Shown here: piece after piece, positions 1 through 32,000 of the stretch
Numbering within the stretch: position 1 is the first letter of the stretch
Layout: each line of letters begins with the position of its first letter
Source: an uncultured archaeon
GTDB lineage: Archaea > Asgardarchaeota > Thorarchaeia > Thorarchaeales > CAZPUN01
Assembly: GCA_964589775.1 (NCBI GenBank)
Contig: CAZPUN010000021.1
Coordinates: 1 to 32,000 of the forward strand
Length of the DNA stretch: 32,000 nucleotides
Direction of reading: 5' to 3'
The notes under the pieces: generated by a model
Told to the model about the DNA's origin: nothing
What the model saw: only the letters and a program-made list of their open reading frames with translations
Databases searched by the model: none
Program-made: the position numbers and the translations under genes

Positions 1-386
1 ATTACAAGAATTCCATATACCATCGAAGCATCATAACTAGGATCAGGCCAAGGATATCCTGTTAAGACTAATGATGCAAAATTAATAATTGATAATATTG
101 TTCCAATAATCATAACTGCGAGATTTGTTAATGCGCCCCATCTTATTAAATTCTTAGGAGATTCAGTCCATGTTAATATGGCAAGCCATGAGAATATCAT
201 AGTGAATGCCGAAATTGAATACAAGCTAAATAATGCTGCGCCCCACTGCTCATAGAAAGATTGTGGAAATGCAACAATTAAGACAGCTGCTAAGATCAAT
301 AAGAATAATACTATCTTTGAAATCGGGTCCATTGATAGGAATCTATCCATAACACTTTCTGACGATTCAGGCTTTTCTTTTGACAT
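1..386 (-). CDS. Integral membrane protein, partial (runs off the window start)
   Basis: Manual translation from ATG at 386: MSKEKPESSESVMDRFLSMDPISKIVLFLLILAAVLIVAFPQSFYEQWGAALFSLYSISAFTMIFSWLAIL...; open to position 1 with several hydrophobic segments. Absent from the ORF track because it has no stop in the window. Confidence 0.75.
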   Translation of the reverse strand, partial: MSKEKPESSESVMDRFLSMDPISKIVLFLLILAAVLIVAFPQSFYEQWGAALFSLYSISAFTMIFSWLAILTWTESPKNLIRWGALTNLAVMIIGTILSIINFASLVLTGYPWPDPSYDASMVYGILV

Positions 387-622
387 AAATTATTTCAACC
401 CCGAATTGGATTTTTATTGACTATTCAACCAAATATATGAAATGTATTTATATTCTTTCCTTTTGGGTGCTTTAATATGTGTTTTCATTATTCTATTGAA
501 TTTTTTATACAAATACGAATAAAATCTATGAAATATTAGGACAACTAGCGAAAGGCTCTTATTGTACATTGGTACTATTTTTTTGTGGAAATAATTAATC
601 AAAGAATGGCCAGGTGATAATT

Positions 623-1630
623 TTGGAACTACGAGAATTCTTTCTAACAAAAACCGTCCCATTATTTAGACCAACTGAAATTAAAGAAGATGCCAAGTCG
701 TTCATCAGCATGTATGGCGGATACATGAACGATGTTGCAATTATGGCGAAAGATAGCAAAGGTTTTGCATATTATCCGAGTAAAACAGCTCCAGTTTATG
801 AAAATAGACCCGATTTTCTCGAACAATTTATTACGCTTGCATCTGAAATTGGGGTTAATGTAAGTGTGGGTATGAATCTCTTTGTTGATGAATATTTTGC
901 AAAAGATCCGAAGTATAAGACATACAATGAAAACGGGGAAGCAGCGCCTCATGCAGTTTGTCCTAATCGTGTTGAGCTGATTGATTATGCTAAAGAAATT
1001 GTAAGCGAGTTACTAAACTTTCCAGTTTCTGAAATAATCCTTTTTGGTGCAGGATATATTCGTGATGATTATTGTTTGTGTAAGACTTGTAAGAAAGAGT
1101 TTGCAAAAGCAATATCTGCAGATTCCGATATCAGCTGGAGCTTAATATCAAGCGATGCAAACTATATGAGTGCATGGGAAGAATTTAGAAGCTCAAAAAT
1201 CAACAATGCGCTTCAAGAAATCAAGAGTGTCATAGTTTCATCCGGAAAAGATGTGAAATTAACTGTTGAGATACCAATTGACCCGGAAACTGGACTTTCT
1301 GATGGTCTTCTCAAGACATATGGTCTGGACATCAACGCGATACGTGATATCACAAAGAGCATAATGATTAATGTATATCCTTGGACCCCTGCATTGCCCG
1401 ACCAAGGAACTAAAGAGTTTGATGAACTTGTTTCATCTCTGTACTTTACAAAAGAGTTTATCCGTAGAGGTGGCTCAGTATCAATATATCGATGGGGCGC
1501 TTCAGATGAAGATACTATCAATCAACTAAGAGCCATTGCGAAAGCAGCTGAATTAGACCGCGTAATTACGAGCTTTACATTACCTGAAAATTACAGAGAA
1601 CGCAGAGAATCTTCCTTATTTGTATTATAA
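623..1630 (+). CDS. Glycoside-hydrolase-like TIM-barrel protein (GHL10/GH42-like), possibly inactive
   Basis: Motifs 'AKDSKGFAYYPS', 'VCPNR' and the Cys cluster 'YCLCKTCKKEF'. GGTGA RBS at 613-617 suggests TTG 623 as start (ORF track starts at 614). Confidence 0.65.
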   Translation: MELREFFLTKTVPLFRPTEIKEDAKSFISMYGGYMNDVAIMAKDSKGFAYYPSKTAPVYENRPDFLEQFITLASEIGVNVSVGMNLFVDEYFAKDPKYKTYNENGEAAPHAVCPNRVELIDYAKEIVSELLNFPVSEIILFGAGYIRDDYCLCKTCKKEFAKAISADSDISWSLISSDANYMSAWEEFRSSKINNALQEIKSVIVSSGKDVKLTVEIPIDPETGLSDGLLKTYGLDINAIRDITKSIMINVYPWTPALPDQGTKEFDELVSSLYFTKEFIRRGGSVSIYRWGASDEDTINQLRAIAKAAELDRVITSFTLPENYRERRESSLFVL

Positions 1631-1641
1631 AAAGTAAATTA

Positions 1642-1670
1642 CGGCAATTCTGCCGGCTCTTTTTATTTTT
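1642..1670. terminator. Small hairpin plus T-tract between convergent genes
   Basis: CGGCA-attc-TGCCG (1642-1655) followed by a T-rich run, in the 38-bp gap between two convergent stops. Confidence 0.45.
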
Positions 1671-2484
1671 ATACGGGGTGTCCGCATTTCTTACAGTATG
1701 TAGCACCTTTTGGTATAGATGCTCCACAATTCAGGCAAAAACCAACTTCAGATGATAGACCTGGCGGTATACGCCGTGATTGGGTTTTTTCAACTGTATT
1801 TTCTCTATTTCGCATAGGTTGTAATCCTGCAGGTTCCGTGTTGGATTTTGGCCACTGATTTCTGTCGCGTGGTCTTCCATCATCATCAAATAGGTCTGGA
1901 AAATCAAGCATTTCTTCCCATGAGTTATCTCTTACATGTGGGTATTCTTCTGGATGCGTGTCCTGTATTTGTGGTCTGATGTTTCTGCCTCTTGAAATCG
2001 CTACATTTGGATCACTTCGCTGATATGTTCTAGCATATGCATTGTTTCTTATTTGTGGTTTGGGGCGTCGTATAGTGCCTTGCGGCATCATATCATCGGG
2101 TGTCCATAATCCTTGAGCATATTCTAACATCATGAAATGAAATCGTTCTTTCAAGCGGTCATATTCCTCTATGGTCATTCCGAGCACTTCTAATGCATGA
2201 TCACGCTCAGGGCATGGTTTGCTTGCCGGGCAACAGTATATTAAGCTTCCATAGCATAATGAAGCCATTGCTTTTTCTTGTTCAGATTTATAGATTGGCG
2301 AAATTCTGCGGCCACCTAAAATAATATTATTTCCATCGTGTTTTATATCTGAATATGATTCGGCAAGTGCAGCTTCAATAACTTCATCGGCTGGGTATGC
2401 TTTCCCATCTATAATAATATTTCCTTTGATTGCTTTTGGAGATACTATTTTTGCATGTTCTGTTTTTCTAGCATTTGTTATCAT
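1669..2484 (-). CDS. Cys-cluster protein: methanogenesis-marker-9-like repeat, disordered linker, C-terminal zinc ribbon
   Basis: CYGSLIYCCPASKPCPERDHALEVLGMTIEEY motif; Pro/Arg/Gln-rich middle; terminal FCLNCG...YCKKCG zinc ribbon; GGTGG RBS. Confidence 0.75.
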   Translation of the reverse strand: MITNARKTEHAKIVSPKAIKGNIIIDGKAYPADEVIEAALAESYSDIKHDGNNIILGGRRISPIYKSEQEKAMASLCYGSLIYCCPASKPCPERDHALEVLGMTIEEYDRLKERFHFMMLEYAQGLWTPDDMMPQGTIRRPKPQIRNNAYARTYQRSDPNVAISRGRNIRPQIQDTHPEEYPHVRDNSWEEMLDFPDLFDDDGRPRDRNQWPKSNTEPAGLQPMRNRENTVEKTQSRRIPPGLSSEVGFCLNCGASIPKGATYCKKCGHPV

Positions 2485-2644
2485 AAGACTGCCACCTTAA
2501 TTTAAAGAGCGATAAAATCATCTACATCACAATCAATACAATTATTGAAGTTAAATCATGGTATTATCACGAAAATACAACCTATTTAATTCCGAATTAG
2601 ATTACATTATATACCTAAGAAGTGATTTTGTTGTGGTGATCCAA

Positions 2645-2947
2645 ATGCCCGAGGAAACGCGGCGAAAGAAAATTATTGACATCCTATTAGAATCTGAAAA
2701 TCCAATTTCTCCCGAAGAAATTGCAATTCGACTAGATGAACAAAATGTCAATTTAATCTATAGTGATATGGAACATGTTGTGAAGACGCTTAAGTCTTTG
2801 AATTACAAAGTAATTGCTGAACCTCCTGTATGCAAGAAATGTGGTTATGTGTTCAAGAAAACATTATATAAGAAACCATCTAGATGTCCAAAATGTAAGA
2901 GTGAATGGATACAGGAACCACGATATCTAGTTCGGAGGAAAAAATAG
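2645..2947 (+). CDS. Archaeal HTH + Zn-ribbon transcriptional regulator (COG3357-like)
   Basis: TRRKKIIDIL...EIAIRL...DMEHV.K HTH, then PPVCKKCGYVF...KPSRCPKCKSEWI. GGTGAT RBS precedes ATG 2645. Confidence 0.85.
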   Translation: MPEETRRKKIIDILLESENPISPEEIAIRLDEQNVNLIYSDMEHVVKTLKSLNYKVIAEPPVCKKCGYVFKKTLYKKPSRCPKCKSEWIQEPRYLVRRKK

Positions 2948-2948
2948 T

Positions 2949-4442
2949 TTGGATTTTAAATTGCCACAAACCGTGCGAGAACATATATTAAGTATGATAA
3001 AACCGACAGAAAAAGAAATAATACAGATAAAATCTATTGCTTCCCAATTAAAAGATGCAATTTTAGAATTAAATGAAGAAGTGCAATTCCCTATTTCTTT
3101 TATTTCTCCTGAAGGATCTACTGGCAAAAAGCAAACACAATTGCGTGGTGCAAGTGATATAGATCTTTTTATTGCCTTAAAGATGGTTGAATATCCTGAG
3201 CTTTTAAATATGAAAAGAAAAGAAAGACGAAAATTTTCACGCGATTTGTTTGAGCGTTTAATTGATTCATTAGTACTACCGGCTATCTCAAAGATTTCTA
3301 ATGTTACAAATTTGATGAAAGCATATGCAGAACATCCCTATGTGAAAATGTCTATTGATCATGTTGAGGTTGATATTGTCGGATGCTTCGATATTCCAAA
3401 AGAAATTCTCTTTGAGTATGGTCCGATTACAGCTGTTGATCGTAGTCCTCATCATACCAATTTTGTGGTCGCAAATATTAATGAAAAATTAAGAGATGAT
3501 ATCCGCCTTTTCAAAGCATTTACAAAAGCATCTTATTCATATGGTGATAAAGCAGCTATCGGGCGTTCAGGATTTACGGGCTATAGCATTGAAGTGATGA
3601 CTATCCTTTGGAATGGATTTGAAAACCTGATTAAAAATTTATCATCGCTGGAACGTACACCTCTTGATTATTTTAATAGAACAAAGAAAGAATTACTTAA
3701 GATTGAAGGATTTCGGGATCATTTCTTAATTATTGTAGATCCTACAGATCCTAAGAGAAATGCAGGTGCGAGCATTTCACGGCGCTCATATTATTGGGTT
3801 GTCGAACGTATATTGCAATTAACAGAGTTGCTATCAAAAAGTTCAGACCCTATGGAGTATGAGCAATTTTTTATTTATCGTCCAATTCCTGTAGAAGGTG
3901 TCAAGAATAGCCCGAACCTATTTTCTATTGGATTTAGGGGTGATCCCTCAGTTCATTATACAATATTTAGAGACAAACTTCATCATTATGCCTGTAAGTT
4001 GGCGTTTTTCCTACAATATGAGCATACTGGTGAAATAAAATTTCCTGACGTACATTTTGAAATATATTTTGAGAATCATGATTTTTCGGTAGCATTCTAT
4101 ACAAGTGAGCCAAATATTTCTGAAACTTATTTACGACGTGGGCCGCCTCTTAAAAACAAAATCGCAGTTCAAAAATTTAAAGAATCTAATATGAATATAA
4201 CCGAGCGCGGTAGATTTGTATGGGCGATTAAAAAGCGTTCGCACACATCTTTTGATGAGGCTATTTCTTGGTATGTTCGACAAAATCCTCCTGATTTCTT
4301 CGAACTAACTTCTATAAACGATTCTAGTTCAATACTTCAATTGCGTAATAAATACATCTTAAAAAACTGCATATTGAAAATTCTTCAAGACCGACCTGAT
4401 CTTTATTGTCAGGGATATCAAAAGAGGAAGGGGCGAAGATAA
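2949..4442 (+). CDS. cca: Archaeal (class I) CCA-adding tRNA nucleotidyltransferase
   Basis: GS...DIDLF nucleotidyltransferase motif, YAEHPY, VDIV, AVDRSPHH, GFTGYSIE, DPTDPKRNAGA, RRGPP. Confidence 0.93.
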   Translation: MDFKLPQTVREHILSMIKPTEKEIIQIKSIASQLKDAILELNEEVQFPISFISPEGSTGKKQTQLRGASDIDLFIALKMVEYPELLNMKRKERRKFSRDLFERLIDSLVLPAISKISNVTNLMKAYAEHPYVKMSIDHVEVDIVGCFDIPKEILFEYGPITAVDRSPHHTNFVVANINEKLRDDIRLFKAFTKASYSYGDKAAIGRSGFTGYSIEVMTILWNGFENLIKNLSSLERTPLDYFNRTKKELLKIEGFRDHFLIIVDPTDPKRNAGASISRRSYYWVVERILQLTELLSKSSDPMEYEQFFIYRPIPVEGVKNSPNLFSIGFRGDPSVHYTIFRDKLHHYACKLAFFLQYEHTGEIKFPDVHFEIYFENHDFSVAFYTSEPNISETYLRRGPPLKNKIAVQKFKESNMNITERGRFVWAIKKRSHTSFDEAISWYVRQNPPDFFELTSINDSSSILQLRNKYILKNCILKILQDRPDLYCQGYQKRKGRR

Positions 4443-5509
4443 TGGAAAATTTTCAATTACTCGTAAATTCTGATGTTTTAAAGCATACTACTTTTCACGT
4501 CAAACCATGGCTTGAAGCTTTTGAAAATCCACAACGAATTCAATATACACTTGATTATCTTAGAAACGTCTCCATGTTGGGTTATGTTATAAAAACTGTG
4601 AAACGTTCTGCTACAAGCATAGACCTTATGAAGGTGCATTCTCCGTTTCTAATCGAATTAATCATCGAGTTAAATGATATTGGTACTGGTGAAATTGGAG
4701 AGAATGCATTTGCCAGTGAAAACTTATTGAAGAGTATTCTTGCTGCAGTAGGAACTGCATTTGAAGCCGTAGATCGTGTTATGCAAAATAAAACCCGACA
4801 TGCATTTGCAATGATTCGACCTCCGGGGCATCATGCATCATATTCCAATGCTATGGGCCTATGTTTTGTTAATAATATGGCGCTTACAGTAAATTATCTT
4901 AATGAAAAATATAATCTCGGGCGTATTGCGATAATTGATATCGATGACCATTTTGGCAATGGCACTTCAGAAATGTTCTATACAGACCCTGATGTTCTTT
5001 ATATTTCATTGCATGAATATGATCTTTCTGCACCTTGGGCGGGAGGAATTGATGAGATTGGCTTTGGCGCTGGTGAAGGCACTAATATCAATATTCCTCT
5101 TGCTGAGCAAAGTAACGGTGATGATTATATTAAAGCAATAGACAGTATTGTGCTCCCAATTTTGAAGCGCTTTGATCCGGAGATTGTATTAGTCTCTGCT
5201 GGCTTTGATGGTCATTATTTAGACCCGGTCGGTAATCTTTGTTTAACTTCGCAAACATATTACGAATTTGCAAAAAGGATAAATGAATTTGTAAAATCTA
5301 TCAAATACAAAAAGACCATATGGTTACTGGAAGGGGGTTATAATCCCTTTGCAATGGGTTGTTCAATAGAAGCAATAATAACTGCGCTTGAAAATAAACG
5401 ATACAAACCTCTACCAGACTTGTTCAGTTCAATTCCTAAAAAATATCAAAAGACACAACATAATAATCGGGTTTTATTTGAATTAAAAGACCTCCATAAT
5501 TTAACTTAA
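4442..5509 (+). CDS. Zn-dependent histone deacetylase family protein (HDAC/AcuC/AphA)
   Basis: RPPGHHA, GLCFVNN, DIDDHFGNGT, SLHE, SAGFDGH..DP and LEGGY are all intact. ATG 4442 overlaps the cca stop (TAATG). Confidence 0.93.
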   Translation: MENFQLLVNSDVLKHTTFHVKPWLEAFENPQRIQYTLDYLRNVSMLGYVIKTVKRSATSIDLMKVHSPFLIELIIELNDIGTGEIGENAFASENLLKSILAAVGTAFEAVDRVMQNKTRHAFAMIRPPGHHASYSNAMGLCFVNNMALTVNYLNEKYNLGRIAIIDIDDHFGNGTSEMFYTDPDVLYISLHEYDLSAPWAGGIDEIGFGAGEGTNINIPLAEQSNGDDYIKAIDSIVLPILKRFDPEIVLVSAGFDGHYLDPVGNLCLTSQTYYEFAKRINEFVKSIKYKKTIWLLEGGYNPFAMGCSIEAIITALENKRYKPLPDLFSSIPKKYQKTQHNNRVLFELKDLHNLT

Positions 5510-5559
5510 TTATAAAAAATATCGATCTGCGACAAAAAAGGAGAAGATTTGAAATGTTA

Positions 5560-6288
5560 TTACCCTTTCATACTTTGATTTTTTATGTCCATTATTATTA
5601 GGTTTACAAAATTAAACTCCATGTGTACTATAATTGCTGCGATTAGACAATTTGTTAAATCGTAAAAATAACCTGCAATAATTCCTAACAGAAATGCACT
5701 GATCATAGTTAGGGCAACGACAATCTTTGGCTTTCTTGAAATTAGGCTTAGATGAACCAAGGAAAATATAATTGCACCTATTATTATTCCCAGTGTAATA
5801 TTCAAATCAAAAACTTGAACGCTTAATGGAAGATTAAGTTCTATTGTTCGCTGAATTAATCCTCTGAATGCAAATTCTTCTGCGATGCTTGCGAGAACCA
5901 CGATCAATATAAATATTTGAATAATGCCATGTTTATCCGGTACTTTTTCTGTGTCTGATGTATTCACTATTTTCAAGACAATCTCTATAGATATTAAAAT
6001 AATGCCACCAAATATGAAGCCATAGATGATTGAGTTAATTATAGTCGAATCTAAATTTATTATTCCATATGAACTTATGTTTCCTCCTGAAATAATTACG
6101 ATTATCAAAAGACTAAGTATAGTTACTACTGGACTTATTATTGCGCTTGCAATAAAATTATTTTCTGAAATTTGCTCTTTTAATTTTTTATTTTTACTTT
6201 GAAGTACTGACAAGATTCCGAATGCTATAAAATAAATCAAAAACACGCAACCTATAGCAACTGGTATTGATAAGATACCTAACGCCAA
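5560..6288 (-). CDS. CPBP/Abi family intramembrane (CAAX-type) glutamic protease
   Basis: EEFAFRG, FSLVH and HMEFN motifs in a multi-pass membrane protein. Confidence 0.9.
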   Translation of the reverse strand: MALGILSIPVAIGCVFLIYFIAFGILSVLQSKNKKLKEQISENNFIASAIISPVVTILSLLIIVIISGGNISSYGIINLDSTIINSIIYGFIFGGIILISIEIVLKIVNTSDTEKVPDKHGIIQIFILIVVLASIAEEFAFRGLIQRTIELNLPLSVQVFDLNITLGIIIGAIIFSLVHLSLISRKPKIVVALTMISAFLLGIIAGYFYDLTNCLIAAIIVHMEFNFVNLIIMDIKNQSMKG

Positions 6289-6408
6289 GATTAATCACTC
6301 CAGATATTACTCAACTTTTCTCCTTTTAAACAAATAATATTTAGCAATTGTTGGCTTAACATATGTACAACTTGAATTTTTAAAAAAATAAAATAAAAAT
6401 GTAGTGTT

Positions 6409-7743
6409 CTATTCAACACTTGATACATATCTTGCTTGTAATGTAATTCGGTTCTTTAATTCTCTAACTGGTATTCCTGTTTCTTTTGCAATTTGTAGTA
6501 GATCATCAGCTTCTGCTTTAATATTTACAATTTCGCCCTTTTCGTTTTTGGCTATTTTGGCTCTTACTTTGTATGTTTTTTCATCGATTGTAATGCTAAC
6601 TACAACGATTTCTCTAAGTAATTTAATACGTTCCCATTTGGAATATCTAATTCCTAGGGTACCCAAGTGTTTAAACAGAATATTTGCTATTTTGTACAGA
6701 TTATGCTCATATGCTGTTATTTTTAATATATGGCAAGGTCGATTCTTTTTACAAATTGCTGGTATAATTACCATATCTAATGCTATTTTCTGCGACATAA
6801 TTATCTCAAATAAGCCGCCAATAACTTCTGAATCAATATCGTCAATAGTTGTCTCAATTATAAGTACTTCATCGTGTGTTTTCTTATCAGCTGCGGATAC
6901 GGGTTCTTTTGTTATTTCGGTGACTCCAACATCTTGGGGTACTACTTTCGGTTCTACTTGTGTAGGAATTTCTTTCTCGTTTACAATTAATATACGAAAA
7001 GCATCTGTGTGTCCCGGAATTTCACGTTGTCCGAATCCTGCTCCAGACTTTTCGATTTCATATTGGTCTAAACTATCAACGACACCTTCTACAAATGCAG
7101 AAAGAATCGCTGCTCCTGTAGGTGTTGTTAATTCGCCCTCCACAGGGCCTTCAAAATATGGAATATTATGGGATTCAAGAATTTCTTTTGTCAATGGCGC
7201 TGGGACTTCCAATTCGCCTTGCATTGTATTTATTTTACCTTTTCCAACTGCAACAGGCAAAGTCATAATTTCTATATTTTTCATAAATCCGACTCGATCA
7301 AATAAGAACGCCGCACCTGCTATATGAAAAATTGTTTCAATACTTCCAATCTCATATAATTCCAAGTCTTCTTCATTTATTCCTTTAACTTTTACAGCTG
7401 CATTGATTAAAATATCCAAAGCCTTCATTGCTAGAGCAGAAGATTGTGGTGACAATTCAAGCTCTTCAGAGACGGACTTTAATATTTCTCGTAATTCGCC
7501 TGGATGTTTTAATCTTAAATTACTGGATTTAAAATCAATTAATTTGCCTTTCATACCGTTTCGTTCGATTTCTTCAACATTTCCATAGACCCCTGTATCG
7601 AAAATCAGAAGACATGATGTCACTGGAAATAGAAAATTAGGGTCGCCGTATAAATCTAATAGAGCCGCTAAGAACATATCACCTGAAACGCCTGATTTAG
7701 ACGGGTCTAATATAATCCGTTTGGTCATTGTGTGTAGCTCCAA
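6409..7743 (-). CDS. larC: LarC-family (nickel-pincer cofactor nickel insertase-like) protein, divergent
   Basis: SGVSGDMFLAALLDL, VPAP, GELTTPTGAAIL, GAGFG, ETTIDD, KKNRP, TLGIR. Confidence 0.85.
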   Translation of the reverse strand: MELHTMTKRIILDPSKSGVSGDMFLAALLDLYGDPNFLFPVTSCLLIFDTGVYGNVEEIERNGMKGKLIDFKSSNLRLKHPGELREILKSVSEELELSPQSSALAMKALDILINAAVKVKGINEEDLELYEIGSIETIFHIAGAAFLFDRVGFMKNIEIMTLPVAVGKGKINTMQGELEVPAPLTKEILESHNIPYFEGPVEGELTTPTGAAILSAFVEGVVDSLDQYEIEKSGAGFGQREIPGHTDAFRILIVNEKEIPTQVEPKVVPQDVGVTEITKEPVSAADKKTHDEVLIIETTIDDIDSEVIGGLFEIIMSQKIALDMVIIPAICKKNRPCHILKITAYEHNLYKIANILFKHLGTLGIRYSKWERIKLLREIVVVSITIDEKTYKVRAKIAKNEKGEIVNIKAEADDLLQIAKETGIPVRELKNRITLQARYVSSVE

Positions 7744-7914
7744 TTCCTTGCTTTTTTAACATGACTGATTTACTGCATTATACTTTTCTTGATTCCCTAT
7801 ATATCAATTATGGTATGAAAAATTAAGTGTTGATGTTAATTATCCTGCTTTAGAGTGCTAGATACAAAATACTTAATTGATTTTTTAATCTTTAATTAAA
7901 GCGGAGAGACGAAA

Positions 7915-9372
7915 ATGACCGAAATCAAAATTGACAAGATTTCCGATGGAATTTATGAAATAAGAAAAGGCGTTAAGCCTTGCATGAATGTGCCAGTACG
8001 CGTATATGCCCGCGAGAATCTAATTAAAAAAATGCAACAAGATCGTACTTTTGAACAAGGCGTTAATGTAGCATGCCTTCAGGGCATTCAAAAATTTGCA
8101 GTTATTATGCCCGATGGTCATCAAGGATATGGATTTCCCATCGGCGGAGTAGCTGGAATTAGTGCAGAAACTGGAGTCATAAGCCCTGGAGGGGTCGGTT
8201 ATGATATTAATTGTGGCGTTCGTATGATGCGAACAAACCTTACATATAATGACATTAAAGGCAAATTAGTTGATCTTCTTAGAATGATCTTTACAAATGT
8301 TCCTAGTGGTGTTGGCTCAAAAGGAAAGATTAGAATTGGTGCAAACAGTCCAGAAATGGATGCAGTTCTTAAATATGGTGCGAAGTGGGCTATTGAACAA
8401 GGTTATGGTTGGGATGAAGATTCTCAATTTATTGAGGAAAATGGAAGCATGAAAACTGCGGACCCCTCGAATGTTTCATTTAGAGCAAGAAAGCGTGGGG
8501 CTCCTCAAATTGGTACGCTTGGTTCTGGGAATCATTTTCTTGAAATTCAACGGGTAGCTGAAATTTATGAGCCTGAAACTGCAAAAATCTTTGGAATTAC
8601 TGATGTAGACCAAATTACAGTAATGATCCATTCAGGTTCTCGTGGATTAGGTCATCAAGTCTGCTCAGATTATCTTCAAACGATGGTTCGAGCTGCATCT
8701 AAATATGGCGTAAAATTGCCCGATAAAGAACTTGCTGCAGTTCCATTCAACAGTGATGAAGGTCAAAAATATTTCACAGCAATGAGTTCGGCAGCTAACT
8801 TTGCTTGGGCAAACCGCCAGGCTATGATGCATTGGACTCGTGAAGCTTTTGAAAAATACTTTAGAACAAGTGCTGAAGATCTTGGTATGCATCTCATATA
8901 TGATGTTGCACATAATATTGCAAAACTCGAAGAACACGATGTAAATGGAAAACGAATGAAATTAGTTGTGCACAGAAAAGGTGCAACACGAGCATTTCCA
9001 AAAGGACATCCGGATATTCCTGAAAAATATCGTTCTGTTGGGCAACCTGTACTTATTCCAGGAACAATGGGTACATCAAGTTATCTCTTAGTCGGAGATC
9101 CACGATCAATGGAAATCTCTTTCGGTTCTACTGCACATGGTGCTGGTAGAATGCTAAGTCGTGCAGCGGCAAAAAGAAGATATTACGGAAAGGAAGTTCA
9201 GAGAGATCTGAAACAACATGGTATCATTGTAATGTCTGCAAGCTCTGTGGTCATCGCAGAAGAAGCTCCTGGTGCCTACAAGAATGTCGATGATGTCGTT
9301 CGAGTCTCTCACGATGTTGGAATTGCCCGTCTCGTTGCGAAAATGGTGCCTCTTGGTGTAGTCAAAGGTTAA
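7915..9372 (+). CDS. rtcB: tRNA-splicing RNA ligase RtcB
   Basis: MPDGHQGYGFPIGG, DINCGVR, GNHFLE, HSGSRG, HNIAK, HRKGATR, HGAGR, EEAPGAYK; no intein visible. Confidence 0.97.
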   Translation: MTEIKIDKISDGIYEIRKGVKPCMNVPVRVYARENLIKKMQQDRTFEQGVNVACLQGIQKFAVIMPDGHQGYGFPIGGVAGISAETGVISPGGVGYDINCGVRMMRTNLTYNDIKGKLVDLLRMIFTNVPSGVGSKGKIRIGANSPEMDAVLKYGAKWAIEQGYGWDEDSQFIEENGSMKTADPSNVSFRARKRGAPQIGTLGSGNHFLEIQRVAEIYEPETAKIFGITDVDQITVMIHSGSRGLGHQVCSDYLQTMVRAASKYGVKLPDKELAAVPFNSDEGQKYFTAMSSAANFAWANRQAMMHWTREAFEKYFRTSAEDLGMHLIYDVAHNIAKLEEHDVNGKRMKLVVHRKGATRAFPKGHPDIPEKYRSVGQPVLIPGTMGTSSYLLVGDPRSMEISFGSTAHGAGRMLSRAAAKRRYYGKEVQRDLKQHGIIVMSASSVVIAEEAPGAYKNVDDVVRVSHDVGIARLVAKMVPLGVVKG

Positions 9373-9373
9373 T

Positions 9374-9730
9374 TCATGCTTGTTTCCAATTCGCGAGTAA
9401 TTCCTTCAATGGTGGGACTGTCCCATCGTCTTCTATTTTTTCTAAGGTACCGTTTCGACCTAATGAAACTTGTAGATTTCCATTCCACTCTTTTACCCAG
9501 CCATCTTTTATCCTGATGACCATATCTTGAAATATGTCTCGCTCTTCGCCCCAGCCAAAAATTGTTAGAATAACTCGTCCACTATCATCTCCGATTAATG
9601 CTTCGGTAACAATTGTTTTTCTACCTTGGCGAGTTCTAATTGGTCTTCCAGGCTCAACTGAAATGACACGCGCAACAATTTCATCGAAATTTCTATTTGG
9701 TTTTAAATCTGCTATTTTCACTTTGATCAA
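9374..9730 (-). CDS. Single OB-fold ssDNA-binding protein (SSB/RPA-like)
   Basis: KIADLKP...ARVIS...IGDDSGRVILTIF...IRIKDGWVKEWNGNLQVSLGRNG matches the archaeal single-OB pattern. Confidence 0.85.
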   Translation of the reverse strand: MIKVKIADLKPNRNFDEIVARVISVEPGRPIRTRQGRKTIVTEALIGDDSGRVILTIFGWGEERDIFQDMVIRIKDGWVKEWNGNLQVSLGRNGTLEKIEDDGTVPPLKELLANWKQA

Positions 9731-9800
9731 CCATATCTAAATTTCTTAACAAATGCTTATTTGTTATTTGATAGCAAACAAAAAAGAGAAATGTTCGGAA

Positions 9801-10997
9801 TCACTCGGATTCCATAAGGCGCTTTTCCTCATCTGATTCAGTAATGCGCTTTTCCTCATCTGATTCAATAAGATCCGTTGTTTTTGCTTCTGAAACTTCA
9901 GATTCGGTTTCTTCAGGCAAATCACCAATATCTGTATCATTGCCACCTATTATTGGACGTGAAGATTTCGTATCTTCTTTGGGTTCTTCTTTGGGTTCTT
10001 CTTTGGGTTCTTCTTTGGGTTCTTCTTTGGGTTCTTCTTTGGGTTCTTCTTTGGGTTCTTTTTCGATTGTTTCGGATTCTGGTTTGCTTTCTTCTAATGG
10101 TTTTGCACCTGGTACTTCAAATTTCAATAATTCGGATAATGGTTTGTCTGGTAATTTCATACCCACGTATTCTGCTGCAGCTTTCAAGAGTAATCTCAGC
10201 ATTTCATCTCGACGCTTTTTATCAATAGCGACCATTGGATATGTTTGTACTCCTAGAATTCTCTGGATGACTTCGGGTTTCATAGCTCCCGGTTTATCTT
10301 GTTTATTTGCAATAACAAACAGTGGCACTTTTGGAGCATCTCTTCGAATCAGTTTCAAGATTTCTTTAGTAACTATAATATTTCTTAAGGTTGAATCAGT
10401 CACAAGGAATATTATATCTGAACCCTGGAAGTAAAACTTCCATAAGCTTCTGAAACGTTCCTGTCCTGCAAAGTCCCACAAAACAAGTTCATAAGTTCCG
10501 AATCTAATTCCTTCTACTCTTTCTACATTAAGTGCAATTGTTGGGACATACTGTTGTGGGGGTGTATCACCAAGCAATAGATGCAATAGGGTTGTTTTAC
10601 CAACACCACCTTCTCCAACTAATGAGACTTTAAGTTTTGTGATGACAACTTCTTTCATTAAAGTTGCGAAGTTTTCAATAACATAGTCTATGTCGTAATC
10701 TTCAAGAGTTTCTTCTAAAATTTCAATTGCCTGCGTTAATTTATCAGAGGTAGCGTGTTCATCTTCAGTGTGGTCTGTACAGAAAACAAGAATTAGATTA
10801 TCCAACATTCTGAAGAAGAATTTTGACTCTCCAACATGAAGGGGCAGATCTCCAAGTTCATCTATTGCATCTGCTAATTCGCTTAGTGTAAGCATGAATT
10901 CTTGGATTTCATCGTCCGTAACTTCAATGTCCCAGAATTTATTTCGTGCTAATACTTTTCCTGTGTCTTTGTCTATTAGTAATAGATTATGAATCAT
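9801..10997 (-). CDS. Longin-like domain + Ras-superfamily (Arf/Rab-like) small GTPase + acidic repeat tail
   Basis: G1 GEGGVGKT, G2 PTI, G3 WDFAGQ, G4 NKQD. N-terminal MIHNLLLIDKDTGKVLA... has a longin-like beta/alpha pattern. GGGGTGG RBS precedes ATG 10997. Confidence 0.9.
   Translation of the reverse strand: MIHNLLLIDKDTGKVLARNKFWDIEVTDDEIQEFMLTLSELADAIDELGDLPLHVGESKFFFRMLDNLILVFCTDHTEDEHATSDKLTQAIEILEETLEDYDIDYVIENFATLMKEVVITKLKVSLVGEGGVGKTTLLHLLLGDTPPQQYVPTIALNVERVEGIRFGTYELVLWDFAGQERFRSLWKFYFQGSDIIFLVTDSTLRNIIVTKEILKLIRRDAPKVPLFVIANKQDKPGAMKPEVIQRILGVQTYPMVAIDKKRRDEMLRLLLKAAAEYVGMKLPDKPLSELLKFEVPGAKPLEESKPESETIEKEPKEEPKEEPKEEPKEEPKEEPKEEPKEDTKSSRPIIGGNDTDIGDLPEETESEVSEAKTTDLIESDEEKRITESDEEKRLMESE
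9819..9867. repeat. 22-bp direct repeat with 27-bp period (ESDEEKR x2)
   Basis: GCGCTTTTCCTCATCTGATTCA at 9819-9840 and 9846-9867. Confidence 0.9.
9973..10056. repeat. Perfect 12-bp coding tandem repeat x7 (TCTTCTTTGGGT; EPKE)
   Basis: Seven identical units counted directly from 9973 to 10056. Confidence 0.95.
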
Positions 10998-11100
10998 TAA
11001 GGCCACCCCAATATAAAATACTGAATTTAAATTAATGCAAACTCTTATTTATATTATCTTATATTTTGCCATACTAATAAGGATTTTTCTAAATTTTTTA

Positions 11101-12219
11101 TTATTTTTCACTTAGAATTTTTAGCACTTGGTCTATATCCTGCGTGTTATTATAAAGATGTATTGCGATACGTAATCTACCGAGTCTAAGGGCGCATTTG
11201 ATATTGTTTGTAGTTAGCTGCTCGAATTTCTTTTCTGGATCATTTAATTTTATTGATATAATTGATGACCTTTCTTCGATTGGGAAATCGTAATGCTCAA
11301 TATTTGATTCTTTGAGCTTTTTCCTCATATACTCCGCAAGACCCATATTATGGCTCTCTATTTTTTCAATTCCTAATCTGTTTATTAATTTTAAGGATTC
11401 ATTAAACATAAATAATCCTATGATGTTCTTTGTTCCGGTTTCAAATTTACCTGCATCCTTTCTGAATTTTAGTTCTCTAAACGAAAAGTCTTCCATATTT
11501 TCAACGCTGTGCCATCCTGCATATGTGGGTGTAATATCGTCAATTATCTTTTCGCTCACATATAGAAAGCCAAGTCCTAAGGGTCCCAATATCCATTTGT
11601 GTGTTGCAGCTGCTGCAAAATCAACATCCATATCTTTTAGATCTATTTTTATTGCTCCTGCTGATTGTACTACATCCGCTATAACATATGTATCATATTT
11701 GTGAGCTTCCTTTGAAATCTTTTTCATTTGGTTTCTAAATCCTGTTGAAAATTCAACGTGTGAAAGAGCGATTATTTTAGTTTTTGAATCAATATTTTCA
11801 AGTACTTGTTCTAGAGGTACCCTTCCATTAATGGATTTTATTACAATTAATTTTGCACCCTTTCGTTTAGCTAATAATTGCCATGGCTTTTGATTTGCAG
11901 GAAATTCTTGATCTGAAATTATTATTTTTTCGTTTTCTTTAATATCAATACTTGTTGCTGCTTTGTTTAATCCATCACTTGTATTATTCACAATTGCAAA
12001 GCTATCTGGTTCAGCATTAAAGAGTTTTGCAAGATGTGCTCTTACATTATCATATACAGTATCAATTTCCTTCGTAGTAACTGTACTGAGTAATCTATGT
12101 TCCAAATAGTCGTGGGCTGTTTTTATAGCCGAATAAGGTGGAATTCCGGTGGATGCAGAATTTAAATATATAACCTCATTTAGCTTTGGAAATTCTTCAG
12201 AAGCCATACGTTTGAACAT
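11101..12219 (-). CDS. Class V PLP-dependent enzyme (cysteine desulfurase/kynureninase-like fold)
   Basis: YLNSAS, DVVQSAG, ATHKWILGP (PLP lysine), FETGT, LRIAIHLYN. The SufS-type RxGHHCA loop is absent. Confidence 0.88.
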   Translation of the reverse strand: MFKRMASEEFPKLNEVIYLNSASTGIPPYSAIKTAHDYLEHRLLSTVTTKEIDTVYDNVRAHLAKLFNAEPDSFAIVNNTSDGLNKAATSIDIKENEKIIISDQEFPANQKPWQLLAKRKGAKLIVIKSINGRVPLEQVLENIDSKTKIIALSHVEFSTGFRNQMKKISKEAHKYDTYVIADVVQSAGAIKIDLKDMDVDFAAAATHKWILGPLGLGFLYVSEKIIDDITPTYAGWHSVENMEDFSFRELKFRKDAGKFETGTKNIIGLFMFNESLKLINRLGIEKIESHNMGLAEYMRKKLKESNIEHYDFPIEERSSIISIKLNDPEKKFEQLTTNNIKCALRLGRLRIAIHLYNNTQDIDQVLKILSEK

Positions 12220-12295
12220 AAGTTATCACCGAATAGATTTTTCATGCAATATTTATAAGCACTTTTGATTTATTCACTATTGGAGTTGAGTGTTT

Positions 12296-13045
12296 ATGGG
12301 ACTGCTCAGCAGAATTCGAAATAGATGGAAGAGGCGAAAGGAAACTATTGTTGATTATAAAATCGAGAAGGACATCCGAGCTCATCCCCCAATTCCCCAA
12401 GTAAGTGTTCCAGTCCCTTCCGTACCCGAAAAGGAACCTAAGAAAGAAGTCGTAAGATTAGAAAAAATTGCAAAAGAATTAAAACGCGATTCACGTGGGC
12501 GGGTTCATCTCAAGATAGTTTTCTATGGTCCAAGCTTGAGTGGCAAAACAACAATGTTGCGATATATCTTTACAAAGCTTGAAGAAAGTTCAAAGGGTCA
12601 ATTGACAGAAACCTCGGACCCAACAGGAAGAACACTATTCTTTGATTTTGTACCGATTACTGTCACTCCTCATGTTGTTTTTGACATTTTCACAGTAGCC
12701 GGACAAAGAAGACATTATCGTCAGCGTAAAACCGTGTTGCGCGATGCGGATGGAATTATTTTCGTCGCTGATAGTTCGCCAGATGCTATAAATGAAAATA
12801 AGGATTCATTTGAGGAATTAAAGCGTTATTTGGGTCCTGAATTACTCCATTCAATACCTATCATAATAGCAATAAATAAGCGAGATCTTCCCAATGCTAT
12901 GCCCGTTGATGAAATCGTAAAGTTTCTTGGTATCGAAGAATATCCGATATTTGAAACCATAGCTATCACTGGTGAAAACTTACTAAAAGTATTCCGAACG
13001 ATCTTAAAGGAGACCATTTCATTTAGAATTAAGGGGCCTCTTTGA
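12296..13045 (+). CDS. MglA-like small GTPase with N-terminal extension
   Basis: KIVFYGPSLSGKTT, RTLFFDF, FTVAGQ, DGIIFVADS and NKRDLP are MglA-family signatures. Confidence 0.9.
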   Translation: MGLLSRIRNRWKRRKETIVDYKIEKDIRAHPPIPQVSVPVPSVPEKEPKKEVVRLEKIAKELKRDSRGRVHLKIVFYGPSLSGKTTMLRYIFTKLEESSKGQLTETSDPTGRTLFFDFVPITVTPHVVFDIFTVAGQRRHYRQRKTVLRDADGIIFVADSSPDAINENKDSFEELKRYLGPELLHSIPIIIAINKRDLPNAMPVDEIVKFLGIEEYPIFETIAITGENLLKVFRTILKETISFRIKGPL

Positions 13046-13046
13046 T

Positions 13047-13841
13047 TTATTCCTCTGGATAATCAGAGGCTTGTATTGGGCGGGTACCAAGTGTATCAAT
13101 ATTCAAGTGCTCTTTATCGACAATTAATTCATGAGTATTAATATCAAACTTAGCTGGAATTAATCCGTTAAGTACTGCATCCTCAACCATTTCTAATATA
13201 CGGTCCTTAGGTTCTCCTGTTAGATCACAAATTGCATTTATTGAAATTGCCGGCTCCACAACTGTTAGGAAATTCCTGATGTATGCAGCTAGTAAATTGT
13301 TTGCATAATCTCTTATTTTATTAACAAGCCATTTTGGAATCTTGTATTTATCATATTCGCGAATCATTTCATAAGCCGTATTGAAATCCATATTTGCCAG
13401 TTGTTTTACAAAATTAATTAATGGTTCATACGTATCCGGTAATTTCTCTTTAGCAATTCGTATTAATCGATTTGCCTCATTATCGTCTCCTGCAAGCAAC
13501 GAACAAAATGCAGCATCAATTAAATATCTGAAATCGTTTTCTGTTTCCACAGCTACTTCATAGGCTGCTGAAGCTTTGCCATAAAGTGTTTCATAATTAT
13601 CATAGTCTCCCATCTTTATTGCGGTATCTGCGGCAATTGTCAAAAGTTTAGCTCCATATGAGATCATTCCTGCTGTCATAAAAGCGTTTGATGCAGCTTC
13701 ATATGATTCCGCAGCCTTATCAAAAAACTCCCGTGCCTCGTAGCATTTTGCGGCTTTTAAATAAAATCTACCTGCCATTTCGCTACTGCCTGCATCTTCA
13801 TATGTCTTTGCTTTGGATGTTAACTCTTCACAGATACTCAT
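13047..13841 (-). CDS. TPR/alpha-SNAP-like solenoid + C-terminal PCI (winged-helix) domain protein
   Basis: Repeated A..Y..AA..Y helical motifs; C-terminal AISINAICDLTG...ILEMVEDAVLNGLIPAKFDINTHELIV matches the PCI consensus. Confidence 0.75.
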   Translation of the reverse strand: MSICEELTSKAKTYEDAGSSEMAGRFYLKAAKCYEAREFFDKAAESYEAASNAFMTAGMISYGAKLLTIAADTAIKMGDYDNYETLYGKASAAYEVAVETENDFRYLIDAAFCSLLAGDDNEANRLIRIAKEKLPDTYEPLINFVKQLANMDFNTAYEMIREYDKYKIPKWLVNKIRDYANNLLAAYIRNFLTVVEPAISINAICDLTGEPKDRILEMVEDAVLNGLIPAKFDINTHELIVDKEHLNIDTLGTRPIQASDYPEE

Positions 13842-13950
13842 TGAAGACCCTCTACTTTGTAATTAAATCTAATTCTATCGTTTTTAATATATAAGTTTCA
13901 AGAATTATGAAGATTCAAAAATCGAGTAGAAAAAGAAGAAATGGTGTATG

Positions 13951-14634
13951 TTATGTAATTAACATACCATCTTTCATTCGAATTGTGCGTTTTGCGTATT
14001 TTACTAATTCTTCGTTGTGAGTGACAAGAACGACTGTTAGATTCATTGTTTTGTTGAGCTGTGAGATTAGCTTCATGATATTTGCGCCCATTTTGCTATC
14101 TAGATTTCCTGTTGGTTCATCACAGAAAAGTATTGGCGGATTATTTACAAGTGCTCTTGCAATTGCAGTTCTTTGTTGTTCTCCACCAGATAATTGACGT
14201 GGAAAATGTTCTTTTCGTTCTGATAGATCAACTTTTCTTAATAGATCCATTGCTCGGTCTTCAATCTCTTTTTGTGGAAGTCGTGTTGGCCATAATGGTG
14301 ATTCGACATTTTCCATTACGTTCAGCTCTTCAATTAATAGGAAGTTCTGAAATACGAAACCAATTTTTTCTCTTCTGATTGAGGGTAAGAATCGTTCGTC
14401 CACAAGTGTTGTGTCAACACCATCAATAAGAATTCTTCCTTTTGATGGGCGGTCTAATCCTGCTAGAACGTTTAATAGTGTTGATTTTCCAGAACCACTT
14501 GGTCCTAATATTGCGATAAATTCTCCTCGTTTTATTTCCAAATTGATGTCTTTAAGTGCCGCAACCATTTTCTTTCCGCGGCCATATTCTTTAGAAACGT
14601 TTTCTGCAACAATTATACTATCTACGCTAGGCAT
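13951..14634 (-). CDS. ABC ATPase, LolD/MacB/FtsE-like
   Basis: GPSGSGKS, GFVFQ, LSGGEQQR, DEPTGNLD, VTHN. Confidence 0.95.
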   Translation of the reverse strand: MPSVDSIIVAENVSKEYGRGKKMVAALKDINLEIKRGEFIAILGPSGSGKSTLLNVLAGLDRPSKGRILIDGVDTTLVDERFLPSIRREKIGFVFQNFLLIEELNVMENVESPLWPTRLPQKEIEDRAMDLLRKVDLSERKEHFPRQLSGGEQQRTAIARALVNNPPILFCDEPTGNLDSKMGANIMKLISQLNKTMNLTVVLVTHNEELVKYAKRTIRMKDGMLIT

Positions 14635-14645
14635 TTGTCTTCACC

Positions 14646-15158
14646 TCACTCATTCCTCAATGCTGACATGGGGGAGATTCTTGTGGCCCTGAAATTCGCT
14701 AGGATAACTCCTGGAACCTGGAAGAATACAACCAAGAAGAATGTCATCAATAATGTATCACCGCGGAATACTAAATCTTGTGCAAGAGCCAATAGGCTTG
14801 GGAAGTAAAATGAAATTCCTTGAATGTGTATTATTATTTCAAGTGTTAATATGAATGACATAAGTGATACGATGAAAATTTCTCCGACAAGTAACAATAG
14901 GATATGCGAATTTCCCCAAGATATACATTTTAGAATTGCTACGTCTTTTTTCCTAAACTGGCTTAATAAAATCCCATATACACTTGCTACCATAAATCCA
15001 CCCAATAATGCAATAAGTTGCATTTGTGGATCTCCTTTTTCAAGTGAATATGCCGTAGTAAATGTGAGAATTGCATATATGATTATGAACGCGGTAACGC
15101 GTCTCGTACTTCTAAATGCTATTACAAATGATTTCTTGAGAATCCGAAACGTACTCAT
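14646..15158 (-). CDS. Short FtsX/MacB-type ABC permease
   Basis: About four TM segments, RKKDVAILKCISW coupling motif, RATRISPMSALRNE C-terminus; GGTGA RBS; 11 bp upstream of the ATPase. Confidence 0.85.
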   Translation of the reverse strand: MSTFRILKKSFVIAFRSTRRVTAFIIIYAILTFTTAYSLEKGDPQMQLIALLGGFMVASVYGILLSQFRKKDVAILKCISWGNSHILLLLVGEIFIVSLMSFILTLEIIIHIQGISFYFPSLLALAQDLVFRGDTLLMTFFLVVFFQVPGVILANFRATRISPMSALRNE

Positions 15159-15410
15159 ATTTGTTCACCAAATAGGTCCTCTTTGAATATTATTTAACCT
15201 AATGTTTATATAAAATATTGCATACTCTTTCTACACTTTAAAACATCTATATTAATTATTATATTTACGTAAGGCATATATTTTATATTAGTTAAAACAT
15301 TTAAATAAGTAAAAATCTATATGTGAATCATTGAAAATTAAGAATATCCACATAAAATAAAATGGGACTAAATCGTATGTACCCTTTATATGCACCTGAG
15401 GGGATTTAAT
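15159..15410. promoter_or_regulatory. AT-rich divergent promoter region
   Basis: Very AT-rich gap between divergent genes with TATA-like elements (e.g. TTTATATAAA at 15205-15214). Exact start sites are not assignable. Confidence 0.45.
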
Positions 15411-16262
15411 TTGATTAGAAATGTCTATATAATCAGTGATGAAGGAAGTATAATCTTCAGCAAAAACTATTCGGACAATAATAACAATACAGACTTGATT
15501 GAATTTCTAATTAGTCTTACCGAATTTGTGAATAATATGAATTTCCCGGAAAAAACTGAAACTATGGGTATGCATTCACTTCAGCTTTATTATTTACGCA
15601 AAGGTAATGTAATGTTTTATTTTGTTGCTGATAAGAGTGATGACCCCGAACAAGTAAAAGAAAAAATTGAGCAATTGTCCGATATATTTATGGAGAAATG
15701 GGGTAATATTGTAAAGAACTGGTCTGGAGATCCCAATGAGTTTGAGGGCATTGAAGAAGTTGTTGATAAAATTGCCGTAACTATGGTAAAGATTGCTCTA
15801 CTTGGATTTAGTTCAGTAGGAAAAACAACAACATTACGGTTATTACGCGGAGAGCCCGTTGCACTAACACACAAGGCAACAATCGGTGTAAATATCAAGT
15901 CTCTTTCCTCAGATATTGGAAATGCGAACTTGGTTATCTGGGACCTAGCTGGGCAGTCTAGGTTCTCAATTCTATGGAATAAGATGGTAAAGAATGCTCA
16001 AGTTGTTATTATAGTAACTGATAGTACGCTGGAAAATGTGTTGCGAAGTCGAAAGCTCGTGCAGATGGTTCAGAAAGAAGCTCCAACTGCGAAAATTATT
16101 GGAATTGCGAATAAGCAAGACTTACCTACTGCTCTAACTCCAGAGCGTGTAGGCCAAATTTTAGGTGTTCCAACCTACGAGCTAATTGCCATAGATCCAT
16201 CATATCGCGATAGGTTGCTTGCAATTCTTACCAAAGCAATTCTTGAAGTATCATCAACATAA
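15411..16262 (+). CDS. Longin-like domain + Ras-superfamily small GTPase (paralog of 9801-10997)
   Basis: G1 GFSSVGKT, G2 ATI, G3 WDLAGQ, G4 NKQD. N-terminal IRNVYIISDEGSIIFSKNY is longin-like. GAGGGG RBS suggests TTG 15411 (ORF track starts at 15390). Confidence 0.9.
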   Translation: MIRNVYIISDEGSIIFSKNYSDNNNNTDLIEFLISLTEFVNNMNFPEKTETMGMHSLQLYYLRKGNVMFYFVADKSDDPEQVKEKIEQLSDIFMEKWGNIVKNWSGDPNEFEGIEEVVDKIAVTMVKIALLGFSSVGKTTTLRLLRGEPVALTHKATIGVNIKSLSSDIGNANLVIWDLAGQSRFSILWNKMVKNAQVVIIVTDSTLENVLRSRKLVQMVQKEAPTAKIIGIANKQDLPTALTPERVGQILGVPTYELIAIDPSYRDRLLAILTKAILEVSST

Positions 16263-16341
16263 TGGTTCATTAGCAAAAATGTAAAAAGGTTTATTTATCT
16301 AATAAATGATAGTTAATAATAATGAGGGTCTGGTGATAAGT

Positions 16342-17106
16342 TTGAGCTTTGAACAACTAACCCAAGAAATCGCAATGATAAATGAAAAGTTAAAGAAAAT
16401 CGCTGGTTTTATGACCACTGTCTCAGAGACAAGAAGACTCATTGAAAACTTGCATGAGAATTTCAAAACAATGAAAAATCAAATCAATTCCACATTAGAG
16501 GAAATTGAGGATCAAATTGAAAAAATCAAGCAGAATATGGAAGAAATGCAGACGATCGCTCCTCAAACATCGTCATCTGCATCATCACAATCTGCTTCTG
16601 CACCTGTAAGTACTCCCACTCCTGCACCTGAGCCTGAACCAAAACCTCAGCCCGTAAAGGTTCCGGAACCAACACCTGAACCCGTACGTGCTCCAGAACC
16701 CGAACCCGTGGCGACTCCTGAACCCGTTAGTGTACCTGAGCCTGAGCCTATTGCAAGCCCATTTGGCGGTGCAGATATTGAGAGCGGTATGGGTGATGCT
16801 GAGGCATTATTAGAATCGGCACTTGCATCTGGCGAAAAAACTATGGATGCCTTATTTGGTGGTTCAAGTGCATCCGAATCTGCTGAGGCAAAGATTGAGA
16901 TTCCAACTACTTCTACTGAAAAAGAACCCGCTGAATTGCTTGAAGAGCTAAAACAAGAAAAAGAAAACATAAAGACTGCTCTTACAGATTTGCGATTTGA
17001 TTACATGCGTGGCTTAATTGATGAAGAAAATTACAAAGTTAAAGAATCAGAGCTCGAAGGAAAACTTGCATCAATTGAGAAACGCATACAAGAACTTACT
17101 GGATAA
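16342..17106 (+). CDS. Coiled-coil / Pro-Glu-rich linker / C-terminal helical-hairpin protein
   Basis: N-terminal heptads, PEPEP repeats, C-terminal LRFDYMRGLIDEENY hairpin. GGTGAT RBS suggests TTG 16342. Confidence 0.75.
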   Translation: MSFEQLTQEIAMINEKLKKIAGFMTTVSETRRLIENLHENFKTMKNQINSTLEEIEDQIEKIKQNMEEMQTIAPQTSSSASSQSASAPVSTPTPAPEPEPKPQPVKVPEPTPEPVRAPEPEPVATPEPVSVPEPEPIASPFGGADIESGMGDAEALLESALASGEKTMDALFGGSSASESAEAKIEIPTTSTEKEPAELLEELKQEKENIKTALTDLRFDYMRGLIDEENYKVKESELEGKLASIEKRIQELTG

Positions 17107-17119
17107 TTATAATTCAAAT

Positions 17120-17151
17120 ATGAAGCGAAAAGGCATAAGCCTCCGCTTCAT
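17120..17151. terminator. Stem-loop between convergent genes
   Basis: ATGAAGCG (17120-17127) pairs with CGCTTCAT (17144-17151), with an inner AGGC-ataa-GCCT stem; a T-rich run follows. Confidence 0.6.
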
Positions 17152-17171
17152 TATTTAATAATTTTTTATTT

Positions 17172-17711
17172 TTACTCGTTTTCTTCTGTTTTTTCAGTTT
17201 CTGATTTCTTGGACTTACGTGTTCTTTTCTTCTTTGTTTTTTCAGATTTTTCTGTGCTTTTTTCTTCTTTCTTTGTAGATTTCTTGGTGCTTTTCTTGGT
17301 ACTTTTGGTGCTTTTCTTAGTTTTCTTTTCTTCTTTCTTTGTAGATTTCTTGGTGCTTTTCTTGCTTTCCTTTGGTTTAATTCCTGTTGGTTTTATTGCC
17401 TCTTCTTCTTTTCTCAGAAGTTCAATTCTTTCTGAAGCATATTCTGGAGCCATATTTGGTTTTGTATATGCTTTGATCAGATTAGAAGAAACAATTGGAA
17501 CAAGTTTTCCTTCACGCTCTAATTGTCTGATTATTTCTTTTACGACACTTACTCTAACATTAAAGCGGGTCGCAATATCTGCTAGCGTGACTATTTTGGC
17601 CTTTTCTAAATATTTGTTAATTTCTTCTCTTGTTTCGGGCTCAACAATTGCGTCTCTAATTATTTTTTCGCGGGCTCTCTGTGTTGCGCCCCACTTCTTT
17701 TTGGCACCCAT
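17172..17711 (-). CDS. rps25e: Ribosomal protein eS25 (S25e) with long Lys/Ser/Thr-rich C-terminal extension
   Basis: KKKW...KIVT..IA.RF.VRVSV.K..IRQLE.EG.L..I....KAYT matches the eS25 winged-helix pattern. GGTGAT RBS precedes ATG 17711. Confidence 0.85.
   Translation of the reverse strand: MGAKKKWGATQRAREKIIRDAIVEPETREEINKYLEKAKIVTLADIATRFNVRVSVVKEIIRQLEREGKLVPIVSSNLIKAYTKPNMAPEYASERIELLRKEEEAIKPTGIKPKESKKSTKKSTKKEEKKTKKSTKSTKKSTKKSTKKEEKSTEKSEKTKKKRTRKSKKSETEKTEENE
17260..17364. repeat. 39-bp perfect direct repeat in the eS25 tail
   Basis: TTTTCTTCTTTCTTTGTAGATTTCTTGGTGCTTTTCTTG at 17260-17298 and 17326-17364. Confidence 0.85.
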
Positions 17712-17843
17712 TGTAATCACCTATTAAACAAGTCTAAACTTATGATTGTTCTTAAAAAACTTTCTGAGTAGTCAGATTTTTTGAGTACTCATAACAATCT
17801 TCAAATTTGATAGTGTATACATTAATAATAAGAGGGATAGTCC

Positions 17844-18548
17844 TTGATTATACGAAGTGATCCACCCGATATGAGTCTCTTAGTTGAGCGATTAATAAAA
17901 TATGCATATCCTGAATTGCGCACTCGAGATTTTATTATCTTATGGCGAAATATAAATGCAATTGCAGATATCACATGGGCGAAATGGGGTGGCGAAGTTC
18001 GAATAAGATTACATCCTATAGTGAAATCTTTTAACGACCCAATGTTAATTGGAACATTTGCACATGAACTAAGCCATGTAGCTCTAAAAGAAAATAACTC
18101 CGATGAATGGGAAACCGACTTTGATGTTGTAAAGCGTGGTCTAGGTCCATACCTTGCAATTGAGCGCGCATCTACTGGAATTTATTATGATCAACCTGCG
18201 CGTGGTAAATCTAAACCATATATGGGATTCTACACTATAATGGGATTACTGTCTGAAGATAGTAAGAAAAATACAGAACGCCTTGCAAAATTAATAAACC
18301 TTGATATTGCTCGTGAATTACCTCTCATTAGTACCAAGTCGATGCCAATGTCACACGATACTCTTTATCAAAAATTTGATAATGAATACGTTCTATCAAT
18401 AGATGGGGAAGAAATCTTACTTGATGCGGAGTATGATGAAAATAGCGACATAAATATTGAGATCCGTAATGGTGAGATTGTTGTATTCATTGATGGGAAG
18501 CCTGCAAAGATAAAGAAAATCAATCACTCTTCTTTGCAAAACATCTGA
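17844..18548 (+). CDS. Putative zincin-like metallopeptidase (HExxH)
   Basis: FAHELSHV followed by a candidate third ligand in EWETD; no signal peptide. The start could be ATG 17871. Confidence 0.65.
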   Translation: MIIRSDPPDMSLLVERLIKYAYPELRTRDFIILWRNINAIADITWAKWGGEVRIRLHPIVKSFNDPMLIGTFAHELSHVALKENNSDEWETDFDVVKRGLGPYLAIERASTGIYYDQPARGKSKPYMGFYTIMGLLSEDSKKNTERLAKLINLDIARELPLISTKSMPMSHDTLYQKFDNEYVLSIDGEEILLDAEYDENSDINIEIRNGEIVVFIDGKPAKIKKINHSSLQNI

Positions 18549-19290
18549 TAAATTTGTTAACGGATGCTTTGTATCCTTCATTAGAAATAGCTGAAATTTC
18601 AATATTTATTTTTGTACTAGTTTTTGTGTCTGGCAGCTTTAATGGAAAGACAAGTTCTTCAGTATCAAATGCCATAAGATCTAAGTTTCTTTCTATGAAC
18701 AGTAATATCTTATCAGATGAACTTCTCACTGTAAATTTAATTAAAACTGATAATGGATAACTCGAATAATTCATAATTTTTACAGGAATATTCAATAACG
18801 TCCCTGAATATGTAATTGAAGGTATATTCTCAATAAGTAATTTTAAGGGGCTCCTGGTTCTTTCAATTGATGTTTGAGCCATACTCAATAGTGATTTTGT
18901 TTCTTCTGCAATTTGGTTATCGCCATAAGATTCTGAGATAATACATGCATTTGAACAATATATTGAGCCATTATGTATAACCCAACAGGAGCTACATACA
19001 ATTTTACCACATATTTTACAACTTCCAATTAATTGTGGGGGCTCAAATTTTGTACTTGTGTATTTCTTGGCATGAGCTTTGCAGAATCCTCTACCGCAAA
19101 CTGAGCATTTTATCTCAGCAGGTGCTCCACAAATTTTGCAGACGTCTTGGGACTCTTTCTCGCCGGGTTCTGCGTGTTCTATCTTATAGTAGATTGAGTC
19201 TGGGCATTTTGGATTTATACAAGGTCCCACACCCTTATAGGCGCCACATGTCGGGCAAAACGGTTCAAGCATTTCTTTTCGTTTGGTCAT
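18520..19290 (-). CDS. Multi-zinc-finger (B-box/AN1-like) protein with C-terminal Ig-like domain
   Basis: CPTC..CINPKC; CKIC-x7-CSVC-x4-CKAH; CKIC..CSSC..YCSNAC; then a beta-rich segment 'SGTLLNIPVKIMN...'. Confidence 0.75.
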   Translation of the reverse strand: MTKRKEMLEPFCPTCGAYKGVGPCINPKCPDSIYYKIEHAEPGEKESQDVCKICGAPAEIKCSVCGRGFCKAHAKKYTSTKFEPPQLIGSCKICGKIVCSSCWVIHNGSIYCSNACIISESYGDNQIAEETKSLLSMAQTSIERTRSPLKLLIENIPSITYSGTLLNIPVKIMNYSSYPLSVLIKFTVRSSSDKILLFIERNLDLMAFDTEELVFPLKLPDTKTSTKINIEISAISNEGYKASVNKFIRCFAKKSD

Positions 19291-19460
19291 CCATCATCAT
19301 AATTATATATATATTCAAAAATATATAGTCCTTTTCAAAAGGGATTTTATTACCCTAGCTATACATTAAAATAGATTTAGAGCAATATAAGAATTATAAG
19401 TAATGTCTTCTATATAGATTATTGGGAGTATGTCATTAAAATTAAGAGAGGCCTAATAAA

Positions 19461-21878
19461 TTGTCCAAAGAGTTCCTTATTCCTCCAATCGCAACAGAAA
19501 AGGTTGCTATTTCGGGTTCTGAACCAATTGAACAATCTCTTCCAGATGATATCATAATCGCTGCTGCTTTATATGATGCATGGAATACGAAGGATGGAGA
19601 GCCCGTATTTTTAATTGAAGCTTTTTTGAAGATATTAGTTGCATCATCTCCTGAAGAAGAAAAAAGTATATTAATTGAAAATTTATCGTTGATCACGTCT
19701 CCAATATCCATTTATCAAATTGAGAATATAGAAAATATAATTGAAAAGATACGTGATGTTAAGAGAATTGAAGATTTGATGGAACTTATTAAAGATATTG
19801 AAAAACAACTGGGTAAGAATAAGAAGCAAAATATAACGATTCCCGGTTTACTTGCAGGGAAATTTTTGAAAGAGATCGGTCAATATATATCAATTTCTCG
19901 GCCTCAGAAACTTAAGGAATATTATACAGTTTTTCCAGACTTTGGTGGTATTAATGTTCATGAGACCGCACGACTTGTTCGTGAATCTTATGATAAATCT
20001 ATGAAGGCATTAAAAGCATATCGACTTGCATTAGAAGCTCTTGATATTAAACCAAAAGAATTGTTAGAACCTGAACGTAAGCGTATCAGTCGGGATATTG
20101 AGCGATTAAGAGTTCGTATTGAACAGTTACAAAAACGTATTAATGAACTGAATTACAATTTGAATAAAGGCTTAAAAATGCGAGAGGAAATGCTACGAGC
20201 ACGTCTGGAACAAAAGATAGAAGCGTTTGATTTTTCAAAATTAGAAATTAAACGAATGAAAATGGAACTTGAAGATGAAATTGAATCTCTGCGTAAAGAG
20301 TATGAAGATGAATTAGAAAAAAAGAATCGTGCAATAGCGAAGGACAAGGAACGATTAGAAAAACTCGAGAAAATACAAAAGGATTTGGATAAATTTTCAA
20401 AGAAAGAACTTGATAAAATCAAGAAAAAGATTGAAAATGTAATTTCTGAAATTTCACATTATATCGATAAACTCGAAGACGAAGTTATGGTAAATGCAGG
20501 TAGTCTCAGTAATGGTAAAGATACATATGTTTTAATACCATTTTTGATTTTTGGATTGCAGAAAGGCAGTAAGAAAAAAATAAAGTTGATTGGGCCATCG
20601 CAATTAGTAAAAGAGAAATCCAAGGATCATACGCTATTAGAACCGAGAAATGAATCTCTTCAACATTTACAAAATATGATTGAAGAGCGAATTGAGATTG
20701 ATACGTCATTACGAAGTTTTATCTATGATGAAGCTGATTTACGAAATGCATTTGCATTGGAAGAACCGCGTAAATTTATTTTGCGTGGTTTAATTAAACT
20801 TGTGTCTGATGGTTTTGTCAAACGTAATGACATCAAACGAATTGTTTCAAAAATTGAATCTTTCGAATTAATAGAAAGTCCAGAAATAATTGAAATAACT
20901 GATACAACGGACTTGGGTGAAGCGATCTCTCCTGAAGTTACAATTGAAGACGGCGGGAAAGGTTATGGCTCAGTACGAATTTTTGTTACAGATTCTGAGG
21001 GCAAGCGAATTCCTGAAGCCGTTTTAACATTAAATCGCAAAGAATATACTGCAGACAAGCGTGGTATAATCAACCTTTCATTAAAATCTGGTAAAAAGCG
21101 CGGTATTATTAAAGCTGAAGGATTTTACGATAAGAAAATTGTATTTCCTGTTAAAAATGATGCTTCAATATCTTTGCAAGTTAAACTTGATCCTATTCCT
21201 CCTGAAGAAATGTTGGCAAAACGAATCGATGAAATTACAAAGAAAGCTGAACGTACTGAAAAATTGTGGGAGAAATTACAGAAAGCCTTTGAAAAACATG
21301 GTGATGCAATTCTTCGTAATCCAAAATATCTCAGTGTTCTTGAAGAAATGCTTTCGGAAATGGGCATATCCCCAGAAGCATGGATTGCTGAAGCGAGTAA
21401 AACTCCAGACATGGTCTCGCGTTTATTCAAGAAAGGTCCATATTATGAAGGTCTTAGACGCGATATAATTTCTCTAATTGACACGTCCAAAGAATCCGGT
21501 GGAATTCTTGCATTATCTGAAGTCATTATGATATTGTCTAAAAAAGGTTGGAAAATATCTCCCGATGAAATTATAAAAACTATTGAAGATCTATCTAAGC
21601 AAGGATTAATTGGAGGAATTTCTGTACTGGATAATGGAATTAAAGTTGTACATTTCGTTCCCGTAGAAATGACGAAAGATCCACAGACAGTCATGTCTGT
21701 TGCTGCTAAACATAAAGGTAAAATTACACTTGAAACAGTAATTCTAGAACTTGGTTGGACTGAAGAGCGCGCAGAACGTGCATTGGAAAGCCTAGTTAAT
21801 GCCGGTATTGCAAAGGTTCAGAAAACCTATTCTCGAAGTTATATTTATTGGTTCCCAAGCTTAATGGAGAAGAAATAA
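19461..21878 (+). CDS. Large coiled-coil + beta-sandwich + ESCRT-II Vps22/SNF8 (EAP30)-like fusion protein
   Basis: The C-terminal ~220 aa (KHGDAILRNPKY...EMGISP...YYEGL...GGILALSE...ISPDEIIKTI...VPVEMTKD...LGWTEERAERALESLVNAG...YWFPSL) align motif by motif with eukaryotic SNF8/Vps22 as recalled. Confidence 0.88.
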   Translation: MSKEFLIPPIATEKVAISGSEPIEQSLPDDIIIAAALYDAWNTKDGEPVFLIEAFLKILVASSPEEEKSILIENLSLITSPISIYQIENIENIIEKIRDVKRIEDLMELIKDIEKQLGKNKKQNITIPGLLAGKFLKEIGQYISISRPQKLKEYYTVFPDFGGINVHETARLVRESYDKSMKALKAYRLALEALDIKPKELLEPERKRISRDIERLRVRIEQLQKRINELNYNLNKGLKMREEMLRARLEQKIEAFDFSKLEIKRMKMELEDEIESLRKEYEDELEKKNRAIAKDKERLEKLEKIQKDLDKFSKKELDKIKKKIENVISEISHYIDKLEDEVMVNAGSLSNGKDTYVLIPFLIFGLQKGSKKKIKLIGPSQLVKEKSKDHTLLEPRNESLQHLQNMIEERIEIDTSLRSFIYDEADLRNAFALEEPRKFILRGLIKLVSDGFVKRNDIKRIVSKIESFELIESPEIIEITDTTDLGEAISPEVTIEDGGKGYGSVRIFVTDSEGKRIPEAVLTLNRKEYTADKRGIINLSLKSGKKRGIIKAEGFYDKKIVFPVKNDASISLQVKLDPIPPEEMLAKRIDEITKKAERTEKLWEKLQKAFEKHGDAILRNPKYLSVLEEMLSEMGISPEAWIAEASKTPDMVSRLFKKGPYYEGLRRDIISLIDTSKESGGILALSEVIMILSKKGWKISPDEIIKTIEDLSKQGLIGGISVLDNGIKVVHFVPVEMTKDPQTVMSVAAKHKGKITLETVILELGWTEERAERALESLVNAGIAKVQKTYSRSYIYWFPSLMEKK

Positions 21879-21880
21879 AA

Positions 21881-22555
21881 ATGTCTTCAATTGCAAAAAA
21901 GTTCGGAAAATTAGAAAAGCAACTTCAAAAATTAAACATTACATTAGATCGCCTGATTGAGGATGTAAAACAAGTACAGGAAGCAAGTTCGAAAATTGAT
22001 TATGCAACATCACTTAATTATTTGAAAAACCTTGGTGAAGTATTACTAACGGGTACATCGCCATTCTATATTATCATCCAGCAGTTTTCAACTAAAGAAT
22101 ATAAGAATGTTGTGAAAGTTTTCACCGATAGCGACATATTTAATGTGATTGCAATCAACAATCCTTCTGAAGACTATATCTCAAATCATAATATACTAAG
22201 TGTCATAATTGCCGATTCACAAAAATTCGGAGAATCTATAATTCCGACCATAATTAATTTGCGTTTTTCAGCATTTCCTTCCTTCTATGATGATACAACT
22301 GTATTCATAGGAAACCGATATCTTCATGATACAAAAGGAGTATTAGAAAAATTATTCACAAAATTAGAAAATAAAGGATTTACCGTCTTGTATGATGAAA
22401 AGGATTTTGGCGGCGGTCCTTTTGTTTATCAAGCGATCAACCAATTCGGTCCGGTTCCACGAGTTTCGATATTTGAAATAACGGTGTCTGAAAAATTAAT
22501 AAACATGGTTGATAAGCTTGAATCTATCTATAAGGTGTTTGTTACTGTAATGTAA
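21881..22555 (+). CDS. Coiled-coil + alpha/beta domain resembling a degenerate N-formylglutamate amidohydrolase fold
   Basis: ATG 2 bp after the upstream stop; VFIGNRY...LENKGFTV...FGGG...IFEITVSEKL pattern. The CDS is secure; the product is tentative. Confidence 0.55.
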   Translation: MSSIAKKFGKLEKQLQKLNITLDRLIEDVKQVQEASSKIDYATSLNYLKNLGEVLLTGTSPFYIIIQQFSTKEYKNVVKVFTDSDIFNVIAINNPSEDYISNHNILSVIIADSQKFGESIIPTIINLRFSAFPSFYDDTTVFIGNRYLHDTKGVLEKLFTKLENKGFTVLYDEKDFGGGPFVYQAINQFGPVPRVSIFEITVSEKLINMVDKLESIYKVFVTVM

Positions 22556-22569
22556 AGGGTGTATGCTAA

Positions 22570-25500
22570 TTGAAATTGACTCGCCTTCCATATACTCATG
22601 GTATTGAAGTAGAGCTTCAAGTGCTTAATGATGATGGAACCTGGATTAGTGGCGAGGCTATAGTGGATATTTTTAATGATATAATTACCCGCGCGAAAGA
22701 AATAATTGAAGAATCCGCAGCTAAATCTGAAGTTTCCGTTATACATGAACGTTTTTTGGGATTGAAAATTGTTGAGAAAGACCCTAAAAAAGGTACAAAA
22801 ATTGTTGTCAAATATAAGTTGAAAGATGGTCGTGTAAAAGAATTTGATATAATGTCCCGTGACCCCCATATTGCTACAGTAACATATATCTTAGAAGTGG
22901 TTACACCTCCGTGTGACTATCTGGAAGAACTTGCATGGTGGATTCACATTCTAGTTTCCTCGGCTGAAAAATCGCTTCCCGCAGAAAAAGGAGTTATTCT
23001 AGTCTCAACGGGTTTGAATCCTACAGTGGATTATTTTAAAGGATTATCATTTGGTGAGCATCACCATATTTTAGGCCCAGAAGTGCCAAGCGAGGAAAAA
23101 TTAGCTGTGTATAATTTACTTCGTAATTTCATACCCCATATTATTGCGCTAACGGTAAACTCCCCTATTGTGAACGGAAAACCAACTGATGAAATACGTG
23201 AGTTACCTGATGGTAGAATAAGAGCTCCCCGTTGTATTCGCAGTATTCGACTCCAAATGAATTGTGCTCAGCTCGGTCCATGTTCTGATCGCGAATACAT
23301 TCCATACATGATTAGAGCATCTCCTGATGAGTTTGCTCTTAATGTCAACAGAGACCCACCGCGTATGGTTGATATGTATCCATTTACGGATTATGGAACC
23401 ATAGAACTAAGATGTGTTGACACTCAGCTTAGTATTCCCCGGAGAATTGGAATAGCTGCTATAATCCAAGCAATAGCATTAAAAGCGTCTAAATTATATA
23501 AGGCAGGACGACAAATTCCAGATGTGGGTAAAAAGTCAATCGTTCAAAATCGTGAGCGTGCAGTTTCAGCTGGATTGTGGGGACGATTCGAAAAACCTGA
23601 AGGTTTAGAAAAAATTGATCCTGAATTTGCAGCGTACTATTCATACAAGATCGGTCCCGATGGTCGTCCTGATATTTCAAAAGTAAATCGATATCTTTCT
23701 GATGCTGTAGAAGGTCTAATTGCGTATATTAAGGAAGAATTAGATGAACTCGAATTAATTGATAATGAATTTATGCAACCTTTATTTGTATCTATATTTG
23801 GTAGCTCTACAATTGAGCCTCGTACTACCACAGCGGATTATCAACTTATTGAATATTATTCCACCGGAAATAATGTATCTGCATTATTAAGAAAGCTTGT
23901 GAATATAACCGAAGATTGCTCTACTAATTGGTTATATGATCCCTTATCTGGAACACCAGATTTACCCGGATGGCTCAAATGGTGGACCGAAATTAATGTG
24001 GATATAAAACTTCTTTCGCCCACAGTATTTAGTGGGAATGATGTTAATTTTGTTGTTGAAATAAAAAATGGGAGTACCATAACATTACCAAATGTTGTTA
24101 TATCAATCTCCGTATTAAATGGTGAAAAAGAACAGGTATTTGCCGATACAATTCCGATTGGAAATATACATGCTGGTGATGTTATTCCCGTAGAGCGAGT
24201 TTTTAGCACACTTGATGGTTCTTCGTCATACGTAATACTTGCTGTTGCAAAAATTGGTACTAGGGAAATAAAGTTTCAGAAGTCGTTAAACACATATCGT
24301 GTCAAATCTACTATTAATGTGTTGGTTGACCATATTATTCCTCAATCCAAGACGTCCATTCCTTTCAAAGCTAGCATCTGGACAAATTATCCTGAAGACC
24401 AAGAAATTTCAGCCGAAGTATTATGTGTAAGTTCCAATGGGGAAGTTCTTGCAAAAGGCCAGTACAATTTTATACTTCCTAAAGAAGAAAAGAAGGTATT
24501 CAATCAAGAAAACTTTGAAAATATTATTATATCTCCAGAAGATGCAATTGGTCTTAAAAGATGCCATTTGGAACTGATTGTGAAAAATAAGTCTGGGCAT
24601 GTTTTGACAAAATCAATATCTAATAAATTCTATATTAGTTTTAGAGGCCCACAATTTGAAGTATCCTATGATATGCCTTCAACTATTAGTAATCCCGACA
24701 TTGAAAAAGTATCTGTTTCCCTAAGAATTAATTCATCAAGCATGATTAATCCTCATGATGTTGAAGCTTCCGTATTTTATTCTGTTGGACACTCATCAAA
24801 AATTCTAATTGGTAATTACAAGATCTTTGAAATTCCTGAATCTATTTCTGTTGAAATTCCAATACCTAAATATGAGGATAATTTCGAAATTTATTTTCAT
24901 ACAACTATTAAGTATAAAGGACATAAAATTACAACTATAAAAAGCCCGCCTCTATTAATTTCGAAATCGCAAGCAGTTCAAATTGAAAATATATTTGCCC
25001 CTGAAACCGTTTTTAAAAATTCGAAATTTAATGTGGGTGTAAAATTAAGATTTCCTTCAGACAAAACCGAAACTGTCAATTTAATCCTTGGTATTAGAAC
25101 TCCTACCGGTGCTGATGTGGTTCTCTCACAAAATAAGATCGCAAATAGTGGGGAAATTTACGTACCATTAGGACCATTCACTCCCTGGGGCATATTATCT
25201 GATTATGATTATTTCATGCTTTATGTGGCATTAGAGCAAAAGAATAAAATAATTGATATCAAGCAAAAGAAGGTTGAAATCACACATCTTAAAGAAATGA
25301 ATATTGATGTTGTATTTGGGAAAGTTGAAACAAATGTAACTGTTGGCTCAGATTTATCATGCTTGATTTTATTGAAAAACACAACGGACCAAGTATCCAA
25401 TCTGGTAGTTCATTATAAGATCTACGAACTATCTGGAAAACAGATTAATAGTGATTCTCATAAAATCGTTCTTGAAGAATATGGTGAAAAATATCTTCCA

Positions 25501-25989
25501 CTAAATATACCCATCCCTGTTTTTATCAAGCCGGGTAAATACAATCTAAATATTTATGTTGAAACTGAAGGCGCAATCATTAGTTCCTATATGACTTCAT
25601 TTAATGTTCTTGATATGACTGGCGAAGCTGTAACCATAAAGTTTAGATTCGAAAGTCTTAGAGGTGAGCCATATTCTTCACTTCTTCCGTCAGGAAAATT
25701 GATACATATTTTTGTTGATGTCCTATCGCAAATATCGCTAAAAGGTCGTATTTCTTTAGACCTTCTTCTTAGATCTGGTCGTACAATAGTCGATACCCTT
25801 AGCATTGAACTAAAACCTATGAATGCAGGGGATCAAATAACTATTGGACCCTTAGATTGGACCGTGCCATATACGGAAGATACCACTACATATATGTTTG
25901 AACCCGTCTTGAGAGTAAATAATAATAGACTTTCGCCCCAACTCATAAATATTGAGAATAACCAAATTAGAGTATTTAGTGCAATATAA
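22570..25989 (+). CDS. GCS2/YbdK-family carboxylate-amine ligase fused to tandem Ig-like domains
   Basis: GIEVELQ, LEVVTPPC, STGLNP, FGEHHHI, IIALTVNSP, RSIR, YGTIELRCVDTQ in the first ~470 aa; the remaining ~670 aa are beta-rich CARDB/Ig-like repeats. Confidence 0.88.
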   Translation: MKLTRLPYTHGIEVELQVLNDDGTWISGEAIVDIFNDIITRAKEIIEESAAKSEVSVIHERFLGLKIVEKDPKKGTKIVVKYKLKDGRVKEFDIMSRDPHIATVTYILEVVTPPCDYLEELAWWIHILVSSAEKSLPAEKGVILVSTGLNPTVDYFKGLSFGEHHHILGPEVPSEEKLAVYNLLRNFIPHIIALTVNSPIVNGKPTDEIRELPDGRIRAPRCIRSIRLQMNCAQLGPCSDREYIPYMIRASPDEFALNVNRDPPRMVDMYPFTDYGTIELRCVDTQLSIPRRIGIAAIIQAIALKASKLYKAGRQIPDVGKKSIVQNRERAVSAGLWGRFEKPEGLEKIDPEFAAYYSYKIGPDGRPDISKVNRYLSDAVEGLIAYIKEELDELELIDNEFMQPLFVSIFGSSTIEPRTTTADYQLIEYYSTGNNVSALLRKLVNITEDCSTNWLYDPLSGTPDLPGWLKWWTEINVDIKLLSPTVFSGNDVNFVVEIKNGSTITLPNVVISISVLNGEKEQVFADTIPIGNIHAGDVIPVERVFSTLDGSSSYVILAVAKIGTREIKFQKSLNTYRVKSTINVLVDHIIPQSKTSIPFKASIWTNYPEDQEISAEVLCVSSNGEVLAKGQYNFILPKEEKKVFNQENFENIIISPEDAIGLKRCHLELIVKNKSGHVLTKSISNKFYISFRGPQFEVSYDMPSTISNPDIEKVSVSLRINSSSMINPHDVEASVFYSVGHSSKILIGNYKIFEIPESISVEIPIPKYEDNFEIYFHTTIKYKGHKITTIKSPPLLISKSQAVQIENIFAPETVFKNSKFNVGVKLRFPSDKTETVNLILGIRTPTGADVVLSQNKIANSGEIYVPLGPFTPWGILSDYDYFMLYVALEQKNKIIDIKQKKVEITHLKEMNIDVVFGKVETNVTVGSDLSCLILLKNTTDQVSNLVVHYKIYELSGKQINSDSHKIVLEEYGEKYLPLNIPIPVFIKPGKYNLNIYVETEGAIISSYMTSFNVLDMTGEAVTIKFRFESLRGEPYSSLLPSGKLIHIFVDVLSQISLKGRISLDLLLRSGRTIVDTLSIELKPMNAGDQITIGPLDWTVPYTEDTTTYMFEPVLRVNNNRLSPQLINIENNQIRVFSAI

Positions 25990-26226
25990 TTGTAAAATTT
26001 GGTATTTTTTGGGGTGGTCTTTTGTATTATATTTTTATCAAACAACAATTAACGAATTTAGTATGTATTTTTCGACAATTATCGATTATTTTTTCATTCA
26101 TGTAGTAACCCTTAAATGTAATTACTTTGAAACTAGCTATTGTTAAGTGTCAGTCAGTAGTCGCAGTTATAATGATAGTTGTACAGAATCATGACACTTG
26201 CCAAATAATATGGAGATGTGAATGAT

Positions 26227-27120
26227 ATGTTTGAACTGTTGAATCATACATTAACTATAGGCATCATCGTAGTCAGCTTCCTTGCGGTAGTGTCATATAA
26301 GCTTCGGTTCGTTGACTTCTCAGGACTTGTCTCAGCTTACATAATCGGCATAATCGTATGGTATACTGGTGGTCCTGGTGCATTTGCATTACTGTTATTC
26401 TTCTTAGTGAGTGCCAGTATTGCTACAAAATACAAGTACAAAGCAAAAGAGGCTGCGGGCGTTGCTCAGGAAGGCAAAGGCATGCGAAATTGGAAAAACG
26501 TGATCTATAGTGGTCTTATTCCGACTTTATTCTCCATAGGTGGATACCTAGCACCCAATTTTGGACTTGACTCACTTATATTCACATATGGCTTTATAGG
26601 CGCCGTTGCAACTACGACTGCAGACACTTTAGCAAGTGAAATTGGTGTATTTAGTCAATCAAAACCAAGATTGATTACAAATCTACGCCGTAAAGTTCCA
26701 CGAGGAACTATTGGTGCAGTATCTTCATTAGGTGAATATGTTGCATTATTCAGCAGTCTTGCTGTTGGCATTTTAGCCTATATTTTTGCTATTCTTGGAA
26801 TTATACCTGTAAATAATTCAATAGTTGTAATCATTATAGCTACCGTGGCTGGTTTTATTGGTTGTAATACTGATAGTCTCATAGGGGCTGTCTTTCAAGC
26901 AAAATACCAATGCACAGTCTGTGGTAAAATAACCGATAAAACTCTTCATTGTGGAAAGCCAACCGTGTATCGTCGTGGATTTAAACGTGTAGATAATACT
27001 GTTGTAAACTTTACATCATCTACTCTCGGCGCAACAATTGCAATTATTCTTGTAACTGGTCTGTTGATCTATCTCTTAAGTGCTTTATTCCTATGGCTCG
27101 TTGCTACATCTGGAGATTAA
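26227..27120 (+). CDS. DUF92/TMEM19-family membrane protein
   Basis: ATKYK...K, RNWKNV, ADTLASEIG, PRLIT..R.VP.GT.GAVS..G, DSLIGAVFQ, Zn-ribbon insert CTVCG...HCG, DN..VNF. Confidence 0.92.
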   Translation: MFELLNHTLTIGIIVVSFLAVVSYKLRFVDFSGLVSAYIIGIIVWYTGGPGAFALLLFFLVSASIATKYKYKAKEAAGVAQEGKGMRNWKNVIYSGLIPTLFSIGGYLAPNFGLDSLIFTYGFIGAVATTTADTLASEIGVFSQSKPRLITNLRRKVPRGTIGAVSSLGEYVALFSSLAVGILAYIFAILGIIPVNNSIVVIIIATVAGFIGCNTDSLIGAVFQAKYQCTVCGKITDKTLHCGKPTVYRRGFKRVDNTVVNFTSSTLGATIAIILVTGLLIYLLSALFLWLVATSGD

Positions 27121-27125
27121 AAGGA

Positions 27126-28112
27126 CTATTTTCTTTTTACATCTCTTATTTTTTCTATTATTTTATTATGTAGTTTCATCGGCATTTCGCTTGAGATTGA
27201 AGTCCCTTTATTTGCCTGGTATGACCAGAAAAAGATTTCATCTATATTTTTTGAAATGTAGTAGTCCAAGAGTTCTATCTCTTTTTTGTGTTCTTCAGCT
27301 GGTACATTGTATAATTGTAGCCAGATCATTATTTCTTTATTGTACGTCTGTTTCAATTTTATTAGTTCATCTGTTTTTTGTTTTGCCCATTGTATTGTTT
27401 TTCCAAATGCAAGAAAATATGGATCTAAGCTGATTACATCTATTGATTTTATATTCATAATATCTTCATAATTTGTAATTCCATATAGTGGATTTTCTAT
27501 AGGTAATAGGCAAACTGCCACTTTGACATTCTTACTGGTATCCTTTATGATTTTGCCCATATCTGCGACTAATGAAACAAGTGAATCGTTTCGAAATTTT
27601 ATCACGTCATCTGTCAATGATAAGGGCATTTCATAACCATATGTTTTTTTGAATTTATTTTTGCATACGTTACACGTGCATGTGTATTCTTCTGGAAACC
27701 ATGTGCTAAAATGTGGTTCATCTATGAATATACCATCAATGTTTATTTCATTTAACACTTTTTTGACCCAGCTAAATAGATACTCTCTAAATTCGGCTGT
27801 ATTTGGGCAAGCTGCTGGAATAGGCTCTTGTGATTTGGCTGTAACTTGTCTAAATTTATGGTTCTTATCTAAAAAGAACGATGGGGGTTCCCCTCCGAAG
27901 ACATGGCCAAACCCCCAAAAGTTCCACCACACTTCCATTCCTATTTCCTTTGCTATATCTACAATTTCCTTCATATTTTCAAACCAATAAATATGATCGA
28001 ATTCTGATGCCGCAATAAGAATTGTTTCTAAGCCCTCTGAATACATTCGTTCAAAGTCAAATTTTGCATGTTCCGGTAATTTTGCATGATGATAGGAAAA
28101 TCCAAATTTCAT
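27126..28112 (-). CDS. Glycoside-hydrolase-like TIM-barrel protein (GH42/GHL-like)
   Basis: ACPNT, IDGIFIDEPHF, CTCNVCKNKF Cys cluster, ISLDPY, FFWSY. Confidence 0.7.
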   Translation of the reverse strand: MKFGFSYHHAKLPEHAKFDFERMYSEGLETILIAASEFDHIYWFENMKEIVDIAKEIGMEVWWNFWGFGHVFGGEPPSFFLDKNHKFRQVTAKSQEPIPAACPNTAEFREYLFSWVKKVLNEINIDGIFIDEPHFSTWFPEEYTCTCNVCKNKFKKTYGYEMPLSLTDDVIKFRNDSLVSLVADMGKIIKDTSKNVKVAVCLLPIENPLYGITNYEDIMNIKSIDVISLDPYFLAFGKTIQWAKQKTDELIKLKQTYNKEIMIWLQLYNVPAEEHKKEIELLDYYISKNIDEIFFWSYQANKGTSISSEMPMKLHNKIIEKIRDVKRK

Positions 28113-28121
28113 AATTTTTCC

Positions 28122-29816
28122 TCACAGATAGTCTGTTGTTTCAAGTTCCGAAATTTTTCTTGCTGCTTTGGCTATGTACCTGTTGCTTATTTTTTTCGCT
28201 ATGATTAGGATAAATACTAACCCAATATATGCATAAACTATATCATAGAGTATTAATATTAATTCAGTACCCAAGAGTATCAATAAAATTGTAACACTCA
28301 CGAGAAATCTTAGAATTATTCCTTTGAATCCTATTGGTGGTTGGATATTTGCTCCTCTTTGTTTCAAAAATAATCTATCCGATTTAAAATTGCCATATAA
28401 ACTCGAATAATATGATGTGACCCCACCTTGAACTAATGTTATTATTATTGCCATAGCGATAATGATTGGTAATGTTGGTATTAACGAGAAATCTAGAATA
28501 ACACAAATTATTCCGATGATTATACCTACTATAATTGAAAATGGTATTGCACTGTATACCTTGCCTTTAATATATTTTCGTAAATCGACTCCTGATGATA
28601 ATATATTTAGAAAGTTCTTTCCTTCATAGACTAATTCGTATCCTGCAAATGAATTTGCGTATGAGGATGTGAAAATGTAAATTATCATAATAAGTAAGAA
28701 GATAACGAGACCACCGATTTCTTCACCCATGAATAATGGAAGCAGCATAAAAATTGTTAATCGTATTGGCATTAGTAAATAGGATACAAAAACGCTAGAT
28801 TCTCTCTTGATCATTGCAATATTATACCATGCAGAAACTGAAACAACTGGGTCCAGTTCTATCATGGGAAATAGATGAGGATTCCATTTAGTACGTTTGG
28901 TTTTCTTCTTTTCCTTTCGTTTTCCTATGGTAATCCATCCGCTGTAATGAGCCTTTTCACAAATTGCAGTATTTAGATAAATAAGATCTAATGGTAGTAC
29001 AAAAACGAGGAATATATCAAATATGATCTGAAGTATGTTATCTGGTCCTATGAAGGGGGAAAACAATAAATTAGACATAGCATAGCCAATTGTATATTTT
29101 GAAGATAAACCAAAAGTTGATGATAACTGAATGAGCGAATTTAATATCTCTGGCATGAATTGATTGCCTGTATCTGAATATATGAATACATAATAAAAAC
29201 TACCGATTAAAATTGCGATAGCTGTCGCAAGACCTGAGAGAATTTGTTTTAATAATCTTCTTCCTTGTAGGAACTTATATATTACAAGACCAAAAATACC
29301 TCCAATACTGGCACCTCCAATTACTACCAAAATGGTCATAATTGTGAAATAAATAGCAAATATGGGTGTTAATAACGGATAATATGTTGCAGCAAGAGCT
29401 GTATAAATCGGAAGTCCAATGAGAAAGTAGAGCATAGAACCATAAAATCCGTATAATAGGATTTTTTCAGCAAAAATTGTTTTTAATGATACTGGTTGTA
29501 CGAGTAAATATTCTATTTTTTCTACATTATGAACAGATGTAACAGATGTCATAATAAAACCAATAATTGACATTATAAATACAAAATTGAATAAAATCCC
29601 AATTAGGGGTATTACTTGTTTAATGTCTAAGGAGAGTTTTGCTAAAATAAAATATGAAAATCCTCCTACAATAAGCATAACAAATGCGAAAAATACTATA
29701 ACAAGTAGATTTTTTTTCGTTCCTTCAACTTTCTGGCGTTCTCCAGATATTTGTTTGACTCGAAAATATTGCTTGGAATCGTATCTTAACATTACGATAA
29801 GTTCTCGTAATCCCAC
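28122..29816 (-). CDS. ABC exporter permease (multi-pass, two ABC-2-like halves)
   Basis: Many TM segments, YLLVQPVS...EK and EGKNF..I.S.G....YIKGK motifs; directly downstream of an ABC ATPase. Confidence 0.85.
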   Translation of the reverse strand: MGLRELIVMLRYDSKQYFRVKQISGERQKVEGTKKNLLVIVFFAFVMLIVGGFSYFILAKLSLDIKQVIPLIGILFNFVFIMSIIGFIMTSVTSVHNVEKIEYLLVQPVSLKTIFAEKILLYGFYGSMLYFLIGLPIYTALAATYYPLLTPIFAIYFTIMTILVVIGGASIGGIFGLVIYKFLQGRRLLKQILSGLATAIAILIGSFYYVFIYSDTGNQFMPEILNSLIQLSSTFGLSSKYTIGYAMSNLLFSPFIGPDNILQIIFDIFLVFVLPLDLIYLNTAICEKAHYSGWITIGKRKEKKKTKRTKWNPHLFPMIELDPVVSVSAWYNIAMIKRESSVFVSYLLMPIRLTIFMLLPLFMGEEIGGLVIFLLIMIIYIFTSSYANSFAGYELVYEGKNFLNILSSGVDLRKYIKGKVYSAIPFSIIVGIIIGIICVILDFSLIPTLPIIIAMAIIITLVQGGVTSYYSSLYGNFKSDRLFLKQRGANIQPPIGFKGIILRFLVSVTILLILLGTELILILYDIVYAYIGLVFILIIAKKISNRYIAKAARKISELETTDYL

Positions 29817-29818
29817 AT

Positions 29819-30577
29819 TTATCCCTCTAAGAACTCTATGATTTTTTGAATGTCCGGTCCTCCAGTTAGCTCCAAAAATAGCTCTTCAAGGGATGCGTTT
29901 TCCCCTGTTGATTCTCGAAGTTCCTCCATCGTTCCGGATGCTATGATCTCACCCATTTTTATGATCGCTAATCTATTACAGATTTTCTCAGCAATTTCTA
30001 AAATATGTGTTGAAAGAATTATTATAGACCCTTGGTCGCGCATACCTTTCAAAATTGTTTTAATCGTGTTTGCGCCTTTCGGATCTATTCCAGTGAATAA
30101 TTCATCAACAACAAGAATTTTTGGCTTGTGAAGAATTGCTGCGATTATGGCTAATTTTTTACGCATACCCCTTGAGAAAGATTCTATCAAATCGTCTATG
30201 GCATCATTAAGGTCCAACAAGTCAAATAATTCATATAATCGCTTTTCTCGTTCTTCATCACGAGGGATCGCTCGTAGATCTGCAATATAATTTACGAATT
30301 CCCACGCCGTAAGACGTTCTGGTAAGATAGGATCATCCGGTACATAGCCCATAATGCGTTTCGCGCGTTCGCGTTCTTTAATAACATCAATTTCATTAGC
30401 GTAAATTTCACCCCATGTGGGTTTTAAAAGTCCTAGTATCATTCGCATTGTAGTACTTTTTCCGCTTCCATTAGGTCCAAGCAGTCCAAATATTTCGCCT
30501 TCCTTAGCTTCAAAAGATATTGAATTTACTGCTAAAAAATCTCCAAAATACTTTGTAAGCTTTATTACTCGCAGCAT
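29819..30577 (-). CDS. ABC-2-type exporter ATPase
   Basis: GPNGSGKS, FSRGM, VVDE, STH, SLEELFL. Confidence 0.95.
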   Translation of the reverse strand: MLRVIKLTKYFGDFLAVNSISFEAKEGEIFGLLGPNGSGKSTTMRMILGLLKPTWGEIYANEIDVIKERERAKRIMGYVPDDPILPERLTAWEFVNYIADLRAIPRDEEREKRLYELFDLLDLNDAIDDLIESFSRGMRKKLAIIAAILHKPKILVVDELFTGIDPKGANTIKTILKGMRDQGSIIILSTHILEIAEKICNRLAIIKMGEIIASGTMEELRESTGENASLEELFLELTGGPDIQKIIEFLEG

Positions 30578-30703
30578 TCCTCTTCAACTCAGTTTTATAT
30601 TTATATAATTTGTTTTTGAAAGTTTGGTTTTATTTATATATATCTACGTAATTGATTTTGACTTAAATAAATTATAAAATGAGCAATTGAGGCGATAAAT
30701 CCT

Positions 30704-31765
30704 TTGATCAATATATCTGTGCCCGGTAGAATCGCATTGTTTGGTGAACATTCTGACTATATTGGTCTAAGTGTCTTACCAATCGGAATTAGTTTGCGTA
30801 TTTATCTTCATGCCGAGTCACGTAATGATGATTTGATAAAAATAAATTGTATGGACATTGATGAACACGATTCTTTTTCATTAGGCAAAGCGATAAATTA
30901 TAGAAATTCTCGTGACTATATAAGAAGTGCATTTAATGTTATGCGAAGGCACGGTTATTCACTTGAACATGGGTACGATATTAAAATTCATGGAGATCTA
31001 CCTCAAGCTTCCGGGTTGTCTTCTTCAACAGCGCTAACAACTGCAATTGTGAAATTTATTGCTCATGTATGTGAAGTAGATATTTCACCCAAGCAGCTTG
31101 CAGAATTGGCATTTGAAGCCGAAGTTAAAGAATTTGGTGAGTCTGGAGGACTCATGGATCATTTTGCTGTAGCATATGGTAATGTTTTGCATGTTAGATT
31201 TAATCCTAAACTAGAAATCTCCGAGCTTCCCGGTAGATTTTCAGGATTAATTATTGGTGATTCTCTAGAACCAAAAGAAAATACTGTAAAAGCAATTGCT
31301 TATTTGAAATCTACAATTCTTCAAGGATATAATGCGCTCAGAAAATATTTTCCAGAATTCAAGCAATATTCTACGTCTATTGAGGATGTTATGCCGTATT
31401 TGAAATATTTGCCTAAAGATACCGCGCGACTTGTTCTTACAACATTGATGAATCGTGATTTAACTGAAAAAGCGAAGGAATTGTTATCTAAGAAGGATAT
31501 AGATTATCATAAGCTAGGAGAACTGATTTATATGCATCATAAGTATTTACGAGATGGGTTGAGGAGATCTACACCAAAAATAGAGCGTCTAATCGCAGCA
31601 TCTTTTAAAGCTGGGGCACTGGGTGCAAAACTGAACGGGTCCGGTGGCGGTGGTACTATGATGGCATTTGCACCCGGGCATGAATTAGAAGTTGCAAAAG
31701 CAATAGAAAAAGAGGGAGGCCGAGCATATATTGTCAAGATCGATTCTGGCGCTCGGATCGATTAA
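30704..31765 (+). CDS. GHMP kinase, galactokinase-like
   Basis: PGRIALFGEHSDY, PQASGLSSS, GLMD, GAKLNGSGGGG. Confidence 0.88.
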   Translation: MINISVPGRIALFGEHSDYIGLSVLPIGISLRIYLHAESRNDDLIKINCMDIDEHDSFSLGKAINYRNSRDYIRSAFNVMRRHGYSLEHGYDIKIHGDLPQASGLSSSTALTTAIVKFIAHVCEVDISPKQLAELAFEAEVKEFGESGGLMDHFAVAYGNVLHVRFNPKLEISELPGRFSGLIIGDSLEPKENTVKAIAYLKSTILQGYNALRKYFPEFKQYSTSIEDVMPYLKYLPKDTARLVLTTLMNRDLTEKAKELLSKKDIDYHKLGELIYMHHKYLRDGLRRSTPKIERLIAASFKAGALGAKLNGSGGGGTMMAFAPGHELEVAKAIEKEGGRAYIVKIDSGARID

Positions 31766-32000
31766 GAAAATGATGTAAGCGCGAGTGCTCTAATATACAT
31801 TTTGAATATTCTTCCAATTAGTTTGTATTGTTCTAAGGCTAATCCTATAATGGTGCCAATACTATGATGTCCCTGTATTATTTCGTTAATTGATCTTGCA
31901 TCTATGTTTCCTAGAACATCATCAACAATGTCATAAACATCATAGACGCGTGCAAATTCGAGTACAGCATCCATGCCTTTTCCTGTATTTTGAATACTGT
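31762..32000 (-). CDS. C-terminal fragment of an unknown protein (partial)
   Basis: The frame stays open beyond 31974 to the window end (..SIQNTGKGMDAVLEF...); its stop overlaps the GHMP kinase stop by 4 bp. Confidence 0.6.
   Translation of the reverse strand, partial: SIQNTGKGMDAVLEFARVYDVYDIVDDVLGNIDARSINEIIQGHHSIGTIIGLALEQYKLIGRIFKMYIRALALTSFS

Follow-up and report, generated by a model that had tools for sequence, protein, structure and literature searches.

A Vps22-like fusion gene clustered and co-lost with a GCS2-type ligase system in Asgard archaea

Why should a gene resembling an ESCRT-II subunit be followed, within a few nucleotides, by genes for a hydrolase-like protein and an amide-forming ligase? 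The locus that raises this question lies in a 32,000-nucleotide stretch of DNA (the window) from an uncultured Thorarchaeales archaeon. A preliminary description of this DNA proposed that the locus encodes a ubiquitin-independent ligation system coupled to an ESCRT-II-like scaffold. The three co-oriented genes on which that proposal was built are present as described, with open reading frames on the plus strand at 19461-21878, 21881-22555 and 22570-25989 and gaps of 2 and 14 bp. The features of the locus are as follows.

18520..19290, minus strand: zinc-finger protein gene, divergent from the cluster (weak B-box match)
19291..19460, no strand: AT-rich intergenic region of 170 bp, probable promoter region of the three-gene cluster (TATA-like runs)
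19461..21878, plus strand: gene 1, Vps22/EAP30-like fusion of 805 aa (Pfam EAP30, SNF8 profile match, orthologue alignment)
21228..21875, plus strand: EAP30/Vps22-like helices and double winged-helix module of gene 1, aa 590-805 (Pfam, profile, identity)
21881..22555, plus strand: gene 2 (P2), 224 aa (AF2 model, VIA/Foldseek, column conservation)
22570..23979, plus strand: catalytic domain of gene 3, aa 1-470, YbdK/GCS2-type ATP-dependent carboxylate-amine ligase (Pfam, profile, model)
23977..25989, plus strand: C-terminal array of gene 3, aa 470-1139, about six tandem repeats of ~110 aa (self-hhalign)
25990..26217, no strand: T-rich intergenic region of 228 bp, probable end of the transcription unit, as suggested by oligo-T runs directly after the ligase stop

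The 170-bp region is common to the cluster and the divergent zinc-finger gene and is the sole sizeable gap upstream of the cluster. Gene 2 starts with ATG, with an in-frame TTG upstream at 21848, and a GGTG-type ribosome-binding site precedes gene 3. Judging from the sequence, the three genes are likely co-transcribed. None of the three proteins has a hydrophobic N-terminus or a TM-like segment, in agreement with the earlier remark that signal peptides are not obvious. That description also reported no ESCRT-I, ESCRT-III, Vps4 or ubiquitin genes in the operon; these families are likewise missing from the ten open reading frames flanking the cluster.

Gene 1 is a member of the Vps22 family by its C-terminus. 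Residues 603-784 match Pfam EAP30 (E 3e-19; 70 bits versus a cut-off of 26.8) over model positions 36-215 of 219, and the family profile matches human SNF8/Vps22 (3cuq_A, E 1.4e-17) and yeast Vps22 (E 7.6e-9). Domain borders set from the alignment delimit a conserved N-terminal domain (aa 1-170), a coiled coil (about 175-345), a conserved region surrounding an invariant P360-F361 (about 350-470), a putative PEGA/CarboxypepD_reg-like beta-sandwich hinted at by the orthologue from Ca. Asgardarchaeum (about 500-585) and, at residues 590-805, helices followed by a double winged helix. Full-length orthologues of the fusion, 780-800 aa long, align end to end. The likeness to ESCRT-II Vps22/SNF8/EAP30 (PF04157; 3cuq, 1u5t) resides in the C-terminal 215 aa, comprising the helices and both winged helices, whereas the 590 residues that precede them (an uncharacterized domain, the coiled coil and the beta-sandwich) are additional to Vps22.

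The same genome carries a canonical Vps22-like/Vps25/Vps4 cluster on contig C64, and its Vps22-like protein is 36% identical to the C-terminus of gene 1 (E 1e-24). Unlike Asgard Vps22 loci, gene 1 is not encoded with Vps25, Vps4 or ESCRT-III, and no Vps25, Vps4, ESCRT-III or ESCRT-I gene was found within the window. Gene 1 is thus a paralogue restricted to Thor/Asgardarchaeia and not the ESCRT-II of this genome; the earlier assignment to the Vps22/EAP30 family stands on the Pfam and SNF8 matches, but identity with ESCRT-II does not. The Asgard Vps22 family corresponds to cog.002769 (Makarova et al. 2024, PMC10936438), and the parts consulted of that 2024 survey of Asgard ESCRT proteins make no mention of the fusion architecture or of a ligase link.

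Gene 3 encodes 1139 aa, and the earlier call of a GCS2-type ligase is upheld by Pfam, profile and model alike. Pfam GCS2 scores 23.6 bits (cut-off 21), the ligase profile matches E. coli YbdK (E 4e-14), and the AF2 model (pLDDT 91.6) has YbdK as its best match (1r8g; Foldseek E 2.3e-14, TM 0.76 normalized by YbdK length), with plant GCL also matching (2gwc; Foldseek E 1.6e-8). The fold and three motif blocks are held in common with YbdK/GCS2 ligases (PF04107; 1r8g, 1tt4): an N-terminal PFT-GIE-E-Q strand, G-H-H / PH-IALS-SP, and GT-E-R-D. Across 15 sequences from 8 Asgard families, residues E13, E15, E109, H164, H166, R185, H190, R224, R227, E279, R281 and D284 are invariant, and E13, E15, E109, H164, H166, E279 and R281 fall in blocks aligned to YbdK. 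These last seven probably belong to the metal-ATP site and correspond to the residues that bind Mg in E. coli GshA.

Compared with YbdK, gene 3 is only about 17% identical, has roughly 100 extra residues in its catalytic domain and bears a 670-aa C-terminal array of six repeats. Its scores against the NCBIfam YbdK and GshA equivalog models lie far below every cut-off (for example, 52 versus 176 bits), and it is therefore a member of the superfamily rather than an equivalog. The array, previously read as Ig domains, does consist of about six tandem repeats, which self-hhalign aligns at offsets near 105, 222, 330 and 440 (E 1.7e-13 to 1e-4), but the Ig fold stays putative; hints to Transglut_C, CARDB-like and beta-arrestin (E 0.05) domains are weak, and the repeats are probably beta-sandwich domains.

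One possibility raised by this fold is pupylation-like tagging, in which the ligase would be an analogue of PafA that attaches a small protein tag. PafA and Dop are indeed among the fold matches of the ligase, showing a shared superfamily, but TM-scores to them are 0.34-0.45 by either length, compared with the 0.76 by target length for YbdK, and a profile search of solved structures matches YbdK and not PafA or Dop. By both Foldseek and profile, the ligase is nearer to YbdK and the gamma-Glu-Cys ligases than to PafA. Moreover, the neighborhoods examined hold no conserved small gene that resembles a tag, and the only small conserved neighbor in Thorarchaeaceae-type (Thor-type) genomes, p145, remains after the system is lost. 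The modeled structure and the lack of a profile match thus argue against a PafA/Dop-type enzyme, the likeness being at the superfamily level only, and we regard a tag of this kind as very improbable.

The product of gene 2, P2, gave no significant match in a Pfam search. Its AF2 model (pLDDT 94) shows an alpha/beta domain preceded by an N-terminal helix of 50 residues, and the best structural matches are to N-formylglutamate amidohydrolase (2q7s, VIA Z 12.6, 167 aligned residues, rmsd 3.2; 2odf, Z 12.5, Foldseek E 2e-5), followed by the poly-gamma-glutamate hydrolase PghP (VIA Z 10.7); 152-167 residues are aligned in the top matches. The label "amidohydrolase-like" in the preliminary description is therefore apt for the fold but not backed by Pfam. 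We place P2 at the fold level rather than in a family because Z falls gradually to other peptidase- and phosphorylase-fold proteins. A faint FGase sequence match (E 0.015) was obtained for one of 40 P2 family members, and the P2 of the window gives none.

Unlike N-formylglutamate amidohydrolase and PghP (PF05013; 2q7s, 2odf, 3a9l), P2 has the added N-terminal helix and lacks the metal-binding His: in the 40 sequences aligned, His reaches 40% in no column, and neither His nor Cys is conserved. The residues that are conserved are D94 (N in the protein of the window), E97, R128, R146, Y147, D172, GGG177-179, Y183, E199, T201 and S203. An acidic D-x-x-E pair (94, 97), present in about two thirds of the members and N-x-x-E in the protein of the window, may occupy the position of HxxE in the fold relatives. 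Given the lack of metal-binding histidines, the model makes a substrate-binding or regulatory subunit more likely than a standard hydrolase. The P2 family amounts to only 49 clusters among 1.84 billion proteins, and in the family of the window, the sister species, Thor-type genomes, Jordarchaeales and family f19, the gene immediately upstream of the ligase is a recognizable homologue. P2 may accordingly be named as a candidate dedicated small partner of the ligase, its predicted fold being shared with enzymes known to cleave N-acyl- or gamma-glutamyl amides.

The ligase itself has a far wider range than the fusion. Its family is found across Asgard archaea, with 34-53% identity among eight families and one joint tree, and the proteins that accompany it most widely are a metal hydrolase of the Amidohydro_2 type and a Cdc48N-vWA protein (hereafter hydrolase and vWA). 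Both are encoded beside the ligase or not far from it in the genomes of Asgardarchaeum, Jordarchaeales and the Thor type; next to the ligase of Loki-type and f27 genomes, the hydrolase was the only one of the two observed. The hydrolase is orthologous among Loki-type, Jordarchaeales and window genomes. In contrast to this arrangement, the ligase of the window is flanked by P2 and the fusion, and the hydrolase and vWA genes are unlinked to it, on contig C36 alongside HEAT and Rce1-like genes. P2 and the ligase occur without the Vps22-like fusion in Jordarchaeales and family f19, where the position upstream of the pair is taken by coiled-coil proteins for which homology to gene 1 was not detectable; in Lokiarchaeia the ligase occurs by itself, again without the fusion. 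Among 301 Asgard genomes, the full-length fusion was found in only three families. The six ligase repeat domains are carried in the Thor-related clade.

Is the fusion then more than a chance neighbor of P2 and the ligase? The gene order is the same in a sister species, where P2 identity has dropped to 59%. In Ca. Asgardarchaeum, which belongs to the class Asgardarchaeia, an orthologue of the fusion (794 aa) is followed by a gene for 214 aa and a ligase of 1144 aa, with gaps of 21 and 13 bp; the middle gene could not be shown to be homologous to P2 (hhalign E 0.057). Conservation of gene order does not extend to the Thor-type genomes, the best-sampled family, in which the fusion and ligase loci are about 60 kb apart and hence do not form one operon, an outcome that the preliminary description had listed as speaking against its proposal. 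The ligase tree, (Asgardarchaeum,(window, Thor-type)), has supports of 81/92 and 93/94; together with the shared order in Asgardarchaeum, it indicates that adjacency is probably ancestral and was broken in the Thor-type lineage.

The Thor-type genomes also include several from which these genes have been lost. In four of them (G005, 98% complete; G016; G027; G037), the fusion has been cleanly excised between YdjM-like and ZnF/p377, and P2 with the ligase between p145 and DUF92; the two excised loci are 54-72 kb apart, and their flanking genes are retained. The hydrolase and vWA are absent from these four genomes and from G098, in which a search found neither ligase nor fusion, and are present in control genomes. 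In another genome, G055 (97% complete), the fusion, P2, hydrolase and vWA are lost and the ligase is a 708-aa remnant, 31% identical; four congeners have the hydrolase and vWA. At least three losses must have been independent, since the scars left by the deletions are not alike and the genes persist in congeners of G005 and G055. In three lineages, then, the fusion, P2, hydrolase and vWA went together, with the ligase lost in two and truncated in the third.

Across 77 Thor-type genomes, ligase and fusion are both present in 63 and both missing from 7, with the ligase alone in 3 and the fusion alone in 4. Most discordant cases are assembly gaps, as flanking markers are missing too, and Fisher values for the co-occurrence overstate the case because related genomes are not independent samples. 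One genome, G063 (91% complete), retains an intact, divergent 876-aa fusion, and the ligase, hydrolase and vWA were not found in it. That the Vps22-like protein and the ligase are functionally linked, as first proposed, is thus favored by gene order in a second class and by three joint losses, but G063 and the split Thor-type loci count against it.

The same observations bear on whether the juxtaposition is accidental, such that the fusion belongs to an upstream trafficking-type module and an unrelated P2-ligase pair landed alongside it in two lineages. An upstream block (longin-Arf GTPase, coiled-coil, winged-helix and zinc-finger genes) is kept beside the fusion in the window and in Thor-type genomes, and the distance between the Thor-type loci, the fusion of G063 and the classes that run the ligase system without a fusion all suit this explanation. 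However, the block stays in place in genomes that deleted the fusion, which is therefore not tied to it; the joint loss of fusion, P2, hydrolase and vWA from separate loci happened independently in three lineages; and the adjacency recurs in a different class. We consider an accident unlikely. Because the Vps22-like gene is deleted as well from related genomes in which the ligase system has been lost, the fusion and the ligase system probably work together in an unstudied pathway.

What such a pathway acts on is less readily deduced. The ligase might serve small-molecule metabolism, making gamma-glutamylcysteine or another gamma-glutamyl or N-acyl amino compound that the hydrolases recycle, with the extra domains used for assembly or regulation and no tagging involved. 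Consistent with this, the closest solved relatives of the ligase, YbdK and the gamma-Glu-Cys ligases, make small molecules, the enzymes that P2 matches best in fold have N-formylglutamate, pyroglutamyl and poly-gamma-glutamate substrates, and sources annotate the ligase family as glutamate-cysteine ligase. Yet the NCBIfam scores fall well short of the curated YbdK and GshA cut-offs, 670 aa of repeats are attached to the ligase, P2 is without the metal ligands of its fold relatives, and the co-inherited vWA, Cdc48N and Vps22-like proteins have no role in metabolite synthesis. A purely metabolic function therefore seems somewhat unlikely to us. With partners rich in Ig-like repeats, vWA, Cdc48N, coiled-coil and winged-helix domains, a macromolecular substrate, protein or peptide, would fit better than a metabolite.

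We favor, with a probability of about 0.62, the view that the cluster encodes three parts of one uncharacterized Asgard system. The ligase would be the amide-bond-forming enzyme of an Asgard module that includes the hydrolase and vWA and, by analogy with its fold family, would use ATP to activate a carboxylate, in the form of an acyl-phosphate, before joining it to an amine. YbdK has none of the partners P2, Amidohydro_2, Cdc48N-vWA and Vps22-like fusion. The fusion, which in contrast to Vps22 is gained and lost with the amide-ligase system and confined to three families, could be a clade-specific accessory: an adaptor placing the ligase or its product, or else its target. Its deletion upon loss of the system suggests that it depends on the system, and the presence of the system without it in other classes suggests that the reverse is not so.

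Contact of the system with Vps25 or ESCRT-III is conceivable, and we can only speculate that glutamylation or isopeptide tagging precedes a hand-over to ESCRT. In one decidedly doubtful scheme, the ligase writes a non-ubiquitin mark (gamma-glutamyl-type, or another isopeptide or amide), the Amidohydro_2 protein erases it, Cdc48N-vWA and the fusion read or present it, and the winged helices of the fusion pass marked cargo or the enzyme complex to Vps25/ESCRT-III. If true, this would constitute an archaeal route from modification to ESCRT sorting, parallel to ubiquitin-ESCRT. Iyer, Abhiman, Burroughs and Aravind are said to have predicted in 2009 (reportedly in Mol Biosyst 5:1636) that amidoligase-peptidase neighborhoods modify peptides or proteins. 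Such neighborhoods and PafA/Dop pupylation resemble the Asgard system in pairing a GS/GCL-fold ligase with hydrolase-fold partners in a writer-and-eraser logic; the Asgard system differs in having no evident tag protein, in its eukaryote-like scaffolds (Vps22-like, Cdc48N-vWA) and in being confined to Asgard archaea. Our literature search found no paper on this ligase family or on a fusion-ligase link, and it is the link of the ligase system to a Vps22-like fusion that is new.

The divergent zinc-finger gene may have a share in the system as well. Its orthologue adjoins the fusion in Thor-type genomes, making it a conserved neighbor of gene 1; the gene is absent in G016, G027 and G037 and retained in G005 and G055. 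The zinc-finger protein is thus possibly associated with the system.

Three genes on the forward strand form a compact cluster in the window:

19461-21878, + strand: gene 1, ORF of 805 amino acids (aa), a fusion protein with a Vps22/EAP30-like module
21881-22555, + strand: gene 2, ORF of 224 aa counted from its ATG, the small partner protein P2
22570-25989, + strand: gene 3, ORF of 1139 aa, a YbdK/GCS2-type ligase with repeats

The gaps measure 2 bp (genes 1 and 2) and 14 bp (genes 2 and 3), a GGTG-type ribosome-binding site lies ahead of gene 3, and the cluster is bounded by an AT-rich spacer of 170 bp before gene 1 and a T-rich spacer of 228 bp after gene 3. Sequence inspection found no hydrophobic N-terminus or transmembrane-like segment in any of the three products, and the arrangement given in the preliminary description, three closely spaced co-oriented genes with no obvious signal peptide, stands. 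The genome (2.16 Mb, 64 contigs, 96.8% complete) shares an order with Thorarchaeota-labelled genomes and belongs to a separate family; the sampled genomes include just one species of this family and one of the class Asgardarchaeia.

The reading that our data support best makes the fusion a clade-specific accessory of a ligase system composed of the ligase, an Amidohydro_2 metal hydrolase and a Cdc48N-vWA protein, since the fusion is lost when the system goes and other classes have the system but no fusion. The predicted structure of ligase residues 1-470 (pLDDT 91.6) has E. coli YbdK as its top structural match, followed by plant and bacterial gamma-Glu-Cys ligases, and the sequence profile matches YbdK (E 4e-14) via three motif blocks. 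Residues E13, E15, E109, H164, H166, R185, H190, R224, R227, E279, R281 and D284 are invariant across 15 sequences from eight families; the score lies far under every curated YbdK/GshA equivalog threshold. From sequence and model, the protein looks like an active ATP-dependent carboxylate-amine ligase that, judging from its fold, would activate a carboxylate as an acyl-phosphate and then form an amide. The analogy to pupylation drawn earlier does not hold, as PafA and Dop match the model at superfamily level only. The abundance of interaction domains, our sole basis on this point, suggests a protein or peptide substrate; that the ligase instead produces a metabolite and serves small-molecule metabolism seems rather unlikely to us.

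Ligase residues 470-1139 comprise approximately six tandem repeats of ~110 aa each. Searched against solved structures, a profile of this array (window 23977-25989) gave a weak beta-arrestin C-domain match at ligase residues ~700-800 (E 0.05). Arrestin-like domains are trafficking adaptors, but the match is too weak for interpretation. Of 301 Asgard genomes, 173 encode the catalytic domain, in proteins of ~1140 aa in the Thor-related clade, ~1180-1400 aa (two copies) in Jordarchaeales and family f19, and, in Lokiarchaeia, ~565 aa including a polybasic head. Literature searches found no publication linking Asgard archaea or Thorarchaeota to this ligase family.

A Pfam search of gene 2 returned no significant match, and a word-based search recovered only a near relative. 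The wider P2 family emerged when 1.84 billion proteins were searched exhaustively with a profile, which yielded just 49 clusters, most of ~210-260 aa and others shorter pieces. In the predicted model (pLDDT 94), a helix of 50 residues leads into an alpha/beta domain that matches N-formylglutamate amidohydrolases best, at Z 12.6 and 12.5; pyroglutamyl peptidase I (Z 11.8) and poly-gamma-glutamate hydrolases (Z 10.7 and 10.2) also align, and one of 40 family members shows a faint FGase sequence match. Conserved positions in the family alignment include D/N94, E97, R128, R146-Y147, D172, GGG177-179, Y183, E199, T201 and S203, with no conserved His or Cys. The earlier label "amidohydrolase-like" is therefore apt for the fold, but the canonical zinc site is missing, and gene 2 is predicted to encode a degenerate amidohydrolase-fold partner. 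A recognisable P2 homologue directly precedes the ligase in the window's family and its sister species, in most Thorarchaeaceae-type (hereafter Thor-type) genomes (31% identity, E 1e-17), in Jordarchaeales and in f19.

The C-terminal 215 residues of gene 1 match Pfam EAP30 (E 3e-19), and its family profile matches human SNF8/Vps22 (E 1.4e-17) and yeast Vps22 (7.6e-9). This region is 36% identical to the short Vps22-like protein of the same genome. Because the canonical Vps22-like gene adjoins Vps25 and Vps4 on another contig, C64, gene 1 is an extra paralogue and not the genome's ESCRT-II. The ESCRT-II connection proposed in the preliminary description thus survives as a Vps22/EAP30 module but not as the canonical component. 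Preceding the module are ~590 residues containing, in order, a conserved N-terminal domain, a long coiled coil, a conserved region at an invariant P-F, and a PEGA/CarboxypepD_reg-like beta-sandwich. Among 301 sampled Asgard genomes, full-length orthologues (780-800 aa, 21-30% identity) occur in three families only, namely the window's, the Thor-type (67 of 77 genomes) and that of Ca. Asgardarchaeum; elsewhere, just the ~250-aa canonical form was found. Protein atlas look-ups returned a single related cluster, from Thorarchaeota (137 members, score 0.86), and none beyond it. The fusion architecture is absent from the accessible portion of a 2024 survey of Asgard ESCRT proteins (PMC10936438).

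The canonical ESCRT cluster on C64 (locus L011:7409-12283) encodes Vps25, Vps4 and a Vps22-like protein of 265 aa whose N-terminus is VPS28/steadiness-box-like. Ahead of it lie two unannotated genes (453 and 239 aa), and ESCRT-III may be among them. Hand-over from the ligase system to Vps25 or ESCRT-III is speculation on our part.

Gene order provides one line of evidence on whether the fusion and ligase are linked. In Ca. Asgardarchaeum, of a different class, the fusion is followed by a 214-aa gene and then by the ligase, as in the window, at spacings of 21 and 13 bp. Profile comparison detected no significant homology between this middle gene and the P2 family, and its high score in the exhaustive search is circular, the gene itself having been included in the query. 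Thor-type genomes count against a link: their ligase neighbourhood reads Opp-ABC, p145, P2, ligase, DUF92, with the fusion ~60 kb away on the same contig (at least nine genomes), preceded by the genes that also precede it in the window (a longin-Arf GTPase, a coiled-coil protein, an S25-like winged helix, p234 and a divergent zinc finger). Conservation of the order is thus partial, recurring in a second class but not in the Thor-type loci. The ligase tree places Asgardarchaeum, on a long branch, outside a group of the window and Thor-type sequences (supports 81/92 and 93/94). On the simplest history, fusion and ligase were ancestrally adjacent and became separated in Thor-type genomes; the window has the neighbour sets of both fusion and ligase, as expected of the ancestral layout.

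The block preceding the fusion (window 15390-19290) encodes the longin-Arf-type GTPase, the coiled-coil protein, which has a weak CdvA-like hairpin match (E 6e-5), the S25-like protein, which has a weak EAP30 match, a 234-aa unknown and a B-box-like zinc finger (ZnF). It adjoins the fusion in Thor-type genomes too and, minus the zinc finger, remains in every examined fusion-deleted genome.

A second line of evidence is joint loss. Across 77 Thor-type genomes, fusion and ligase are both present in 63 and both absent from seven, with three carrying the ligase only and four the fusion only. The Fisher p-values (1.4e-5 and 2.4e-4) are only indicative, as related genomes are not independent samples; the argument depends on three independent, clean, multi-locus deletions. 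We examined both loci directly in G005 (98% complete), G016, G027 and G037, and all flanking genes are present. The fusion is excised between YdjM-like and ZnF/p377, and P2 and the ligase between p145 and DUF92, at sites 54-72 kb apart. The hydrolase and vWA genes are also missing from these four genomes and from G098, whose losses derive from search alone, and are present in ligase-bearing controls. ZnF is kept in G005 and lost in the other three, and congeners of G005 have all the genes, indicating that the G005 loss is separate. In a third event, G055 (97% complete) lost the fusion, P2, hydrolase and vWA. Its four congeners have hydrolase and vWA, and G075, the sole near-complete one, has intact ligase and fusion genes too. 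G055 retains a truncated, fast-diverged ligase of 708 aa (31% identity; L039:7014-9140), possibly a leftover, possibly an enzyme put to a new use.

Assembly gaps account for most of the discordant cases, as the markers on either side are absent as well; this applies to apparent absences in G173, G260, G263, G287, G212, G281 and G206. The one real exception is G063, in which an 876-aa fusion (L037:7365-9995) is intact but strongly diverged and the ligase, hydrolase and vWA were not detected.

Work on Asgard archaea addresses how eukaryotic membrane trafficking arose, and to our knowledge the only genes connected with their ESCRT-II proteins until now were those of ubiquitin and ESCRT-I/III. A gene order seen in two classes, together with joint losses that recurred, now connects a Vps22 paralogue with an ATP-dependent amide ligase, its hydrolase-like partner, a metal hydrolase and a Cdc48N-vWA protein. 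Should the ligase act on proteins, the closest archaeal relatives of eukaryotes would have a second "mark and sort" logic, one independent of ubiquitin; even with a small-molecule product, the finding provides a first functional context for a widespread, unstudied Asgard enzyme family. The five or six proteins form a defined set that can be expressed and tested together.

The ~500-aa Amidohydro_2 hydrolase and the Cdc48N-vWA protein recur near the ligase in several Asgard groups, and both the orthology of the hydrolase and the repeated proximity were confirmed. Both genes adjoin the ligase in Asgardarchaeum and Jordarchaeales and lie within 8 kb of it in Thor-type genomes; the hydrolase is directly beside it in Loki-type and family f27 genomes. 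The Cdc48N-vWA protein (L009:13078-14388 and orthologues) is unusually conserved: Thor-type genera share 75-81% identity in it. The ligase domains, compared between Thor-type genomes and the window, are just ~50% identical. In classes without the fusion, other large non-enzymatic proteins fill the position upstream of the ligase (or P2), which looks like a variable "adaptor slot". Three such genes have no enzyme-family match:

L015:9024-10181: Jordarchaeales ligase locus, upstream gene of 385 aa
L017:9820-11097: f19 ligase locus, upstream gene of 425 aa
L019:4496-6358: Loki-type ligase locus, upstream gene of 620 aa

No homology to gene 1 was detected for the 385-aa and 425-aa proteins, which precede P2. 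Thor-type p145, also upstream of P2, was rejected as a component, being unrelated to gene 1 and remaining after system loss. The DUF92 membrane protein that follows the ligase in the window (26218-27120) and Thor-type genomes is likewise kept after deletion and is probably unrelated. In the window's genome, the hydrolase and vWA genes are found apart from the ligase on contig C36 with HEAT and Rce1-like genes, in a HEAT, Cdc48N-vWA, Amidohydro_2, 871-aa gene block (L028:2482-12107). The 871-aa protein contains a faint Amidohydro_2-like stretch and is weakly similar (E 1e-4) to the divergently transcribed 840-aa neighbour of the fusion in Ca. Asgardarchaeum.

Follow-up and report, generated by a model that had tools for sequence, protein, structure and literature searches.

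We found that the long Vps22 encoded in the window, by which we mean the whole stretch of 32,000 nucleotides analysed here, is a conserved, order-wide second Vps22-type protein. From its N-terminus it comprises an alpha/beta head split by a hairpin, a helical bundle, a disordered linker, a beta-sandwich and a Vps22/EAP30 unit. Asgard genomes have been described as lacking Vps36 and carrying only one Vps22/Vps36-like gene (Hatano et al. 2022, PMC9192718), and their ESCRT-II paralogues as varied (Makarova et al. 2024, PMC10936438). A form of ~800 aa is absent from both papers and their supplements, as far as these are searchable, and the long Vps22 is apparently an undescribed variant of Vps22. 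A conserved second Vps22-type subunit with a large targeting-type module, occurring in a lineage in which a search for ubiquitin was negative, bears on the pre-eukaryotic origin of ESCRT-II asymmetry and of cargo recognition, and with its defined partners it makes such questions testable on a concrete protein.

An intact gene shared across an order

The gene (19461..21878, + strand) is a single unbroken ORF of 805 aa with a TTG start and a TAA stop. A Shine-Dalgarno-like GAGAGG was read in the sequence 9 nt upstream of the TTG (19446..19451, +), and the alignment placed the start of a 73%-identical homologue (P0005, N-terminus MSKEFLIPP) at the same position as this TTG. AlphaFold2 modelled the full-length 805-aa protein with a mean pLDDT of 82.3, and the N-terminal part, when modelled separately, with a pLDDT of 90.2.

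Relatives were gathered by a full HMMER scan, which yielded 25 full-length cluster representatives of 733-807 aa and 22-73% identity, with conserved residues present in every domain. Profile positions 1-775 were matched in ~75 of the 86 genomes of family f2, which belongs to the same order, and also in the window's own genome and in one genome of family f3 (G001). All other Asgard families searched were matched at profile positions ~540-775 only and have just a Vps22 of ~245 aa. By these profile matches, the long Vps22 is restricted to one Asgard order and at least one further lineage.

The unusual length of the protein, and nothing else, spoke for an assembly chimera or for a fusion that arose in this MAG by loss of a stop codon. 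Against this, the same domain order and length were found in the 25 cluster representatives and in ~75 independent assemblies. Because the whole architecture is conserved across dozens of independent assemblies, a chimeric assembly is excluded and such an artefact has next to no probability. The gene is genuine, and the architecture described in the earlier note was correct.

The C-terminal Vps22 core

A full Vps22 pattern had been noted at ~21204-21878, and both sequence profiles and the structural model bore this out. Pfam EAP30 (PF04157), the HMM proposed as a check on aa ~580-805, matched aa 603-784 with an E value of 3.1e-19 (70 bits, above the cut-off of 26.8), and it also matched 23 of the 25 family members. 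The family profile aligned with residues 7-215 of human SNF8 (3cuq_A, E 2.7e-19) and with yeast Vps22 (1u5t_A, E 4e-9). AlphaFold2 and the profile alignment to human SNF8 placed the Vps22 N-terminal helix and helical region at aa 581-679 (21201..21497, +), with modelled helices at 581-618, 621-633, 638-647, 651-658 and 660-679. These are followed by the tandem winged helices of the EAP30 core at aa 682-797 (21504..21851, +), found by Pfam and Foldseek and modelled at 682-731 and 740-797. When the model was searched with Foldseek, Vps22 chains (3cuq_A, 2zme_A and 1u5t_A) matched at 3.9e-8 to 1.1e-6, the value of 3.9e-8 belonging to 3cuq_A. The Vps22 unit ends in the motif YWFPSL, in which F798 and P799 are invariant and W797 near-invariant in the family alignment.

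The C-terminal 225 aa share with eukaryotic Vps22 (SNF8, EAP30) the N-terminal helices, the helical region, the two winged helices and the YW(F/L)P motif, and the ~245-aa Vps22 proteins of other Asgard lineages align over positions 3-224 of the long-form core profile. Compared with both eukaryotic and short Asgard Vps22, the long form has ~580 additional N-terminal residues, which make up the head, hairpin, linker and beta-sandwich.

A separate canonical ESCRT locus

The window's genome (G000) carries a separate canonical ESCRT locus on contig C64, which encodes a short steadiness-box Vps22 (SB-Vps22; L005:10107-10904), Vps25 (L005:10901-11575) and Vps4, while the long form lies on contig C21. 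The presence of this separate SB-Vps22/Vps25/Vps4 locus makes the long form a second Vps22-type subunit. Steadiness-box-fused Asgard Vps22 has been catalogued as asCOG cog.002769 (Makarova et al. 2024, PMC10936438). Canonical Asgard Vps22 is usually encoded beside Vps25, ESCRT-III and Vps4 (PMC9192718, PMC10936438), whereas the long form is encoded outside the ESCRT gene cluster. Linkage of the long Vps22 gene to Vps25, ESCRT-III or Vps4 was absent in the window's genome, where the canonical locus is on the other contig, and in a second genome (G335), where the two loci are ~370 kb apart.

The two proteins coexist in the same genomes and have the tandem winged-helix core in common. In SB-Vps22 a Vps28/Vps23-like hairpin replaces the N-terminal Vps22 helices, whereas the long form retains them, and the SB-Vps22 proteins of the order aligned with the long form over the winged helices only. 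In quick trees, built without eukaryotic sequences and unrooted with respect to Vps22/Vps36, SB-Vps22 formed a clade apart from the long forms (SH-aLRT 100), and a common clade of long forms and SB-Vps22 was not rejected by the AU test (p = 0.447).

The N-terminal head and helical hairpin

The first part of the alpha/beta head covers aa 1-160 (19461..19940, +; AlphaFold2 pLDDT 75-95) and is conserved, including residues P8, P28 and G129 of the family alignment. It is followed by two long helices at aa 166-255 and 260-341 (19956..20483, +), which were modelled as an antiparallel coiled-coil hairpin. The chain then returns to the head, whose second part (20523..20861, +; pLDDT ~90-95) consists of return strands at aa 355-395 and a four-helix segment at aa 398-467, with P360 and L447 invariant in the family. 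Within the hairpin R219 is invariant and R215 and L223 are near-invariant, and alignment gaps in the relatives indicated that the hairpin of the window protein is ~50-60 aa longer than in most of them.

The coiled coil that the earlier note had located at ~19990-20480 is therefore present, as the modelled long helices at 19956-20483 show. Its reading as a simple tether did not hold, since the model has a single-chain antiparallel hairpin set in a globular head and the structural matches are hairpins of the SMC/EmrA type. The hairpin is predicted to project from the head by roughly 13 nm, as estimated from helices of ~90 residues. When the 475-aa N-terminal model was searched with Foldseek and VIA, solely two-helix hairpins were matched, among them an SMC arm (5xg2), EmrA (4tko) and LipC (5nen), so that these searches bear on the hairpin rather than on the globular head. 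The first part of the head had no Pfam match in the window protein or the 25 family members and its profile matched no PDB sequence; the profile of the second part, the middle domain, found nothing convincing among PDB sequences. In the ESM Atlas, the head matched only archaeal clusters without names. A longin or roadblock fold had been suggested by the order of secondary-structure elements, but comparison at the profile level spoke against it, and hhalign of the head with the genome's own roadblock proteins (Roadblock/LC7, PF03259) gave a probability of 0.2. One 465-aa protein (P0082) resembled the N-terminal module on its own, and truncation of a family member is the most likely explanation for it.

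Linker and beta-sandwich

A disordered linker at aa 477-500 (20889..20960, +; pLDDT <50), variable in both length and sequence across the family, separates these modules from a beta-sandwich at aa 502-576 (20964..21188, +). The sandwich had been described in advance as PEGA/carboxypeptidase-regulatory-like at ~20961-21200, and the AlphaFold2 model, Foldseek and Pfam matches in relatives agreed with that description. CarboxypepD_reg (PF13620) stayed under the cut-off in the window protein itself (E 0.17, 12.7 bits) and matched 19 of the 25 family members, at best with 2.6e-10; PEGA matched four of the 25. Foldseek superposed the domain on the transthyretin-like domains of carboxypeptidases D, N and M and on the SusC NTE with an rmsd of 1.5-3.3 Å, ~2 Å for the carboxypeptidase domains (E 1e-4 to 1e-3), and a profile search of PDB matched 6hif_Y at 1.6e-5. 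We assign aa 502-576 to the CarboxypepD_reg/transthyretin-like beta-sandwiches by fold and by the matches in 19/25 relatives, the window protein itself scoring below the cut-off. The fold shared with carboxypeptidase D (1qmu, 5aq0) and the SusC NTE (9hfj) extends over ~80 residues. Those examples are extracellular or periplasmic, whereas the long Vps22 has one such domain as a cytoplasmic spacer or binding domain in an ESCRT-II-type protein.

Comparison with Vps36

Both the long form and eukaryotic Vps36 consist of a Vps22-type core with an N-terminal add-on, which in the long form could provide targeting, and the long form would likewise be the second, larger core subunit. The add-ons differ. 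No GLUE (PF11605) or PH match was found in the window protein or the 25 family members, and where Vps36 has GLUE the AlphaFold2 model has the head/hairpin module. The long form also lacks NZF fingers, its add-on being the unrelated head/hairpin together with the transthyretin-like sandwich. Vps36 chains were matched by Foldseek at 2.5e-6, poorer than the 3.9e-8 of Vps22, and Vps36 was missing from the best 60 sequence matches of the family profile, all with E values of 0.2 or better. The long Vps22 is thus nearer to Vps22 than to Vps36 by sequence and fold, and the description of it as a Vps36 analogue found no support in the sense of family membership.

The long protein might still be a true counterpart of Vps36 that pairs 1:1 with the short SB-Vps22 in a eukaryote-like asymmetric stalk, its N-terminal module replacing GLUE. 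Two different Vps22-type proteins per carrier genome would fit such a pairing, as would the retained N-terminal helical region. In eukaryotic ESCRT-II this region packs Vps22 on Vps36 (structures 3cuq and 1u5t). We nevertheless consider this very unlikely, given the missing GLUE, PH or zinc-finger domain and the fold and sequence matches above. SB-Vps22 is moreover retained in genera that lack the long form, for instance g16 (96-99% complete), which counts against the pairing as well. Furthermore, Vps22 of Thorarchaeota interacts with itself in yeast two-hybrid assays (PMC9192718), so a second partner is not required.

Neighbouring genes and co-inheritance

A conserved module at 15390..17106 consists of a small GTPase of the Arf-like type, extended at its N-terminus (15390-16262, +; Pfam Arf 8.7e-20), and a coiled-coil, Pro-rich protein encoded after it (16306-17106, +). 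Homologues with 52-59% identity lie within 2-5 kb of the long Vps22 gene in 12 of 14 related loci. Downstream are two operon partners (21881..25989, +), one a 224-aa protein and the other a GCS2-type ligase of 1139 aa that contains Ig-like repeats (Pfam GCS2). The ATG of the 224-aa gene lies 2 nt past the long Vps22 stop, and no homologue of this gene was detectable beside the long Vps22 in the 14 related loci. In G000 and G001 alone does the ligase gene adjoin the long Vps22 gene; in family f2, ~60 kb separate the two. Among 40 genomes of f2 that are at least 90% complete, 32 had the long Vps22 together with the ligase, five had neither and three had just one of them; these are related genomes with about five loss events at most, so that the tally is not an independent test. 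By this tally, the long Vps22 is co-inherited and co-lost with the GCS2-type ligase set across the order.

Proposed role of the long Vps22

The earlier note had proposed an alternative ESCRT-II adaptor, and we hold this reading with moderate confidence: the complete core, the separate canonical Vps22/Vps25/Vps4 locus and the conserved N-terminal module support it, and the absence of linkage to the ESCRT locus counts against it. The core would dock in ESCRT-II-type assemblies, where it would form a homodimer or a pair with the short SB-Vps22, and would bind Vps25 and thereby ESCRT-III and Vps4. Recognition of a target or membrane site would fall to the head/hairpin and the sandwich, although a targeting role for the head is a guess on our part. 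Likely inputs would be the adjoining Arf-like GTPase module and the GCS2-type amide-ligase set, which shares an operon with the gene in this genome and is inherited together with it throughout the order.

The same gene arrangement might instead indicate an ESCRT-independent scaffold, in which the tandem winged helix would be a docking module only and would not recruit Vps25 or ESCRT-III; the protein could then be an effector or tether of the Arf-like GTPase, or could serve the amide ligase/hydrolase set as a platform. The gene is unlinked to Vps25, Vps4 and ESCRT-III and is linked to the GTPase module and, in the window's genome, to the ligase operon, and EAP30 domains occur in many other Asgard fusion contexts (P0063, P0097 and P0117). 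However, the entire Vps22 unit is retained, including the N-terminal helices and the YWFP motif, and matches human SNF8 at 2.7e-19. This exceeds the need of a generic winged-helix dock, and carrier genomes contain the full Vps25/Vps4 set. We therefore regard such a scaffold as rather unlikely.

In eukaryotes and in Asgard lineages that use ubiquitin, recognition is achieved through ubiquitin-binding ESCRT-I or the GLUE domain of Vps36. A search for ubiquitin (PF00240) was negative in three carrier genomes and positive in all three non-carrier Asgard genomes that served as controls, and an E2 was likewise missing from the matches in the window's own genome; this contrast, of only three genomes with three, is in favour of the adaptor reading. 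An extension of the adaptor reading, which we put forward as speculative and quite improbable, is that Thorarchaeia-type Asgard archaea may have an ESCRT pathway that works independently of ubiquitin, with the long Vps22 as the arm that recognizes its cargo or site. The head/hairpin and sandwich would read a mark or partner made by the ligase/hydrolase set, or the activated Arf-like GTPase, and the Vps22 core would pass the site to Vps25, ESCRT-III and Vps4. If true, this would be a second, independent way in which a signal from tagging or from a GTPase is coupled to membrane remodelling by ESCRT.

Two further observations were made on the neighbouring proteins. The coiled-coil protein of the GTPase module ends in an invariant hairpin motif, its C-terminal LTDLRFDYMRG being unchanged in 12 sequences; its match to the steadiness box in Pfam was sub-threshold, and the PDB profile search was swamped by the Pro-rich linker. 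Divergent from the long Vps22 gene lies a gene for a zinc-finger, B-box-like protein (18520..19290, − strand; weak ANCHR-like B-box match in Pfam, E 7e-4), a homologue of which lies immediately upstream in divergent orientation in 8 of the 14 related loci.

Domain architecture of the long Vps22

The open reading frame at 19461-21878 (+) encodes 805 aa without interruption. Its start codon is TTG, with GAGAGG 9 nt upstream, and a 73% identical database homologue, P0005, shares the start residue. Pfam analysis revealed EAP30 at aa 603-784 (E 3.1e-19, 70 bits against a cut-off of 26.8) and a weak CarboxypepD_reg match at aa 504-576; the two domains were matched by 23 and 19 of the 25 family members, respectively (best CarboxypepD_reg match 2.6e-10). 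The full-length AlphaFold2 model, computed from the 25-sequence family alignment, had a mean pLDDT of 82.3, and aa 1-475 modelled separately reached a pLDDT of 90.2 and a pTM of 0.75. The predicted structure comprised an alpha/beta head (aa 1-160), two long helices (aa 166-255 and 260-341) with a four-residue turn between them, return strands (aa 355-395), four helices (aa 398-467), a disordered linker (aa 477-500), a beta-sandwich (aa 502-576), a long helix with a helical region (aa 581-679) and two winged helices (aa 682-731 and 740-797). When the full model was searched with Foldseek, human and yeast Vps22 were the top matches (3cuq_A 3.9e-8, 2zme_A 7.0e-8, 1u5t_A 1.1e-6), with Vps36 chains ranking below them (2zme_B 2.5e-6, 3cuq_B 3.8e-5), and the sandwich resembled transthyretin-like domains of carboxypeptidases D/N/M and the SusC NTE domain (rmsd ~2-3 A). 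The family profile aligned with human SNF8 over residues 7-215 (E 2.7e-19) and with yeast Vps22 (4e-9), and Vps36 was absent from its best 60 matches. Because Pfam, the model, Foldseek and the profile alignments agreed, the earlier note, which had described a Vps22 fused to a coiled coil and a beta-sandwich, was correct in its coordinates and domain calls.

We found that the hairpin of the aa 1-475 model resembled only generic two-helix hairpins (SMC arms, EmrA, LipC); such hairpins filled the search lists, so that the globular head was barely probed. Neither the head profile nor that of the middle domain matched a PDB sequence, Pfam had no family for the N-terminal module in the long Vps22 or its family members, and the ESM Atlas returned only unnamed archaeal clusters for it. 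A longin/roadblock identity of the head, to which its succession of strands and helices had pointed, was rejected after profile-profile comparison with roadblock proteins of the same genome (probability 0.2). The family alignment showed the head to be conserved, P8, P28, G129, P360 and L447 being invariant, as was R219 of the hairpin, with R215 and L223 near-invariant; the hairpin was ~50-60 residues longer in this genome than in most relatives.

Distribution of the fusion

Scanning 1.8 billion cluster representatives in full with HMMER gave 321 matches, including about 25 full-length relatives (733-790 aa, ~22-32% identity) that aligned over the entire length. When 400 Asgard genomes were searched, matches covering the complete profile (positions 1-775) came from about 75 of the 86 genomes of f2, another family of the same order, from G001 (family f3) and from the genome that contains the window (family f1); the remaining Asgard families matched only positions ~540-775, which correspond to an ordinary ~245-aa Vps22. 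This end-to-end recurrence, in representatives and f2 genomes alike, disposes of the assembly chimera that the earlier note had considered. The long form was missing from some high-quality f2 genomes, such as those of genus g16 (96-99% complete). Named relatives came from Thorarchaeota and Promethearchaeota MAGs and one 'Asgardarchaeia' MAG, labelled 'hypothetical protein', 'carboxypeptidase regulatory-like domain-containing protein' or 'PEGA domain-containing protein'.

One Vps22/36-like gene per Asgard genome, with Vps36 absent, was reported by Hatano et al. 2022 (PMC9192718), and varied Asgard ESCRT-II paralogues by Makarova et al. 2024 (PMC10936438), whose main text and searchable supplements do not list the present architecture; Eme et al. 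2023 go no further than noting Vps22 domains in combination with others. Other EAP30 fusions were also seen. P0063 (601 aa, Promethearchaeota MAG), another product of the HMMER scan, has a B-box zinc finger and an EAP30 core together with a weak match to the Vps36 GLUE domain (PF11605, E 1.8e-4), a Vps36-like architecture, whereas full-length Vps36 homologues have been reported absent from Asgard (PMC9192718). P0117 (969 aa) combines Ig-like, CarboxypepD_reg and EAP30 domains, the sandwich preceding the EAP30 core as in the long Vps22, and P0097 (780 aa, Njordarchaeum-like cluster) has N-terminal HTH domains before EAP30.

A second Vps22 in the same genome

The genome (96.75% complete) also has a canonical ESCRT locus on contig C64, encoding a 265-aa Vps22, Vps25 and Vps4. 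The N-terminus of this Vps22 matches VPS28/Vps23-core models and, judged by sequence, the protein is the steadiness-box form described by Makarova et al. 2024 (PMC10936438). It aligned to the long-form core over the winged helices only (model positions 77-225), whereas in other Asgard families the ~245-aa Vps22 aligned over positions 3-224, indicating that in this order the classical N-terminal Vps22 helices are kept by the long protein. In quick ML trees, built without eukaryotic sequences, the order's 21 long forms were a single clade (SH-aLRT 95-99), one branch separated all 25 long forms from the rest (support 78) and the order's steadiness-box forms were a clade of their own (support 100); a joint clade of long and steadiness-box forms was not rejected by the AU test (p = 0.447).

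There is good support for identifying the protein as a long Vps22 paralogue. From its complete Vps22 core, the co-existing Vps25 and Vps4 and the large conserved add-on, we infer a putative role as an alternative adaptor of ESCRT-II type, although its gene is unlinked to the ESCRT locus, which speaks against such a role. 'Vps36 analogue', as the earlier note had put it, is an acceptable analogy for a possible mode of action of this protein; it does not denote family membership, because the protein lacks a GLUE domain and its core has more in common with Vps22.

Two ORFs of 453 and 239 aa (7909-10001 of the C64 locus) adjoin the canonical genes and matched no Pfam family, and none of the ORFs scanned at this locus matched ESCRT-III (Snf7). 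Weak EAP30-like winged helices were observed at G389:C28:61015-61329 and G335:C2:408856-409191 in two further Asgard genomes, within very long frames (1221 and 693 aa, respectively); G389 belongs to g16, a genus without the long Vps22.

Gene neighbourhood

Downstream, a 224-aa gene opens with ATG 2 nt past the long-Vps22 stop and is followed by an 1139-aa GCS2-type ligase with Ig-like repeats. The ligase was adjacent only in this genome and G001; in f2 it typically lay on the same contig at a distance of ~60 kb. Of 40 f2 genomes with a completeness of 90% or more, 32 had both genes, 5 neither and 3 only one; since these genomes are related and the losses number roughly five, the correlation is a lead without statistical weight. 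None of three genomes carrying the long Vps22 (this one, G312 and G001) yielded ubiquitin (PF00240), which was detected in three other Asgard families, serving as positive controls; E2 was not found in this genome, the E2 control genomes being likewise silent.

The window has a low GC content (about 0.30-0.41) and encodes, among others, several Arf-family GTPases, ribosomal protein S25e, RtcB and a CCA-adding enzyme. Of fourteen 20-kb loci taken from related genomes, 12 had, at 2-5 kb from the long Vps22, a GTPase of Arf-like type (52-59% identical to 15390-16262), with a coiled-coil/Pro-rich protein and S25e also nearby; in 8, genes for a 234-aa protein and for a zinc-finger protein, the latter transcribed divergently, were present as well. 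The coiled-coil protein at 16306-17106 (+) has a ~110-aa Pro/Glu-rich linker, sub-threshold CdvA/GvpG-type Pfam matches and a C-terminal motif, LTDLRFDYMRG.I.E..YK, invariant in 12 genomes. Its C-terminus may form a hairpin of the steadiness-box or SHOCT-like kind, the former likeness coming solely from the sub-threshold CdvA-model match.

In f2, the gene for a 370-aa protein (for example 7129-8241 (-) of locus L028) shares 4 nt with the gene for the Arf-like GTPase, an overlap that suggests translational coupling. The protein is conserved, with homologues in 12 related loci, and matched no Pfam family; at its C-terminus it resembles a winged helix. Its relatives in this genome lie on contigs C20, C34 and C55, with none in the window. 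The S25e gene at 17172-17720 (-) encodes 182 aa with a ~95-aa C-terminal extension (the corresponding L028 frame has 306 aa), and the gene remains within the conserved GTPase/long-Vps22 neighbourhood in 12 of the 14 loci. Three Arf/Ras-family GTPase genes fall within a 6.5-kb stretch inside the window, at 9801-11006 (-), 12290-13045 (+) and 15390-16262 (+), and two of their products carry N-terminal extensions of ~120-130 aa.

Follow-up and report, generated by a model that had tools for sequence, protein, structure and literature searches.

The 32,000-nucleotide stretch of DNA analysed here (the window), which comes from an uncultured Thorarchaeales archaeon, encodes a protein in which a carboxylate-amine ligase is continued by a long series of Ig-like domains, and the question that it raises is on what kind of substrate such an enzyme would act. 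The open reading frame lies on the + strand (22570–25989) and is open for 1139 amino acids from a TTG start at 22570; a second TTG candidate at 22576 gives the 1137-residue form present in the database, and an RBS-like motif, AGGGTG, is found upstream at 22556–22561.

Domain organisation of the ligase-Ig protein

The N-terminal 470 residues (22570–23979, + strand) are the most conserved portion of the protein and were assigned to a YbdK/GCS2-fold carboxylate-amine ligase domain from Pfam, a PDB profile search, structure matching and invariant residues. The Pfam GCS2 profile (PF04107) is matched with 23.6 bits against a gathering cut-off of 21 (E 4e-5), the aligned part being short (residues 173–206 only), and is matched by all 38 aligned homologues. 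At the sequence level, the profile search of the PDB gave YbdK as the sole family matched at E≤0.01 (E 6e-18). At the structural level, residues 6–448 of the AF2 model (pLDDT 79.7 for the protein) match the YbdK-type structure 1tt4 with Z 28.0, over 323 aligned residues with an rmsd of 3.3 and 21% identity; YbdK and the plant GCL 2gwc (Z 22.1) rank first, followed by Dop (Z 19.5) and PafA (Z 17.6), above GshA and GS. Low-confidence loops of the modelled domain are located around residues 151–159, 198–205 and 228–233. The NCBIfam models TIGR02050/NF0100xx were missed, the best score being 52.3 bits against a curated cut-off of 176.4, and the remaining YbdK/GshA models gave 26–48 bits against cut-offs of 332–427.

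We have scored residue conservation on an alignment of 28 divergent ligase domains (27–48% identity). A preliminary description of this gene had proposed that the metal and ATP residues are retained, and each residue that it named is indeed invariant or nearly so: E15 of the ExE motif (E13/E15), E109 of LEVVT, H166 of GEHHH (H164/H166), R227 of RSIR and E279, R281 and D284 of ELR..D do not vary at all, and conservation reaches 90% or more for E13, H164, R185 and D268. In the comparison with YbdK, the metal/ATP set aligns with E17/E19, E60, H136/H138, E237, R239 and D242 of that enzyme. The Arg of the D-x-R-P motif, which precedes the GT-x-E-x-R strand and is present in both solved YbdK sequences, is absent: where YbdK has D226-I-R-P, the window protein has D268-M-Y-P, and the residue at position 270 varies across the family. 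The N-terminal domain is a genuine YbdK/GCS2 fold with a complete Mg/ATP residue set, and the ligase is apparently active in ATP-dependent amide-bond formation; that it is an active ligase belonging to a conserved module (see below) we consider very probable.

Beyond the WLKWW motif (residues 468–472, nucleotides 23971–23985) the AF2 model is all-beta from residue 475. According to DSSP, this arm (23992–25986, + strand) consists of six MG/CARDB-like Ig beta-sandwiches, five or six having been anticipated, at about residues 475–576, 577–692, 693–800, 801–906, 907–1017 and 1018–1139, with approximate nucleotide limits of 23992–24297, 24298–24645, 24646–24969, 24970–25287, 25288–25620 and 25621–25986. 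The assignment also draws on Foldseek, on VIA (Z 11–13.5 per domain) and on weak Pfam matches, to MG2 in 13 of 38 members and to CARDB in 7 of 38. The best Foldseek matches are to A2M, C5 and CD109 (E ~1e-21 to 1e-17, the lowest 4e-21) at low TM-scores of about 0.17, so that the arm shares with such arrays only domain type and seriality. Besides these alpha2-macroglobulin/complement MG arrays, the Foldseek and VIA matches comprise hydin-like ciliary arrays, GH2 Ig-like domains, the Wzt CBD, transglutaminase C-terminal domains and arrestin N-lobes. Neither TRAPP large subunits nor adaptin appendages, to which the arm had been likened, appear among the top 50 Foldseek or the top 50 VIA matches, and a COP-gamma platform match in one of the 38 homologues (E 0.04) was dismissed as meaningless. 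The domains are not recent tandem repeats, only D3–D5 being clearly related (hhalign 92%), and the window protein does not keep those patches of the arm that Thor genomes conserve. As previously claimed, the protein has no transmembrane segment, and no signal segment was found either, the highest 19-mer Kyte-Doolittle average being 1.33. As modelled, the arm is a generic cytoplasmic Ig-like array of the macroglobulin/CARDB type.

Distribution and gene neighbourhood

The ligase occurs in 133 of 251 sampled Asgard genomes, and full-length ligase-Ig relatives form about 108 same-length clusters, mostly from Thorarchaeota. The preliminary description had allowed for the fusion being both common and already characterised: common it is within the Thorarchaeota order (51 of 60 sampled genomes carry the ligase), but no paper on the family was found in a literature search that did not take in the amidoligase survey of Iyer et al. 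2009 (PMC3268129). The gene set is conserved and apparently undescribed. Ig-less ligases of ~565 residues are common, and in the Asgard family f9 the ligase is present in 50 of 54 genomes with neither the Ig arm nor a detectable upstream partner (see below), which indicates that neither is needed for catalysis. Elsewhere the ligase domain is fused to zinc ribbons, to the vWA protein or to giant non-enzymatic proteins of 2200–3800 residues; these fusions render plausible the earlier idea of a macromolecular substrate or a scaffolding role, although the likeness to trafficking subunits that accompanied it did not hold. One natural fusion of an entire vWA protein with the ligase domain was found (P0162; hhalign 100%, E 4e-41). 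The N-terminus of the zinc-ribbon form P0163 was rejected as a vWA domain, as was the ~260-residue N-terminal extension of the ~700-residue ligases as a fused partner (0.4%).

The partner gene (21881–22555, + strand; ~224 residues from the ATG at 21881), recognised from its conserved position and AF2 fold, is directly upstream of the ligase gene in 61 loci. Its model (pLDDT 90.5) has a long N-terminal helix, forming a coiled coil, and an alpha/beta domain with the fold of FGase (formylglutamate amidohydrolase), pyroglutamyl-peptidase and PGA hydrolases (Z 11.9 to 3rnz, 2q7s, 2odf). Residues G155, R157, D183, GGG188–190 and T212 are invariant; the family has no conserved metal ligands or His/Cys/Glu ligands, and the partner looks non-catalytic. 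A homologue is encoded in Jord/Frey loci (hhalign 97.5%, E 5e-12), the 425-residue family found near the ligase having been rejected as such. Within a sample of 61 genomes, the partner was found only where the ligase has the Ig arm: in the lone Ig-bearing f2 genome (G046), in two of three f7 and three of three f19 genomes, and in none of the six of a family with the Ig-less ~565-residue ligase.

Further upstream on the same strand (19461–21878) lies the gene of an 805-residue protein with a C-terminal EAP30 (Vps22/36-like) domain (Pfam EAP30, E 3e-19), and a second EAP30 protein, of ordinary size, is encoded elsewhere in the same genome. The EAP30 neighbour is specific to the lineage of the window, being found beside the ligase only here and at one sister locus (L007) among 86 loci. 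In other lineages this second upstream position is taken by a 145-residue family (Thor) or by the 425-residue family (Jord/Frey/Heimdall); kinship between these two and the 805-residue protein was rejected, all hhalign probabilities being below 1%. The 145-residue gene is present in the window's genome at another location, and its product was rejected as a Pup-like tag, having no conserved C-terminal residue.

A distinct linkage is observed in Jord, Frey, Heimdall-named, Thermoplasmatota and Aenigmarchaeota loci, in which genes for a Cdc48N-vWA protein and an Amidohydro_2 hydrolase flank the ligase gene (linked loci L004, L005, L006, L070–L074 and L086–L088). Over the 251 Asgard genomes, the ligase and the vWA protein have a near-identical presence and absence, with four mismatches, and their absences coincide also inside the Thor order. 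The window's genome (G000) encodes orthologues of both, adjoining each other on the − strand of contig C36: the vWA protein at 5860–7188 (E 2.9e-142) and the hydrolase at 7242–8759 (E 4e-117). The ligase is on C21 and is thus unlinked to them in this assembly, so that, in comparison with the linked loci, the module is here split over two contigs and the EAP30 fusion gene heads the operon. The Thermoplasmatota version includes two small proteins with weak ubiquitin-family matches that are below threshold (E about 0.01–0.02). The ligase, the partner, the vWA protein and the metal hydrolase constitute a conserved four-protein set, whose function may be to attach an amide mark and to take it off again.

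Substrate of the ligase and alternative readings

We favour a protein or peptide target bearing a pupylation-like or glutamylation-like mark, and consider the reading as a whole, that is the module together with a macromolecular substrate, to have an even chance of being correct. Besides the fold and its catalytic residues, this reading draws on the structural rank of Dop and PafA, the full-length conservation of the protein, the partner gene and its restriction to Ig-bearing ligases in the sample, the flanking vWA and hydrolase genes, the matching occurrence of ligase and vWA protein, the P0162 fusion, the fusions to zinc ribbons and giant proteins, and the two small proteins of the Thermoplasmatota version. 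Within a conserved archaeal module the ligase would be the writing subunit, activating a carboxylate, most likely of glutamate type, with ATP as an acyl-phosphate and then joining it to an amine. Positioning of a large substrate, or cohesion of the complex, would fall to the Ig arm and the partner; the latter may act as a binder, since all its fold relatives work on glutamyl amide bonds. The vWA protein would dock the ligase through its vWA metal-ion site, and the Amidohydro_2 enzyme would reverse or process the amide; in the window's lineage, the operon would be co-transcribed with the gene of the ESCRT-II-like protein. The most elaborate version of this proposal is a ubiquitin-independent, pupylation-like marking system of Asgard archaea, with a GCS2-fold writer carrying the Ig arm, an FGase-fold pseudo-hydrolase as reader, a Cdc48N-vWA adaptor and an Amidohydro_2 eraser, wired in this lineage to ESCRT-II through the Vps22/36-like protein, so that an amide tag would feed membrane remodelling; as a complete scheme we regard it as rather improbable.

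Amidohydro_2 (PF04909) enzymes and YbdK are known for small-molecule chemistry, which counts against a macromolecular substrate. Also against the reading as a whole stand the variable C-terminus of the 145-residue family, the f9 ligases with neither arm nor partner, the unlinked vWA-hydrolase pair of the window's genome, the arm patches not kept in the window protein and the sub-threshold level of the ubiquitin-family matches. The ligase could instead make a low-molecular-weight amide, of the gamma-glutamyl type or another, such as a thiol precursor, compatible solute or derivative of a lipid head group, the hydrolase acting in the same pathway and the arm, the partner and the vWA protein only organising or regulating the complex, possibly at the membrane near the DUF92 protein; this we see as possible, if somewhat unlikely. 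It agrees with YbdK and plant glutamate-cysteine ligase being closest by sequence and structure, with the typically metabolic role of PF04909 members, with the frequency of the Ig-less forms and with the binding of small glutamyl amides by the partner's fold relatives, FGase and pyroglutamyl peptidase. Yet the YbdK/GshA NCBIfam scores are far under their cut-offs (52 versus 176 bits), the D-I-R-P Arg of YbdK is not kept, and a metabolic ligase would not usually be fused repeatedly to big non-catalytic modules or be inherited together with a Cdc48N-vWA adaptor. The gene of the DUF92/TIGR00297 integral membrane protein (26218–27120, + strand; Pfam E 1e-67), which is the first or second gene after the ligase in 57 loci, bears on both sides: its adjacency is conserved from Thor/Loki to the window's lineage, but it begins 228 nucleotides past the ligase stop and is absent from Jord/Frey/Heimdall loci. 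No terminator between the two genes was found by a bacterial-type scan, which is uninformative for archaea.

A coupling to ESCRT, in which the ligase of this lineage would mark cargo or ESCRT components for the 805-residue Vps22/36-like protein and so provide a non-ubiquitin input to ESCRT-II, is suggested by the tight packing on one strand (2 nucleotides from the EAP30 stop to the partner ATG and 14 from partner to ligase), by an order kept in the sister genome at 72–73% protein identity, and by the ordinary-sized second EAP30 protein, which would leave the 805-residue one free to be specialised. However, an adjacency confined to one shallow lineage is weak evidence, and unrelated genes occupy the corresponding position elsewhere; we judge this coupling to be improbable indeed. 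That the ligase fold is retained just as a binding module, in an inactive scaffold, would fit the low-confidence loops and the short, weak GCS2 match; against this, all metal/ATP ligands are invariant across the divergent relatives and the N-terminal domain is the best conserved of the protein, making it very improbable.

If an amide mark is written and erased on proteins, it would constitute a third prokaryotic protein-tagging chemistry beside ubiquitin-like proteins and Pup, and one found in the archaea most closely related to eukaryotes. Even with a small-molecule substrate, this would be a widely conserved Asgard enzyme complex. In either case an odd fusion protein becomes a defined four-protein set, open to co-expression and assay, and the Ig arm, unusual in being cytoplasmic, could be used as bait in pull-downs.

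Comparison with known systems

In respect to YbdK (PF04107, TIGR02050; E. coli 1r8g and Salmonella 1tt4), the Asgard domain shares the fold and the residues of the ExE, E, HxH and E-x-R..D set, but it is some 100 residues longer, is without about 21 residues which YbdK has ahead of the HxH motif and falls outside the NCBIfam models. The architecture also departs from the usual single-domain YbdK, as had been noted, in the fused 665-residue Ig arm and in its belonging to a four-gene module. The arm itself has serial fibronectin-III-like beta-sandwiches in common with alpha2-macroglobulin, complement C3–C5 and CD109, but is cytoplasmic and devoid of thioester, bait and CUB domains; residues 475–1139 are all-beta, with no helical TED domain, which places the protein outside the alpha2-macroglobulin family.

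From pupylation in Actinobacteria the Asgard set differs in several respects. A search for a Pup-like tag ending in a conserved Gln/Glu gave none, the C-termini of the 145-residue family and of the partner both being variable, and there are no proteasome or Mpa genes near the Asgard ligase. PafA and Dop have no detectable sequence relation to it in the profile search of the PDB, and the Asgard hydrolase is an unrelated Amidohydro_2 TIM barrel and not a ligase paralogue. Both systems are built on the carboxylate-amine ligase fold and both pair the ligase with an amide-cleaving enzyme, the target being, in the Asgard case, suspected to be macromolecular.

The ligase and its Ig arm

An intact carboxylate-amine ligase bearing an Ig arm is encoded in the window next to a partner of FGase fold; a Cdc48N-vWA protein and a metal hydrolase are co-inherited with it. 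The ligase-Ig open reading frame (22570–25989, plus strand; 1139 aa) starts at a TTG at 22570, preceded by AGGGTG at 22556–22561, while a second TTG at 22576 gives the 1137-aa form found in the database. The catalytic metal/ATP residues that the preliminary description had considered retained are indeed invariant or at least 90% conserved in an alignment of 28 ligase domains that are 27–48% identical to the window protein: E15, E109, H166, R227, E279, R281 and D284 are invariant, and E13, H164, R185 and D268 are conserved at ≥90%. The same description had noted the lack of a TM segment and an Ig-like C-terminus, and both points hold: the Kyte-Doolittle average over 19 residues never exceeds 1.33, with no membrane segment in the protein, and an AlphaFold2 model (38-sequence alignment, mean pLDDT 79.7) is all-beta from residue 475, comprising six sandwiches.

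The suggested resemblance of this arm to TRAPP large subunits or adaptin appendages found no specific pointer in Foldseek, VIA or sequence matches. In Foldseek the highest-ranking hits are to MG-domain arrays (alpha2-macroglobulin, C5 and CD109) and to hydin-like ciliary arrays (E 4e-21 to 1e-17, yet with TM-scores of only about 0.17). VIA by single domain yields GH2 Ig-like domains, the Wzt CBD and MG domains of C3/C4/A2M (Z 11–13.5), as well as transglutaminase C-terminal domains and arrestin N-lobes. Matches at the sequence level are all weak, with MG2 in 13 and CARDB in 7 of 38 homologues, and domains 3 and 5 are the only pair still recognisably related (hhalign 92%, E 6e-7). Sequence change in the arm is much faster than in the ligase domain, and the window protein does not share the patches that Thor genomes conserve.

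By its sequence the window is Asgard-archaeal, with a GC content of ~35%, several Arf/Roc-type GTPases, an EAP30 domain and SNAP- and syntaxin-like matches, and a genome survey places its genome in a separate family of the order that holds the Thorarchaeota-named genomes. Three small GTPase genes of the Arf/Roc/Ras family lie within 6.5 kb (9801–11006, minus strand; 12290–13045 and 15390–16262, plus strand), two of them with N-terminal extensions of ~120 aa. The same region encodes a SNAP/TPR-like protein (13047–13841, minus strand; Pfam SNAP E 2.6e-7), together with a coiled-coil protein (16306–17106, plus strand) that matches CdvA and syntaxin weakly.

Distribution, partner and neighbouring genes

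The full-length form of ~1140 aa comprises 108 clusters at 90% identity, mostly Thorarchaeota-named with a few from Lokiarchaeota, Promethearchaeota, Sifarchaeia and Hermodarchaeota; the window ligase is 73% identical to its nearest relative and about 32% to the others. An exhaustive profile search with the ligase domain recovered 105 clusters (50% identity, E<1e-30), among which the ~460-aa domain occurs alone in Heimdall-named proteins of about 470–590 aa, fused to other tails of 1000–1400 aa, to the vWA protein or to zinc ribbons, and at the C-terminus of giant proteins of 2200–3800 aa. The giants (P0128, P0129, P0136, P0138, P0141, P0151 and P0177; 2232–3804 aa) are almost devoid of Pfam matches outside the ligase domain, HHH motifs being present in one, and at the giant-protein locus L006 vWA genes flank both sides. 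Overall, 133 of 251 Asgard genomes sampled have the ligase; apart from the window's own family, nine sampled families contain it and 18 do not. The window genome has a single copy.

Clustering of neighbour gene families over 86 ligase loci places the ~222-aa partner directly upstream of the ligase in 61 loci, and a DUF92 membrane protein directly downstream in 57; the window (partner at 21881–22555, plus strand) shows both arrangements. The predicted partner model is confident (pLDDT 90.5, pTM 0.79) and places an alpha/beta domain after a helix of 55 residues. Pyroglutamyl peptidase I (3rnz), N-formylglutamate amidohydrolase (2q7s) and the FGase-family protein 2odf, which is also the top Foldseek match (E 2e-5), tie as best at Z 11.9, followed by the poly-gamma-glutamate hydrolases PghP (Z 10.9) and YndL (Z 10.3). 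All five are enzymes that cleave glutamyl amide bonds; as other phosphorylase/peptidase-fold members come close behind (Z 9–10), this is an assignment of fold and not of family membership. The family keeps G155, R157, D183, G188–G190 and T212 invariant but no His, Cys or Glu, from which we infer that the partner is a binding pseudo-enzyme. A homologue (hhalign 97.5%, E 5e-12) is the ~260-aa gene upstream of Jord/Frey ligases. Among 61 genomes sampled for the partner, all those in which it was found have a ligase with the Ig arm, and it was found in none of the six genomes from the family with an Ig-less ligase, which suggests a joint function of partner and arm.

The gene preceding the partner is more variable. 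A 145-aa gene occupies this position in 50 Thor/Loki/Hermod loci but not in the window, and its orthologue in the window genome (G000:C59:57290-57469, minus strand; locus L094) is cut by a contig end. In the window and one sister genome it is replaced by an 805-aa protein (19461–21878, plus strand) with a coiled coil, a CarboxypepD_reg-like sandwich (weak match) and a C-terminal EAP30 (Vps22/36-like) domain, whose stop lies 2 nt before the partner ATG. A common origin of this gene, the 145-aa gene and the 425-aa gene of other loci was rejected, the three being unrelated, and the ESCRT-II link is therefore specific to the window lineage. Since an ordinary EAP30 protein of 273 aa is encoded on another contig (G000:C64:32304-32810), the genome may hold two ESCRT-II paralogues of Vps22/36 type. 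Divergent from the EAP30 operon is a gene (18520–19290, minus strand), kept in the sister locus L007, for a 256-aa protein with weak B-box/Cys-His zinc-finger matches.

The vWA protein and the hydrolase

The Jord/Frey gene order is 425-aa gene, partner, ligase, ~490-aa vWA protein and ~490-aa Amidohydro_2 protein, while a Heimdall-named locus encodes vWA, a 429-aa gene, a 544-aa ligase and Amidohydro_2 on a single strand. Thermoplasmatota and Aenigmarchaeota loci encode Amidohydro_2, two small proteins, a ~720-aa ligase and vWA; the small proteins are paralogous (130–180 aa; minus-strand L086:1180-2224, L087:1274-2282 and L088:52-1027), with N-terminal halves that look ubiquitin-like (Pfam ubiquitin/Rad60-SLD/YukD at E 0.01–0.02, below threshold). 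Thor/Loki loci have the vWA-hydrolase pair ~7 kb downstream, past Band_7, NfeD, Rce1-like and HEAT genes. The window genome has the same order, Rce1-like, HEAT, vWA (E 2.9e-142) and Amidohydro_2 (E 4e-117), on contig C36, its module being divided between this and the ligase contig. An 871-aa ORF adjoining the pair (G000:C36:9492-12107, plus strand; locus L095) matches Amidohydro_2 (profile E 3.7e-21, Pfam E 0.01) only in degenerate form, and may be an inactive paralogue or a fusion.

A search at E≤1e-50 finds the vWA family in 134 of the 251 genomes sampled for the ligase, with a pattern per family almost equal to that of the ligase. Both occur in 51/60 genomes of family f2, 6/6 of f19, 5/5 of f7, 5/5 of f27 and 2/5 of f24, and the vWA and ligase counts are 52 and 50 of 54 in f9, the family with the Ig-less ligase, and 10 and 11 of 16 in f22; all other families have neither. 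The near-complete Thor-order genomes without the vWA protein are also those without the ligase, the two vary together in copy number and only four genomes are mismatched, which we report as a pattern with no statistic, as related genomes are not independent. A natural fusion, P0162 (962 aa), joins an entire Cdc48N-vWA protein to a ligase domain (hhalign 100%, E 4e-41). The Amidohydro_2 family retains its HxH, His and Asp metal ligands.

Substrate and relation to YbdK

The ligase would activate a glutamate-type carboxylate as an acyl-phosphate and then join this carboxylate to an amine, the Ig arm and partner would hold a large substrate or the complex, and the hydrolase may reverse or process the product. 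A macromolecular target is favoured because the ligase domain is repeatedly fused to non-catalytic modules, is accompanied by a vWA adaptor and is structurally near to Dop (Z 19.5) and PafA (Z 17.6), as determined with residues 6–448 of the model. The alternative is a small-molecule substrate, which is consistent with the metabolic nature of the nearest relatives and with the common occurrence of Ig-less forms; also, a tag or target was not found in this analysis. A literature search on the ligase family found no paper, the 2009 amidoligase survey being outside its scope.

The best structural match to residues 6–448 is the YbdK-type 1tt4 (Z 28.0; 323 residues, rmsd 3.3, 21% identity), followed by plant glutamate-cysteine ligase 2gwc (Z 22.1), with GshF/GshA at Z 14.6–16.9 and glutamine synthetases at Z about 12–15. 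By sequence, Pfam GCS2 gives a weak match above its cut-off (E 4e-5) and the NCBIfam YbdK/GshA models score far below theirs. A PDB profile search with the 28 divergent ligase domains returned YbdK as sole match (E 6e-18), the alignment spanning the ExE strand, the LE..T strand, the HxH motif and the GT-x-E-x-R..D strand. However, the Arg of the YbdK D-I-R-P motif is a Tyr in the window ligase and variable across the family, which also lacks the ~21 residues that precede the HxH motif in YbdK; these differences may bear on the choice of substrate.
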